Below, piece by piece: positions 1 to 64,000 of a DNA stretch of 64,000 bases (within the stretch, counting starts at the first letter, position 1; each line of letters starts with the position of its first letter). A program made the position numbers and the translations under genes. The notes beneath the pieces are model-generated. The model saw only the letters and a program-made list of their open reading frames with translations. It did no database searches and had not been told where the DNA came from. The DNA comes from Candidatus Marinacidobacterales bacterium (GTDB lineage Bacteria; Acidobacteriota; Vicinamibacteria; Marinacidobacterales; DATDRI01), in assembly GCA_965219415.1 (NCBI GenBank), contig CBDCNP010000001.1:96001-160000 (forward strand). Reading direction: 5' to 3'.

Positions 1-350
1 CCGACACCGGCGAGAAACGCTTTTTCCAGCCCGCCGATCCAGGCGTTGGCCTGCCCTCCGTCTCCGAACGCTAGGCTGTAACCGACAGCGAACCATAGTA
101 CCGACGCGAGGCATGCAATCGCGTAACAATGGATTGACGTGGAAATTACGTTGACCGAGCGGACGAGACCAGCATAAAACAAGAGCAGCCCCGGCAACGT
201 CATCATCAGCACCAGTACGGAAGAGACGATGACCCACGCGGTGTCCCCGCTGTCCAGCCCTTCAGCTGCCAGTGATAACCGGGGGAACAGGCAAACGGCA
301 AATGTGAGAATAAAAATCCGGCAACACCATCGGCTCAATATAGCACTCAT
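1..350 (-). CDS. amtB: Ammonium transporter (Amt family), N-terminal part; runs off the window edge
   Basis: Manual translation MSAILSRW...GLDSGDTAWVIVSSVLVLMMTLPGLLLFYAGLVR matches the Amt N-terminal signature (DTAW...PGL.LFY.GLVR). AAGGAAG RBS-like site upstream. Confidence 0.85.
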   Translation of the reverse strand, partial: MSAILSRWCCRIFILTFAVCLFPRLSLAAEGLDSGDTAWVIVSSVLVLMMTLPGLLLFYAGLVRSVNVISTSIHCYAIACLASVLWFAVGYSLAFGDGGQANAWIGGLEKAFLAGV

Positions 351-1374
351 TTGACTTCCTTTTCGATGTCGTTTCCACGCTCAGCACTGGCTCCAAGAGT
401 ATCACTGGTTCCAAGGGTATCAAAAGAGGGCCACTGAAAGCAACTTTGCCGGAACCGAACGGGAAAGAGCACCGCGCGCCCACAAGGGCGTAGAAAAACG
501 GGTGCCGTTGTAAAGCGTGGGTGATATCGTGGAGTGGCTACGCGAGCGGGACGCCGTGAAGCTGGAACGGCAAAGACGCGCCGTGATGCTCCTAGTGTCG
601 GTATCCAGCCGCGACATTCGTGAGTGCGACGTGCGTCACTTCCCCAGCAAGATCCGGCCCGACACGTTTCCTCTCGAATGTCATCATCGCGATTTCGGCC
701 GCATGTCCGAGTTCGTTCCGCGATCGAATCGCAAGGTCAAGAGCCGCAGGTGATGTCTTGCCGGCTGAATCGCGCGCTGCAGAATAGACCCAGACATGCT
801 GGCTCGAGTTTATGGAAGGGACAACCCACCGGCCGCTCATCGCGGGCTCGTTGAGGCTCGTTCGCCTACGGCGTCAAAGAGTCCGTGAGTGTGGCCCCAT
901 ACTCGCCGAGTTGGGCCCACAGCGCTGCCAGGTCGATCCCAGACGTGGTCGCCAGAAGGAGAGCGATTCCGACCGCTGCCAACACCACCAGTCCGCGCCA
1001 CCTCAGCGCTACGCCGAGTACAACACCTGCCGCCACTCCCGCGAGAAACATCGCCATGGACTTGCCCACTTGAGCCGATCGCTGGCAGTCTACACTCATG
1101 GTCAGAGCCACGCCAAACTACCCGTCTGGTCAAAATACTCGAACGCCCAGCGGGTCAGCAGTTTGCAGCTTTCCAAGGACCCGTCGTGTCCAAAAACACA
1201 AACGATAGCGGCCTGTTGGTCACGCTGGAGCCAACCAGCGATGGCGACGACCAACCATGTCCAGGGCTGGCTCTGCCTCCTCATGACCGAGGATTCTAGC
1301 TTCCATTGGTCCAACCAAGCCTCAGACGTCTCTGATCCGAAACGTCCCGGCGCGCTAGTCTTGAGTTCGTTTGT

Positions 1375-1576
1375 GTTTTGGACAGGACGGGATGGAGGTG
1401 TATTCCCGTGCGCCCGAGAACGGGTTCGTGAGCTTGCCATACTGATAGTGGAATTCGGCTTGTGCGGCTGCCGCCGAGGCGGACGCCAGAACCAGGAACG
1501 CGCCCAGGACGCATCGCAGCAGGCCCGGTAGATGGGAGTGCACGGTCATGGGTTGTGCCTTCTTCACATTCGTCAT
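1375..1576 (-). pseudogene. Fragment of a secreted/outer-membrane protein (Tsx-like nucleoside channel N-terminus?)
   Basis: Signal peptide followed by AQAEFHYQYGKLTNPF, then the frame is lost. Confidence 0.3.
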
Positions 1577-1799
1577 TGTCCGAGCCTGATAATCGACGCT
1601 ATGGTGCCGGGGTGAACCCGCAACGGATCCAGTTGCAGGCAGTGCTTGGAAAGTTCATCGAACCGGTTTCGTTCACGCCTATGACTGTGTCTCCGCCTTC
1701 CTCTGATAAGCCGCCGCACTGTGCAAGGATCGGGGTGCGGTCAGAACAAATTCATGGAAGCCTTACGGGAGTTCTGGATCGGGATGAGCTGATCGAAGC

Positions 1800-2030
1800 C
1801 GCTGATCATGAAAACTTCATGGATGTGCCTCATGCATGTCGCACAGGACGAGCTTCCCCTGGGTTGCGCTGAGCTTCTTGGCCGCGATGAGAAGCACCCT
1901 CAGACCGGAACTACTGATGAAGTTCAGACGGCTGAAATCGACGATCAAGCGCTGTTCGCCTTTGCTGAGGTGATCTATGACGATGGATTCGAATGCGCGT
2001 GCGTTCGTGCTATCGAGCCGGCCGACCTGG
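1800..2030 (-). pseudogene. STAS-domain anti-sigma factor antagonist fragment fused to a radical SAM remnant
   Basis: GRLDSTNARAFE...LIVDFSRLNFISSSGLRVLL is a STAS motif; it forms the C-terminus of chimeric ORF 1817..2323. Confidence 0.75.
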
Positions 2031-3660
2031 TTCAGGCCGATGAGCTTGACTTCCAGCTCCGCCGCGGCGTCCACGATTTCCGATAGTAGATGGAGGTTTC
2101 CGGAAGTGAGGGTCGTGTTGATGGACAGTGGCAAGCCGAGCCCGCGTGCGGCGAAGACTTTTCGCAAGCCCCGAATATTGTTGGCCGTTTTGTCGAACGC
2201 CCCCTTCTGGCCACGGATCTCGTCGTGGAAGCTTTGTGGACCATCGATGGATACGCTGATGTGGCGCAGGAACCCCGACGCGACTAGCTCTGCGAGGGCT
2301 TCCGCTTTGTCGTCGCCGATCACTGTCCCGTTGGTAAGTGATGTACTTGCTGTGCAATCCCTTTTTCTGGAGCTGATGGAAGACCTCGATTAGGTTCTTG
2401 CGTACGAAAGGTTCTCCGCCTGTGATGTTGACGGATTTGACGCCTCCCTTCACGAAGATACGATCCAACTCGTCGAGGCTAAGCTCCTTGGAACGCCAAT
2501 CTTCTGGGTTCAGGATGTCGGCAACGTAGTGCCTTGGTGCACAACTCTCGATCTCGGTCCACAATTGTCCTGTACTCGCGGATACGAGGTTCCCCATGAG
2601 CATTTTCAAACGCACTCAGCGGAAGTATGTGAAGAAGGCCTATCGCGTGAGGAATTGGCGTGAATATGAGGCGGGTCTACGCAACCGCGGGAGCCTGACC
2701 GTCTGGATCTCGCTCACCGCCGGCAAGCTTGTGAACTGGGACGCGCCCCGGCCAAGGAGGAGGAAACCGGGCCGTCAACGCAAGTACTCGAACCACGCCA
2801 TCGAGACGGCTGTCACCCTGGGCATGGTGTTTCATCTGTCATCTAGGCAGAGCGAGGGATTGCTGCGGTCGTTGTTCGCTCTGATGAAGCTAGACAATGA
2901 TGTGCCCGATCACACCACGATCTCGAGGCGCAAGCCGAAGCTGGGTAAGGTCCCCTTCTACCCAGTCAAGCAGAAGACGCCGTTGCACATCTTGATCGAC
3001 AGCAGCGGTCTCGCTGTCCACGCCGGCCAGCTGCGCAGAGCACAAAAGAGCAGGGACTATCGCAAGCTCCATCTGTGTGTCGACGAGCAGAGTGGCGAAG
3101 TCGTCGCCGGCGAGCTGACGAGCAAAAGAGCCCGCGATTCATCGCGGGTTGCATCGCTTGTCGGACAGATCGACAGTCCCATCTCATCGGCCAGAGCTGA
3201 CACCGCATACGACGCCGGCGGCGTCTATGAGGCAATCGAGAATCACAGCGCTCATCGCTCGCCGAGGGTGCTGATACCGCCGCGCAAGGGCGCCCTGCTC
3301 GCATCGGGGCCGGCGAGCAGCCGACAGCGCAATCGCAACATTGCAGCACAAGCTCGGCTCGGCAAACGAAAGTGGCACACAGAATCGGGCTACAGCAAAC
3401 GGAGCAAAGTCGAGACAACGTTCCATCGCTACAAGGCTATCGTGGGCTCAGCGATGCGAGCGAGAGGGTTGGCGGCACAGAGAGGTGAGGCAAGGATCGG
3501 GTGCAAGATTCTCAACACCATGACGGCGCTCGGGATGCCTGATAGCGAGATGATCGGATGATGGGAGTCGGGGCCAAGCGAGCTCTCGGCCTCTATCGGA
3601 GTTGTGCACCAAGGCACCGTATCTGCCCCGCCAGATCCAGCTCGGGATCATGTTGCGTTT
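2030..3660 (-). pseudogene. Radical SAM protein remnant, frameshifted and split by IS5
   Basis: Motifs VNITGGEPFVR and ISVSIDG...HDEIRG lie in different frames; the reading frame continues on the far side of the IS (MIPSWIWRGRY|VADILNP). Confidence 0.75.
2529..3617 (+). mobile_element. IS5-family element; transposase 2596..3561
   Basis: Perfect 19-bp IR GTGCCTTGGTGCACAACTC at 2529-2547 and 3599-3617; CGTA duplicated at 2525-2528 and 3618-3621; NWREYEAGLRNRGSLT, IDSSG, ADTAY and YSKRSKVET motifs. Confidence 0.92.
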
Positions 3661-3676
3661 CTAGGTAGGCGAATGG

Positions 3677-4200
3677 TTATCGCTGTCGTGAAGGCTCCGA
3701 CAGCACTAGGACACTTACCACCGCCGGAGCCGGCGCTGCGACTTTGTCCTTGATTAACGAGGCAGATATTGCTGCCGCTAGATTTCCAGTGAAGGCCTGC
3801 GCCGCGCGCTCGTCAACGGGGAGCTCCAAATCGAGCAAGGAAACCTCCTTGAGCTTGGCGGCCATCAAACCTTCCGCGGCGTGTGCCGCCGTTTCCGGAG
3901 CGACGGCGTGGATCACTTCGTGGACCACCACCGAGCTCATTGCCCGGACAACCCGTTCGCGCTCGAGCCACGCGAGCTTCTTCAACCGTTCGAGCTCAGG
4001 AGTGTTGAACGCGGGGCCGCGCCGGGGCAATCCCCCGACCTTCCTCGGTTGTTTCCGTGGGTCCACGGCTCAAACGATGGTAGGGAAGAAGATCCAAATG
4101 TTCGCCAGGTTGTCTCCGGTACCGAACACGATCCCCATGGCCTGCAGGGGGAATCCCAGTTCGCCGGGCTCGGACGGTCTGAGGTGCACGGTGAACTCTC
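3677..4200 (-). pseudogene. 5'-truncated paralog of 6783..7577
   Basis: About 520 bp closely similar to 6783-7310; HEVIH motif; 5' end lost at the junction with the kinase. Confidence 0.8.
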
Positions 4201-4202
4201 TT

Positions 4203-6776
4203 TCCTACGAGATCACTTCGCTTCTCGGCGCGGGTGGGATGGGTGAGGTTTACCGGGCGAAGGATCTCGAGCTCGGACGCGAGGTAGCGATCAAAGTGCT
4301 CCGCAAGAAGCTCGCTTCGGAACCAGAGGGGTTGAAGCGCTTCGAACGAGAGGCCCGCACCGCATCCGCGCTCAACCACCCGAATATCACCACCATCTAC
4401 CACATCGGTGAACACGAGGGCACGCGCTACATCGTGATGGAGTACGTGGAGGGGAAGCCCCTTCGGGAGATGCTTCTCGAAGGACCGCTCCCCTCCAAAA
4501 CCCTGCTCGAGCTCGCCACCCAAATCGCCGAGGGCCTGGACAAGGCTCACTCCGCGAGGATCGTGCACCGGGACCTGAAGCCGGAAAACCTGATGGTGAC
4601 CGACGACGGGCTGGTGAAGATCCTGAACTTTGGGCTGGCGAAGCTGACAGGTCCACCGGTGAAGATGGATTCCGACATGGCCACAGCGACCAAGGCGGGC
4701 ACGCAGCAAGGAACGATTCTAGGAACAGTGCAATACATGTCGCCGGAACAGGCGAGCGGACGTTCCGTAGACTATCGGTCCGATCAGTTTTCGTTGGGAT
4801 TGATTTTGCATGAAATGGCGACGGACAAACCGGCGTTCAAGCGGGACACCGCGGCCGCGACGCTGGCTGCCATCATCGAAGGGAAGGCCGAACCGATGAC
4901 CGGGTTCGATCCAAAACTCCCCGAGAGTTTCCGGAGTGCGGTCGGGCGGTGCCTGATCAAGGATCCCGAAGGTCGTTACGTATCGACCACCGACTTAGTA
5001 AAGGAGCTAGAGCAGGCTCGGGCCGCATTCTCTTTCGGCGATCCGCTCTCGGCTGCGATTGCTCGCGGGGAAACACCGGCTCCGGAGCTCGTCGCCGCGG
5101 CGGGAACGTTCTCGGGTCTGTCGCCTGCGGTGGCTTGGACGTGTTTGTCCTCGGTTGTGCTCTCGCTTGCGGGAGCCCTATGGATCTCGAGTCAGTCGCG
5201 ACTGAGTCAGATTATTCCTCTTCCCAAATCCCCCGAGCTTCTCATTGCCGATGCTCGAACGATACTCGAAGACTTGGGATTCCCAACGCCGCAACGCGAC
5301 AGCACCTACGGTTTTTCCCGGCGAGTCGACTATATCGATGAACTGATGTCGACGGATCGTTCCAAGACGTGATGGGAGCTTCTAGCGCGGGGCGAGCCGA
5401 GCGTGGTTCGATTCTGGTACCGGGAAAGTCCCGAGTATCTCATACCGCACCGCATCACCGAGTTCTTTGCCGCCGAGCGCGATCCGCCTGACTCGCTCCC
5501 GGGCATGGTCAGCCTCCAGCTCGACACCTTTGGGCGGTTGCGCCAGTTGGAAGCTTTTCCTCCCGATCTCACCGACTCCGCCGGTGAGACGAAGGAGCCT
5601 GATTGGAGCGCGCTCTTCGCCGCTGCGGGGTTCGACCGGGAAGGATTCACGCCTGCCGAGCCGCTGTGGTCCCCCCCAAGGTTCGCGAGTCGCCGCGCCG
5701 CGTGGGAGGGAACGTATCCCGACGCTCCCGAGATTCCGATTCGCGTCGAGGCGGCCTCCTTCGCTGGGCGACCCATCGCCTTTCGCGTCGTCGAGCCGTG
5801 GAGTGAGCCCGCCGGCGATCGGGAAAACCCCTGGGTGCGCCCTTCGGACGTGGTGCCCAATCGGTGAGCTAGCGTCGTTCACGTGGGCTTACATTTACTC
5901 TTCATGTTTACCCTCGCGATTTTAGCGCGGCGCAATCTGAAACTGGGACGAGGGGATCGAAAGCTAGCCTTCCGGCTGGGCAGCGTCTTATTCGCCTCGG
6001 TGATGCTGCACTGGGTCTTTGGAGCGCACCATGTTCCGGAGCGCGCGCAGCTCCAGATCTTCTTCGGCGCGCTTTATCATTCCTTCTTTTCGTTCGGGTT
6101 AGCCTGGCTCTTTTATATCTCGCTCGAGCCCTACGCGAGAAAGCTCTGGCCACGGAGCATGATCTCCCGGGTTCGCCTCCTGGACGGGCGATTTGGGGAT
6201 CCATTGGTCGGACGGGATGTTCTAGTTGGCTGCGTTTGGGGGATCGGGATCGCCTTATTGAATCCCGTCCTGCGGCTAGCACCCGCCTGGCTGGGACACG
6301 GCCCACCGCCACGGCCGGACCTTCCGCGCCATCCCGCCGAGCTCATCGCCTTACGCGGTGTGAGCGAGTCCCTTTCCGAGATCTTCCTGATTTTCGTCAA
6401 TATCTCGACCCACATCCTGTTTCTCATTGTCGCGCTTCTGCTACTGCGGTTCGTCTTCCGCAAGACCTGGCTCGCGGTGAGCATTCACGGGGCGTTGTAC
6501 GTATTCATCTATTCGTCTGGCTTCGGGTTTCTGGGAATCACCCTTGTAATCTGTACATGGTATGTGGTTTTCTTCCGGTTCGGCTGGGTCCCGATCCTGG
6601 TGGGCACGTTCACAGCCGATCTCCTGCGCGGCTTTCCGCTAACAACCGACCCAACGGTGTGGCACGCGCACGCACCAATCCTCGCGATCCTCGTGTGTAT
6701 GGTGCTTGCCGTCTACGGCTTCAAGGTGTCGCTCGGGCGACGTCCTCTCTTCAAGGACTTGCTGCCGGAGGCGTGA
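4203..6776 (+). pseudogene. Ser/Thr protein kinase with C-terminal multi-TM region
   Basis: GAGGMGEV, VAIK, HRDLKPEN; DFG changed to NFG; native start missing; in-frame TGA at 5370 and 5865 (ORFs 3744, 5403 and 5883 share one frame). Confidence 0.85.
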
Positions 6777-6782
6777 GTCAAT

Positions 6783-7577
6783 CTATCGTTGCCGGGAAAG
6801 CTGGCTGGCGGTCAGCACTAGGACACTCCTCACCGTCGGGGACGACCCTGCGCCTTTGTCCTTGATGGGGGAGGACAATAATGCTGCTAGATTTCCAGTG
6901 AAGGCTTGGGCCGCGCGCTCGTCAACGGGGAGCTCGGAATCGAGCAAGGACACTTCCTTGAGCTTGGCGCTCATCAAACCTTCCGCGGCGTGTTCCGCGG
7001 TTTCCGGGACGACAGCGTGGATCACTTCGTGGACCACCACCGAGCTCATCGCCCAGGCCACCCGTTCGCGCTCGAGCCAGGCGAGCTTCTTCAACCGTTC
7101 GAGCTCAGAAGTTTCGAACGTGGGGCCGCGTCGGGTCGATCCCGCGACTTTCTGTGGTTGTTTGCGGGGATCCACGGCTCGAACGATGGTGGGGAAGAAT
7201 ACCCAAATGTTCGTCGCGTACCCTCCAGCACCGAAAACGATCCCCTTCGTCTGTTCTGGGAATCCTAGCCCGCCGGGCTCGGACGGTCTGAGGTGAACGG
7301 TGAACTCTCTCTCCTCCGGGGTCGATGCCAGCGTCGGATCGTCCTTCCACTGAATGCGAGCGCCGAGTCTCTCAAAGGAAGCCCGTACTTGGGCCTGAAG
7401 GGTCTCCGAGCCGACATCAAAGAGCCCGTAGCTATCGACCCATCGGATGGTGAGGTCGTGCGCTCGGTCCTGAGCTTCTGAAGGCGCAGCGAGAGCCAGC
7501 GTCAAAAGGACTAACCCTATCCACCTGCCGCGAAGACAAACCTCTCCTGTCATTTCGACCCCCTTCTTTTTTGCCAA
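6783..7577 (-). CDS. Secreted protein with HExxH zincin-like motif
   Basis: Signal peptide (LVLLTLALAAPSEA); VVHEVIHAVVPETAEHAAEGLM resembles the metzincin HExxH...H and Met-turn. Confidence 0.6.
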   Translation of the reverse strand: MAKKKGVEMTGEVCLRGRWIGLVLLTLALAAPSEAQDRAHDLTIRWVDSYGLFDVGSETLQAQVRASFERLGARIQWKDDPTLASTPEEREFTVHLRPSEPGGLGFPEQTKGIVFGAGGYATNIWVFFPTIVRAVDPRKQPQKVAGSTRRGPTFETSELERLKKLAWLERERVAWAMSSVVVHEVIHAVVPETAEHAAEGLMSAKLKEVSLLDSELPVDERAAQAFTGNLAALLSSPIKDKGAGSSPTVRSVLVLTASQLSRQR

Positions 7578-7771
7578 CTCGGTGTGTGAAGGCCCGGATG
7601 CTTGTTGGTTATGAAATTAGCAGGGGGGCTCTGAAGAGTCCTGACGCGCGGGTAGAGTTTTGTGACGGCTCCATGACGGGATATGACGGGGTTCCGTCAT
7701 ATTGCCTAAGTATTTGGAAAATAAGCTTGTTCGGGGAGCCAGCTTGAATCCAGGGATGCAACCTGTTACCT

Positions 7772-8731
7772 ATGTTCCCGGCCATGTTTCCAAGAGAGCT
7801 TCCGTGGGTGTGCGTATGTTTTCTGGGGGTAGCCTTCGGCTGCTCGCCCACAGTCCAAGCACCGGTTGAAGAAGCCGCGACCGAACAGGCCTCCGAGTCC
7901 CGCGACAAATCCTTCGACTCGGATGGGGTGCAGATTCGCTACACCGACCAGGGGGAGGGGGATCCGCTCATCCTCATCCACGGATTCGCCATGAGCCACA
8001 ACCGATGGGAAAAGGCGGGGATCCTCGATGCGTTCGCCGACCGGGGTTACCGGGTTCTCGCCATCGATGCGCGAGGCCATGGTCAAAGTGACAAGCCCCA
8101 CGACCCGGCGGCTTATGGTGAACAGATCTCGCTCGACATGGTGCGGCTCATCGAGCATCTGGATTTGGAGCAAGCCTATGTAGCCGGCCATTCGATGGGG
8201 GCCATCGTTACTAATAAGATACGGGCGCTGGCGCCGGAGAAGGTTCGGGCCGCGGTCTTGGGTGGTGCGGGGTGGCAGAAAAAAGGTGGGACTGCGCTTC
8301 CGGGTATTACCGCGCTCGAGCTGGCCGAGGCGCTCGAGGAAACGGGCGACTTCAAATGGATGCTCCGGGAGTTCACCAAGGATCAACGGCCGCCTACCAC
8401 GGAAGAGGAAATCGAGGGGCACAACAAGAGAATGATGGATGGCAACGACCCCTTGGCGCTGGCCGCCGTGCTGCGCGGGTGGGACGGCCTAGCCGTTACC
8501 GAGGAGAATCTTCGCGCGAACGAAGTGCCGACCCTCGCCTTGGTGGGCGGGGACGATCCGCTAAAGGAAAAAGTGGATGACCTGAACGGGGTCATGAGTA
8601 ACCTGCAGATTGTCGTGATCCCAAACGCCGATCATTTCCAATCGCTCACCGATCCGGCGTTCGTGGAGAATATAGATGCGTTCTTGGGCCAGCACCCCAT
8701 GGGGGGGAGTGAGCCAGAGACCGAGGAGTAA
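7772..8731 (+). CDS. Alpha/beta hydrolase lipoprotein
   Basis: Lipobox AFGC; LIHGF, DARGHG, GHSMG nucleophile elbow, ADH His. Confidence 0.9.
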   Translation: MFPAMFPRELPWVCVCFLGVAFGCSPTVQAPVEEAATEQASESRDKSFDSDGVQIRYTDQGEGDPLILIHGFAMSHNRWEKAGILDAFADRGYRVLAIDARGHGQSDKPHDPAAYGEQISLDMVRLIEHLDLEQAYVAGHSMGAIVTNKIRALAPEKVRAAVLGGAGWQKKGGTALPGITALELAEALEETGDFKWMLREFTKDQRPPTTEEEIEGHNKRMMDGNDPLALAAVLRGWDGLAVTEENLRANEVPTLALVGGDDPLKEKVDDLNGVMSNLQIVVIPNADHFQSLTDPAFVENIDAFLGQHPMGGSEPETEE

Positions 8732-8735
8732 ATGA

Positions 8736-9704
8736 ATGTTCACAACAAAGTCGTTTTCTCTGTTCCGAATACTCGCCGCCAGCTGGCTAGGGTTAGTGCT
8801 CGTTGGCTGCTCGTCGCCGGTCGAGGCACCGGTTGAGCCGGTTGAGGATGTTGCAACCGAACAGGCCCCCGAATCCCGAGACAAGTTCTTCGACTCCGAT
8901 GGAGTCCAGATTCACTACACCGACACGGGAGAGGGCGATCCGCTCGTTCTGATTCACGGCTTTGCTATGAACTGGAAGCGGATGGAGAGCGCGGGCGCCG
9001 TCGGCGGTCTGGCGGAGCGTGGATACAGGGTCCTCGCCATCGATGCGCGAGGCCATGGCGAGAGCGACAGACCCCAGGACCCTGCCGCCTACGGTGAGGA
9101 GATTCCGCTCGATGTGGTTCGGCTCATCGATCACCTCGGTTTCGAGCAAGCGTATGTGGTCGGCTATTCGATGGGAGCCATCGTTGCGAACAAGGTTCGA
9201 GCGCTGGCGCCTGCGAAGCTTCGCGCCGTGGTCATGGGTGGCGCAGGCTGGCAGAAGGAAGGTGGTACCGCGCTTCCGGGCATCACCTCACTCAAACTAG
9301 CGGAGAAGCTAGAGGAGACCGGCGACTTCAAATGGATGCTCGAGGAGTTCACCAAGGATCGGCAGCCGCCTGCTACCGAGGAAGAAATCGAAGAGCGAAA
9401 TCGGCGCATGATGGACGGTAACGATCCGTTGGCGCTGGCCGCCGTGCTGCGTGGATGGGACGGCTTCGCGGTGTCCGAGGAGAACCTCCGAGCGAACGAA
9501 GTCCCCGCCCTTGTCGTCGTGGGTGCGAACGATCCGCTGAAGGTCAAGGTCGACGACCTTGAGAAGGTCATGAGCAACTTGGAAGTGGTCGTGATTCCAG
9601 ACGCGGATCACGGGGCGCTCTCACATCCAGATTTTGTGAAGCACGTGGATGCTTTCCTCAGTAAGCATCCTCTGGCTTCTGAAGAGCCAGAAACGGATGA
9701 ATAA
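8736..9704 (+). CDS. Alpha/beta hydrolase lipoprotein (tandem paralog)
   Basis: Lipobox LVGC; GYSMG; colinear with the preceding gene. Confidence 0.9.
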   Translation: MFTTKSFSLFRILAASWLGLVLVGCSSPVEAPVEPVEDVATEQAPESRDKFFDSDGVQIHYTDTGEGDPLVLIHGFAMNWKRMESAGAVGGLAERGYRVLAIDARGHGESDRPQDPAAYGEEIPLDVVRLIDHLGFEQAYVVGYSMGAIVANKVRALAPAKLRAVVMGGAGWQKEGGTALPGITSLKLAEKLEETGDFKWMLEEFTKDRQPPATEEEIEERNRRMMDGNDPLALAAVLRGWDGFAVSEENLRANEVPALVVVGANDPLKVKVDDLEKVMSNLEVVVIPDADHGALSHPDFVKHVDAFLSKHPLASEEPETDE

Positions 9705-9730
9705 GGCGGCGGTTTCACCAGGAGAATGAG

Positions 9731-10702
9731 ATGAAGGCGATCATCTGCCACCAGTACGGCTCGCCGGATGTTCTCGAGCTCCAAGAAATCGACAAGCCGG
9801 TCGTCAAGGAAGATGACGTGCTGGTACGAGTTCACGCGGCGTGCGTGAATCCAGCCGACTGGCACTTTCTGAAAGGCACGCCGTACCTCGTACGGTTAAT
9901 GACGGGTGGGCTGCTCAAACCAAAACACAACATCCCGGGAATTGATATGGCCGGGCAGGTTGAGGCCGTCGGCGGAAACGTGAAGCAGTTTCAGCCAGGC
10001 GATGAAGTATTCGGCGGGGGTGGCGGGGCCTTTGCGGAGTATGCCTGCCTTTCCGAAGATGCCCTAGTCCTGAAACCGGCCAATCTGACGTTCGAGCAAG
10101 CTGCGGCCGTACCTATCGCGGCGTACACCGCCCTGCAGGGTCTTCGTGACAAAGGACAGATCAAGTCAGGGCAAAAGGTTCTGATCAACGGTGCATCGGG
10201 AGGCGTGGGCACGTTTGCGGTGCAGATTGCCAAATCGTACGGGGCCGAAGTGACGGGCGTGTGCAGCACGAGGAACGTCGACATGGTCCGATCGATAGGC
10301 GCAGACCACGTCATCGACTACACCCAAGAAGACTTCACCCAAAGTGGGCAGCGCCACGATCTGATTCTCGATGCAGTGGGGAATCGTTCGTTGTCAGACA
10401 GCAGGCGCGCATTGAAGCCCAAGGGGGTTTATGTAGCAGCCGCCGGGGGGCTGGAGGGTGATTGGCTCGGACCTCTGATTTGGATGTTCCAAATACTCCT
10501 GGCTTCGCTGACCGGGAGCCAAAAAATGGTTCTGGTGATGGCGGAACAAACCAAGAGCGACCTCCTTGTTCTGAAGGAGCTTCTCGAAGCCGGAAAAGTC
10601 ACTCCGGTCATCGATAGACGGTACAAGTTGAGCGAGGTCCCTGAGGCTCTCCGGTATCAGGGAGAAGGGCACGCCCAAGGAAAAACCGTCATCACCTTTT
10701 GA
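9731..10702 (+). CDS. NAD(P)-dependent oxidoreductase, MDR/quinone reductase-like
   Basis: MKAI...YGSPDVL, VNPADW, NGASGGVG; GGAGA RBS. Confidence 0.9.
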   Translation: MKAIICHQYGSPDVLELQEIDKPVVKEDDVLVRVHAACVNPADWHFLKGTPYLVRLMTGGLLKPKHNIPGIDMAGQVEAVGGNVKQFQPGDEVFGGGGGAFAEYACLSEDALVLKPANLTFEQAAAVPIAAYTALQGLRDKGQIKSGQKVLINGASGGVGTFAVQIAKSYGAEVTGVCSTRNVDMVRSIGADHVIDYTQEDFTQSGQRHDLILDAVGNRSLSDSRRALKPKGVYVAAAGGLEGDWLGPLIWMFQILLASLTGSQKMVLVMAEQTKSDLLVLKELLEAGKVTPVIDRRYKLSEVPEALRYQGEGHAQGKTVITF

Positions 10703-10707
10703 GGCAA

Positions 10708-10792
10708 GGGGTCAGACCCCCCGTTACTTTTGGTTACAAAATGCCCACTTTTAGATCCGACCCCAGTAATAGTGCCGGGGTCAGACCCCCGG
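10708..10792. repeat. REP-like cluster GGGGTCAGACCCC / GATCCGACCCC
   Basis: Palindromes at 10708-10720 and 10777-10789 with a degenerate copy at 10754, between convergent genes; related copy at 60121-60185. Confidence 0.7.
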
Positions 10793-11788
10793 TTCTGTGA
10801 TGTGGCGGGCGGTTTGGGCGGGGGTCAACTCGAGGCTGCCCTCGTGAGCTTTCAAGGCATGATGGGGCATCTCGCCTACGAGGCAAGTCTCTCTTTTCTG
10901 CACGATGACGGATGCGCCCTCGCGTGCCAGGAGCTTGACGCCTTCGACGCCGTCTCTTCCTTCTCCGGACAGGACGATGGCGCACGAGGTCTCGGGTCGC
11001 GCCGCTGCGGCGGAACGAAAGAGTGCGGCGATCGAGGGTCGGTGCCCACCCACCATCCGGCCTCGTTGGGGCGCGACGGAATCGGGGCCATCGACCACTA
11101 GGTGAGCGTCTTCCGGCGCGAGGTAGATGGTTCGTGGCGCCAGCTTCTGTCCCTGCTCACAAACCTCCACGCGGAATCCTGTTTCCCCCGACAACCAGCG
11201 CACGTATCCTTTGAGGAATCCGGGCGCCAGGTGCTGGACCACACAGATCGATCCGGCGAACGACTCGAGTAGGCGGCGAAGAATCTCGGTCGTGGCCTGA
11301 ATGCCTCCCACCGCGCCACCGAAGAGAATCAAGGATGGCGTGGCTCGAGCCGACTGGGTTGCGGCGAGTGGCGTCGGGCGGGCGGGCACTCCCATGGCGA
11401 GGCACGATCGAGCGGCGAGCTCGATGCGCTTCACCAAGCCCCGGGTCACGTCGCCCTCGCACTCGGGTGACGCCCGCTTCACTAGATCCACGGCTCCCTC
11501 GTCCAGGGCGACGAAAGCCAAATCCTCTTCGTCCGAGCTCGGCTGCGTGGTAATCAAAATCCGAGACGGAGCGTGCTCCATGATCTGACGGGTGGCTAGA
11601 GCCGCACGCAATACCGGAAGGCCCGCGTCCATCAAGATGACATCCGGCTTCAAACGATGGGCGAGCACGATCGCCTCTTCTCCGTTACGGGCCACTCCCA
11701 CCGACTCGGCGACGCCCGATTGCTTGAGGGCGAGAGATAGGAAGTTGGCTTGGAAAGGAGAACCCTCTGCTATCAGCACTCGTATCAT
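10781..11788 (-). CDS. cheB: CheB-like REC plus methylesterase protein with a degenerate active site
   Basis: N-terminal REC domain (LMD); VVQHL, GHRPSI and LSGEGRDG motifs; canonical GASTGG reads GGAVGG. Confidence 0.8.
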   Translation of the reverse strand: MIRVLIAEGSPFQANFLSLALKQSGVAESVGVARNGEEAIVLAHRLKPDVILMDAGLPVLRAALATRQIMEHAPSRILITTQPSSDEEDLAFVALDEGAVDLVKRASPECEGDVTRGLVKRIELAARSCLAMGVPARPTPLAATQSARATPSLILFGGAVGGIQATTEILRRLLESFAGSICVVQHLAPGFLKGYVRWLSGETGFRVEVCEQGQKLAPRTIYLAPEDAHLVVDGPDSVAPQRGRMVGGHRPSIAALFRSAAAARPETSCAIVLSGEGRDGVEGVKLLAREGASVIVQKRETCLVGEMPHHALKAHEGSLELTPAQTARHITEPGV

Positions 11789-11876
11789 ATCGGCACAACA
11801 CGAAATCCCCATGGGGGGGTGGGGTGCCGATAGTAGGCAAGGTCGGCCCCCCGAGTCAAGGACGTCTCAAGGGCCT

Positions 11877-12200
11877 TTATTCGGATTCTTCTTCTGGCTT
11901 GGATAGGCCAAGGTGTGTCCAAACGTCGGTGCCCACCCTAGACTCGAAAACCGCTGCTTGAGACTTGATTCCCCCGATGTTTTCGTCGAGGCCGATCCGT
12001 TCCACGCGGTGCATGGGGAAGAACACCGTCGATAGACCCATCGTTCCTTCGCCCTTCGCCACTTCACGGATCCAATCTTCGAAGGAATTCAGATCGATCC
12101 CCCTGACGTTCACGCCGGCGCCATCGATGGAGAGCATGATGCCCCAATATTTCTCGCGGGGGTTCTGGAGGTTGACGACGATCGGAGCGTGCTTCTTCAC
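11877..12200 (-). CDS. Hypothetical protein coupled to the aminotransferase
   Basis: GTG start overlaps the TGA of the upstream gene (GTGA). Confidence 0.7.
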   Translation of the reverse strand: MKKHAPIVVNLQNPREKYWGIMLSIDGAGVNVRGIDLNSFEDWIREVAKGEGTMGLSTVFFPMHRVERIGLDENIGGIKSQAAVFESRVGTDVWTHLGLSKPEEESE

Positions 12201-13405
12201 GACCGGTTTCCCTCCTGGCGTTTCTTGAAAAACCGATGCATGCGCTGGATTCCCTCTTCGATCTGCTCGCGTGAAGTAGAAAACGAGACCCGGAAGTGCC
12301 CTTCGCAATCAAAAGCCAAGCCGGGCACGACGGCGACGTGTTCCTCTTTTAAGAGAAGCGCTGCGAGGTCGGTTGCGCTCTTGACCTCCCCACCCAAGAA
12401 GACCTTGAACGAAGGAAAGAGATAGAAACTACCCTTCGGCTCGACACAAGTGACTCCCGGGATCTCGAGGAGTCCGGAGCGCAGACGGTCTCGCCGCCAT
12501 CGGTATTCGTCCAACATCGTCTGCAGCGCGGATTGATCGCCTTGGAGAGCTTCGAGTGCCGCTCGTTGCGAGATCGACGAAGCGTTCGAGGTCATGTGGC
12601 TCTGGAGCTTGGCGCACCCGGAGATAACGTGTTGGGGACCCATCGCCCAGCCCAGCCGCCAACCGGTCATCGCATACGACTTCGAAGCCGTGCCGGCGAT
12701 GACAAAGCGGTCCCCTACTTTCTCGCGCAGCGTCTGCAGTGCCTCCGAAGGCATGGGCTCGTAGCTGAGCTTCCCGTAGGTATCGTCCCAAAGAATGTAG
12801 AAGCCACGTTCGGCGGCGAGCTCGCCCAAGGCCAGGAAGTCTTCCGCTTCCAGAACCGCCCCCGCGGGGTTCGAGGGAGAGTTCAAGAGAATAACCTTGG
12901 TTTGTGGAGTGACGGCCGCACCGACCAGCTCCGCAGAGATCCGAAAGTCTTCCGATTCTCTCGTCTCTACGAACACCGGCTTGCCCTCGACCAACCGAAC
13001 TTGCTCGGAGAACGTCTTCCAATGAGGATTGGGAATGACCACTTCGTCTCCCGGGTCGAGGAGCGTCATCATCAAGCCGAAGAGCGCGTGCTTCCCGCCG
13101 TGGGTGACGATGACTTCCGAAGGCTCGAACTCGAGGCCATAGTCGCTCCGGTAGCGTTCGCAAATCGCCTTCCGAAGCTCCGGGATGCCGGGGTTGACGG
13201 TGTAGCGGGTGAAATTCTCGCGTATGGCTTTTTGGCCGGCTTCTTTGATGGGCTCCGGAGTGGTGAAATCGGGCTCGCCGGCTCCGAAGTCAACGACCTT
13301 CACGCCTTCGGCACGAAGCCGGGTTGCCTCCGCCATGACCGCCATCGTCGGCGAGGGCGAGAGGTGAGAGAGGCGACGAGCCAGGCTCGGCCCGGTGAGT
13401 TTCAT
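12197..13405 (-). CDS. PLP-dependent class I/II (aspartate-type) aminotransferase
   Basis: GEPDF, NSPSNPAG, SKSYAMTGWRLG (PLP Lys). Confidence 0.95.
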   Translation of the reverse strand: MKLTGPSLARRLSHLSPSPTMAVMAEATRLRAEGVKVVDFGAGEPDFTTPEPIKEAGQKAIRENFTRYTVNPGIPELRKAICERYRSDYGLEFEPSEVIVTHGGKHALFGLMMTLLDPGDEVVIPNPHWKTFSEQVRLVEGKPVFVETRESEDFRISAELVGAAVTPQTKVILLNSPSNPAGAVLEAEDFLALGELAAERGFYILWDDTYGKLSYEPMPSEALQTLREKVGDRFVIAGTASKSYAMTGWRLGWAMGPQHVISGCAKLQSHMTSNASSISQRAALEALQGDQSALQTMLDEYRWRRDRLRSGLLEIPGVTCVEPKGSFYLFPSFKVFLGGEVKSATDLAALLLKEEHVAVVPGLAFDCEGHFRVSFSTSREQIEEGIQRMHRFFKKRQEGNRS

Positions 13406-13412
13406 GGCCGTC

Positions 13413-13901
13413 TTACCGCTGAGCCAGCCTGTCGATCAGGAGGCGTTCGACTCCAGCCGGCACCAGACCGGTGACCGATCCACCCAACCCTGCCACTTCC
13501 TTCACCAAGCGTGAGCTCACGTAGGAGTACTCCTCGGCAGGCATCATGAACACAGTCTCGATCGAAGGGGCGAGTCGACGATTCATCAGCGCCATCTGAA
13601 ACTCGTACTCGAAGTCGGAAATGGCCCGGATGCCTCGAACGATGGCGGTCGCGTTCTTGTTCTTCGCGTAGTCCACCAGCAAACCGCTGAACGCATCCGC
13701 TTCGACGTTGTCCCGATCGGCGAAGGTTTCTTCGATCATATCGATCCGCTCCGCGACCGAGAAAACCGGATCTTTTTCCGCGTTCTCCAAGACCGCCACC
13801 ACGATCTTATCGAAGAGCCCGCTCCCGCGGGCGATGATGTCCACGTGCCCCATCGTAAGTGGATCGAAAGAGCCCGGGTATATCGCGGTTCGAATCGCCA
13901 T
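13413..13901 (-). CDS. coaD: Pantetheine-phosphate adenylyltransferase
   Basis: YPGSFDPLTMGH, RGIRAISDFEYE. Confidence 0.97.
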   Translation of the reverse strand: MAIRTAIYPGSFDPLTMGHVDIIARGSGLFDKIVVAVLENAEKDPVFSVAERIDMIEETFADRDNVEADAFSGLLVDYAKNKNATAIVRGIRAISDFEYEFQMALMNRRLAPSIETVFMMPAEEYSYVSSRLVKEVAGLGGSVTGLVPAGVERLLIDRLAQR

Positions 13902-13955
13902 GTGGGGAAACCCGGCGCAGTCTAACATGGCCCCGCGGCCCGGACAAACCAGCGT

Positions 13956-14519
13956 TCAAGGCGCGGGTTCAAAGAACGTCAGGCAGCTTTCGCCGGCCCT
14001 TACCTCACGGACCCTGGCGAGGCCCTCATAGGAATCGGCTAGCGGCGTCTTATGATGATGCTCCAGGATGACGAGCCCCCCTGGTTTCGCAAGAGACGCG
14101 GCGCCGATCTTCTGTAGGAGCTCGGCGTGGACGTCGGCCCGGTACGGAGGATCGAGAAGCACCAGGTCGAAAACCTCGTGACCGCCGGCGAGGAACTTGA
14201 TCGCCGACTCGGCGTCCCGTTGCAGGAGCTCCGCCTGTTCTGTGAGCTGGAGCCTCTCGAGATTCTTCCGAATGGCGTTTGCCGCGGCGCGATTTCGCTC
14301 GACGAACGTGACGTGAGACGCCCCTCGAGATAGAGCTTCCAGGCCAAGCGCTCCCGCTCCCGCGAAGAGATCCAAGACACGCGCATCGGGAAGCTTGGGC
14401 GCCAAGATATCGAAGAGCGATTTCTTGAGCCTCCCGCCGGTGGGTCTCGTCTTCCTGCCCGAGGGAGCCGCGATGTGCATTCCGCGAAACTTGCCGCCCC
14501 CGATCTTCATGACCTTCAT
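13956..14519 (-). CDS. rsmD: 16S rRNA m2G966 methyltransferase
   Basis: TRPT, LDLFAGAGALGLEALSRGA, DPPY; recG-rsmD-coaD synteny. Confidence 0.95.
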   Translation of the reverse strand: MKVMKIGGGKFRGMHIAAPSGRKTRPTGGRLKKSLFDILAPKLPDARVLDLFAGAGALGLEALSRGASHVTFVERNRAAANAIRKNLERLQLTEQAELLQRDAESAIKFLAGGHEVFDLVLLDPPYRADVHAELLQKIGAASLAKPGGLVILEHHHKTPLADSYEGLARVREVRAGESCLTFFEPAP

Positions 14520-14529
14520 GACCTCTATG

Positions 14530-16626
14530 TCAGCCGGCGGTAGCCAACCCAAACTTTTCGCCCCAGGCCGCTACCACATAGTTCACGATCCGATCGGTTT
14601 CCTCGGTGCGCGGAGAGGATAGAAGCTCTTCGGCTTCCTGACGCGCCACCTCGAGAAGCTCTCGATCCCGAACCACGTCGGCGACTCGAAACAAGGGAGC
14701 GCCCCATTGGCGAGTCCCGAAATAATCCCCTGGCCCGCGAATATCCAGGTCGCGCTCGGCGATCACAAAACCGTCGTTGGTCTCCGCCATCGCCTGGAGG
14801 CGGCGCTCGCCTTCCGGAGTCAGGGGCGGGTGGTAGACGAGTACGGCGGCGGATGGAGCCGTGCCTCGGCCAACGCGACCCCGGAGTTGATGGAGTTGGG
14901 AGAGACCAAAGCGTTCCGCCTGCTCCACGACAACGAGTGTCGCATTGGGCACGTCGACCCCGACCTCCACGACCGTCGTCGCCACGAGGATGTCGACTTC
15001 GCCCGCGGCGAAGGCGGACATGGCTTGCGCCCGCTCGGCGGAACCCAGTTTTCCATGAGCCAAAGCCACCCGGCGATGGGAAAAGGGGCCTTTCTGCAGG
15101 AAGCCGTGGGTCTCGACGGCCGCCTCGAGGTCCATCTTCTCGGACTCTTCCACCATCGGACAGATGAAGTAGACCTGATGGCCGGCGGCCACCTCTTCTT
15201 CCATGAGGCGGTGGACCTCCCCCAGCTGCCCCTTCTTCATCAATAGTGTGCGCACCGTAGGTCGACCGGGGGGCAGCTCGTTCAAGACCGAGTGGTCGAG
15301 GTCCCCATAAAGCGCCATGGCCAAGGAACGCGGTATGGGAGTCGCGGTCATGACCAGCAGGTCGGGCGCGTAGCCCTTGGCACGTAGCTCCGCCCGTTGC
15401 AGCACGCCGAAGCGATGCTGCTCGTCGACGATGGCCAGTCCCAGCTCCTTGAACCCGACACTTTGCTGAATCAACGCGTGCGTGCCCACGACCAGGTTCA
15501 CCGCGCCGCTAGCGATGTCGCCCAGGAGCTCTTCGCGATCCGCTCGACCGAGAGCGGAAGTCAGGAGCGCAACGCGGTATCCACTTCGCGCCAGAACCCG
15601 CTGGATATTAGAGAAGTGTTGCTCCGCCAAGACTTCGGTAGGAACCATCAGAGCTACTTGAGCGCCATTCTCGATCACGATGATCGAGGCGATGACAGCT
15701 ACTATCGTCTTCCCCGAGCCTACGTCGCCCTGGAGCAGACGCTGCATGGATCGTTCTGATGAAAGCTCGTCGGCAAGGGTCTTCGACACCTTCTTTTGCG
15801 CTTCAGTTAGGCGAAATGGCAGGCTTAGCCGCACCTTTTCCCGGATACGGTCGTCCACTGGAAAGGGGCGCGGCTTGGAGAGGCCGGATGCGGCTCGCCG
15901 GCGGAGCCCCAGACCCAAGGAAAACAAGAAGAGCTCTTCGAAGATGAGCCGCTTCTGTGCCGGAGCACGGAACTCATTGTAAAGCTCGAGCGGAACACCT
16001 TCCTCGGGAAAGTGCGCGAGCGTCACCGCTTCCCGCCGCGGCGGAAGTTTATGACGTTCACATATCGAGTCGGGCAAGAGTCCGGGCACCTCGGGAGGCA
16101 GGCTCTCGACCAGCGAATGGCAGATCCGACGAAGCATTCTCGGGCTGAGCGGCCCGACTCGTTCGTAGACCGGCACGATGCGGCCGGTGTGGGTCGGTTC
16201 GAAATCGCCTTCCTCGACGAGCTCGTATTGAGGACTCTTGAGCTCGAGGCCGCCGCCACGGCGAGAGAGCTCCACTTTGCCGTAAAGGAGAACCTGCCGG
16301 CCCGGTTCAAGAATGTCTTTGAGGTACTCCTGATTGAACCAGATCGCTCGAATTGGACCGGTGTCGTCCTCGACCATGGCCTCCAACACCTTGAAACGAG
16401 GACGGCGGGTCCGCTTTACGTGGACACCGACCACCGTCGCTAGCACCGTGGCGTCTTCTCCCGGTCGCAGTTCGCCGATCGGCCGGACACGGCTGCGGTC
16501 CTCGTAACGGAAGGGCAAATAGAGCAGGAGATCGGAGACCGTTGTGATCCCGATCGCCGCCAGTGCCTCGGCTTTGCGAGGGCCGACCCCTTTTACGAAC
16601 TGAACCTTGGAGGAAAGCTCAAGCAT
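14530..16626 (-). CDS. recG: ATP-dependent DNA helicase RecG
   Basis: LQGDVGSGKT, DEQHRFG, TATPIPR, QLRGRVGRG. Confidence 0.98.
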   Translation of the reverse strand: MLELSSKVQFVKGVGPRKAEALAAIGITTVSDLLLYLPFRYEDRSRVRPIGELRPGEDATVLATVVGVHVKRTRRPRFKVLEAMVEDDTGPIRAIWFNQEYLKDILEPGRQVLLYGKVELSRRGGGLELKSPQYELVEEGDFEPTHTGRIVPVYERVGPLSPRMLRRICHSLVESLPPEVPGLLPDSICERHKLPPRREAVTLAHFPEEGVPLELYNEFRAPAQKRLIFEELFLFSLGLGLRRRAASGLSKPRPFPVDDRIREKVRLSLPFRLTEAQKKVSKTLADELSSERSMQRLLQGDVGSGKTIVAVIASIIVIENGAQVALMVPTEVLAEQHFSNIQRVLARSGYRVALLTSALGRADREELLGDIASGAVNLVVGTHALIQQSVGFKELGLAIVDEQHRFGVLQRAELRAKGYAPDLLVMTATPIPRSLAMALYGDLDHSVLNELPPGRPTVRTLLMKKGQLGEVHRLMEEEVAAGHQVYFICPMVEESEKMDLEAAVETHGFLQKGPFSHRRVALAHGKLGSAERAQAMSAFAAGEVDILVATTVVEVGVDVPNATLVVVEQAERFGLSQLHQLRGRVGRGTAPSAAVLVYHPPLTPEGERRLQAMAETNDGFVIAERDLDIRGPGDYFGTRQWGAPLFRVADVVRDRELLEVARQEAEELLSSPRTEETDRIVNYVVAAWGEKFGLATAG

Positions 16627-16683
16627 TCTTCGAGCTCCCCATTCGGGGAGCGATGTGGTCTTGGTGGGCGGGTCGGTTCGACT

Positions 16684-17376
16684 TCAATGAGCCGACGAAC
16701 CAAATTGTGTCGCCTCGTCTACCCGCATCGGCCCTTGTCTCAGGATGAGCTTCCCCTTTCGAACCCTGGCACTGACTATTCCGTACGGCAACGGAAAGGG
16801 GTCGTCGATGCGGACACCCTCGGGCAACGCTGGATTCTTGGAGTTGGCGGCGACGAGCCTCTTGACCAACGACCTGGGGACGGGAATGCCGGCTAGCGTC
16901 ATGCGCTCCAACTCCACCTGCCCGACGCCATTCTCGGCGAACACTTGCATCAGCACCCCGACCTGGATCGGCCCCTCGAGATAGCGCGCCAAGTAGGAGT
17001 CTTTCAAGTACGCACCCAGGAGGCTTCCGTCTAGCAGGGCTCCCCCGTGGATCTGATCGACGTCGAAACGAACCCAGGGATTGGTCACCTCCGGGGGTAG
17101 TAGCTCAGCTACTCGATAGACCAGGTAGGCGTTCGCTTCTTCTTCGCTGACGTTGAAACGCTTCGGGGTCTCCGCGCCATCGGCGTGCCGGGTGCGCATT
17201 TGCTCGAGCTTCCGGTTGAGCGATTCGACGGAGGAGGGATCCGGGTTTTTGGCGTCCTTGGTCGCGTCTTCCGTGGATTGCCGAGGCGTGGATTGCCGAG
17301 GCAGAATCGAGGCTCCCGCCAGACCCATGGCCGCGACCATCACGAGTGGGACGAGTGGTGCCCCCCGAATCCTCAT
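16684..17376 (-). CDS. Hypothetical exported protein
   Basis: N-terminal hydrophobic segment; in-frame 15-bp tandem repeat (PRQST x2). Confidence 0.65.
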   Translation of the reverse strand: MRIRGAPLVPLVMVAAMGLAGASILPRQSTPRQSTEDATKDAKNPDPSSVESLNRKLEQMRTRHADGAETPKRFNVSEEEANAYLVYRVAELLPPEVTNPWVRFDVDQIHGGALLDGSLLGAYLKDSYLARYLEGPIQVGVLMQVFAENGVGQVELERMTLAGIPVPRSLVKRLVAANSKNPALPEGVRIDDPFPLPYGIVSARVRKGKLILRQGPMRVDEATQFGSSAH

Positions 17377-17472
17377 GGGCCATACTACTCAAGGCTTTCC
17401 AGGATGAGCAAACCGCTGGCGGGGTAATTGAGGTTGGCTTCCTTCCTTTAATCCCTCTCCTCTAGGTGAGGA

Positions 17473-19150
17473 CTAGGGATGGGTCGCCTTCAGCCTTTCG
17501 AGAAACTCCTGAGTGTCCTGGTCCTCTTGATCCAGCGACGCCGCTTTCTCCGCGTGGATGAGAGCCATATCGTGCTGGCCCTTGGCTTCGTAGACCTCGG
17601 CGAGCCGGAGATGGGTCGAAGCATCCTCGCGGTTCCACAGTACGACATGGAGCTCGGAAGCGGCCTTGTCGAACTCACCGCCCTCTCGGTACAACCTCGG
17701 CAAGCTCTAACCGGACCTCTGCCGAGTGAGGGGCGAGGTAGACGGCCCGCGCCAGCTCACGGGCGGCCCCGGGGAGGTCGCCCGACTCTCGAAGCGACCT
17801 TGCTTCCTCCAGTATTTTTTCGGGATCGTCATCCTGAGGTTCTTCTGGCTCGGCGGCGGCCACCGGGGCATTTTTGATGGGCCCACTAGCATCGATAGGC
17901 GCAGTGGGCGGCGACGCCGGAAAACGGTAGCTCGCAAGTGCGTGGGTAACCGCTCGACGACGCGCTCCACGCTTCCGACCGACTCCTCATCGATTTCGGC
18001 GAGCTCGGGAGACAAAGAAAGCGCCACACCGCGTTGCCTCGCGGCCTCCTCCGGGTCGTCCGCGTCCGCGGCTATTCCGGGTCGTCCGCGTCCGCGGCTA
18101 TTGATGATAGAAGGAGAAAAGCCTCTGCGTCCTCGGGCTCGATCTGCGTCGCCGTCGTCAGCCAATGACGCGCCTCGTGCTTGCGGTCGAACCGCCACGC
18201 GCGCCAGCCCATATTAAAAGGATAGGGATCCGTGTATGGCTCGAGCTCCGCCGCTTCACGAAAGGCGTCCACGGCCTCTTCGAGCTCTCCCCTTCGGAAA
18301 TAGGCGACTGCCAGGTTGTTCAGAAAACAAGCCACTTTCTCCTGCTCGGCCAAGCGGCTAAAGATGTCGACCGCCAGCCGCGTTCGATCCGCCTCCAAGT
18401 AAGCAACCCCCATCGTGAAGATAGGCCTCACGATAGGTGGGGTCTTCAGGGGGGTATCGTTGAGAGCACCTCGACGGCTCGCTCGACGTCATTTTGTTCG
18501 AGTAGGACCTGGCCCAAGAGAAGCGCCGCATCGGCGAAGTCGGGAGAGATGGCGAGTGCGCTCTCCAAGAGCTCCCGGCGCTTCGTCGGAGAGTCGACTG
18601 TTTTCGCGCGGATATAATCCTCGTACGCTTCGACCGAAAGCCCCTTCCTTCGTTCGACCGCCAACCCGTGCGCCTCGGGGACCCGTCCTCCGTCCAACCG
18701 CAGAAGATTCTTCGCGAGCTGATTCTCAACCTCGAGCAAATCCCTGAGTTCCCCGTAGTCTTCGATCACACCCAGCTTGTCGCCCGTCGCGACCTCGATG
18801 ACTTGCGCCGTGACATCGAGTCGTCCGTCTTTGTCCCGGAAAGTTCCCCGGACCACGCGGTCGGCGCCTACCTCTTCGCCCATCTCCATCAATACCGCCA
18901 ACGTCAGTGGCGCGCCGTTTTCTATTCCTTTTTGACGAAGGAATTCCTGCCAATCCTTGGGGCTGACGACGTCGTGACCAGCTAAACCCAGATGAGACGA
19001 CAAAGATTCGGCGATCGCGTCACCCACCCAGCCGTGGGTTCCTTCGGAAGAGAGGTTGTCGAAGGGCACTACCATCGTGCGGATGGGTGCAGCCAGGAGA
19101 AGCGTAAGCGTTAAGGGAAGAGCGAGCGAGATGGACCTCCTCGTAACGTC
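17473..19150 (-). pseudogene. Secreted TolB-N/CsgG-like plus TPR protein, multiply frameshifted
   Basis: VVPFDNLS...W.G.AIAESL followed by TPR pieces in several frames; 26-bp tandem duplication at 18051-18102. Confidence 0.8.
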
Positions 19151-19250
19151 AATCTAGTCTCTGTCTTCGAGTCCCTTCATTATACATGTTGGTCCCTGCG
19201 GGGCGAACGGAGTGGCGGGTAGCCAGAATACGGATGGGGATTTATAATTA

Positions 19251-19703
19251 ATGAACGCGCTCATGTCCGAAGATCAATCCCTTGAGAAGCCTATTGGTGT
19301 CTACTTAGCCACGTTTTATTTCGTGGTCTCTGGCTTTCTGGAGTCCATCCAGAAGTACAGAGAATGGGACACGCCGCTCATCTTGAATCCCCTCTCCGAG
19401 CACTCCGTCTGGCATCTCGCAACGCACGTCGCCATCTACCTAGTGGTGGCGTACCTGATCTGGCAGCTGACCTGGCTAGGGAGACTCGCGGGGTTGGTCT
19501 ACGGGTATCTGACCCTAGCCACCTATGCCGGTGCATTGATTCTGTACCTCAAGGGAACCCAGATGGTCTCAACCCCCCTCTTCCTAATCCTCGGCATCTA
19601 CCACGTAGTGGCCCTGGTTCCCCTGGTCGCCTTTTTGCAGCCGAAAAGCCAGAAAAAGCTTTTCCACGTAGGACTTCTGGAGATTCTCCTCCCCCCGGAT
19701 TGA
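19251..19703 (+). CDS. Hypothetical membrane protein (about 4 TM)
   Basis: Four hydrophobic segments. Confidence 0.65.
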   Translation: MNALMSEDQSLEKPIGVYLATFYFVVSGFLESIQKYREWDTPLILNPLSEHSVWHLATHVAIYLVVAYLIWQLTWLGRLAGLVYGYLTLATYAGALILYLKGTQMVSTPLFLILGIYHVVALVPLVAFLQPKSQKKLFHVGLLEILLPPD

Positions 19704-19868
19704 GCCAGGTCACCCCTCGAGAGGAGGGCGAATGCCCGGTTGGAGCCCAGGGGCGATTTCTGCTACCATTGCCCTTTCTACGCCGGCTCGCCATTATTGG
19801 CGTTGCTTCGTTAAGGGTCCCCAGCCCCCCCAAGGAACTTGCCGGCCTCTTGTACTTTGGAAGCGCGC

Positions 19869-20537
19869 ATGGAGAAGTTGCAGGATCGCGGGGATTTCTG
19901 GCAGAACCTCATCAGGCTCATCGAGCAAAGTAATTCATCAGATACCTGGAATTCTTGCTTTCAACGACTACTAGAGCACGACAAAGAGCCCTACTCTTCT
20001 ATCATCCGGCTGCTCACTCATCTCGAGTTCGAGGAGCAAGAGGCCCGTGGCCACTGGCACGGGATCGAGGCTCACCAGAAAGAGCTCGCCCGACAGCTAG
20101 CCCGGGACGTGGGCCTTCAGGTCACCGCACTCGACTACTTCTACAACCTTCACGACGAGCTCCATAATCCGAAGCTCATCGAGATCGGTTCGTACCTCGC
20201 TACCGAAAAGAATGCGGTCACCGACGGCCTCACTGGCCTCTACAACCGCCAGTTCTTCGACTCCAGCATGAGGCGCGAGATCAAGCGTGCCGACCGGTAC
20301 GGTCTGACCTTTTCGCTGGTCTTGCTGGACCTCGATAACTTCAAGCAGGTTAACGACCGTCACGGACACCGAGTCGGTGACGAAGCACTTTCCGCCTGCT
20401 CCGAGATCATTCAGGACAGCCTGCGTGAGATCGATGTCCCTTGCCGCTATGGCGGCGAAGAGTTCGCTCTCATCCTCCCCGAAACAGATCGGACCGGGGC
20501 TCAAAAGACCCCACTACCGGGAGCGCCGTTGGCTTGA
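19869..20537 (+). pseudogene. Diguanylate cyclase (GGEEF), C-terminally truncated
   Basis: TDGLTGLYNR, DLDNFKQVND, RYGGEEF; ends about 25 aa after the motif, its stop overlapping the tRNA promoter. Confidence 0.8.
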
Positions 20538-20562
20538 CACGGCCCAGGGAGATGGCTACACT
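20534..20562 (+). promoter_or_regulatory. Sigma70 promoter of tRNA-fMet
   Basis: TTGACA-17 bp-TACACT, 16 bp upstream of the tRNA. Confidence 0.85.
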
Positions 20563-20578
20563 ACATTCCTTCTGTTGA

Positions 20579-20655
<77 letters not shown>

Positions 20656-20684
20656 ACTTTCTTTCCGATCCCACCTATTCGAAC

Positions 20685-20728
20685 TTCCCGAGAAAAAATC
20701 TTGCCCGGGCAAGTTTTTCGCGCGGGAG
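20685..20728. repeat. Islet left-end hairpin, copy 1
   Basis: CTTGCCCGGGCAAG palindrome in A/T tracts; homolog at 25243-25278. Confidence 0.7.
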
Positions 20729-20906
20729 TCCTCGTCGAACGGCCACGCCAACTCCTCGTAACCGGAGTCCTCACGCGTCATTGGTTGCCGCAAGTGATCG
20801 TCAAACTCGGTCTGGACCGGCGTCTGATTTGTCCTGAGGTTGGCACCCACGCTCAATGACGCCAGAAGTACAGCATGGGAGAGCAGCGTTTCTGTGGACT
20901 CGTGTA

Positions 20907-23900
20907 CTAGTTGGTGGGGACGAGTCGCTTCAATTCCTCGAACCAGTTCAGGACGAGGATGAACTCCGTCGAGGAAGTCTCGTCGCTCCCGCTTTCCTTG
21001 ATCATCAGGAAGCGCTCGCCATCGGGGGAGACGTCGTAGGTGCGTCCGACTGCGCCTCCACCCGGCGCGTAGTACCCCCCGAAGACCTCCTCGGCGGCAC
21101 CGGGAGCGAAGCTAGGCTCGGTCTGAACACCGACCGCCATCAGTCTTCTGCCGGGAGTCAGATAGAACAACTCGCGGCCGTCCGGAGCCCACAGAGGCCG
21201 CGCACCACCGCCCCTTGAGATCAGCCACTGTCCATCCTCGACGTTCGGGAACGGCCGCACGTAGATCTCGTATTGGCCCGAGGCGTTCGACTCGTAGGCC
21301 AGCCACAGGCCGTCGGGAGAGATCTCCCCGTTCCGTTCTGAGAACTCAGTCGCCAGAAGGGGCTCCGGAGAGCCCTCGAGGGAAAGCACGACGAGGTCGT
21401 AGTCTTGCTCATCCATTTCGAGAAACACCAACTGCCTCCCGTCCGGGGTGAAGGCGTATGGAAATTGCTGGTTCTCGCTTTCGGTCAGTCGCTCGACCGC
21501 GCCCGTGCCGTCGGCCGCTTTCAAGTAAAGGTTCGGTGTTCCGTCACGGTCAGAGGCGAACGCCACCTGCCTCCCGTCCGGCGTCCAAACTGGGTTGAGG
21601 TCCTGGCCGGGAGCGAGCGTGAGCCGGGTCAGTGTCTCGTGGGCGAAGTCCCAAATCCAGATGTCGTGCTCCTGGTCGGGCAGAAAGACGGCGAGACGGC
21701 CCCCATCCGGAGAGATACGTGGGTACACATAGGCACGCGGCTCGGCTGCCAGTGCCTCTTCTCTTCCGTCCCGATCCACCCAGACAACTGTGCGGACCGC
21801 TAGAGCACTACCGGTCACATAGACCAAGGCACCGGTGTCCGAAACGCTGAACTGTGCGGCAGCCAGTACAGGAGCGGTCATGACGCCCTCGGCCATGGGT
21901 ACGGGACCGCCCGTCACCTCGAGCTTGTCCACATCAAACGGCACGGCCAAAAGCGTTCCATCCAAGACGTAGACCAGGTGCCCCGTGGGTACGTAGCGGG
22001 CGTCTTTGCCGCTTTCGATCAGAACCTTTCTCTCACCGGTCTCGAGAGAATGCACCACGATCTGGGCGTCGTCCCATCCCGAACCGTCCCCGAGGGTAAA
22101 GAGCACGGCTTTTTCGCCCGGCAAGACCTGCGGGCCATGGCCGACCTCTTCCGTTGTGTCCAGCGGGATGAGAACCTCGGGCGCGCCTCCATCGGCGGAC
22201 ACCTGCATGATGCCAGCCCCACGTTCCCCGAAAACAATGGTGTCGTCGGCTCCCCACCGAGCGCCCAGAACGCCCCCAAAACCTCCAGCGTCACATAGGC
22301 GCACGGATGCGCCACCGCTGATGGCGACCTTCTTGAGCTGGCGCTCTGCCGAGAATCCTACCCACTCACCGTCGGGAGAAAAGAAGGGACCTCGAGCATT
22401 CTCGGTGCCCCGGATGGGAGTCGCCTCCGTTTGGTCCATGGCACGGAGGTAGAGCTGCTGGTTGGCACTGTACACGAGGCGGGTGCCGTCCGAAGAGAAG
22501 AGCCACGGCGGGACGACCCGTACCCGTCAGCCCGACGCCCGAGGGCAACGGAAGCGAAGACCGTACGACGGGTCGTGGCGTTTCCGCAGGACGCGTCACT
22601 TGCCAAACCGCGACGCCAGTGACGACCACCGCGAGCAACAGCGACAGCCCCCAGGCGAGGTCACGGCTTCTCGGCCTTGCCCCCACCGGCGTGGACACGC
22701 CCGACTCTGAACCGACCTCGGCGATCCAGTTCAACTCACGCTCCACATCACCAGCACTCTGCCACCGCTCATCCGGGTCCTTGGCGAGACAAGTCCGGAC
22801 CACGTGATCCAGCAAAGGCGGCGTCATCGTTTGAAGCGTCGACATGGCCGGAGGCTCGTGCTCGAGAATCGCAGCGATGAGACTTGCCTGACTCTTTCCT
22901 TCGAACGCTCGGCGGCCCGTCACCATCTCGTAGAGCACGGAGCCAAAAGCAAAGATGTCCGTGCGGGCGTCGGCTTCCTTGCCCTCGAGTTGCTCGGGAG
23001 CCATGTACTGGAACGTGCCGAGGATAGAGCCTTCTTTCGTAAGCGGCTGCGCTTCAGTGGGCAACGCCGATAGACCAGCGGCATCCGTTTCCGCGACCGA
23101 CATCTTGGCAAGACCGAAGTCGAGAAGCTTTGCGCCGGACTTTGTCAACATGATGTTCCCGGGCTTCAAGTCCCGATGCACGACGCCTTGGCGGTGGGCT
23201 TTGTCGAGAGCGTCGGCGATTTCAATTCCGTACTGCAGAGCCTGGTCGAGAGGAAGAGCGCCTTTCTTCAATCGGTCGGCGAGGGTGTCTCCTTCAATGT
23301 GCTCCATGACCATGAAGTCGATGCCGTTCTCGCTGCCGATATCGTGAAGGGTGCATATGTTGGGATGGTTCAGGCTCGAGACAGCGCGGCTTCCCGCTCG
23401 AATCTCTGGCGGACTTCGGGATGGCTGGCTACGTGAGAGGGAAGGACTTTGATGGCGACGGTGCGGTCGAGCCGAGTGTCTTTGGCTTTGTAGACCTCAC
23501 CCATACCACCTGCACCGAGAGGTGTCAGAATGGGCTTGATCCAGTTTCGTGGACACTTTCTGAAAGGCGGATACGATGTCCACAATGGCAAAGACAACGC
23601 AGCCCCGGCGACCCCGCCGGGAGTTTGATGACGAGTTTAAGGCAGGCGCGGTCCGGCTGGTGCTTGATGAAGGCCAGAGCGTGGGTCGGGTGGCCCGGGA
23701 GCTTGACCTCACCGAATCGGCGTTTCGCAACTGGGTCCGTCAGGCCCGGGCCGATCGGACGAAGGGCCGGACGGGCTTGACGGGCGTGGAACGCGAGGAG
23801 CTTCGGCGGCTCCGCAAAGAGAATCGGCGGTTGCGGGTGGAGCGCGACGTTTTAAAAAAAGCCGCGGCCTTCTTCGCGAAGGAGAGCGAGTAAGATTCGC

Positions 23901-24830
23901 GTTCATCCAGGCGGAGAAGGCCACCGTACCGGTCGTTCACCTGTGTCAGATTCTCAACGTCTCTCGGAGTGGCTTTTATGCCTGGGTACGTCGGCCGCCG
24001 TCGGCCCACGCGCGCCGGGACCGCCAGTTGCGCGTGTTGATTCGTGCCTCCCATGAGGCGAGTCGCCGCACCTATGGGAGTCCGCGGATTTATCACGACC
24101 TGCACGAGCAGGGGTATCGAGTGAGTCGGAAGCGGGTGATTCGGTTGAAACAGGCAGAAGGCCTCATTGCTCGAGTACGCAAACGCTTCAAGCGCACGAC
24201 GGTAAGCGGTCATGGCCAGCCCGTCGCGGCCAATGTGCTCGGGCAAGACTTCGTCGCCGATGCGCCGAACCAACGGTGGGTCGGGGACACGACCGAGTTC
24301 GTGATCGGCAGCGGCGGGAAGCTTTATCTCGCGGCGCTCCTCGACCTCTACTCGCGATTCCTCGTTGGGTGGGCCGTAAGTGCTATTAACGACCGTCACC
24401 TGGTTATCAAGGCGTTGCGGATGGCACTGAAACGTCGCCAACCGGCCGCGGGGCTCTTGCATCACTCCGATCAGGGCAGTCCGTATGCCAGCAAAGACTA
24501 CCAACGTCTCCTTGAGACGCATGGCATGACCGGGAGCATGAGCCGACGGGGCAACTGCTACGACAACGCCGTCATCGAGAGCTGGTTCTCCACGGTCAAG
24601 CACGAGCTTGGGGAGCATTTCCTCAGTTGCGGCGAGGCCAAGATGGCCCTCTTCGACTTCATCGAGGTATTCTACAACCAGAGACGACGACACTCGACCC
24701 TCGGCCAGGTCAGTCCGGCCGAGTTTGAACGACGGATGAGGACTTCGCCAGCTTAACTAAACCGTCTACGAAACCGGATCAAGCCCAGAATCTCATAGGG
24801 ATCCAGCTTAGTGCCGGGATTGAGTGCCAT
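20907..24830 (-). pseudogene. Ser/Thr kinase with TM and WD40/PD40 (TolB-like) propeller; IS3-interrupted and frameshifted
   Basis: MALNPGTKLDPYEIL|IS3|TPLGAGGMGEV; HRDLKPGN, DFG; frameshifts near 23370 and 22490; C-terminus VLNWFEELKRLVPTN. Confidence 0.9.
23531..24787 (+). mobile_element. IS3-family element (orfA 23576..23893, orfB about 23890..24756)
   Basis: TG...CA ends with IR; GAA target duplication; A7G slippery site near 23854; WVGDTT, HSDQG and ESWF DDE motifs. Confidence 0.95.
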
Positions 24831-24840
24831 CACATCAGAG

Positions 24841-24885
24841 CCCCTCACCCTACCCTCTCCCCAAAATGGGAGAGGGTATAAAGGA
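24841..24885. repeat. REP-like hairpin CCCTCACCCTACCCTCTCCC...GGGAGAGGG
   Basis: Related copies at 50313-50342 and 50361-50400. Confidence 0.7.
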
Positions 24886-24906
24886 GGGAAGCCGTCGTTA
24901 TTAAGC

Positions 24907-24939
24907 GTGAAAATAGCCCCGTACAGGGTGAAAAGTCAA
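24907..24939 (-). promoter_or_regulatory. Conserved cassette promoter, copy 1
   Basis: Minus strand TTGACT-18 bp-TATTTT; upstream of the kinase start at 24830. Confidence 0.7.
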
Positions 24940-24990
24940 AAGAGGACGACGGCCTTGGATTCAACGGCTCGGGAGGATCAACTTCCCTGC

Positions 24991-25011
24991 TGTGCGGGAA
25001 CTGTGCGGGAA
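24991..25011. repeat. Arm-type direct repeat, family A (TGTGCGGGAA x2)
   Basis: 11-bp period, about 105 bp before the tRNA fragment; same repeat at 39750-39770. Confidence 0.7.
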
Positions 25012-25115
25012 CTGGTGGCAACTCAGGGCTACTGAGAGCAAAAGAGAAAGAGGGAAAGCCGCGTTTTTGTTGCTGTACGTTGCTCTGGGTGGTCATACGT
25101 GGCTCCTCCATCCCC

Positions 25116-25240
25116 CTCATAACCCAAAGGTCGCCAGCCTTCGCGCACGGAGTGACCGAATCTTGCGCTACGGCCGGCAGGCAGGTTCCCGCCTTCGCTC
25201 ACGACTCTCATCGTGACGTGAGCTACGGTTGGCAAACCAT
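25116..25240 (+). repeat. tRNA-fMet 3' fragment (att-like) split by two hairpin inserts
   Basis: CTCATAACCCAAAGGTCGC [insert 25135-25182] AGGTTC [insert 25189 to about 25238]. Confidence 0.88.
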
Positions 25241-25393
25241 CCCTCCCGGGAAAAAACTCGCCCGGGCGAGGTTTCGCGAGATCTGGCGATATTCCGGCTC
25301 CTACATTCCTCCAACTTCTCGTGGAGGCCGCCTCTTTTCGTCGTCAAATTGGGCAATCTTCGTCATGAGCCCTCGCCGATGAGATTCACTCCC

Positions 25394-27977
25394 TCAATCT
25401 TCCATGGGGACGAGGCGCTGGAGTTCTTCGAAGAAGCCCTCGATGATGACGACGCGAAAGTCCTCACTGTTCTCGACCATCAGAAAACGCCCGTCGGGGG
25501 CGACATCGTAGCGCTGGTGCCCCTCGAGGTCGAGAGTGTAAGGGCCATCAAAAAGCTCCACCGGGGAACTGATGCGAAGTTCCTGGCCGGGCTCCACCGA
25601 CGCCATCATCACCTTGCTGCCCCTGCGAAAGAAGATCTCTCGGCCGTCCGACGACCAGATAGGCGAGAGACCGCCATCGAATCGACACGGGTATCTTGGG
25701 CCCCGGTCCCGGAAACGGCACTACGTAGACCTGGAACTCGCCGGTCTCGTCGCTCACGTACGCGAGCCAGTTGCCGTCTGGTGAGAACCGGGCTGTTCTC
25801 TCGTTGTCCGAGCCCTCGAGCAGACGCTGGGGCTCACCGTCCCGGGGAAGCACCCATACGTCAGAGGCGGCGTCGAAGTAGGCAAGGTACTCCCCGTCGG
25901 GCGTCCATGATGTCGGCACCGGGTCCACCACCGCGCCGCTTGCGAGCAGCGTCTCCTCCTCGGCAATGCCGTCGGCCATCAGTGCGACGATCGTGCCACT
26001 TTTGTGGTACGTCGCGCGCCTACCCTCAGAATCCCAGATTGGGAAGTGTGTGTCCCCCGACGCCACTAGGCTCCGACTCCCTCGAGCGAGGTCGCCGGAG
26101 TAGACGTCCTCGTCGATGTTGAGGAGCGCGTTCCTCCCGTCACTGGACAGATCGATGTGCGAGTAGTTGCGGCGTTCACCGGGGATGGGAGTGGACCGCC
26201 CGTTACGATCTACCCACACCAGCCGTGCGGTCCCGTCGCTCCGTTCAGCGACGTAGACCAGAGTCCCGTCGAGCGCGAGGCGCGGACCGTAGGCGATCCC
26301 GTTGAGGATGGAAACGGCCGCACCCCTCATCTCGAGACTGCGACGTCAAAAGGCACGGCCCAGAGTTCATCCTGCTGGCGGAAGAGAAGGTGGCCCGAGG
26401 GAGAGTAGAGCGGCATCCTACCCCGCAACGGAAGTTCTTTCCATGTCCCGGCGACGAGGTCGGCAACAGCCAGGCGCTCTTCTTCAGGGCCGAGGATCGT
26501 GAACAAAGCGTGGCGACCACTCGGAAGGTGCGTCGGAAGAACGTGGCCTACCGCGTCATCCTGCGTATGGGTTAAAGGCTGCGGGGCACCCCCATTCGCG
26601 GGGACCCTGCTCAGCCCGTGGACGGAGGAACCGATCAAGATGCTGCCGTCGGAGCCCCAGCTCAGCCCCGCCGCGAACCACGAAATCTCACAGACCGGGT
26701 CGGGCTGCCCGCCCTGTATGGAGACGGTTCGCAGCTCGCTCCCGGAAAAGTAGGCCAAGCGCTCGCCGTCGGGGGAAAAGGCGATATTCCATGGGCCGGC
26801 AGGCCCAGAGAGGGGCGAAGCCTCGAGGCTATCGAGAGGTCGCAGGTAGATGTCGACGCGGTTCTCGACTCGTCCCGCGTAAGCAAGATGCCTCCCTTGT
26901 GGGGAGATCGTGACCCGAAAATCCGTCCAGTTGGGCACCGTCTGCCAAGGCAGATCGAGCGCAAAGCGACGCAGTGTGCGATCACCCTTTGAAGGGTTCG
27001 GTCCCCACAACAAAAGCCCTAGCCGAAACGAGTCCCAACCCGGCCGCGAGGACCCAGGGCAGTGCTTGCCGGACTCGAGCGGGGGTCGACTTCTCGGTCA
27101 AGCCGCTCGCACCCTCGCCTTGCTCGGACGTCTCCTCGAGCTTGAGTCGTACGTCGCCGATATCGCGCAGGCGTCGGCGCCGGTCTTTCTCGAGGCATCG
27201 CCTCAAGACTCTTGTCGTGCTCTGAGGCGCATCGGCGGGCAATCGATGCCAGTCCGGCTCATTCTTCACGACCGCAGCGAGAATGTCGGTCACGGTGTCG
27301 CCGTCGAACGGCCTTCGACTCGTCAACGTCTCGTAGAGACAGCACCCGAATGCCCAGATATCGGTTCGCTTGTCGACCGCTCTGCCACGAGCCTGCTCCG
27401 GGCTCATGTAAGGCGCCGTGCCCATGATGGCGCCGAGCGCCGTCCCCTTCGTCAGCGTGGGAGACCGTGAAATGTCGTCTGCAGATTGGTCTTCGACCGC
27501 CAACGCTTTGGCGAGACCGAAATCGAGAATCTTGACGTCGCCGTCGGGAGTGATCTTGATGTTGGCTGGTTTCAAGTCGCGGTGTACGACGCCCTTCTCG
27601 TGCGCGGCCTCGAGTCCTGCGGCGATCTGGCGAAAGATGGATAACGCTTCTTCGATCGCTAACGGTCCCCTGGTGATGGCTTCGGCGAGCGTTTCACCTT
27701 CGACGAGCTCCATCACGAGAAAGCTCTGATCGCCCGACGACTCGAGGCCGTGGAGCGTGTCGACGTTCGGGTGATTCAGACTCGCGAGAAGCCGCGCTTT
27801 TCGCTCGAACCGGGAAAGCCGCTCGGCATCTTCGGCAAACTCAGGCGAGAGTACTTTGATGGCCATATCGCGGCCGAGCTTACCGTCTCTCGCCCTGTAA
27901 ACCTCTCCCATCCCGCCTTTGCCAATGGGATCGAGGATCTCGTAGAGACCTAGCTTCTGCCCGGCTTCGAGTGCCAT
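25394..27977 (-). pseudogene. Ser/Thr kinase with PD40 propeller, frameshifted into about four pieces
   Basis: GKGGMGEV, HRDLKPAN, DFG; propeller pieces in successive frames. Confidence 0.88.
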
Positions 27978-27980
27978 CAG

Positions 27981-30644
27981 TCAGTTGGTGGGAACGAGCC
28001 GCTTCAATTCCTCGAACCAGTTCAGGACGACGTTGATCTGTGAGGCACCGCCCGTTGCCGACTCGACTGGCTGCAGCATTAGGAACCGCTGACCGTCCGG
28101 CCTGACATCGTAAAATGGGTAGCTGAAGCGGGTCGGCAAATACGGTCCTTCAAAAAGCATCTGAGGCTTTCCCGGCCTAAAGTCGGATTCTGCGTCCACT
28201 GCCACAGCCATCATGCTGCTCCCACTGCGGTAAAACATGCCTCCTTCGGGGTTCCAGACCACCTCGTGGCCTCCATTGGTCGAAATCTGCCACTTCGCAC
28301 CGGGGCCGGGATATGGCCGCACGTAAACCTCTCTCCGGCCCGACTCGTCCGAGGTATAGGCCATCCATTTCCCGTCCGGGGAAAACTTCGGTGCAGTTTC
28401 TTCGTAGCGTTCCTGCAGGAACGGGTGCGCCTCCCGATCCGCGAGATTCAGTACCCAGATGTCGCGCCCAGTCTCCGGGTTGGGTACGGTAAAGGCCAGC
28501 AGTTGCCCGTCCGGGGAAAACGACGCCGGGGGAGTTTGACGATCATTTGTCGTCAGCCGTTCCATGTCACCGCTGCCATCGGCCATTTGCCAGAACATGT
28601 TCAATGGGCCTTCACGGCTTGAAACGAACGCGATCCGCTGCGCGTCAGGCGACCAGACAGGAACAGTATTACGAACTCCCTCAAGAGTCAGTCGAGTAAG
28701 GGCGTCTCGGGAAACGTCATAAACCCAAACATGAAGCTCATTCTCTGCGATTCCGACGGCTACACGCTGACCGTCGGGAGAGATCTGAGGGTACTCGTAA
28801 AGCCGAGGGGGGGCGGGCAAGGACTCAGCCACACCCTGGCGATCCACCCAGACCAGTGTGCTCGCGAATTCCTCCACAGTGCCGGGAACATAGGCGAGTG
28901 TCCCCGTTCGGGAGAGGGCAAACTGCGCACCGCCACGGAGTGTACCGGGAGAACGAATACCTTCTATGACAGGCACCGGAAAACCAGAGATTTCCAGCCG
29001 ACCGGGATCAAATGGAACGGCCATCAAGGTTCCCGCCTGGTCATAGACCAGATGCCCCGTGGAAATGTAATGGGGGAACTTGCCCCGCTGCACGAGGAGC
29101 TTAGCCTCACGCGTATCGAGCCGCTGCACCATGATCGCCCCACCCAACACGAAGAGCACCGCTTGCCCTCCGGGCAGAATCTGCGGCCAGCTAGGAATGC
29201 CCTGGGCACTCGCATCCGAGGCCGTGAGGACCTCGGTCGTCCCGCCGTCTGCCGATACCCGAAGGAGGCCCAGAACACTGACCGCGCTGAAAATAATTCT
29301 GTCATCGGCTCCCCAACTTGCCCCCTGGGGACGTTCACTCGTCGAGGAGATGGTCACGACTGCTCCGCCGGTGATCGAAACCTTCTTCATTTCTCCTCCC
29401 GCAAAAAAGCCCACCCACCGCCCGTCGGAGGAAAAAAATGGGTTGTCACCGCCTTCAGTACCCAAAAGCCCCTCGTCTTCGAGGCTATTCATGGGACGTA
29501 GGTAGAGTCGCGGTGGATCGTTTCCCTTTTGCGCCGAGTAGACCATGTGGGAACCATCCGGTGAAAGAGCCAGGGGCGCGATGGTGGTCGGCGGAATTAC
29601 TTCGTCGGCTTGCAAGGCGACTACCGTGCGCGTAACCGGCAAGGACGGTACTGGCCAGAAATTCCATGCGGCAACGCTCGCAAAGATGGCTCCGACTCCA
29701 AGAGCGAGGGCCAACGGAATCGCACCTCGCCAGCTAGTACGGGACGAGACCCCTGCAGCGTCTCTTGCCACGCCTACTTCTGACCCACCGTCGGCAATCC
29801 ACCTCAATTCATCATGCAAATCCTTCGCGGATTGCCATCTTTCCTCTTGCGCTTTCGCCAGGCATTTCTTCACCACGCGGTCCAGAGCCGGGGGCGTCAT
29901 CGTCTGGACTTCAGTCATCGGTTCCGGCTCGGAGTTCATGATCGCGCCGATCAAACTGGCTTGACTCGTCCCTTCAAATGCCTTCCTCCCCGTCGCCATC
30001 TCATAGACCACGACACCAAAGGCGAAGAGGTCCGTCCTCGCATCGGCTTCCTTGCCTTCCAGCTGCTCAGGCGCCATGTACTGGAACGTGCCGAGAATTG
30101 AGCCTTCCTGAGTAAGAGGTTGTGCCTCAGTCGGCAACGCGGATAGCCCGTTGGCGCTCGTTGGGGTGGCCGACATCTTGGCGAGCCCAAAGTCTAGAAG
30201 TTTCGCCCCGGACTTCGTGAGCATGATGTTGCCGGGCTTCAAGTCTCGATGGACGACGCCTTGTCGGTGGGCTTTGTCCAGAGCGTCGGCGATTTGAATT
30301 CCGTACTGGAGAGCCTGTTCGAGGGGCAGGGCACCTTTCTTCAATCGATCGGCAAGGGTGTCTCCTTCGATGTGCTCCATGACCATGTAGTCAATGCCGT
30401 TCTCGCTGCCGATATCGTGGAGCGTACAGATGTGTGGATGGTTCAGGCTGGAGACGGCACGGGCTTCTCGCTCGAAACGCTCCCTTAGCTGCGCGTTATC
30501 CGAGAGGTGAGACGGAAGGACTTTGATGGCGACGGTGCGGTCGAGGCGAGTGTCTTTGGCCTTGTAGACTTCGCCCATGCCACCTGCACCGAGAGGTGCG
30601 AGGATTTCATAAGGACCCAGCTTGGCGCCGGTGGTTAATGACAT
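27981..30644 (-). CDS. Ser/Thr kinase with TM and WD40/PD40 propeller (intact, 887 aa)
   Basis: All kinase motifs intact; FSPDG repeats. Confidence 0.95.
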   Translation of the reverse strand: MSLTTGAKLGPYEILAPLGAGGMGEVYKAKDTRLDRTVAIKVLPSHLSDNAQLRERFEREARAVSSLNHPHICTLHDIGSENGIDYMVMEHIEGDTLADRLKKGALPLEQALQYGIQIADALDKAHRQGVVHRDLKPGNIMLTKSGAKLLDFGLAKMSATPTSANGLSALPTEAQPLTQEGSILGTFQYMAPEQLEGKEADARTDLFAFGVVVYEMATGRKAFEGTSQASLIGAIMNSEPEPMTEVQTMTPPALDRVVKKCLAKAQEERWQSAKDLHDELRWIADGGSEVGVARDAAGVSSRTSWRGAIPLALALGVGAIFASVAAWNFWPVPSLPVTRTVVALQADEVIPPTTIAPLALSPDGSHMVYSAQKGNDPPRLYLRPMNSLEDEGLLGTEGGDNPFFSSDGRWVGFFAGGEMKKVSITGGAVVTISSTSERPQGASWGADDRIIFSAVSVLGLLRVSADGGTTEVLTASDASAQGIPSWPQILPGGQAVLFVLGGAIMVQRLDTREAKLLVQRGKFPHYISTGHLVYDQAGTLMAVPFDPGRLEISGFPVPVIEGIRSPGTLRGGAQFALSRTGTLAYVPGTVEEFASTLVWVDRQGVAESLPAPPRLYEYPQISPDGQRVAVGIAENELHVWVYDVSRDALTRLTLEGVRNTVPVWSPDAQRIAFVSSREGPLNMFWQMADGSGDMERLTTNDRQTPPASFSPDGQLLAFTVPNPETGRDIWVLNLADREAHPFLQERYEETAPKFSPDGKWMAYTSDESGRREVYVRPYPGPGAKWQISTNGGHEVVWNPEGGMFYRSGSSMMAVAVDAESDFRPGKPQMLFEGPYLPTRFSYPFYDVRPDGQRFLMLQPVESATGGASQINVVLNWFEELKRLVPTN

Positions 30645-30660
30645 GGCTAGCCCGTTAAAC

Positions 30661-30693
30661 GTGAAAATATCCTTGCACAGGCTGAAAAGTCAA
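30661..30693 (-). promoter_or_regulatory. Conserved cassette promoter, copy 2
   Basis: GTGAAAATATCCTTGCACAGGCTGAAAAGTCAA, 16 bp from the kinase ATG. Confidence 0.7.
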
Positions 30694-30803
30694 TGAGTAG
30701 AGAGGCCTCGCCTCGCGCGCGACGCTGCTTGAACGACGACATCGTTCCATCACCTCTTTCCCGTAGTCGCAGTCGGCCATGTAAGCGTTATGGGTGGGGC
30801 ACA

Positions 30804-31739
30804 TCATTTGGATCTTTTCTGGGCTGTGGTCTCCGCCACGGGCATAGGGCGGCCGTCATTGAAGGTGGTTGCGAAACGGCGGTGATGGAATTGCAGTGCC
30901 TGCCGCTCGTTGCAGCGTCTACCTTGTGCGTCTACGAAGGTGCACTGATTTCCGTCCCGCTCGCTGACCGCGCGCCTCACCGGGGCCGGGATGTAGCGTG
31001 AGGATGGAGAGGCATCGGTTTTCTCGAGATCCCGTCTCGGCGCCCGCGTCTTCCCATAGCGCCTCGACTCCAACCTCTCCAGCTTCTCTGTCACGGCTTC
31101 GTCGATGATGACCGCTAGATCGCTGTCGGGCATGAGCTGGCGCAGGCGTTCGATCTTGTCCTTGAGCTCGGCGCTAGCTGTGAATTGGACTTTGTAACGT
31201 TCAGGTGCCAAGGGCTCCATTGGTCTCGGTCCGGGGGACCTCGGCGATCCAACTGCGTCTGGACGCAGTTGGGCTGCGGGCGCACTTTGTACCTTTCGGC
31301 CGGGAAGCTTGCGTATCGCTGGTGCAACATCGGGCTTCAGCGCAATCTCCGCCACCAGCTCTTCGATCTTTGCCTTGGACTTGTGCGCAGCGCGCGCCAG
31401 AACCGCTTCCCGATTTGCCTCCGTGAGGTGCGGAGACAGCTTGGCCGCGCCGGTCAGATGGATACGCCCGTCCTCCAGCATCCGAAGGAGCCCCGGGTGT
31501 TTTAGCGATGCGCGCGCGACTCGGATTCGGAGATAGGCCTCGGCCTCCGACATATGCAAGACTTCGGTGCAATAGGTGAACATCGACGAGCAAGCTTCAC
31601 GTGCGTAAAGACGCCGCTGGTCCACTTCGGCGATGTGTGCGACGAGCTCTGACTCGACGCGTCGTGATTGCTGCACTAGCCCAGACAAGCGCCGGAGCAG
31701 TTCATCATCCGAGATCGATTTCAATACCTTGCTAAACAT
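30804..31739 (-). CDS. DUF222-like protein with truncated C-terminal HNH domain
   Basis: SDDELLRRL...HIAEVDQRRLY; RYIPAPVRRAVSERDGNQC...LQFHH, then diverges before the HNH motif is complete. Confidence 0.7.
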   Translation of the reverse strand: MFSKVLKSISDDELLRRLSGLVQQSRRVESELVAHIAEVDQRRLYAREACSSMFTYCTEVLHMSEAEAYLRIRVARASLKHPGLLRMLEDGRIHLTGAAKLSPHLTEANREAVLARAAHKSKAKIEELVAEIALKPDVAPAIRKLPGRKVQSAPAAQLRPDAVGSPRSPGPRPMEPLAPERYKVQFTASAELKDKIERLRQLMPDSDLAVIIDEAVTEKLERLESRRYGKTRAPRRDLEKTDASPSSRYIPAPVRRAVSERDGNQCTFVDAQGRRCNERQALQFHHRRFATTFNDGRPMPVAETTAQKRSK

Positions 31740-32168
31740 CAGTCATCCTCCTAACCAGTAATATAACAACGCACTTTTTTTGGCCTTGAGTCGACGTGAG
31801 TCGGGAGGAACGTGCTCCGAGGGAGATTTTGTCTCGAAATGTGTGGGCGTTGGCTAGAGAGTCAACACGCGTGTCAGAGATACTGCGAAGATACTAGTAA
31901 GGTCTACAAAATTTGCTGTGGGATCTTGTCAAGAGAAAATTTCACCTTTTTACTTTGGGCTTCAGAGAGTCAAATCGGGCTTCCCGCCGTCTGCGGTAGG
32001 TTACCTGAGCCCCGTTCGTTTCTGGATCTCCTCGAACTTTGGGTCTCCTTTCAGGGATTCCCCTACCGGGGTCCAACGGAGAAAGAGAAACTCGCCGGCG
32101 CGCTCGGCATCGGCTTTCTGGAGCCACTCGTAAAGCTTATCGCGCTCGACCGGGTAGTCGCGTTACTC

Positions 32169-33323
32169 TTAAGTGTCCTTCGGGAAGCTCCCGACGGGAA
32201 AGGCCTTGACGTCACCGTTGGCGTGCGAGAACTCGAACTGGTTCTGGTAGAACTTCGGGTTCTTGCGCGTCCGCAGCTCCATCTCTATGACCTCGCCCGG
32301 CATGAACTGCTTTTGGTGCGTTCGCGAACCACTTCTCACCGCGTTGCCCTGCTCGTCGTACCAGTGCTCCGTCACCATAAACCGCGTTATCCAGTCCTTC
32401 GACACATTGCGCACCCGGATGGTGGTGATCACCTCGTCGCCTTCGACCTTTGTCTCGGGGGTGAGAATCTGAACTCTAGCGAGGCCGCGTAACTCTCGAG
32501 GCCGGTACGTTGGCTCGTTCCGGGCAGGCTGCTTGCTCTCGGCGGCGCCTTGGTTGTCGGCAACCTTCGAGGGCCCGGTGGCGTCTGCCGATTCTGAGGA
32601 TGGTTCACTCGCCTTGGCAGGCGCGGATGCCGCGGCCCGAGCCTCCGGGGTTGTCCCCTCGATGTCGAGGATGACCCAACGCGCGGGCTCGATGCGATCG
32701 CTCTCCGGCTCAGAGAGTTTGTACTTTCGAAGCACAACCCTATAGGGCAGCTCGTCGCCATCCCGGGGTTTGAGGCGGAGCAGCATTTCCGTCACCGCGA
32801 CGTCTCCGTCTAGGTTCTCGACGTTCACCTGGCGCATCACCGACTTGGTGGCGAGTCCGGTTTCACTACGTACGGCCCGTTTGAGCTCTTGAAATGTGCC
32901 TTCCTTCTCTCTGCGCTCCTCAACCAGCCTCAACCACTCCTCTTGAATCTCACCCATCTTTCCACGGAACTTGTAATCTGAACCCTCTCGCAGCTTCGAG
33001 ATGATCCGTTCGAGAGCATCCGGCTGGTCGCTGGCATACTTTTGGCCTGCCTCCACCGCGGCGTCTCGTTCCTTCGTGGCGGCCTCAAACCGGTCGAGGA
33101 GCTCCGGCAACGCGAAAGGCTCCGTTGATCGGGAGCTAACCTCGACCACCTTCCACGACTCTACCTCCACGGGAGGGCCGACGGCCGACATGGAAGCAAG
33201 CGTTGTAGGGTCGTTGGTCCGGGCGGCACGGAAGAATTGGTCTATGGTCGATTGCTCCGGACTGCCGCAGGCCCAGAGGCACGCAAGGGTCGCACTCGCG
33301 ATCCATTTCTTGAGTTTCGTCAT
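32169..33323 (-). CDS. Hypothetical lipoprotein
   Basis: AGGAGG RBS; MTKLKKW...LWAC lipobox. Confidence 0.75.
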   Translation of the reverse strand: MTKLKKWIASATLACLWACGSPEQSTIDQFFRAARTNDPTTLASMSAVGPPVEVESWKVVEVSSRSTEPFALPELLDRFEAATKERDAAVEAGQKYASDQPDALERIISKLREGSDYKFRGKMGEIQEEWLRLVEERREKEGTFQELKRAVRSETGLATKSVMRQVNVENLDGDVAVTEMLLRLKPRDGDELPYRVVLRKYKLSEPESDRIEPARWVILDIEGTTPEARAAASAPAKASEPSSESADATGPSKVADNQGAAESKQPARNEPTYRPRELRGLARVQILTPETKVEGDEVITTIRVRNVSKDWITRFMVTEHWYDEQGNAVRSGSRTHQKQFMPGEVIEMELRTRKNPKFYQNQFEFSHANGDVKAFPVGSFPKDT

Positions 33324-33531
33324 CTGATCCTCCTTTCGGAAACAGACAAACTCCGCACTTCGTGCGGGCACATTATCGTCGATGAAATCCGGCGGGTGCT
33401 GTGGGGCTCCTGGGGAGAACTCGCAGGAAGCTCCCGAGAAACAGGCGCAGCCCGAGCCAGCCTTTCCACCTGCTGACGACGTTCGGTGGCCATGGGAAAG
33501 CCTCCGACTGGTTTATGCTGGCCCAGTCAGA

Positions 33532-33564
33532 GGGAAAATAGCCCCGCACGGGCTGAAAAGTCAA
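33532..33564 (-). promoter_or_regulatory. Conserved cassette promoter, copy 3
   Basis: GGGAAAATAGCCCCGCACGGGCTGAAAAGTCAA. Confidence 0.7.
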
Positions 33565-33584
33565 AGGGGTCTCTGTCTTCAGAC

Positions 33585-33603
33585 TGTCCGTGTTTTGTCC
33601 GTG
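33585..33603. repeat. Arm-type direct repeat, family B (TGTCCGTG x2)
   Basis: 11-bp period, about 104 bp before the tRNA fragment; homolog at 44754-44770. Confidence 0.7.
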
Positions 33604-33706
33604 AACATGGAACTAAACCCGACAAAGCTGAACAAACAAAAAGCGGGAAAAGGCCTTAATTTGTTGGGATTCTTTGTTGGTGTTTGTTCCCTTTGGCAGC
33701 TTGGAA

Positions 33707-33798
33707 TGGGCCCATAACCCAAAGGTCGCAGGTTCCCGCCTTCGCTCCAACGTAGCAACATTCGGAGCTACGGCGGGCAGGCAAATCCTGCCCCCGCC
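33707..33798 (+). repeat. tRNA-fMet 3' fragment (att-like) with a 47-bp hairpin insert in the T-loop
   Basis: TGGGCCCATAACCCAAAGGTCGCAGGTTC [33736-33782] AAATCCTGCCCCCGCC. Confidence 0.92.
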
Positions 33799-34118
33799 CT
33801 ACAAACGCCTGGAACCTGTTTTTGCATCCTTCTTGTTTCTTGGAAAGGCACGTTGGGCTACCCACCCAAAGAAATATCTCAGCAAGAGACTCGCGTGGAT
33901 GTGTCCCCCCTCGGCGTCGCTGCCCGGATCTGCCCCGAAACGGACCAAGAACGCCCTGCTCAGAAGGCCGTGAAACCGAGCCAGCCACCCCGAGCGATGA
34001 GCAGCAAGCCCGTTACTCTTCCGACCGCGACGCCAGCGAGCATCACCTTCTCCATGAGAACGAACAACGCCAGGCCAACTATCCAAATTAGGTTCATTGC
34101 GCCCCCATAGAACAGGAG

Positions 34119-35377
34119 TGAAGTGACCCCGCTTTCGTGGACAGGTTAAGAGTTAGGGATTCAAGCGTCGCGATAGTACCTCCTTTCGAATTGGATAGGC
34201 GAGCAATAGTCGATGGCGGAGTGTCGTCGTCGCGGGTTGTACCAGCCTTCGATGAAATCGAAGGTCGCCATGCGCGCCTCAGCGTGGTAGCGAAACGACC
34301 GGCGCTCGATCAGCTCGCACTCGAGCGTCGCGAAGAAGCTCTCGCACATCGCATTGTCGTAACAGTCCCCGACTGAACCCATCGACGGTCGCACCCCGGC
34401 CTCCCGGCATCGCTGGCCGAACGCTAGTGACGTGTACTGCGTGCCCTGGTCCGAGTGATGGATGACGTCGCCGGGCTTGCGTTGGAACAGCGCCATGTCG
34501 AGGGCGCTCAAGACGAGCGACGTCCGCAGGTGGGTAGCCATTGCCCATCCGACGATGCGTCGGCTGAAGGCGTCCAGCACGACGGCGAGGAACAAGAAGC
34601 CCGACCACGTGGGCACGTAGGTGATATCGGCGACCCACAGGCGGTCGGGCCGGTCCACCTCGAAATTCCTGTCGACGAGATCGGGGGCGGGACGGGCGTC
34701 GTCACAGCGAATCGTAGTGTGCGCCCTCTTGCGCCGGTGAACACCTTGAATGCCAGCCTCGCGCATTAGCCGCGCTACACGCTTGCGTGAGACGTGGAGC
34801 TCGTGTGTCTCTCGTAGCTCGTGGAGAATCCTCGGCGCGCCGTACGTGCTCCGCGACGCGGTGTGAATCGCCCGGATCTTCTCAAGCAACTCCGCATCCG
34901 ACACCGCGCGGGCCGACGGGGCACGCTCAAGCCACGCATAGTAGCCGCTGGCGGAGACGTCCAGCAGTCGGCACATCGTGGCAACCGGTAGTGAATCCTG
35001 GTTCGCCCTCACGAATCGGAAGGCTTCGGTGGTACCGACTCGGTCTCCCGAGCGAACCAGGCCGCGGCTTTTGAGAGGATCTCCCGCTCCAACCGTAGTT
35101 GACGGTTCTCCCGTCGCAGGCGGCGGAGCTCCGCACGCTCCTCACTCGTCAGACCGTCCTGCCTGCGACCCTCGTCGAGATCCGCCTGGTTCACCCAGTT
35201 CCGGATCGTCTGGCCCGAGGGCTCAAACTCTCGCGCCAGCTCTTCGGAGCCGCGGCCAGCTCGCACCAGCTCTACCATTTGGCGCCGGAATTCGGCCGCG
35301 TATCTGTTTCCCTGCTTTGACATCGTGGACTCCTGTCTCCCAAAGGATTAGGTGTCCACGAAAGCGGGTCAAGTCCA
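34119..35377 (-). mobile_element. IS3-family element (orfA 35009..35323, orfB 34161..35012)
   Basis: TG...CA ends with IR; GGAG target duplication; WVADITY, HSDQG and ESFF motifs. Confidence 0.95.
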
Positions 35378-35579
35378 GGAGGGCCATTAGAAACCAACAA
35401 CACCCGAGACAGAACACACCATGCTCGATGCCCATCCTGAATGCCCCCCCGACCCCGGGCCACCAATGCGTAGACAGAAAGCTAATCGGGGACCTGCAAT
35501 GGCGCAGGCATACTGTTTTTAGTGGGGTTAGTTGCCAGACACCGGCGGCTAGCAACAAACCCGAACCCAAGAGGTTGCT

Positions 35580-37014
35580 GAAAGTGTGCCAATCTTAGTT
35601 GGGAATCGAAACGGCTCCAAACCCCGTGGTTTGATGGCGTTGGACAAAACAAAATCAAGCCGCGAAGAAAGGAGCCGAGATGGGAAGTCTGCTACGTTCG
35701 GTCAAGAAACGCAAGAAGTCGCGTCGTTTGGGTGAGGTCGAGATGGTGAGGCACGAGGATTACGGGGAACTCGTGCTGGACGCCAAGGTAGAGATGATCC
35801 GTTGGTTGGTCCCCCTTGGTCTAATGCACGTTCACGAGTTGCTCGACGACGAAGTGAAGGCGTTGGCGGGAGAGCGATACTCTCGCAAGGACGAGCTGGA
35901 GCGCGGTCGCCGTCCCGGAAGCAACCCGGGCACGGTAGGGCTTGGCGGCCAGCGGGTACCGATCCGTGTGCCACGGGTTCGGAGCATCGAGGGAGGAGAG
36001 ATTCCGCTTCGCTGCTACGAGGCGGTGAGCCACGGCGGTGAGGTGAATGATCTTCTGCTGAAACGAGTTCTCTACGGAATCTCTTGTCGCAACTACGAGG
36101 CGGCAGCGGAAGCGATTCCGGGCGCCATCGGACTGTCGAGCTCAACGGTGTCCCGAGGGTTCGTGCAAGCGAGCGCTGCGAAGCTGCGGGAGATGCAGGA
36201 ACGGGATCTGACCGGCGAGGATGTGGTGGCGCTGTTTCTGGATGGGAAGACATTCGCCGAGGCAACGATGGTCGTGGCTCTGGGCATCACGCTTTGCGGG
36301 GAAAAACGCTTCTTGGGCTTCGTGGAGACGGACACGGAGAACGCGCAGGTGTTGACGCCGTTCCTGCGTTCACTGCTCGAGCGGGGACTCGATATCTCCC
36401 AGGGTCTGCTGGTGATCATCGACGGCGGCAAGGGTCTCCAAGCGGCAGTCAAGAAGGCATTCCGTAAGCGGGCCCTGATACAACGCTGCCAGTGGCACAA
36501 ACGTGAAAACGTAGTGAGCTACCTGTCCAAGGGCGAGCAGGCGTCATGGCGCAAGCGGCTCCAGTGGGCCTACAACAGGCCGGAGTACGAAGAGGCCCTC
36601 ACTGCGCTCGAGCAACTCCACGGTGAGTTAGAAGAGCGGAACCAATCCGCAGCTGGCAGCCTGGAGGAAGGCCTCGAGGAGACGCTGACGTTGCATCGAC
36701 TCGGCGTGCACGCGGTGCTGGGCCGTTCGTTCAAGACGACGAACTGCCTTGAGTCCGTCAATGCTCTCGTCGAGGAACGCTGCGCGAAGGTCGACCACTG
36801 GAAGAACTCGAGCCAACGCCAGCGCTGGTTGGCAACGGCGCTCGTAGACATCGAACCGCGCTTGAGGAAGGTGGTGGGCTACCGCCATCTTCCCAAGCTT
36901 CGCGAAGCTCTCAAGCGGGAACTGAAGATCGAGGCGGAGACATCAACCGTATCGAAGAAGAAGGTCGCTTAAACGTGAGCCGTGGAGAGTTTCAACTAAG
37001 AATGGGCTTGACTC
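35580..37014 (+). mobile_element. IS256-family element; transposase 35680..36972
   Basis: 8-bp TSD AGGTTGCT; imperfect IRs; LFLDG, IIDG, QRCQWH and TTNCLES motifs. Confidence 0.93.
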
Positions 37015-37491
37015 AGGTTGCTTGTCGACATCATCATGGTGGATAGAAGTTCTTCGCGCTCGAGCCCCCATTGCGCAACTACCGCAACCAGACTGAACGC
37101 TCCCCACATAGCCAAATAGCCGGCGATGAACGCTGTCGTGGTCGAATGAAGTCGGTGTGGACCGGAGGTTGGCCCCGCGTTTTCACCACGCTCCAGTCCC
37201 TTTCGGGTTACCGCAGCGTGCAAAAGCACCATAGGCGCTGCGCTCGGCAGCATCATTGCAATCATCATGAGCCACCACATCGAAAACATGACAAGCGCAT
37301 AGCCGGGCGTCCACGTGACCGGTGACATCAACGTGTCTTCGGTGCGCGAGCGCCCGATCGACGCCGTCATCGTCTCGTGGCCGGGCATGCTGGCCATGCT
37401 CGGTATCGATGGGTCCATACTCATTTGGGACGGAATAAGTACGGCCATCTCGTGGGGATACATGCCGGTGCCCGCCCCGGCTAAGAGATAC

Positions 37492-38859
37492 GGATGTGTC
37501 CCGAGGTCCGTGGAAAAAGAACGGTGCCCTCCACTCCGTCATCAGAGTATCATATCAGGCGGTAACCTCCGCGTGTTCGAGAACCTCGCTCAGACGTTGG
37601 TAGCCGTCGATGCGTCGTAGTTGAATCTGGCCAGAGGCGATAAGCCCAAACAGCAAAGCGACCGCAGACTCCTCGCTGGAGAACGACGCTTGGGTTTTCG
37701 TCCGGCGTCGAAACTCGCGGTTGAGATTCTCCAGAGCTTTGGTCGTTCGAATCGATTTCCACATGGCACGAGGGAATTCGTAGAAGGTCAGCCCAGCTGA
37801 TTACCGGCCTCCTCTAGGCTTCGGACGACGGCCGGCGCGAGAGGCGTCCACTTGGCGACGAGCTCGTCATAGGCTTTGCGAGCATCGAACCCGTTCTTGG
37901 CGTAGACGATCCGGTTGTAGTCACGCCGGAGCTCACGGCGTGCGTGCGCCGGGCAATGTTGGAGCAAGTTGGCGCGCTTGTGCTCGGTACATCGCTGCAA
38001 CCGGCACCCCGGCCACTTCTCCAGCGCTTTCGTCAGCCCCTTGTGGCCGTCGCTGATCACTAGCTTGGGAGCCCGGAGTCCTCGAGCCTGGAGTCCCTCC
38101 AGCACGGAGCCCCAATGCGTCGAGGCTTCGCTCACCGCCAGACGCAATGACAACAGACGTTTGTGCCCGTCTGGCGCGACCCCGAGCGCGGCCAGTACGG
38201 GTACGCTGATCACACGTTTCGCCATCCGCACTTTCAGGTGGAAGCCGTCCAGGTAAACGATCGCGTAGACCTCCTCGCTGAGAGCACGGTTCTGCCATTC
38301 CTCGAAGCGCTCCTTCAGCCGGCTAACCACGCGAGACACCGCGCTCTTCGATAGGTGCTCCTCACCGAGCAGTGGTTTCAGCGCTTTGCGGACCCGGCGG
38401 CTATTCGCGCCCGACAAGTACGTCCCCAAGAGCGCCTCGTCGACCTCACGAGTCCGGCGCGCGTACCGGGGCAACAGCTCGCTCCTGAACTCTATCGTTT
38501 CTCCCGTTTCCTCGTCTCGCACGCGGGCTCGTGGCACCCGGAGCTCGCGAGTTCCCACCGACGTCGTCACGCGACGGGTTTCGGCTCCGTTGCGATATCC
38601 ACGGCGGTCTTCCGCACGCTCGTAGCTACAACACCCCAGCGCTTGGTCGACTTCTTCCTCGAGCACAACCTCGATCGCCTCCAGTACCCGCATACGCAGC
38701 CGAAGTTGGACGAACTCCCGGTACTCGCTTACAGACTCCTTCAATATGGTGGTAGGCTTCTTCATGGCGTAATCCTCCTCCTCGCCTTTCCAGGCGCGGT
38801 TTCGTTTTGCTTAACCGGAGGTTACGCCATTCTTATTTCCACGGAAGCGGGACGGATCC
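37492..38859 (-). mobile_element. IS256-family element; transposase 37555..38765 frameshifted near 37790
   Basis: 8-bp TSD AGAGATAC; IR GGAT..GTCCCG...CCGTGGAAA; YLDG, ISDG and QRC motifs. Confidence 0.93.
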
Positions 38860-38971
38860 AGAGATACAGCCAACATGTTGTAATGACAGTCACGAGAACG
38901 CACGTCACTACTTGCCGGTCTCGACGAAGGACCGCCTCAAGCACGTTAGAAGAATTCACGGGAGCGCGGAC

Positions 38972-39640
38972 TCATGCGCCAAGCCATGCTGTGAGCCTTG
39001 ATCTTTCGCGGACCAAGCCATCCTGATTGAAGTGGTGAACACAATAATGCGCCCATGAATCTTCGAACGCCATCTCCATATCACCCGTCACCGAGGTCGT
39101 GCCTAGTCCGATCTCTGCGTAGGTAAACTCGAAACTGCCACTAGGGCGTGCCAACGCAATGTGGAACGGTTGACCATTAAAGTCGTTGATTATCGGTCTG
39201 CCGCTGCTTCTCATGATGCCCGGTATATCAACCCTTGCGGTTCTGAGTTCCAAGTTCGCTTCGAGACCAATCGGCAGGAACAATGTCTCGCAAAATTCCG
39301 AGCATGTGGAGGCGAATACGGAGAAAAGATTGCTCAATGGTTCGCATGCGCCGCCCGAGATAATTGTTTCAAGTGCCGCCCGTTGAGCTTCATCCGCGCG
39401 TTCTTCGATAACGATCTGGCGTTTTCCGTTTCCCTCCATGATTTCCCCAGGCCACTTATACAGCGCCGCCCAATTCAGCCCGGCGAGCGGCGTATCGTTG
39501 AAATGGCCTTCAACGATGTTGCCGACGAAGGCCGACTGACAATAGCCGTGGGTGCTCGGCAAGTTGAACTGGCAACCGCAATTCACAGCGCAATTGCAGT
39601 TATCATAAGTTTCGCTCTTGAATAGCCATTGATCAGCCAT
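38972..39640 (-). CDS. DUF1326 family protein
   Basis: DNCNCAVNCGCQF...P.HGYC, WPG.I.EGNG; lies upstream of DUF2182 as in the usual gene pair. Confidence 0.88.
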   Translation of the reverse strand: MADQWLFKSETYDNCNCAVNCGCQFNLPSTHGYCQSAFVGNIVEGHFNDTPLAGLNWAALYKWPGEIMEGNGKRQIVIEERADEAQRAALETIISGGACEPLSNLFSVFASTCSEFCETLFLPIGLEANLELRTARVDIPGIMRSSGRPIINDFNGQPFHIALARPSGSFEFTYAEIGLGTTSVTGDMEMAFEDSWAHYCVHHFNQDGLVRERSRLTAWLGA

Positions 39641-39703
39641 GTCGCCGAGCCTCGCCTGACCGATGTCCGCAGTCTGAATTGTGTGCAAAGTGATTACTCC
39701 TCA

Positions 39704-39772
39704 GAAAAGTCAAAGGGGGCGACGACCACATGGATTCAACTTGCCACACTGTGCGGGAATTGTGCGGGAATG
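39704..39772. repeat. Partial islet right-end module (family A)
   Basis: GAAAAGTCAAA...GACGAC...TGGATTCAAC...TGTGCGGGAA x2, homologous to 24930-25011. Confidence 0.8.
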
Positions 39773-39969
39773 GGATGCCTCTCGTGCCAATCGGTGGCCT
39801 GTTCGTAGGCATGGCCAACGCGCAGAGCATCGCTTCGCTCAGTGGCACCAACACAGGCTTGGCCTTCGCCGGAGTGGGTAGATCGACTTTCTGGCGTCAT
39901 CGAGCGTGGGTGCCAACATCAACCTAGCCAGACGCCGGTCCGGACCTAGTTGAGGTGCCGGCGGCCGTA

Positions 39970-41510
39970 ATGAGGAGCAAGCTTCACGTGCGTAGAGGCG
40001 CCGCTCGTCCACCTCGGCAATGTGTGCGACCAACTCCGGCTCGACGCGTCGTGATTCTTGCACCAGCCCCTATAGGCGGCGGAGCTCTTGTCAATAGGTG
40101 TGTAAAAAAGTTCAGGCAGCAGCAACCTTCGACGACTCCGTTACCCTGTCTCCATCTTCAAATCGAACGCCCAGGTGAACCTCTCGCATCAGCTCCGGTG
40201 CGTTGAGCCGGCGAAAATTCTTCTCCGCAACCAGAAGCAGTTTGAAGATTGTCGCAGTGGCGGACTCGACTTTCTTGAACCTTTTGGCCGCATCCGTTCT
40301 CAATCTCAGTGCAGCGAACGGTGATTCCACGACGTTGCTCGTGCGAAGGTGTTGCCAGTGAGGCTTGGGAAAGGAATAGAAGCTGACCATCCGCTCCCAG
40401 TCCTCGTCGAGCACGTGCGCGGCCCCCGGAAGACCCTTGCGCAAGCACCAATCCTGGAACTTGGCCTTCTTCGTCTCGCACTCCTGCAGGCTGGTGGGGT
40501 AGGGGATCGCCGTCAACAGCGGCTTGGCCTGCGCCTGGTCCCTTTTCGGAATCCGGTCCAGTACGTTGAGGATTCGGTGGTTCCAGCACCGCTGCTCCTC
40601 AGCTTCTGGAAATACGTTTCGGGTCGCGGCCCAGATGCCGAGATGACCGTCACCGATCACCAAACGGGGACATCTCAGACCGCGCTTCTTCAGTCTCCGT
40701 AGCAGCGACGACCATGACGCTTCGGATTCTCGATGCCCGGCCTCCAGCGTCAGGACGATTTTCGTCCCGTCGGACAGGCCACCAACCGCAACTAGCACCG
40801 CCGCCTTGTCCTTCTCAAGGCCGGCCTTCACGTACACGCCATCTACCCACAGGGACACGAGCTCGAGTTCGTCCAGTGGGCGAGCTAGCCACTGCTCGTA
40901 CTCTCCCTGCCATTTCTGTTTCAGCCGCGACACCGTGCTGGGAGAAAGTGGAGCGTCCTCCCCTAGAAGCCCGCGGAGCGCCAAATCGAAATCTCCGTGA
41001 GCTAGTCCATGCAGGTACAGCTCCGGAATCAACTCGCTCACCGTTTCGCTCCGACGCTTGAACAGCGGAAGCACTCGACTTTCGAACCTCTCCTCCACGT
41101 CCCGTACTCTCGGCCGGCGAACCGTCACCGTGCCCACGCTCATCGTCAGCTTCCGAGGCTTACCGTATCCATTTCGATAGCCCGCCGTTGTGTCCACGGG
41201 CTTCCGTCTCTCCGATTTCTCACGCCCGAGAAGCTCCGTGACTTCGGCTACCATCAGCTCCTGCACCCAATCCTGGATCTCGAGCCTCGCCCACTTCTCC
41301 AGCGACTCCCAAGCCACCCTTGACGAGCTCCGTCGTCCTGTGGTCTTTTCCTTCATGGCGGTGTCTCCTTCCGTTGGCCCCTTCACGCCGTGTTTCGTGA
41401 CGCGGAAGGTTACTCCGCCTTTACTTTATTTCCACACCTTCTGAGGGTAGCTCAGGCGGCGAAGGAGCTCATCATCTGAAATAGTCGAAATCGATTTCAA
41501 TATTCGGATG
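39970..41510 (-). pseudogene. N-terminal remnant of a second DUF222-like/HNH gene split by IS256
   Basis: ILKSISTISDDELLRRL |IS| QESRRVEPELVAHIAEVDERRLYAREACS; paralog of 30804..31739. Confidence 0.8.
40082..41453 (-). mobile_element. IS256-family element; transposase 40112..41386
   Basis: 8-bp TSD AGGCGGCG; IR GAGCT...AGGTGTG.AAA; WVDG, IGDG, QRCWNH and TSNVVES motifs. Confidence 0.94.
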
Positions 41511-41551
41511 GAGTTGCCTCTAAGGATCTGACTCCAGCACCACCGCTCTGC

Positions 41552-41767
41552 TCAGCGCAGTTTCTGAAAGTCATCGAGCGACATGCCCAGCTGCCGCAGA
41601 ATCTTCTGGAATAGGGGTGGGCCGATTTCTTTGCCACCGTGGATTGGAATCGTTACAGCGCGGCCATCCGGATGATTCCACCGTTCGTGGCCACCCGTCT
41701 GGCGAGACTTGGTGAATCCTAGCTTGCTCGCTACCTTCCGGAATTCCCGGGCGGTAGCGCTAGGCAT
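41552..41767 (-). CDS. hicA: HicA-family toxin
   Basis: 71 aa; GF...RQTGGHERW.HPDGRAVTIP.H. Confidence 0.88.
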   Translation of the reverse strand: MPSATAREFRKVASKLGFTKSRQTGGHERWNHPDGRAVTIPIHGGKEIGPPLFQKILRQLGMSLDDFQKLR

Positions 41768-41972
41768 TTACGATTTCGGTAGTATCGTCTGGGAGGGGTT
41801 GTCCCTTATCCCGGTACTCCTCTGCGATCAACTCGAACACGTGTGCCAACTCCGACAAGGCCTCTGCTCGTGTCGGCATGAGCGCATAGCAGCCAGGAAT
41901 TGCAGGAACCTCCGCCACCCAGGAGCCGTCTTCCTGCCTGTAGAGGACCGTCTTATAGTCATCGAGAGTCAT
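41760..41972 (-). CDS. hicB: HicB-family antitoxin (short form, no DNA-binding domain)
   Basis: 70 aa; EDGSWVAEVPAIPGC...T.AEAL; overlaps the hicA start. Confidence 0.88.
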   Translation of the reverse strand: MTLDDYKTVLYRQEDGSWVAEVPAIPGCYALMPTRAEALSELAHVFELIAEEYRDKGQPLPDDTTEIVNA

Positions 41973-41981
41973 CTGTCTCTC

Positions 41982-42010
41982 AGCATAGCATCGCTTTCGG
42001 GCCCTCTCAA
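41982..42010 (-). promoter_or_regulatory. Putative hicBA promoter, near-leaderless
   Basis: TTGAGA-17 bp-TATGCT, 9 bp before the ATG; no obvious SD. Confidence 0.55.
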
Positions 42011-42033
42011 ACAAGGCGCCCTTATGGCCCCCC

Positions 42034-42088
42034 CATAACCAAAAGGTCCCTGGGTTCAAATCCTGCCCCCGCCATCAACTTCTTTCCC
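42034..42088 (+). repeat. tRNA-fMet 3' fragment (att-like), uninterrupted but mutated
   Basis: CATAACCAAAAGGTCCCTGGGTTCAAATCCTGCCCCCGCCATCAACTTCTTTCC; similarity to the tRNA locus extends about 10 bp past CCA. Confidence 0.9.
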
Positions 42089-42202
42089 AAACAAAACAAA
42101 GAGTTGCGCGGGTTTGCTCGGAGGGATTTTTTCTACGGCTTGCTGCGCTTTTGTGCAGTCGCGATTCCGGGCCGAGCCTGCTCGTCGTCCCGCGGGTTCT
42201 CT

Positions 42203-44678
42203 CTAGCTTTCGCTCTCCGTGCCTTCGTCCTTCGGGAACAGCGTCTGAAGCATCAGGTGCGTTCGGTTTCTCCAGCTCGACCAGCCAGACCCGTCGTGAA
42301 ACTCACCGCCGACGTAGGCATAGCCCTTTTGCTCTAGCACGTCCGCAAAAGCCAGGCCGTCACCTCTGGTGTCCCATCCTTCTTTCTCGCTCTTGGCGTC
42401 ATACTTGATCCAGTCGAGATAAATGGTGAGCGGTTGCCTCCCTGGACTAGACATCAGGGCGGAGTTCTGCTCCCGATAGCCCCTCTCCCAAACGATCGAT
42501 TGCAGTCCGAGCTTGCCGAACATCCCGGGATGCTTCACCGCGGTATAGAAACTCATAAAAGCGGTATGTTCGGTACCGACTAGCGCCCTCGAGCCGGCGC
42601 CGTCCGATACCGGGTAGCGCCCCTCGACCAGTGGAACGATCTCTTCGACCAGCATTCTCTCGTAGAGATCCTTCTGTGCGCCGGAGTAGGTTTGATAAAA
42701 AGTTCGAAAGTTGTAGCCACCGTCGTCCCGCTCGCCTGGAATCGGAATGAAAACGACGAGGATCGGCTCGATGCTATGGCCGCTCAAGTTGTCGAGGGTG
42801 TTCGTCAATCTGCCTAACTGGATCGCCTGGTTGCCGTTGTGTACGTAGGCCACGGGGTATTCCCTGTCGGGCTGGTAGCCGGGTGGCAAGTAGATCTTGA
42901 GGGGCAGGCCCATGTCCAGGTACCGGCTCTCGAGCGCAATCTCCTCGAGCCGGCCGCGCGATTCGGCAGGGGGCTCATCGAGATGGATCGGCGCGACCCA
43001 TTCGGGCATGGCCACATAGGACATCGTGTCTTCGTAAAAGACGAGGGTTTCCATAGGATTCCGCGGATCTTGCAAACGAGTATCGAAATCCTGAATGAAG
43101 CCGTAGTCGACGCGGGCGTCTGACTCCAAGCGCACCGAGTAGTAGAAGAAATCGGTTTCCTCGACCCGGTTCATCGGGCGATCCGTTCGCCCGCCGAACA
43201 GATCGCTAAAGAGTGCCATGTCCTCGCCCAATCCCCGGTAAACGAAGTGCACCATGTCGGTCCCTTCGACAATCGGGAACTGCCGTTGCGATGCCAGGAA
43301 CTCGTCGAGCAAAATCGTCTTTTGGTCGGAGGCCTCGACGCTGGCGATGAAACGCCCGAACTCCGATTCGGAGATGGCTCCTTGTTGCTCCCGGTCGAGG
43401 GTCATCCGTTCGTCCACCTCGACGACGTCGACGCGGGCCCATTCCCCCATGCTGCGAAGATAAAGGCTCTCATTGGCGAAGCTGGCCGGCGTCCACACTA
43501 GGTCGTCGAAAAGGTGAACGCGGGCAATCTCGTTGTATCCTTCGGGGGATGCCGGAGCCATGCTGAGGTCACCGTCCTTGGTGACGATCACCAGATGGCC
43601 ATCGAGCAGAATCGGGAAGCCGTCGCCCGGCGGCCGTGATTTCCAGACGAGCTCGCCCTCCTCTTCGCTGACCGCGCTCAGAATACGGCTGTTGTAGCCG
43701 TAGAAATAGCCCTCGTGATAGACAGGAACAACGTAGGTGTTCTTGATGTAGCGACTCTGCCAGACTTCCCTAGCGCCGGGCTGGTCTCCACCGTTCAACT
43801 CGAAGAGCTTCGAGCTTCCGTGGTGATTGTTGATGAAGACGTGGTCGCCGGAGCCTTTGACGATGTTGGTGCTCCGGCTGCCGATGTCCCTCGTGTCGCC
43901 GCCATGCTCCACCGTCCAGAGCAACTCGCCTGAGGCGGGATCGAGCCCGAGCATCTTTTCATTTCCGATACCCAGCAAGAGCGGCCGCCCTTCGACTGTC
44001 GTCAGTAACGGCGACTGGTAGTCGATCGAATCATGGCCCGCCGTCCAGCGCACATTACCGCTTGCGGCCTCGAACGCCGTGACCGCCCTACCCTTCGGTC
44101 CTCCAGTTTCAAGAATGACGGTGTCGCCGAACGGGATCGGCGCGGTCGCGAAGCCATAGAAGGGAACCACGGACTCCCGATCTTCGGGGCAGGTCTAAAG
44201 ACCACAGCTCCTGCCCGGTCGCAAAATCGAAAGAGAAGAATTGTCCCGAGGTATCCAGCACAAAGACGCGCCCGTCGGCGATCATAGGTGTGGAGATAGG
44301 GCCGTCCTGCGAGCCCCAGTGGCCGGGATAACGCGGCCCGAGTCTGGATCGCCACAGCTCTTCTCCGCTCTCGGCGTCGAAGGCGGCAACATAATCGGAG
44401 GTGGCGTCGGCAAACATGGTTACGGCGACACCATCCACCACTGAGATCCCGGAATAGCCAGAGCCGAGCGGCCTCTTCCAAACGACGTTCAACCGATAGT
44501 TCCCGCCGGGCTGCAGTTTCTTCGTTCGAGTGGCGGTCAAATCCATATTGACGCCCCGCCAGACGGGCCAGTCCCTTTCAGTATGTTGGGAGGAGGCTAG
44601 TGGCGAGAGCGCAAAGGCCAAAGCGAGCGAAGCCAGAATGGTTGTCCTTCGTCGAAGATAGCAAACGCGCCGTTTCAT
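42203..44678 (-). pseudogene. Secreted PQQ-repeat propeller fused to a Fes-like esterase domain; one frameshift near 44190
   Basis: WPVWRG and AFDAESGEELW repeats; IYLPPGY...YPV; ORFs 44109..44678 and 42203..44170. Confidence 0.8.
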
Positions 44679-44697
44679 CAGTACCTCCTTGAGGAGT

Positions 44698-44800
44698 GTG
44701 AAAATAGCTCCGCACAGGTTGAAGAGTCAAAGGGGTCGTCTGTCCCCGCACCATCCGTGTTTTGTCCGCGAACATGGAAAAAAACCCGACAACACAGACC
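44698..44800 (-). promoter_or_regulatory. Conserved cassette promoter copy 4 (44698-44730) plus family B arm module
   Basis: About 100 bp homologous to 33532-33625; 19 bp from an ATG with AGGAGG RBS; no tRNA core follows. Confidence 0.75.
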
Positions 44801-44844
44801 AAACCGGCTAAGGCTGAGGAGGAGCGCGGGATACTTTATCTCGT

Positions 44845-46236
44845 CTATCCCTCTTCTGCGATGCAGTAGAGGTATTGCTCCCCGCGCAAGAACAGCTCGC
44901 CGCTGGTGATTGCGGCCGAGGCGCTGAAGCTGTCGTCGAGAAGGTTGAGTGCGAGGGCCTTGGGGTTGTCGTCATGACTGAGCACTAGTGTCGCGCCATC
45001 CAAGTCGGTGATGTAAACGCGGCCGGCGGCGCCCACCGGCGAAGCATATACGTTGCCGATGCCGTCGAGCCGCAATGGGCCTGGGCGGTCTTCGCCGGTC
45101 TTTACACGCAGGCGTGTAAGGATTCCTTGGTAGTGATAAAGGAAGTACAACGCGTCTCCGTAGAGCAATGGCGACGGCACGTATGGAGTGCCTCTACTTC
45201 GCGTCCACACGACCCGGTTGGTTCCGGTGATGTCGCCCCTGGCGTCGTCGAGACGTATGGCCAGCAAGTTCCTCGTGTCGTAACTGCTGCCGGCATAGAC
45301 CATGCCGGCCGCGGCCACCGGCGAGGCAACGATGTTGGCCGACAGCCCGGCGCATTCCCAGATAACCCTACCGGTGTCAAGCTCGTAGCCACGCACACGC
45401 TTCGTGCCGCTGATGATGACCTGGTGCTTCCCGCCGTGCTCGACCACAACCGGCGTCGCCCACGACGTGGGCTCGTCACGCTCAACCTTCCAACGCTGTT
45501 TGCCGGTTCGCTTGTCAAACGCAACCACAAACGACTGCCCTTCGTGATCCCAGTTGATGATCAGAGTATCGCCGTGAAGCACGGGCGAGCCGCCCTCGCC
45601 ATGCCCGTGCTTGGTCTGCATGTCGCCCAGGTCAGTCTCCCATAGCAACTCACCGTCCAAATCGAGGCTGTAAAGGCCGTAGGAGCCGAAGAAGGCAAAC
45701 AAGTGTTCACCGTCAACGACCGGAGAGTTCGACGCAAAGCTTCCCGTGTAGTGAATGCCTTCATTGGGTATGAGCTCGCGAACCGTCCTTTGCCAAACGA
45801 TCTTGCCGTCGAGGCGGTTGACGGCAAGCACGGCGAATGATTGGCGCCGCACCACCGGTAGACCGTCGTGCGCACCGGGGCGGCGGCCAGCCGGCGGGGG
45901 GACTTGCCTTCCTGAAGGAATGGCAGCGGTCAGGAAAATGCGATCGCCCCAGACGACCGGCGTCGAATGCCCTTTGCCAGGAAGCGCGAGCTTCCAACGG
46001 ATGTTCTTGTCCTCGCTCCACTCCAACGGCGGGTCGGCGCGCGGCGCGACGCCGGTACCCAGGGGCCCGCGCCACTGCGGCCAGTAGTGATCGGGGTCGG
46101 CACCGCTCTGACTGGGTGCGGCCCTTTTTTGTTGGGCTATTTCCTGCGGGCTCTCCGGCCGCTCTCTCGAACCGAAGACGCCCGCGATGCTCATCGCCGC
46201 AAGCGTCCCGCCCACGGACAGGAGAAGCCATCTCAT
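44845..46236 (-). CDS. PQQ-repeat (BamB-like) beta-propeller protein
   Basis: WPQWRGP, STPVVWGDRIFL, AFDKRTGKQRW. Confidence 0.88.
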   Translation of the reverse strand: MRWLLLSVGGTLAAMSIAGVFGSRERPESPQEIAQQKRAAPSQSGADPDHYWPQWRGPLGTGVAPRADPPLEWSEDKNIRWKLALPGKGHSTPVVWGDRIFLTAAIPSGRQVPPPAGRRPGAHDGLPVVRRQSFAVLAVNRLDGKIVWQRTVRELIPNEGIHYTGSFASNSPVVDGEHLFAFFGSYGLYSLDLDGELLWETDLGDMQTKHGHGEGGSPVLHGDTLIINWDHEGQSFVVAFDKRTGKQRWKVERDEPTSWATPVVVEHGGKHQVIISGTKRVRGYELDTGRVIWECAGLSANIVASPVAAAGMVYAGSSYDTRNLLAIRLDDARGDITGTNRVVWTRSRGTPYVPSPLLYGDALYFLYHYQGILTRLRVKTGEDRPGPLRLDGIGNVYASPVGAAGRVYITDLDGATLVLSHDDNPKALALNLLDDSFSASAAITSGELFLRGEQYLYCIAEEG

Positions 46237-46289
46237 TGCACACCGAGAAACCGCGCCGGATTGGTCTTGCTTTGCCGCGTGCGAACTAC

Positions 46290-47040
46290 GAGACCTTCGT
46301 GCCCTCGGATCCGAACCGCAATGGTGCGCCACGTACCATCGAGAACCTCGTTCTTTGGTGTGTAGGCAACGCGATAGCTCGTGTGGAGCTCCTGCCCGAT
46401 GGCGGCGAAGCTTCGGTGGAGGTGGTCGACGTTGACGGGGTAGAAGGCGCGACCGCCGCTCTCACTCGCAAGTTGGGTGAGAAAGTTCCGGTTGACGCCT
46501 CGCCCTTCGCCGATGAAACCGACGGTGTAGATCGTCACCTCGGACATCTTCCCCGCTTCGACCACGTCACTCGCAGACCTCTTGCTACCGCCGTCCATAG
46601 GTCTCGAATCACTGCCATCCGTAAACACCAGGAGTGCTTTTCGTCCGTCGATCCTCGCAAGCCTATCGAGAGAATGCAAAATTGCGTCGTACAGGGCTGT
46701 CGATCCTCGAGCGTGGAGAGAGCGAATCGCCTTCAAGAGAGGATCATGGAAAGCTGTGAAATGCGTACTTTTGAGGATCGTATCGCTGAAGATCACGACC
46801 GCTGCCTCGTCCCGCGAGCTCATCTCGCGAACCAAGTTCGACGAAGCCTTCTTGATCGCACCTTCGCTGCCCGTAATACTCGTCGAGGCATCGAGAAGCA
46901 AGACAAGGGTAACCGGAGTTAATTCGTCTGAGGAGAAGAGGCTCACCTCCTGGCGCACACCGTCCTCCAAGATCTCGAAATCGTCGGCGGTCAACCCAGG
47001 AAGAAAGAGCTGACTCGGGCCGGTCACGACCACCTCAAGT
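46290..47040 (-). pseudogene. VWA domain protein fragment
   Basis: DDFEILEDGVRQ, DASTS MIDAS, TALYDA, FTDGSD; N-terminus missing. Confidence 0.8.
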
Positions 47041-47457
47041 AAACCGAACTGACGTTGGTCTTGAACCGGGGCGTGGGCCTACTTTGGCCTTGGAAGTTCT
47101 GCGGCGGCAGAAACGCGAGAGCGTGCGCAGACGCCGAGACAATGAGAAGAGCTATCGCGTTAACGGTACTGGTCATGGCGCTCGCCTACCATTTTCACCC
47201 GGCCATCATGGCCTGCAATGAGGCCGCGGCAAAGGAGAAGGTGTTGGCTGACCTAGGCCAGGACGGGCTCATCCGTGTAATCCCAGGTTCGAAGCGTCCC
47301 GGGCTCGAGCCGGATCACTTCCAGGTCGACGCCCTTGTACGCATATCCTCCATGGAAAGCGCCAGTGTACTAGATCCGGCGCCGACACCGACAACAGAAG
47401 AGGCGGGTTGCACGGTGCAAGTGCGTCGTGCTAGATACCGCTAACAGAGAGGTAAGT

Positions 47458-48918
47458 ATGAAAGAGAAACGGAGAGTCCACGTGGGGGTCTTATACCTGT
47501 TTCTGCTGGTCGGCCTTCTTGCTCAGTTTCAAACCACAGCACAGGCTCAGGAATGGGAAGCTGAATCTTCAGTCGATGAAGAGATAGATATGAAGGAATG
47601 GAATAATCGGATTCGCCGAGACAAGTTCGATCTCCTTCTGCCACAAATCATGAGGGAGCGCGATATCGACATGTGGATCCATGTGATGAGACTAGCCATT
47701 CCTGATTCTTTTGGTGCAGAAGAATTGGGCGGCACCTCCGGCTTTTTCGTCTTTACCGACCGTGGCGGTGACAGGATCGAACGCGCGATTCTCGGACGTC
47801 GCTGGGGAGATACGCAGCGTGAACGGGGAGAGCGGGAGACCTTGGTTGAAGAAAGTGGGGCCTACGACATCATTGGCGAGCCCGTCCGTGTGCAGGAACC
47901 GGTGGGAGGTCCGATGACCGAGTATGACCATCGATTCGAGGGCCTGAGAGAATTCGTAGAAGCACGTGACCCCCAGCGCATTGCGATAAATTTCAGGCAT
48001 GATCTGGGACCGTGGGAGACCTACACCGACTTTGGGGGCGCGAAAGACGGTTTGTCGCATACAGACTACGTCCTATTGACCGAGGAGCTCGGTGACAAAT
48101 ATGCGGACAGGCTGGTTTCGTCTGAGTATCTGATGATGGACTACATTATTAGAAAGGTCCCGAGCGAAATTGAGCTACTAAGGAAGATGCGTAAGCACAG
48201 AGTTGAAAGGGTCAAGAAAGCCTTTGCTGAAGTCGTGCCGGGGGTTACTAAGAGTCGCGAGGCCAGAATAACTGTCTTTCGCCGGATGCGCCCAGGACAG
48301 TCACAAAGAGGAAGGAGCAGAGGCTGGGAAGGCAGTGTGGTCCAGGGAGGCGACATCCTTGCCGCACCAGGCGTGGGAATGTACGCCTACGTGCTCCGTG
48401 AGGGAGAGACCGAACCGCCTCCAGACATCCAAAGGCTCTGGGCAGAGTATCTGAAGATCGACGAGATTCTGGCAGATACTATCAGGGCGGGGCTTACCGC
48501 TCGTGAGATCATTCAAAACTACACGCGGAAATTCGAGGAGGAGGGGATTATTCTACGGGACAACCAATTGCATATGATTCAGCCAAAGAACGATTTCTCT
48601 GCCTACTCCAAAGGATTTGATCCTGAAAAAACACACCTTAGTGTCGACGCTCATGGCATGATGAAAGGAGCGCGAGAAAGGGACGACGAGAATTATCTTG
48701 GTCCCAGGATCGGCTCTCTTGGTCCGGATTGGACGAAAGACATACCACTCCCACCCAATCACCACTTTGTTTTGGAGTATTTTTTCTATATGCCGTCGTC
48801 TTCCAGCGAAGGCGAAGACCAATATCTACTCTGGTGGGATCATGAGTCGGTGATTGCCACCGAAAGTGGAGTCGAGTATTTTTTTGCACCGCAAAAGGAG
48901 CTTTATCTGGTTCACTAA
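47458..48918 (+). CDS. Secreted M24 (Xaa-Pro peptidase)-like protein
   Basis: Signal peptide; RRDKFDLLLPQIMRE..IDMW; C-terminal VIATESGVE. Confidence 0.7.
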   Translation: MKEKRRVHVGVLYLFLLVGLLAQFQTTAQAQEWEAESSVDEEIDMKEWNNRIRRDKFDLLLPQIMRERDIDMWIHVMRLAIPDSFGAEELGGTSGFFVFTDRGGDRIERAILGRRWGDTQRERGERETLVEESGAYDIIGEPVRVQEPVGGPMTEYDHRFEGLREFVEARDPQRIAINFRHDLGPWETYTDFGGAKDGLSHTDYVLLTEELGDKYADRLVSSEYLMMDYIIRKVPSEIELLRKMRKHRVERVKKAFAEVVPGVTKSREARITVFRRMRPGQSQRGRSRGWEGSVVQGGDILAAPGVGMYAYVLREGETEPPPDIQRLWAEYLKIDEILADTIRAGLTAREIIQNYTRKFEEEGIILRDNQLHMIQPKNDFSAYSKGFDPEKTHLSVDAHGMMKGARERDDENYLGPRIGSLGPDWTKDIPLPPNHHFVLEYFFYMPSSSSEGEDQYLLWWDHESVIATESGVEYFFAPQKELYLVH

Positions 48919-48931
48919 TGGTTCGCAAAGA

Positions 48932-50354
48932 TTAGCGAATCAACAGGATTCTTTGGTCGTGCGGGTACAGAAGCTCGACTCCGTTTGCGGTGACGATCGC
49001 GTTGTCCTCGAAGCCGAGCCGCAGTCGGACCCCGCCGAACGACGGCAGCGCGGTGTGAGTGAAGTACTCGAAGGCGAATAGGTTATTGGGCTGGACGGTG
49101 AGGTGGGCGCGTCCCGGCCGGAACGGGGCGATTCCGGGCCCAACCGCGACGTCACCACTTCCGGTGTTGCCGAGGGTGTGCAAATCCATCGACACACCGG
49201 TGACGTTGGGTTCATCGAACTCGGCGATCATTTGCCGGTCGATCGACCCGATGTCGGTGAACGGTGTGTAGGCGAAGCCCGCCGCTTCCAACGCGCCCGC
49301 CATCGCCTCGAGCGATTCCGCGGCGGTGTCTCCGGCGCGGACGCTGCGCCGCATGACCTCGCCGGCGCGCAGGCCCTCGCTCCAAGCGTGCTAGATATCC
49401 GCCGGAACTGAAGTCTCCCCCTCGCGCAGGATATAAGCGGTGCGCTTCAAGTCGGTGGCAAAGTTCAGGTATTTCACGCCCAAGTCGAAGTAGATGAGAT
49501 CACCACGCTGGAACGCGTATTGGTCCGACCGATACTCGGCCGGTTCGGCCACCGCCGAGTGGATCACCGACGGCTTGCTGGCTGAGCCGCCGGGTTGATT
49601 GTCGAAGGAGTAGTCGAGGCTCTGCTCCAGCAGCTGGTCCTTCGCCCACCAACCGACGTCCTCTCTGGTGGTAGCTCCCGGCGTGATCACTTCGCCCGAC
49701 AAGGCGCGCTCAAGAATCCGGCGAGTCATCTCGCCGGCGTCCGCGAATGCAACAATTTCACTCTGAACACGCCGGACACGGAAGTCGGTGATGACCTTCT
49801 CGCTCGACACGAGGCGGGAGGCGTAACGCTGGCCGAGCCGGTCGACGAGCAGCTCATGGCCAGAGTAGGAGAGACCGTCAGCGGCGGGTAGCCACGCCGA
49901 AGTGTTCACGGCGATCACCTCCGGGTCGCGCTCCTGCACGAACCGACGTAGATCTGTGCTGGCGCCGAAGAAATCGTAGGGGTCGCCGTCGCTGGCGCGA
50001 ATTCCCTTGTCGTGTCCGCCGAGCACGGCGCGCTCGATCCTATCGCCACCCCGATCGGTGAAGATGAAATAGGAGGTGGTGCCACGCAGGTCGAGTGGTG
50101 TGCCCAAGTCGAGCGCCAGAGGGTCCGGGTTGCCATCGCGGATGACATGTACCCACATGTCGACGCCGTTGTCGCGCATGGCGCCCGGCAAAACGAGATC
50201 GAACTTTTCGCGCTGGATCAGCTCGAGCAGCTCGGCTCGAGCACGGGCCTCCTGGGCCCTGGCGTCGACTCCCACCAGAGCGGCGGTGATAGAGGCGAGT
50301 GCGAGGATTGAGCCCCTCTCCCAAAGCGAGAGGGAATAAAGGAAAAGAAGCCAT
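48932..50354 (-). pseudogene. M24-like paralog, frameshifted
   Basis: QREKFDLVLPGAMRDNGVDMW, DLG...TDLKRTAY, FEDNAIVT; frame breaks near 49390 and 50290. Confidence 0.75.
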
Positions 50355-50400
50355 CAGTCCACCCTCACCCTACCCTCTCCCAGAGGGAAAGGGATAAAAG
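50313..50400. repeat. Two REP-like CCCTCTCCC...AGGG units
   Basis: Same family as 24841-24885 and, for the unit at 50361, the same position relative to the promoter. Confidence 0.65.
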
Positions 50401-50420
50401 AAGGAAGCCAAAGTCATTCG

Positions 50421-50453
50421 GTGAAAATAGCCTTGCACTGGTTGACAAGTCAA
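50421..50453 (-). promoter_or_regulatory. Conserved cassette promoter, copy 5
   Basis: GTGAAAATAGCCTTGCACTGGTTGACAAGTCAA. Confidence 0.7.
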
Positions 50454-50619
50454 AGAGGAGAACGCGTCGCAAGTCCTCGAGCACGCCGCGAGCGCTCCCC
50501 TTTCTAACTCGGATATGCTATCTTGCGCTCCCGGAGGATTGAAGAACGCAGCCAGCGCCTGCGGCCCGTGCGAGGCGCGACCCTCACCCATCGAACGACA
50601 GCTCGAAATCCCGTTTGAT

Positions 50620-52261
50620 ATGCCGAAACCCGTTCTGCTCACCGTAGACGACGATGCCGATGTCCTGAGCGCGATCGTTCGAGATCTGCGCAAGTGGTAC
50701 GGTCGCGACTATCGCATCCTGCGTACCGACTCCGGGCTCGCGGCCCTCACCCTTCTTCATGAACTGAAAGACCGGAGCGATCCGGTTGCGCTGGTACTCT
50801 CCGATCAACGGATGCCCGAGATGGATGGGGTGACCCTGCTCTCCGAAGCCATGACGCTCCACCCGAGAAGCAAGCGGGCGTTGCTCACAGCCTACGCGGA
50901 CACGGAGGCGGCCATCGGGGCGATCAACAAATCACAGGTCGATTACTACATTCTGAAGCCGTGGGATCCCCCCGAAGAGAAGCTGTATCCGGTGCTGGAC
51001 GACCTGCTCGATGACTGGCGCTCATCGTTTCGCCCGGGGTACGGTGGCGTTCGCATCGTCGGCGATCGTTGGTCGGCCCGGTGCTACCGCCTTCGCGACT
51101 TTTTGGCTCGCAATCAGGTCCCGTACCAATTTCTCGACGTGGAGTCTTCCGACGAGGCACGGGCGCTGGCGGCTGACATCGAACCGTCCCAATTGCCGCT
51201 AGTCCTTCTTCCCGGCGGTGCACGCTTGATGGCGCCGGAGCTTGCCGACGTGGCTGAAGGGATCGGGTTCACGGCCAAGGCCAAGGAGCGCTTCTACGAC
51301 CTGGCGATCGTCGGGGCGGGCCCCGTCGGGCTGGCGGCCGCCGTGTACGGCGGCTCGGAGGGACTGCGCACGGTCCTCATCGAACGGGAAGCACCAGGGG
51401 GGCAGGCCGGCACCAGCAGCAGGATCGAGAATTACCTCGGGTTTCTCGGGTGGCGATCTCGCGCGGCGCGCGGTGGCCCAGGCACGCAAGTTCGGGGTGG
51501 AGATCCTGACGCCGCAGGGGGCAACGGCGCTGCGAGTGGACGGACCGTATAAGCATCTGCGGCTGTCGGATGGGTCCGAGATTTCCTGCCACGTGCTGAT
51601 GCTGGCCATGGGCGTATCCTGGAACCGACTTCCCGCGTCCGGCGCGGACCGGTTGACCGGATCGGGGATCTACTACGGCGCGGCCGCCACGGAGGCTATG
51701 CACGCGAAGGATCAGACGGTCTACATGGTGGGTGGCGGGAACTCTGCAGGCCAGGCCGCGATCTACTTCAAGGATTTTGCCAGCAAGGTCGTCATGATCG
51801 TTCGCGGAGACTCGCTGCACGCCAAGATGTCGCACTACCTCGTGAGTCGCATCGAGTCCACCGACAACATCGAGGTGCGACTGAACACGGAGATTCGAGC
51901 CTGCCAAGGAAGTGAACGCCTGGCAGCGCTCGAATTGTGCGAGACCCGAAACGACCGCACCGATGTCGTGCCGGCTACTTATCTGTTCGTGTTTCTCGGC
52001 GCCGCCCCGCGAACCGACTGGCTCAGAGACATCGTGGCGTGCGATACACGCGGATTTATTCTGACCGGTCCCGAACTGGATCCGAAAACGCACATGAGCG
52101 ACTGGCCGCTGGAACGGCCGCCTTTCTTGCTAGAGACGAATGTCCCCGGGATCTTCGCCTCTGGTGACGCACGACGTGCGTCGGTCAAGAGGGTCGCGTC
52201 AGCGGTGGGGGAAGGATCGGTCGCGGTGTACTTCATGCATCAGGTGCTGGCCGCACGCTGA
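50620..52261 (+). pseudogene. Response regulator-thioredoxin reductase-like fusion, frameshifted near 51445
   Basis: REC (VDDD, SDQRMP, KPW); [37 protein letters not shown]. Confidence 0.88.
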
Positions 52262-52295
52262 GGCCTGGTCGTCTCGTGCCCTCCCGAAAGCAACG

Positions 52296-53447
52296 ATGAA
52301 GTTTACAGCCGACGAGCTGCGCGCGATCACCATCCTCGAGGGCCTGCCCGACAGACAGATCGCATGGTTCAGCGATCACGGAGAGAAGATCGACCTCGCC
52401 CCTGGCGATCGAATGTTCGAGCGCGGCCAGCCCTCCGACTTCATGTTCATCATCGTCAAGGGCACTATCCAGCGATACGAGGAGATCGGGGGAGCAGTGG
52501 TTGCTCGCGGCCACGACCCAGCAAGGCGAGGCAACGGGGGTGCTGCCCTATTCGCGCATGACTCAGTATCCGGGCTACACCGTGGCCGCCGAGGCCTCGC
52601 AGGTCCTCCGCGTCAAGAAGAGCGATTTCCAAGAAATGCTCGTGGTGAGCCCGGAGGTCGGCCGACGGCTGGTCGGCGTAATGTCGGACCGGGTTCGCGG
52701 TGACGTCTCGATGCGGAGCTCGCCGCCGTCATTCATGGCGTCGAGGGCGTTGTCAATGAGGTTGGTCCACACCTGGTTGAGCTCACCGGCATTCGCGGGG
52801 ATCGCCGGCAGGTCTTGTTGGTAATCGCGCGTCAGCCGGGCGTTCTTCTTCTTGAGCTTGTGGCTCAGCATGATGAGCGTCTTGTCCACACCCTCCCGAA
52901 CGTCAATGGGCTTGTGCTCGGAGGAGCGGTCCATGTGCGAATACGTTTTGACCGAGGCGATCAGCTCCGAGATGCGTGCGGCCGAGGACGCGATTTCTGC
53001 GACCATGCGATCCGCACCGAGGCCACCCGCGACCCAGGCGAGCGCCTCGGCGACGACGGAGGCGGGAGTCTGTCCCTCGAACTGGTCCAGATCGTCGATG
53101 CCCAACCCGGCGTCGACGAATGTCCCGGCGATCTCCCAGGCGTCCGCGACGCCATGATCTTCCAGCCAGCCGCCGAGCTCCTCTTCGCGTTCGGCGCGCG
53201 CGAGGGGTGAGAGGTCGGCGGGATGGTGCTCGCGAACCAGACGCTGAAGACGATCGATGGCCTGGACGGCCGTCTCGTCCATGCGGTGTCGAATCATTCC
53301 CAGGACGAGCGGCGACAATTTCGCGAGCTGCTCCGACACGCTCGCGGCGGCGCGGCCCACGGCCGCCGCAGGGTTGTTCAGTTCGTGTGCCAACCCGGCG
53401 GAAAGCCGCCCCAGGGCTGCCATCCGTTCCCGTTGCTGCTCGAGACG
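52296..53447 (+). pseudogene. cNMP-binding histidine kinase; frameshifted, kinase half inverted and truncated
   Basis: cNMP domain on + up to about 52709; HisKA (AHELNNP) and NQVWTNLIDNA on - at 52704-53447. Confidence 0.88.
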
Positions 53448-53453
53448 GAGAAG

Positions 53454-53951
53454 TTAAGTCCCAGCCGCGACTAACATCGCCTCGATCCTCTCCTCCGAGT
53501 AGCTCAAGAGCCGGCCCATTTCCCTCGCAATGTTCAGGCGCGCCTCTCCTTCATACTTCCCGTCGGCAATGAGCTTTTCTGTTTCCGCCTTCAGCGCCAT
53601 GTATTCCTCTTTGACCGGATCCTGGTAGATGAGAAGCACGTGCTTTCCTTCCGTAACGGACGCGGGAAAAAGGTCGGTTACCAAGAAATCGGTCTCGCGA
53701 TGGAGCTTAACGCGGTTCCGAGCGGCGATTTTCGTCGCCTCATCCATCAAGGCGTCCATCTCTTGAGACGTCATGGGGGAGCTCAAGGCCAGCTTCTTGA
53801 CGCCCCCGCCGACGACCTCGGAAAAGGCCCCGATTCCACCCAATCGATAGGACCGCTTGTCGATTCCATCAGATTCACCCTGGTGCTGGGGCGCCGTCAG
53901 ACGCACGAACCCGAGAACGAGGAACGGCACTAGCAAAGTTATCGTCTTCAT
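53454..53951 (-). CDS. Hypothetical secreted protein
   Basis: GGAGG RBS; signal peptide. Confidence 0.7.
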   Translation of the reverse strand: MKTITLLVPFLVLGFVRLTAPQHQGESDGIDKRSYRLGGIGAFSEVVGGGVKKLALSSPMTSQEMDALMDEATKIAARNRVKLHRETDFLVTDLFPASVTEGKHVLLIYQDPVKEEYMALKAETEKLIADGKYEGEARLNIAREMGRLLSYSEERIEAMLVAAGT

Positions 53952-54097
53952 AACTTCTCGACCTCCCTAGGGATCGACTCGCGACAAGCCGATTCGGGCC
54001 CAATCGTAGCACGCGCCCTTATTGGAGCTGTGCCCGGACCAAACTTGGGGGAGGGAACGCCGAATGCCGAAGTTGGATTAACGAGGTAGGCTTTGGG

Positions 54098-54565
54098 CTA
54101 CCAGACGATCCGATTGGGCCTCATTCCTCCGCAGCCGTTATTCGCGAAGGACCTGCCGCATCCGCCGGTGTAGCAAGTGTCACCGCTGAAACCGTCCGGG
54201 TTCACGAAACTGGTCCACTTGATAACGGCTGCACGCACCGCCGGTGCGTCGAAGCCACGCTCCGCAATAAGGTGGTGGGATAAGCCCCAGACGGTCCGAG
54301 AAAGGTTGCAGACGCAGCAGCAGGTGTACGCCGAGTTGTTCGTGCAACACGCGGCGGGGAGACTGGAGAGCGCTTCCCTCTTTACGGCTTCTTGCTCGGG
54401 GGTGAGCTCGATGGTCTGGAAGTAGCCCATAAACTCCTTGGTGTGTTTGCGGGCGTCGGTGAACTCGACTTCGTCGCGCTCCTCGTTCCGAGCCTGAGAA
54501 CTACCCATGGCGACTAGCACCAACAGCGAGCTCGCGAGCAAAACCCGTAGCAATCCGAACTTCAT
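54098..54565 (-). CDS. Cys-rich secreted hypothetical protein
   Basis: Signal peptide; CC...CCCVC...CYTGGC...GCGG (9 Cys). Confidence 0.72.
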   Translation of the reverse strand: MKFGLLRVLLASSLLVLVAMGSSQARNEERDEVEFTDARKHTKEFMGYFQTIELTPEQEAVKREALSSLPAACCTNNSAYTCCCVCNLSRTVWGLSHHLIAERGFDAPAVRAAVIKWTSFVNPDGFSGDTCYTGGCGRSFANNGCGGMRPNRIVW

Positions 54566-54744
54566 CGACTTTTTCCTTTCCTTCAGGGAAGTTATCTAGG
54601 TATTGTCGCACGAAACGGCGACGACGCCCAACTCCTCCCTTGACGTAACCCCAGGCTTCCCCCCCCATGAGTTTTTTGGGCTAAGATACGCGGCTCGAAA
54701 CCGAGACTCGAATACTCTTAGCACTCTTAGCAGGGAGAAATAGG

Positions 54745-55902
54745 TTGAAGCTCACGATCAGAAATATTTCCTCGTTTGCCCTAATTGCCTTCTTATATGT
54801 CAGTTGCGGAGATGACACTCCCACGGGGCCTACACCCAGCACCTCGCCCGCACCCACGGGGAGCGACGGCGCCCTGTCCGGCCCGATCGGGGCCCTTGCG
54901 CTGCAACCGCTAACCACCATCGCAGAGATCATCGAGGACTTCGATAATCTCCGCAAGACCGAAGTCACCATACAGGGACGCGTGACCGAGCAGCTTGCGA
55001 ACGGCGATTACCTGATTACGGACGGCACCGGGTCGATCCCTGGGGATTTCAGCGACACACCCCCACCACCCCTGAACACCCAGCTCCGTTTCATCGGTCA
55101 GGTGATCAATGGTGGCGCCAATTTCCCAGCCAAGATCGATGTCGCCTATTGGGATGACCTGAAGAATTTCAACTGCGACATTCTCACCGACGCTCGGCTT
55201 CGTTTCACCGACCCCGGCTTCAAGCTGGGGAACATCGTGGGAGCCTATTTGAAGTATTCAGGGGTGCCGGCGGGAGAAAAGATCTTAGAGATGATCTGGG
55301 ACGAGGGGAATCCGAGCGGAGACGTGGACAAGTTTCCAGTAGGCCAAGGACAGCCCCAAGGGGACGGGACGTTCTTGTTGGAAGGCATCGTGACGCACGA
55401 GTACCCGAACGTCACGAAAACAGAAACGAAAAAGGTTCGCGCGAATCTTACCATCGAGGGCGTTGATGGTCGATGCTCTCGCGTCAGAGACACAACCGTC
55501 AGTCCTGGCGACGGACCGGATAGTGCCGCGGGTGGGTCGCTGCGAGTGCAAGTCGACAATCCAGTGAAGTCCGGAGGCGAGTTCGAGGTCCGCGCAACGG
55601 TCAAGAACCTCGTCACGGTGCCGATTAGTGTCGACCTCTTGTTTAGAACGCCGAACGACTCGACGTACAACGCTCAAGCGCTGGCTCCCGATTGCAAGGG
55701 GATCAATGGCGATCTCATCGAGTGCACCATTGGGAAAATCGATCCCGGAGATGGTCTGTCGAAAGTCGTGACTTACGAGGCGCCTGAGGTATCGAAGGAC
55801 CGTGAGATCAAGGGCTCGGTGACGCTCGTGGTCGGGGAGTTCGCGCCGATCGTCAACTACTTCACCGTGGTCGAAGTGCCAAAAGCCTCGCCGGCCAACT
55901 GA
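54745..55902 (+). CDS. Lipoprotein with OB-fold-like and Ig-like (DUF11-like) domains
   Basis: Lipobox YVSC; VTIQGRV...YLITDGTGSI OB-fold pattern; beta-rich C-terminus. Confidence 0.6.
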   Translation: MKLTIRNISSFALIAFLYVSCGDDTPTGPTPSTSPAPTGSDGALSGPIGALALQPLTTIAEIIEDFDNLRKTEVTIQGRVTEQLANGDYLITDGTGSIPGDFSDTPPPPLNTQLRFIGQVINGGANFPAKIDVAYWDDLKNFNCDILTDARLRFTDPGFKLGNIVGAYLKYSGVPAGEKILEMIWDEGNPSGDVDKFPVGQGQPQGDGTFLLEGIVTHEYPNVTKTETKKVRANLTIEGVDGRCSRVRDTTVSPGDGPDSAAGGSLRVQVDNPVKSGGEFEVRATVKNLVTVPISVDLLFRTPNDSTYNAQALAPDCKGINGDLIECTIGKIDPGDGLSKVVTYEAPEVSKDREIKGSVTLVVGEFAPIVNYFTVVEVPKASPAN

Positions 55903-56090
55903 TTCAACGAATTGAAGCGCGCGCCGAAGGGGGCGGGTCCGCCCGTCCCTCTAGGATGGCACGATCTGTCCACCTTCATGGACAAAGCGCTTGGGCTGGG
56001 CGCTTTAACCCCAACAACGGGTTGACCTACTCAGACGGTCAACCTGGCATCGGTGATGCATAGGGGTACCGACCAAAGGGGGTTTTAGCC

Positions 56091-56768
56091 ATGAGATGGG
56101 TTCTTTCGATCTGCCTGGTCCTCACATTCAGCGTCCAAGCCTCTGCCCAATTGTCTTTCAGCAAGGTCGAAGCGCGCACCGGTTTCGGCCTGGCCGAAGA
56201 GGGTGACAAGGGCAACCTGGTGCTGGACAACGACACGATCCGCCTCGTCAAGAAGAACGGGATGGAGTATTTCTCTCTTCCCACCGATGCGGTGACCGAT
56301 ATGTTCTATTCGCGCGTCTCGGGACGGCGGATCAAGACCGCGATCTTCGTGTCGCCGCTGCTGCTTCTCACCAAGGGTCGGAAGCACTACGTGACGATCA
56401 CGTTCGATGATCCTCAGGCGAGCGGGGCCGTCGAGCTCAAGCTCGACAAGAAAAACTATGTGGGCATCCTTCGGAGCCTGGAACAGGTGACGGGCATGTC
56501 CATGCAGTACGAACAAGAAGGCATCAAGGACACGGAACAAGGGGTCGCCGCCCGCAAGCGGGCGGTGCTCGACATCTCTTCCAACCCAGAAGGGGCCGAC
56601 ATCGAGATCAACGGTGGCTTCAAGGGGAACACGCCGGACATGACGAGCGTTCAGGCGGGCGAGTATACGGTCCGCGTGATTAAGGCGGGCTACGAGCCTT
56701 GGGAACGCCGCATCGTGCTCGATCCGGGGGAGAAAGTTAACATCCAGGCCGATCTAACAAGACAATAG
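56091..56768 (+). CDS. Secreted PEGA-domain protein
   Basis: ISSNPEGADIEING...G.TP...GEYTVRV.KAGY. Confidence 0.85.
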   Translation: MRWVLSICLVLTFSVQASAQLSFSKVEARTGFGLAEEGDKGNLVLDNDTIRLVKKNGMEYFSLPTDAVTDMFYSRVSGRRIKTAIFVSPLLLLTKGRKHYVTITFDDPQASGAVELKLDKKNYVGILRSLEQVTGMSMQYEQEGIKDTEQGVAARKRAVLDISSNPEGADIEINGGFKGNTPDMTSVQAGEYTVRVIKAGYEPWERRIVLDPGEKVNIQADLTRQ

Positions 56769-56810
56769 TTGGGAGTACCGGCCGCGTCGAGAGTGCGCGG
56801 CCGGCACAAC

Positions 56811-58103
56811 CTAGTGAGCCCGGATGTCGTAGCTGTACAGCCGGCCCTGCTCGCGCAAATAGAGGCGGCCCCCACTCACAACGGGGTGAGGCCAGCTGGG
56901 ATCATCCACGTCCGGGATTTCGAATGAACCACACTCCCGGTATTCCTCGGGCGTGGCGTCGATAAGTAGGACTAGGCCGTTTTGGTAGCGGAAATACAAA
57001 CGACCGTCGGCATAAGCAACGGCAGCCGAGTCGCGGCCTTCATTTCTTACCGGACCCCAGGCAACTTCTCCGGTCTCCAAGCGAACACTCAACGGATAGC
57101 CGCGATTGTGGCCGGTGCCGGTGTAGATGTATCCGTCGAGAAGAATGAGCCCTCCATGATGGTTTTGAAAGGTGTCAGCGGGGAGGAAGTACACCTCTTC
57201 GGCGCGGACCCCTTCGCCATTTCGCGACAGCTTCAAGAGTGCGGCGCCGGTTTGGTAGCCGGTCGACCCAAATACGTAATCACCGGTCACGATGGGAGTG
57301 GTGATGTTGGCGACCTCGTTGGCGATTCGGTTATAGCCCCATAGAAACTCGCCGTCCTCGGCGCGAATACCTACGAGGCCGCGTCCCATGAGCTGAACGT
57401 ACTGCTTCACACCAGCTCCGTGCGAGATCACAATCGAACTGTAGCCGGCGCCATCACTTCCCTGCTCACCGATTCCGGGCATCGATGCCCGCCAGATTTC
57501 TTCGCCACTTGTTTTGTCCAGTGCCACCATGACCGCGTTCGGCGCGCCCGGCGTCACGACGACGCGATTGCCATCGACGAGAGGTGATTCTGCGAATCGC
57601 CAGTTCACACCCCGGGCAATCATCATGAACCCACCGAAATCTTCCGCCACGTTACGTTGCCACACCACCTCGCCGCTATCCGCCTTCAAGCAGGCAAGGG
57701 TTCCTTCCGTGCCGTAGGCGTATACCCGGTCGCCATCGACCGTCGGCGTCGAGCGCGAGCCTGGATAGAAACGCGAGTCAGACCAGCTTTCGCCTATCGA
57801 GGTTTTCCAAAGGAGCGTCCCGTCATCATCGTTGATGGCAATTACGAATTGCTCATCGCCGAAGTCGCCCATGGTGAACACACGACCGTTGGCAACCGAG
57901 ACACTCGAGAAGCCGCGACCCAGACCCTCCGCCGTCCAGACACTTGGAGGACCACCCTCGGGCCACTCCTCGAGCAAGCCGCTCTCGGGCGATTTTCCAT
58001 CGCGATTCGGTCCGCGCCATTGGGGCCACTCTGCAAGAACGGAACCGGACAGGAACAGGCTAAGGCAGACGAGGAGGATGCCGCTCGGGATCCAACGCTT
58101 CAT
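56811..58103 (-). CDS. PQQ-repeat beta-propeller protein
   Basis: Signal peptide; WPQWRGPNRDG, STPTVDG, ALDKTSGEEIW. Confidence 0.88.
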   Translation of the reverse strand: MKRWIPSGILLVCLSLFLSGSVLAEWPQWRGPNRDGKSPESGLLEEWPEGGPPSVWTAEGLGRGFSSVSVANGRVFTMGDFGDEQFVIAINDDDGTLLWKTSIGESWSDSRFYPGSRSTPTVDGDRVYAYGTEGTLACLKADSGEVVWQRNVAEDFGGFMMIARGVNWRFAESPLVDGNRVVVTPGAPNAVMVALDKTSGEEIWRASMPGIGEQGSDGAGYSSIVISHGAGVKQYVQLMGRGLVGIRAEDGEFLWGYNRIANEVANITTPIVTGDYVFGSTGYQTGAALLKLSRNGEGVRAEEVYFLPADTFQNHHGGLILLDGYIYTGTGHNRGYPLSVRLETGEVAWGPVRNEGRDSAAVAYADGRLYFRYQNGLVLLIDATPEEYRECGSFEIPDVDDPSWPHPVVSGGRLYLREQGRLYSYDIRAH

Positions 58104-58190
58104 GTCGGGGTCTCCTTCGGATCTCCCATCACGGCACACGGATGTTAGCGCAGGCGGGGGCACTTCGAAAGGCTCAAGGAGCCTAGGGAC

Positions 58191-59766
58191 CTAGGCAGCC
58201 AACGTATTGAAGTAGGCGAGACAGCCGAGAATGGCGAGAAAGTAGACCGCCAAAAACACGTACCACGGTAGCCAGCGTCCGATTTCCAACCCGCTTTCAG
58301 ACAAGATATGGCCGGCGACTTTTTCCGGTGGCGCGGGCACGAAGGTGCTGACGATCCACGAAACGATGGCAGCGACCACGAATCCGAAAACGTTCCACCA
58401 CATCCAGAAGATGTGTGAAAAGGCAATGGCTACTATGAGGTTGACGCCAACACCCGCGATGACGCCGATCGTCATCCCCACCCCGCTGGCCCGCCTGGTC
58501 AGGACACCCATGATGAACGCGGCGAGGATGGGCCCATAGAAGAGTGACCCGATGGTGTTGATGCCCTCGATCACCGTGTCCGAGATTGAGCCGACGGCAA
58601 ACGCGAATGCCGTGATGACGACTCCCCATACGACCGTGGTCACCTTGCTCATCACGAAGAATTGGCGTTCTGGGAGCTCTCTTCCGCGTTCGATGAAATC
58701 GCGTACGGTCGCCGCGGAGAGCGAGTTGAGTCCGGAGTCGATGCTCGACATGGCGGCCGCTAAGATGGCGGCAATGACGACCGCGCGGACCCCTTGCGGA
58801 AGGTGTAGGAGAATGAGATTCGGAATGAGGGCATCTAACTGGTCATCGGGCACCGCGGCGCGGAGCTCGGCGGAGTGGAGGTAAAGGGCGCTGGCGGCGA
58901 TACCAAGAAGCACGTACCCGAGCGTGAACGGGAACCGCGCGATCCCGTTGAAGACCAGTGACCGTCGCGTATCATCGAGTGACTTGGCGGAAAGCTCTCG
59001 CTGTACTTGGCTCTGATCGACTCCGTAGTATGAGGCGTATAGAAAGAGGCCGCCGATCAAGAATCCCCAGAAGGGTGTCCCACTGTCGCCGAATCCGGTC
59101 CTCATGTCGAGCGCCCTCCATCGCTCGGCCGGAAACAAGCTGAAGACTTCTCCCAGACCGCCCACTCCCCCGGCGGCGACCCACACGCAGGCGATCACAC
59201 CGGCCAACAAGATCCCCATTTGGATGACGTCGGAGTAGACAACGGCGGTTATGCCGCCGATCGTGTCGTAGACAATGGTTGCGGCGCCGATGAGAAGAAT
59301 CGTTGCCCAGAGTGGTATCCCCATGCATATCGAGAGGACCAGCGAGGCAGCATAGATCGCAACCCCGGTTGCGAGACCCCGACTAATAAGGAAGACGCCG
59401 CTCAAGAACTGCCGGACCGATCTGCCGTATCTCAGCTCGAGGAACTCGTAGACGCTGATGAGCTCGAGCTTCCGGAAGAACGGAATGAGGAGCGCGATGA
59501 CGACGATCATCGCGAGGGGAACCGCGAGCTCGTACTGCAGCCAGGTCAGCCCGCCGCCTTCTCTGAGCGCCACGAAGGCCGGAATCGAGATGAAGCTGAT
59601 GGCGCTTGATTGAGTCGCCATGGTGGAAATGCCGACCGCCCACCAGGGTAGGTTGCGACCGCCGACGTAGTAATCGGCTTCGCTGGTTTGGCCTCGAGCA
59701 AGATAGACGCTGAGCGCAACCATCCCGGCGAGATAAAGGAAGATAATGATCCAGTCGAGAGGAGAC
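58191..59766 (-). CDS. Sodium:solute symporter (SSS); start apparently lost by deletion-fusion
   Basis: DYYVGGR.LPWW.VG.S, QSQVQR, AAAMSSIDS.LNS; no native ATG before SPLDW. Confidence 0.85.
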
Positions 59767-59991
59767 GGGTTCAGGCTCCGGCTCCTCAATGAATTCCACC
59801 GGCGGCGGGGCCGGCGCTTCAACCGGAGCAGGTTCAGGTGCGGAACGGTTCTTCCAGAAAAAGAAGTAGAAGCCGAGGGAGAACGCCAGTAAGCCGACAA
59901 TCGCGGCGATGGGCCAAAGTCCGGGACCCTGCGGCCCGGCGCCCCGTGGAAGCTCCTCCTGTTCGATTTCGACGTCGTCCCATTCACTCAT
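59765..59991 (-). pseudogene. N-terminus of a TM plus Pro/Glu-linker protein (DUF3014-like) fused out of frame to the SSS gene
   Basis: MSEWDD...TM...APEPAPVEAPAPPP. Confidence 0.55.
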
Positions 59992-60120
59992 ACGCAACCC
60001 ACACGCGCGCGCTCCCGGGCGGTTTCAGTATATTTCGGGACGGGAAGAGATTCCAGGCTATGGCTTGCTTCGTGCGCCTCGGCTATCTACCATGGGTGGA
60101 AGCTCGCCGGGGACACCTGC

Positions 60121-60185
60121 TACTTTTGGTTACGACTTGTCACATTATTGGATCCGACCCCTGTACTATTTTTGGATCTGACCCC
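60121..60185. repeat. Degenerate REP cluster related to 10725-10765
   Basis: Shared TACTTTTGGTTAC...GATCCGACCCC. Confidence 0.65.
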
Positions 60186-60707
60186 AATGATGGCGCGGCA
60201 GGGGAATCGGGAGTCCCAACCTCGCAGGGCCTCACCAAGAGGCCCCACCTCCCGGCTCTTCCCGCCAGGGTTCCCATAGGCAATTCCCAGGCCATGCGGG
60301 TCGATGCCGCGATCACCCCACAAGACAAGGACTTACGTGAGGCGCATGGCGCTGGGTGTAGAGCGTCGGCGTGGGGAAAGGTCTACGCCGAATCGGTAAA
60401 AGGCAACAGTCGACTTTAATGCTTGATTTTAGATGTCTTTTTCACGAACATGAGGGCCGGCGGTTCAGCCCCAAACCCTGAACGTGGGGACCGGGAGCAG
60501 AGCCTGTAAATTCGGCCCCGGTCTCCACCGCCTGTAGCAGACCCCTCCTGCGAGAAATTGCCCTAAGCCGTGGCTACCGAGATCGCCTTTTGGCTTTTCG
60601 GGAACAGGATGACCTTACGCCATTCGCTTCGGTGGCGTCAAGCCGGCGGCTGGCTTGGTAGTGTCCTAATTAGGACACTACCGCTGGCTTTGAGTAATGA
60701 TGGAGGG

Positions 60708-62118
60708 CTAGTGAACGCGCAGCTTCCGCTTCAGTTCTTCGCTGCCGGGGTCTAACTCGAGCGCGCGGGCGAACATCGTCCTCGCCCGGCTGGTCATTCC
60801 CGCTTCTTCGTAGAGCTCGCCGAGGCCCACCAGACAGTCCACGTCGAACGCGTCGATTTCGAGCGCCGCTTGAAAGTGCTCCTCGGATCTTCTTCTCCAC
60901 TTGAAGTTCTTTGCCAGTGCCTGAGCAAGGAGTTTGTGGTAAGACGGCTTGCCGGGATCGAAGCGGACGGCCTCTTCCATGAGCTCGATGGTCTCGTGGT
61001 AGTGCAAGTCACCGAAGTTGTCGTTTCGCCTCCCGATAATAGCGGGCGGCGATGTGCTCCACGGAGGATGGTGAAGTTTCTTTGGGTTTCTTGCGGAGGA
61101 ACTCCCTGGGCCTCAGATCCTCCCCGCGCACCGCTTCGGTACGCAACGAATTATCGAAACGACGGCGCTCGACGGCGTTCATGAGAGTCTTGTGGGCTTC
61201 GGTCAACTTCGACAAGATCTCTCCGAGATCGCCGCGAAGGTAGGAAAGTCGCGTCGAGCGAAGACGATCCGGATGGTATCTCTTGACCATCGTGAGATAC
61301 GCCTTTCGGATCTCTTCCTGCTTCCGTCTTTCCTTGGACCCGCGGAGACTACCGATTCAGCGAACACATCAGCCCGATTGCGGAAGACATCGCCCTGACC
61401 CTGCCGACCATTCCGGTGATCCTCGAAGGGGTCCGCCATATGGACGACCCCGAAGTGGTCCGACGCGCTCTGGGCGACCCGAAGAGCATGGTCAGCTATG
61501 CCAAGAACTTCTCGGTCGTTTCGCCGGACTTCACCTTGACTCCCGAGGAGAGCTTTGTTCTATCTCGCGTAGATGGTCAGTCGTCGACCGCGGACATATT
61601 GTCCATATCGCCGCTGGCCGAGGAGGAGACGCTTCGGTGCCTATATGCATTGGTTTGCGGGGGGTTCTTGGAGCTCGGGGGGAAGAAGCCACGAAGCGAG
61701 CGCAGGATGCGAGGACAACTGCCCGACTAGCCCTCGCAGGTAAGCATCGCTTTCACCGAGCGGCGGAAGCTCGATATCAGTAAATAATGGAAAGCACTTG
61801 CTCCGCCACCCTTACCTCCACCTCACTCTCGGTCATCAGCCCCATGTCGACGAAGGCCTCTCCCAGCCTCGTTCCCGTGTCTTTCACCTTCTGAGAGGCG
61901 AGCGCCAGATGCGAGTTCGTCATCTTCTTGCTCCGGACCAGGAACTCGCCCAATCTGTCACCGCGGTGGCTGGAGTTGGCGAAGATCATCGTGCCCTCGC
62001 CGAAGTAGATCCGCTTGCTGATTTTGTCCCGAGACAAGCTGAGGATCCCGGTGTCCCGAGAGTCGTTGATCGAGTGAATGATCTCGGGAAGGAAATCTTT
62101 GCTCAGGCTTCCCCGCAC
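60708..62118 (-). pseudogene. DUF4388 plus DnaJ plus TPR protein with internal inversion (about 61323-61779)
   Basis: VRGSL...DTGILSL...RLGEFL on -; middle domain on +; YHPD J-domain and TPR on -. Confidence 0.82.
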
Positions 62119-62402
62119 GAAACACCTCCTACGTCGTAACAAGACTTCTTCAAACCACCGCTCGTGAGGACGAGCCGGCACCATTGCGTTTTCGGGCAGA
62201 TGAGGTGTGTCTGATTCGATACGAAGCCGTCGCTATAAAGATTCATCGGAGTCGTTGCTCTGAAGTCATAGTAGGAGAATGACAGGGGAAGCGGTATACG
62301 TCGAAACACGGGGCTTTCCCGACATCAAACGTAGGGAAAACCCCATAGGGGGGTGGGAGAACAAAGGGCTCTCCGGCAGTTGCCGAAGAGCCCTAGATGG
62401 GT

Positions 62403-63812
62403 TTAGGGAGCTGGAGTCCCGAGCGGCCCCGGGAGGCGCACCGAAGCGATGCCACGCTTCCCTTTTCGCCGCGCCACGATCTGCCGAAGAGGAGTCTCGA
62501 AGAAGAACTCCTCCTCACCGAAGGCGGGCTCGAGCTGATCGAGCCAGGTAGCTCCGGGATCGAACCGGGCGAAGAAGGGCCGCCCGACCCAGCGTGGATC
62601 TCGTGCTTGGATGAACTTGAGGACGATCACCTTCTCTCCATGAACGGTCGCGATGCCGTCCACGATGACCTTGCCCGGAGTCGCGGACATCGACGGTCCT
62701 CGAACAGTCCGCGCGAGGCCAGAAACCTGCCGGTACGCGTCGTTGAAGATGTGAAACGCCTCGACGAGTGGAAGCTCGAAGTACTCCTTGGCACCGGTAT
62801 CCCGCTCCACGAACATGTAGTACGGAATCGCACCCAACCGTACTTGTTTGCGCCACATGGTGGCCCAAGTATCGGCGCTGTCATTGACCCGGCGAATCAA
62901 TGGTGCTTGGCAGCGAACCACCGCACCGGCGCTTCGGATCCGGCGCACCGCCTCCTCGGCGACCGGCGTGGAGAGCTCTTTCGGGTGGCTGTAGTGCGCC
63001 ATCACTCCGACGCTCCGCCCGCTTTCGCGGATCTCCTCGAACAGTGTGAGGAGCCCGTCCGCGTCCTGGTTGCCAGCGAATCGGTACGGCCAGTAAGCGG
63101 GTGCCTTGGTCCCGAAGCGGATGCTGACCAGACTCTCGAGAGAGCGATCGAGCAAAGGCTCCACGTACTTCCGGAGGACCTGAGTCTTCATGATCATCGG
63201 GTCGCCGCCCGTGAACAGGACGTTGGTGACCTCAGGATGCGCGTGCAGGTAACTCACCAGGGAATCGGCCTGGCGGGCCGCGAACTTGAGTTCGTCGATC
63301 CCAACGAACTGTGCCCAGCGGAAGCAGTACGTGCAGTAGGCGTGGCACGTTTGGCCCGCCGCCGGAAAGAAAAGCACCGTTTCGCCGTACTTGTGCTGCA
63401 GCCCAGAGATGGGCTCGCCATCGACACGCGGAACGTTGAGCTCCATTTGGCCGGCCGGATGAGGATTCAACGTCTGCTGAATCTCGCGGGCTGCGGCGTG
63501 GATCTCTTCTTCTGTGGCCCCACCCCGCACCAGGGCGAACATTCTTTCGAAGTCCTCCCTCCTCAGCATTTCCGGCTGGGGAAACGTCAGCTGATAAATC
63601 GGATCGTCGGGGATGTTCGACCAATCGATCAAGTCTTCGAGAACGTAATTGTTGACCCTGAACGGAAGGACCGCGGATACCGCCTTCATAGCGGTGACCT
63701 GAGATGGAGAGAGGCCCTCCAGTTGTGGGATCTCGTCGATATGTCTGCGTGTGAACACGCGGAACTGGCGATCCTCCAGGGCTTTGGCCTTCTGGGGGGC
63801 TGAGTCGTCCAA
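62403..63812 (-). CDS. KamA-family radical SAM protein (lysine 2,3-aminomutase-like)
   Basis: GLQHKY, CHAYCTYCFR, LFTGGDP, PYYMF. Confidence 0.92.
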   Translation of the reverse strand: MDDSAPQKAKALEDRQFRVFTRRHIDEIPQLEGLSPSQVTAMKAVSAVLPFRVNNYVLEDLIDWSNIPDDPIYQLTFPQPEMLRREDFERMFALVRGGATEEEIHAAAREIQQTLNPHPAGQMELNVPRVDGEPISGLQHKYGETVLFFPAAGQTCHAYCTYCFRWAQFVGIDELKFAARQADSLVSYLHAHPEVTNVLFTGGDPMIMKTQVLRKYVEPLLDRSLESLVSIRFGTKAPAYWPYRFAGNQDADGLLTLFEEIRESGRSVGVMAHYSHPKELSTPVAEEAVRRIRSAGAVVRCQAPLIRRVNDSADTWATMWRKQVRLGAIPYYMFVERDTGAKEYFELPLVEAFHIFNDAYRQVSGLARTVRGPSMSATPGKVIVDGIATVHGEKVIVLKFIQARDPRWVGRPFFARFDPGATWLDQLEPAFGEEEFFFETPLRQIVARRKGKRGIASVRLPGPLGTPAP

Positions 63813-64000
63813 TTTGCTTGCTTTCTTCTTGTTGATAACGCCCTCCTTTCGTTATTCCGATCCCGACACACCTACAGCGAAGCGCTTCCAGCGCAAGCCA
63901 TTGATGCGCACCTGCTGGAAGGGAATCTCCAGCTTTCAGAGCCCAGACGCCGGAACGCTCACCTCAAGCGCTGATGGCAGCCCTTCGAAAGGGTCGAGTC

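Follow-up and report, generated by a model that had tools for sequence, protein, structure and literature searches.

The DNA analysed here, a stretch of 64,000 nt that we call the window, carries an intact tRNA-Met(CAT) gene, three displaced copies of its 3' half, and three short hairpin units inserted in two of these copies. The features are the following:

20579-20655, + strand: intact tRNA-Met(CAT) (ARAGORN; Rfam tRNA, 66 bits; sequence)
20656-42033, no strand assigned: three inter-copy segments of ~4.5, 8.5 and 8.2 kb (Pfam; self-BLAST; composition)
25116-25249, + strand: tRNA-Met 3'-half copy A, from the anticodon loop onward, holding units A1 and A2 (17-mer match at 25118, 0 mismatches; reconstruction)
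25134-25181, + strand: unit A1, 48 nt, CCAGCC-TTC-GCGCA-loop16-TGCGC-TAC-GGCCGG-CAGG (structural scan; covariance model, 48.4 bits)
25188-25232, + strand: unit A2, 45 nt, CCCGCC-TTC-GCTCACG-loop13-CGTGAGC-TAC-GGTTGG (structural scan; covariance model, 48.2 bits)
33707-33798, + strand: tRNA-Met 3'-half copy B, from the anticodon stem to base 72, holding unit B (17-mer match; reconstruction)
33735-33781, + strand: unit B, 47 nt, CCCGCC-TTC-GCTCC-loop15-GGAGC-TAC-GGCGGG-CAGG (structural scan; covariance model, 52.6 bits)
42034-42087, + strand: tRNA-Met 3'-half copy C, unit-free (89% identity to 20613-20666)

Hairpin units interrupt tRNA-Met remnants

The three units have in common the scaffold CCNGCC-TTC-[GC-stem/loop/stem-GC]-TAC-GGCN'GG-(CAGG). 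An earlier, sequence-only reading of this DNA had recognised the TTC and TAC with their paired stems and missed the outer stem, CCNGCC/GGCN'GG, which makes TTC/TAC an internal loop within one long hairpin. The outer stem of A1 contains one A.C mismatch, while A2 lacks the CARG tail and its outer stem has decayed. The outer-stem sequence of unit B, CCCGCC, is repeated 10 nt downstream, in the tRNA acceptor strand. No T run follows any of the three units on its 3' side. Both junctions repeat a C or GC, so that the unit boundaries slide, and the coordinates first given, which did locate the three inserts, differ from ours by 1-6 bases.

We confirmed that the inserts are real, discrete, related and the only copies in the window. 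The pattern CCTTCG-N15-40-CTACGG matched three times in the 64 kb, compared with 0.30 expected, and 0 of 100 shuffles reached three. When both strands were scanned for TTC, a stem of at least 5, a loop and TAC, the sole matches were A1, A2 and B. The covariance model that the sequence-only reading had proposed, run on the window with filters off, likewise recovered these three alone (all three belonged to its training set), and its next match scored 10.5 bits (E 1.5). Folding as single-stranded DNA gave a modest gain over shuffles, with z = -0.06, -1.8 and -3.1 on the + strand and -1.9, -1.8 and -4.5 on the - strand. All three units lie within ~135 nt of tRNA-fragment DNA out of 64,000 nt, a placement expected at random with a probability of (135/64000)^3, or ~1e-8, if placements are independent.

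The intact gene, which we take to be an initiator-type tRNA from textbook features read from its sequence (a C1xC72 mismatch and GGG/CCC in the anticodon stem), is the only intact tRNA-Met(CAT) in the window and served as the empty-site reference; no unit lies at its 5' or 3' end. The tRNA-Met 17-mer CATAACCCAAAGGTCGC has exact matches at 25118 and 33713 and a further match, differing by 2 bases, at 42034. Copy C is thus a fourth, uninterrupted occurrence, absent from the earlier reading. It also matches ~11 nt downstream of the intact tRNA and is probably the oldest displaced 3' half.

Removal of A1 and A2 from copy A restores CATAACCCAAAGGTCGCAGGTTCAAAC; the remainder of this copy has diverged, reading CAAACCATCCCTCCCGG on the acceptor side. 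Removal of 33736-33782 (or 33735-33781) from copy B, previously said to restore the T-arm exactly, is clean and leaves one mismatch, with 44/45 identity to tRNA positions 20607-20651, which supports clean insertion at an empty site. A2 and B occupy the same position in the T-loop, 55/56 or 56/57 (GGTT^CAAA in A2), and A1 interrupts the 5' strand of the T-stem at 48/49, 49/50 or 50/51, its boundary sliding by 2 (3 positions) because GC is repeated. The proposed C^A step is among the allowed junction readings and, with sliding boundaries, is not the unique one. Apart from 1-2 ambiguous bases, we observed no target duplication. The right flanks of the units begin with C(C)A, and the left flanks in the window (GGTT, GTCG) and the discriminator base at tRNA ends have no fixed word in common. 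The right flanks of copies A and B differ at 5/17 positions, and A2 and B might descend from one insertion instead of two.

For integrases of the anticodon-loop type, strand exchange is expected in the anticodon stem-loop block. In both interrupted copies this block is intact (17/17) and the units lie 3' of it, which gives no support to the proposal that the units lock the cassette in place. That proposal treated the interrupted sequence as an att core, itself an inference, and Pfam searches of 207 frames (19 + 43 + 145) found no Phage_integrase or other integrase in the window, including the three inter-copy segments, and no Y1_Tnp/RAYT in the window. Neither an integrase nor a Y1 transposase was found among the 8 ORFs adjoining the units (Pfam, NCBIfam). 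The inter-copy segments, whose GC content is that of the flanks, contain Ser/Thr-kinase/PD40 genes (some fragmented), ORFs without a family, DUF1326, a split PpoB2 gene, a degraded IS3-like element, and one IS3-family (rve) and three Mutator-family transposase genes. These repeat-bounded segments may be decayed islands.

A hairpin family at tRNA and tmRNA gene ends

A pattern scan of public genomes revealed at least 124 loci with the conserved hairpin base of the window units and a free top. The 124 loci listed, 80 of them with 2-kb flanks, hold 133 pattern matches, and no row was recognised as coming from the window's own genome. Their record labels include Acidobacteriota, Verrucomicrobiota, Planctomycetota, Elusimicrobia and candidate phyla; the family is widespread and apparently undescribed, and in many soil and freshwater bacteria its units lie precisely at tRNA and tmRNA gene ends. 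In each unit, the outer stem has 6 bp (CCNGCC/GGCN'GG) and is separated from the GC closing pairs by an internal loop of 3x3 nt (TTC/T(A)C); a CARG tail follows, and the stem measures ~14-17 bp. Above this base, the inner stem and its loop vary, with loops of 3-36 nt. Among the units listed, the hairpin is followed by CARG plus GC-rich sequence in 58/70. Short direct repeats of 1-6 nt occur at both junctions. The first 3-6 bases are repeated after the tail in 32/70 units listed and not in the window copies, so the element boundaries are provisional.

Base pairing is maintained across the family. The outer-stem position left free by the pattern is complementary in 66/70 units of the loci listed (C:G 37, A:T 26, G:C 3; unpaired 4). 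An inner stem of at least 5 bp directly after TTC was present in 46/133 matches listed, against a chance of ~1 in 64 that is an estimate and not a computed control, and a strict structural scan of the same loci gave 77 matches vs 0 in shuffled sequence. In a 49-row alignment, 94.6% of cells pair, a value that is partly circular as the rows were chosen for pairing; shuffles gave 79.4%, and 0/500 reached 94.6%. The covariance model returned 127 matches in 237 kb of DNA fetched because it bears units, a number that therefore gives no density. Thirty-five of the 127 fall outside the scan pattern yet have CCnnCC-TTC-GC...GC-TNC-GGnnGG-CARG, and the model matches include further compensated outer stems (CCAACC/GGTTGG, TCGGCC/GGCCGA, TCCGCC/GGCGGA).

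The earlier claim that the inserts target tRNA-like DNA gained strong support from these loci. A unit lies flush after CCA, always on the tRNA strand, at 34/56 tRNA/tmRNA genes in the loci listed (NCCTTCG directly after CCA), and a reversed unit lies flush before base +1 at 11/56 (CGAAG directly before +1); in the background, CCTTCG occurs at a rate of 0.0009 per position and strand. Together, the flush units are found at tmRNA and at no fewer than 14 tRNA species. At tRNA 5' ends, the outer stem uses the tRNA's first five bases and its partner strand matches them (Gly CCCGCC/GGCGGG, Thr TCGGCC/GGCCGA). At the 3' ends of tRNA-Tyr and tRNA-Gly, none of the orthologous operons examined (5 to 7 species) lacks a unit. 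The spacer between tRNA-Thr(ggt) and tuf is 48 nt and unit-free in L041 and, with units, extends to about 93-245 nt in the orthologous loci L038, L044, L051 and L055, a contrast usable in length alone, as the spacers are too diverged to align boundaries; L087 has no unit after tRNA-Thr(ggt), and the locus ends 34 nt on, so that its spacer length is not measurable.

Copies within a contig are near-identical (three identical in L025; L013/L014), while copies from different genomes differ in the hairpin top, a copy-and-paste pattern. Tandem arrays occur away from tRNAs (L013/L014, L073, L123), and relative to Pfam-supported neighbour genes about 4 units are sense and 5 antisense, judged by eye. 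The two orientations and the arrays away from tRNAs are easier to reconcile with a DNA element than with an RNA signal. Inner-stem mismatches (G.T 4 vs A.C 2) show no G.T excess and are uninformative on strand or RNA.

Searches for known relatives and partners gave the following. A scan of the window with Rfam 15 at the gathering threshold returned the tRNA alone, with no family for the units. Relaxing the cutoff to E 10 for 25050-25300 yielded 0 matches; with a cutoff of E 1, the matches in eight loci that bear units were confined to tRNA/tmRNA and to microRNA-type ones attributable to chance. The RAYT/Y1 gene anticipated near the motif was found neither in the window nor among the 120 ORFs beside units in 55 of 58 loci, which Pfam assigned to 2 integrases, 1 rve and otherwise ordinary genes. 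Clustering of 668 ORFs from 58 unit-bearing loci revealed no recurrent partner gene, only orthologous neighbourhoods (the tRNA-tuf operon). A two-unit array compared with 72,556 plasmids (BLASTN) gave only chance matches in coding DNA (E 0.08-0.9). In the literature on REP/RAYT, palindromic elements at tRNA/tmRNA, MITEs and Acidobacteria repeats we found no description of the element, motif strings of the units retrieved nothing relevant, and the available parts of PMC12439589 and PMC11602168 contain nothing relevant to them.

Origin of the units

We hypothesize, at about even chances, that a small, non-autonomous mobile DNA of the REP/MITE kind, about 45-50 nt long, gave rise to the window inserts; it would be moved in trans and strongly favour tRNA-gene DNA. 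Our model suggests that each unit folds as single-stranded DNA into one hairpin, whose conserved base would be recognised by an enzyme, encoded elsewhere, that moves the unit. Insertion in the window would have taken place without target-site duplication, just 5' of a short stretch matching the unit's own first bases; this stretch would be C in the window, CCA at tRNA ends and up to 6 nt elsewhere. As the enzyme we would first suspect a structure-specific single-strand DNA transposase of HUH/Y1 (IS200/RAYT) type and, failing that, a tyrosine recombinase acting on the folded site. In working tRNA genes, only insertions sparing the tRNA would survive, either flush after CCA, where the unit's CCA could even replace the gene's own, or reversed and flush before +1. 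In the non-functional tRNA-Met 3' halves of the window, T-arm insertions would have been tolerated and would have persisted.

Several observations temper this model. That no transposase or recombinase is linked to the units, in the window or among the 120 flank ORFs, counts against a mobile element, and the same hairpin base across several phyla, unusual for REPs, counts against a REP-like one. A generic mobile unit does not predict that the outer stem at 5' ends consists of the tRNA's first five bases; such tRNA-matched stems need homology-guided targeting or later compensatory evolution, and the latter would suggest function. The presence of units in all examined tRNA-Tyr and tRNA-Gly orthologous operons could likewise mean selection for a host function. 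A bolder reading, which we regard as possible and rather doubtful, is that the units are a multi-phylum class of minimal single-hairpin mobile DNA homing to tRNA/tmRNA termini, with their own 3' outer-stem strand (GGCN'GG) as guide. This guide would pair with CCA-NCC after the tRNA, or with the complement of tRNA bases 1-5, and insertion would restore the tRNA end exactly; the units would later have been co-opted as leader-trailer helices of tRNA operons.

The hairpins could instead have a host function, as leader or trailer structures of pre-tRNAs in which base pairing with the CCA end and with bases 1-5 would aid 3'/5' processing, termination or protection; the window and dispersed copies would then be stray or decayed duplicates. 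We consider this unlikely. It fits the strand-constant position of the units flush after CCA, the tRNA-Tyr and tRNA-Gly ends that keep units across orthologous operons with compensated stems (CCAGCC/GGCTGG vs CCAACC/GGTTGG), and the 5'-end stems matched to tRNA-specific bases; moreover, the leader GCGAAG together with G1 is perfectly complementary to the trailer CCTTCGC, and a leader-trailer helix of this kind could enclose the tRNA. However, both orientations occur in one tRNA operon transcript, where the reverse complement would be a different RNA motif, and units also lie antisense to neighbour genes and in arrays remote from any tRNA. In the window they interrupt the T-loop and T-stem of defunct tRNA halves, and the intact tRNA there carries none. 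The missing U run after the hairpin and the lack of an Rfam family also argue against an RNA role, and G.T is not in excess of A.C in the stems.

The 3'-half copies that start at the anticodon loop have the classic shape of att remnants, and the units in them could be att-site arm parts of tRNA-integrating islands, having arrived with the islands' tRNA-like arms, or CIME-like gene-less mini-elements moved by tRNA-specific tyrosine integrases. In L003 and L074, a tRNA-Arg is followed by a forward unit, a reversed short unit and 13 nt repeated from the 3' end of the tRNA, arranged as in an integrated element of ~95 nt, and in L027 a P4-like integrase adjoins a tRNA 3' half with units beside its CCA. 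Yet the L027 units are on the chromosomal, not the island, side of the displaced half, integrases make up only 2/120 flanking ORFs (55 loci) and are absent from the window, and an arm with a T-loop unit would destroy the tRNA on integration. An extra copy of the tRNA's last 13 nt lies near only 5/56 tRNA/tmRNA genes in the loci listed, on which ground we rejected the mini-island as a general explanation; an integrase link overall seems to us quite improbable. Still less probable are folded sites of the integron attC type, single-strand hairpins recombined by a dedicated tyrosine recombinase with a short core. Their outline fits (an outer box and a GC inner box, both conserved, with a 3x3 unpaired spacer between them and a free top), as do the 1-6 nt direct repeats that a shared crossover core would leave at both junctions, but a stem of ~14-17 bp is short for two recombinase monomers, the consensus boxes and gene cassettes are missing, and no integron integrase or recombinase lies beside the units in the window or among the 120 flank ORFs. 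Chance palindromes, or a local duplication without wider meaning, we hold to be next to impossible: three copies in 64 kb are few, and A2 and B, at the same tRNA position, could be copies by descent, but the motif count exceeds every shuffle and the scaffold recurs with covariation in more than 100 loci of other genomes, which together refute this explanation.

If our model is correct, a recognisable hairpin module is common at the tRNA/tmRNA ends of several phyla that have received little study; annotation ignores it, and it will affect tRNA 3'-end calls, island (att) detection and the reading of tRNA precursors. The units would then be a tractable case of nucleotide-precise repeat targeting to structured RNA genes in bacteria, with a built-in candidate guide. 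The responsible enzyme should be findable by phylogenetic profiling, and the design of conserved base and free top would provide a ready covariance signal for its substrate rules. In the window, the tRNA 3'-half copies would be old, non-functional remnants turned landing pads, not active att sites.

Comparison with known systems

Like the REP/REPIN elements (E. coli REP/BIME, Pseudomonas REPINs, Stenotrophomonas SMAG), the units are short, GC-rich, imperfect, non-coding palindromes that occur as singletons, inverted pairs and tandem groups, with a conserved foot, compensated stem changes and GTAG readable on one strand. In published GTAG REPs, as described in the available parts of PMC3733652 and PMC6006769, GTAG stands at the foot of the whole hairpin, and the methods of the latter place a GT[AG]G tetranucleotide 0-2 nt 5' of the foot. 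The GTAG noted on the reverse strand of our units is present but lies between the outer and inner stems (- strand CCNGCC-GTA-GC(stem)). According to the same available parts, some REPs form long hairpins in which a bulge separates two stems (PMC6006769; PMC3733652), and REPs normally co-evolve with their species' own RAYT (PMC6006769). In contrast, the hairpin base of our units is common to several phyla, with no RAYT gene in the window or the flanks sampled. REPs of the GTAG type usually number more than 100 per genome, in extragenic DNA, and typically flank a RAYT/Y1 HUH gene of their genome; the 64 kb of the window contain three units, all in the same kind of place. Their extreme preference for tRNA/tmRNA gene ends also sets them apart: in the available text of PMC3733652, tRNA appears only in tRNA synthetase and pseudouridine synthase genes, with no tRNA-gene targeting of REPs, and in that of PMC6006769 the word has 0 occurrences. 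Class 3 Y1 HUH genes of Planctomycetes/Acidobacteria, the phyla of our units, are associated with 'CnGA-foot' hairpins, and Solibacter usitatus has about 600 REP-like hairpins (Quentin et al. 2018, PMC6006769, available parts); those listed in the part of its supplement available, such as CCGAGCCGCGACCGTAAGGGAGCGGA, have no motif in common with the units.

The GC-rich hairpin of the units lacks the following T run of an intrinsic terminator. IS200/IS605 elements and their palindrome-associated derivatives cause no target duplication and insert on the 3' side of a fixed word of four or five nucleotides. The units resemble them in clean insertion in the window, hairpin ends with unpaired bases, a target that matches the terminal bases and a 3' outer-stem strand that could pair as a guide-like segment. 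Unlike them, a unit is a single hairpin with no distinct left and right ends and no transposase; its junction identity is variable (1-6 nt), and both orientations occur within a tRNA operon, with no strand bias. Integron attC sites, next to which stands an intI/attI platform, carry R''/R' boxes (RYYYAAC...GTTRRRY). The units resemble attC in having conserved boxes that pair, a spacer that stays unpaired and a terminal structure that varies; the outer boxes of the units are CCNGCC/GGCN'GG instead, without integrase or cassettes.

As at the tRNA/tmRNA att sites of islands, tandem repeats of tRNA 3' halves bound three segments of the window, none with an integrase, and at a few loci a unit pair is bracketed by tRNA 3'-end repeats. 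However, the units are not the att identity blocks but interrupt or abut them, and most flush units have no second att copy. Unit-flanked tRNA ends that lack both this copy and an integrase as near as an island would place it already seem to be the rule. Rickettsia palindromic elements (RPEs) are small and palindromic and are also found inside RNA genes. PMC3733652 mentions them in passing, and PMC6101501 and PMC5911963 concern the tRNA-gene-targeting retrotransposons of yeast and Dictyostelium. The units differ from all of these in size, mechanism and host, and none of those elements is known to lie flush at CCA. What the units would have in common with the retrotransposons is the 'safe haven' of a selfish element at tRNA genes, and, if they home by their own guide, they would be a bacterial counterpart of this eukaryotic targeting.

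The initiator tRNA gene, its 3'-half copies and their hairpin units

The only intact tRNA gene of the window is a tRNA-Met(CAT), which we take to be of the initiator type from two textbook features, a C1xC72 mismatch and a GGG/CCC run in the anticodon stem. Its 3' part occurs three more times downstream within the window, in the same orientation (copies A, B and C). The 17-mer CATAACCCAAAGGTCGC recurs unchanged at 25118 and 33713 and with two mismatches at 42034, and exact copies of an acceptor-side 16-mer stand at 33783 and 42058. Hairpin units interrupt copies A and B (A1 and A2 in copy A, unit B in copy B), whereas copy C, on which the sequence-only reading was silent, carries none; its match to the intact tRNA region, 89% over 55 nt, takes in about 11 nt of the tRNA's downstream sequence. 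The right flanks of copies A and B are unlike at 5 of 17 positions. The halves begin at the anticodon loop, like att remnants of islands, and may represent such sites.

tRNA-Met sequences and hairpin units of the window
20579-20655, + strand: intact tRNA-Met(CAT) (ARAGORN; Rfam 66 bits)
25134-25181, + strand: unit A1, CCAGCC TTC GCGCA (16-nt loop) TGCGC TAC GGCCGG CAGG
25188-25232, + strand: unit A2, CCCGCC TTC GCTCACG (13-nt loop) CGTGAGC TAC GGTTGG
33735-33781, + strand: unit B, CCCGCC TTC GCTCC (15-nt loop) GGAGC TAC GGCGGG CAGG
42034-42087, orientation of tRNA-Met: copy C, uninterrupted, with the two 17-mer mismatches and a 1-nt insertion

The sequence-only reading had recognised the inner stems with their TTC/TAC flanks but missed an outer 6-bp stem; with this stem present, each unit, about 45 nt long, forms a single hairpin that contains a 3x3 internal loop. 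Excising 33736-33782 (or 33735-33781, as the boundary slides by one C) leaves 44/45 identity with the tRNA at 20607-20651, and copy A without A1 and A2 reads as tRNA sequence through the T-loop. Units A2 and B entered the T-loop (GGTT^CAAA) and A1 the 5' strand of the T-stem. These are discrete insertions, with no duplication beyond one or two ambiguous bases. The stems and loops of A2 and B are unrelated, and the two may either have arisen independently at the same position or descend from a common copy.

Within the window the motif is much too frequent for chance (3 matches against 0.30 expected; 3 was reached in 0 of 100 shuffles). The observation that no other copy is present held when both strands were searched for TTC-stem-loop-stem-TAC structures, which returned only A1, A2 and B. 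A covariance model run with filters off also matched only these units, all three of which were in its training set, and the next match scored 10.5 bits. The predicted folding of the units as single-stranded DNA exceeds that of shuffles by a modest margin only and is somewhat stronger on the minus strand.

The segments between the tRNA copies measure about 4.5, 8.5 and 8.2 kb and have a GC content (0.57-0.64) in line with that of the flanks. They carry paralogous Ser/Thr-kinase/PD40 genes, several of them fragmented, together with family-less ORFs and DUF1326. Tyrosine integrases, serine integrases and Y1/HUH transposases were all absent from the 207 frames of the whole window. The proposal that the units lock a cassette in place finds no support: an integrase is absent from the window, and both interrupted copies keep a complete anticodon stem-loop block.

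Gene families and transposase sequences around the tRNA copies
20907-23313, 25548-27977, 27981-30644 and 3744-5372: Ser/Thr-kinase/PD40 beta-propeller gene family
23740-24756: IS3-like stretch, apparently degraded, resembling an IS3-family element in the opposite orientation
35680-36972, 37788-38765 and 40112-41386: Mutator-family transposase genes

In the kinase/PD40 genes adjoining the tRNA and copy A, the kinase and the propeller are split between different frames, so these genes are probably pseudogenes; within the family, 22799-23524 and 29872-30598 are 80% identical. Terminator-like hairpins (AAAAAA-CTYGCCCGGGCRAG-TTT) are alike at 20690-20730, after the intact tRNA, and at 25250-25285, after copy A, so that the left ends of the first two segments are homologous.

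Several further features were observed in the window. A 32-nt motif, GAAAATAGCCCCGYACRGGSTGAAAAGTCAAA, is repeated at 24909-24940, 33534-33565 and 44700-44731, and 30655-30693 and 50352-50459 resemble it less closely. The motif is located upstream of genes on the minus strand, two of its copies being 150-180 nt before tRNA copies A and B, and its reverse complement resembles a sigma-70 promoter (TTGACT ... TATTTT) whose spacer contains a small hairpin. An IS-rich stretch (34161-41386) holds one IS3-family element (HTH_Tnp_1 plus rve) and the three Mutator-family genes, one of which (around 35680-36972) is inserted between the two parts of an apparently split PpoB2 copper chaperone gene (35226-35594, profile positions 76-143; 36996-37463, positions 2-80). 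Internal duplications link 3701-4209 to 6813-7318 (84% over 509 nt) and 7862-8634 to 8838-9610 (78% over 775 nt; tandem alpha/beta-hydrolase genes). At 62397-63812, two open frames on opposite strands (468 and 469 aa) occupy the same DNA, neither with a Pfam match.

A hairpin family in other genomes

Public genomes were scanned with the pattern GCCTTCGC-N16-28-GCTACGGYNGGCA, which returned at least 124 loci; 2-kb flanks were present for 80 of the loci listed. An inner stem of at least 5 bp directly abuts TTC/TAC in 46 of the 133 pattern matches listed; the proportion expected by chance is about 1 in 64, on our own estimate rather than a computed control. The other matches include fortuitous ones in coding DNA. 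When the loci listed were scanned under stricter structural rules, 77 matches (69-70 distinct) resulted, against none in shuffled loci.

The structure is conserved at its base and free at its top. Among the matches listed, 66 of the 70 units have a complementary outer stem, the pattern having fixed this stem only in part, and its free position covaries (C:G 37, A:T 26, G:C 3). CAAG or CAGG directly follows the hairpin in 58 of the 70 units listed, CA alone being forced by the pattern. Pairing holds in 94.6% of the cells of a 49-row alignment; the figure for shuffles is 79.4%, and none of the 500 reached 94.6%, a partly circular comparison since the rows were pre-chosen for pairing. Over the loci listed, the covariance model gave 127 hits in 96 loci (E up to 0.001). 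Of these hits, 35 lie outside the scan pattern and retain CCnnCC-TTC-GC...GC-T(A/T/C)C-GGnnGG-CARG, with the additional compensated outer stems CCAACC/GGTTGG, TCGGCC/GGCCGA, TCCGCC/GGCGGA and CCATCC/GGATGG. Across the units of the loci listed, the inner stem ranges from 4 to 13 bp and the loop from 3 to 36 nt. Copies on the same contig are near-identical, and copies of different genomes have only the hairpin base in common.

By record title, the loci listed come from Acidobacteriota (many of them Vicinamibacterales), Verrucomicrobiota, Planctomycetota, Elusimicrobia, several candidate-phylum bins and others, although mis-binning of short contigs may lie behind some of these labels. One 1,845-nt contig labelled Bifidobacteriaceae (locus L010) has a tRNA-Gly 3' end and unit as in the acidobacterial loci L051, L055 and L087; it is probably mis-binned and calls for caution with the phylum list. 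In a verrucomicrobial locus (L005, 1980-2284), shorter relatives (CCGCCTTCGCCAAG...GGCTACGGCGG) form an array downstream of the unit that adjoins tRNA-Thr. Look-alikes of this short form occur in six other loci (L012, L024, L057, L065, L076 and L091), and it may be a subfamily common in Verrucomicrobia.

Units at the ends of tRNA and tmRNA genes

ARAGORN found 56 tRNA/tmRNA genes in 33 of the loci listed. In 34 of the 56, NCCTTCG stands directly after CCA on the same strand, the background of CCTTCG being 0.0009 per position per strand. At these flush 3' units the outer stem takes its first three bases from the gene's own CCA, and many of the units are neighbours outside the pattern selection (ACC and TCC variants). 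Flush units adjoin at least 14 tRNA species and also tmRNA: in locus L048 a tmRNA (Rfam, 172.9 bits; 2048-2402, - strand) adjoins a unit at 2001-2047, and locus L056 holds a second such case. A reversed unit (CGAAG) directly precedes base +1 in 11 of the 56 genes. At 5' ends, the outer stem consists of the tRNA's own bases 1-5 with a matching partner strand (CCCGCC/GGCGGG for Gly, TCGGCC/GGCCGA for Thr).

The spacers of the acidobacterial Thr-Tyr-Gly-Thr-tuf operon are full of forward and reversed units. Orthologous sites are not alike: between tRNA-Thr(ggt) and tuf, the spacer is 48 nt without units in one species (L041) and about 93-245 nt with units in four others; in L087, whose sequence stops 34 nt after this tRNA, no unit follows it. 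Three other acidobacterial loci have partial tRNA-Arg copies. Downstream of tRNA-Arg in L003 and L074 (both 1996-2100) come a forward unit, then a short unit in reverse, then 13 nt that repeat the 3' end of the tRNA. In L017 (1990-2110), a CCA-bearing tRNA-Arg 3' fragment lies between a reversed and a forward unit, 140 nt after a CCA-less tRNA-Arg(tct).

Taken together, these data from outside the window support the earlier suggestion that the elements target tRNA-like structure, and they place the units at tRNA ends with positional precision.

Possible mobility, alternative roles and known relatives

We hypothesize that a trans-acting enzyme would recognise the hairpin base in single-stranded DNA and insert the unit on the 5' side of sequence that repeats its first bases. 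In the window the matching sequence is C, at tRNA ends it is CCA, and in 32 of the 70 units listed it is 3-6 nt long. Selection would then retain only insertions that leave a working tRNA intact, and dead tRNA halves would tolerate hits in the T-arm. As candidate enzymes we rank an HUH/Y1 type first, because of the mismatched hairpin, the absent duplication and a target resembling the element's end, and a folded-site tyrosine recombinase second. No Y1 transposase was present among 120 flank ORFs from 55 of the 58 unit-bearing loci; these encode ordinary genes, plus two integrases and one rve. No recurrent neighbouring gene was found beside the units in the loci listed.

We also considered whether the units are the ends of mini-islands. 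A second nearby copy of the tRNA 3' end accompanies just 5 of the 56 tRNA genes, so they are not so in general; in locus L027, where a P4-like integrase adjoins a displaced tRNA half, the units are on the chromosomal side of that half. Several features keep alive a role of the hairpins in RNA processing, original or acquired: the outer stems at 5' ends are tRNA-specific, units have long been retained at some tRNA ends, and the hairpin base is constant across phyla. We nevertheless regard it as unlikely: units lie in both orientations relative to Pfam-supported neighbours (about 4 sense and 5 antisense, by eye) and form arrays away from tRNAs in the loci listed, which argues for a DNA element over an RNA signal. 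The hairpins are not followed by a run of T, and no Rfam family matched the units.

Our preferred reading is that of a mobile, REP-like DNA hairpin. No description of this hairpin was found by motif or by word in a mostly open-access body of literature. The proposed likeness to GTAG-type REPs is a loose one: GTAG does occur, but it is internal to the hairpin in the window units, whereas it stands at the hairpin foot in published GTAG REPs as described in PMC3733652 and PMC6006769. Hairpins linked to class 3 Y1 genes in Planctomycetes and Acidobacteria, in the portion of PMC6006769 that covers them, have a motif that differs from that of the units. We file the units as REP-like structured repeats, but ones that are nucleotide-precise at tRNA/tmRNA gene ends and have a hairpin base common across phyla.
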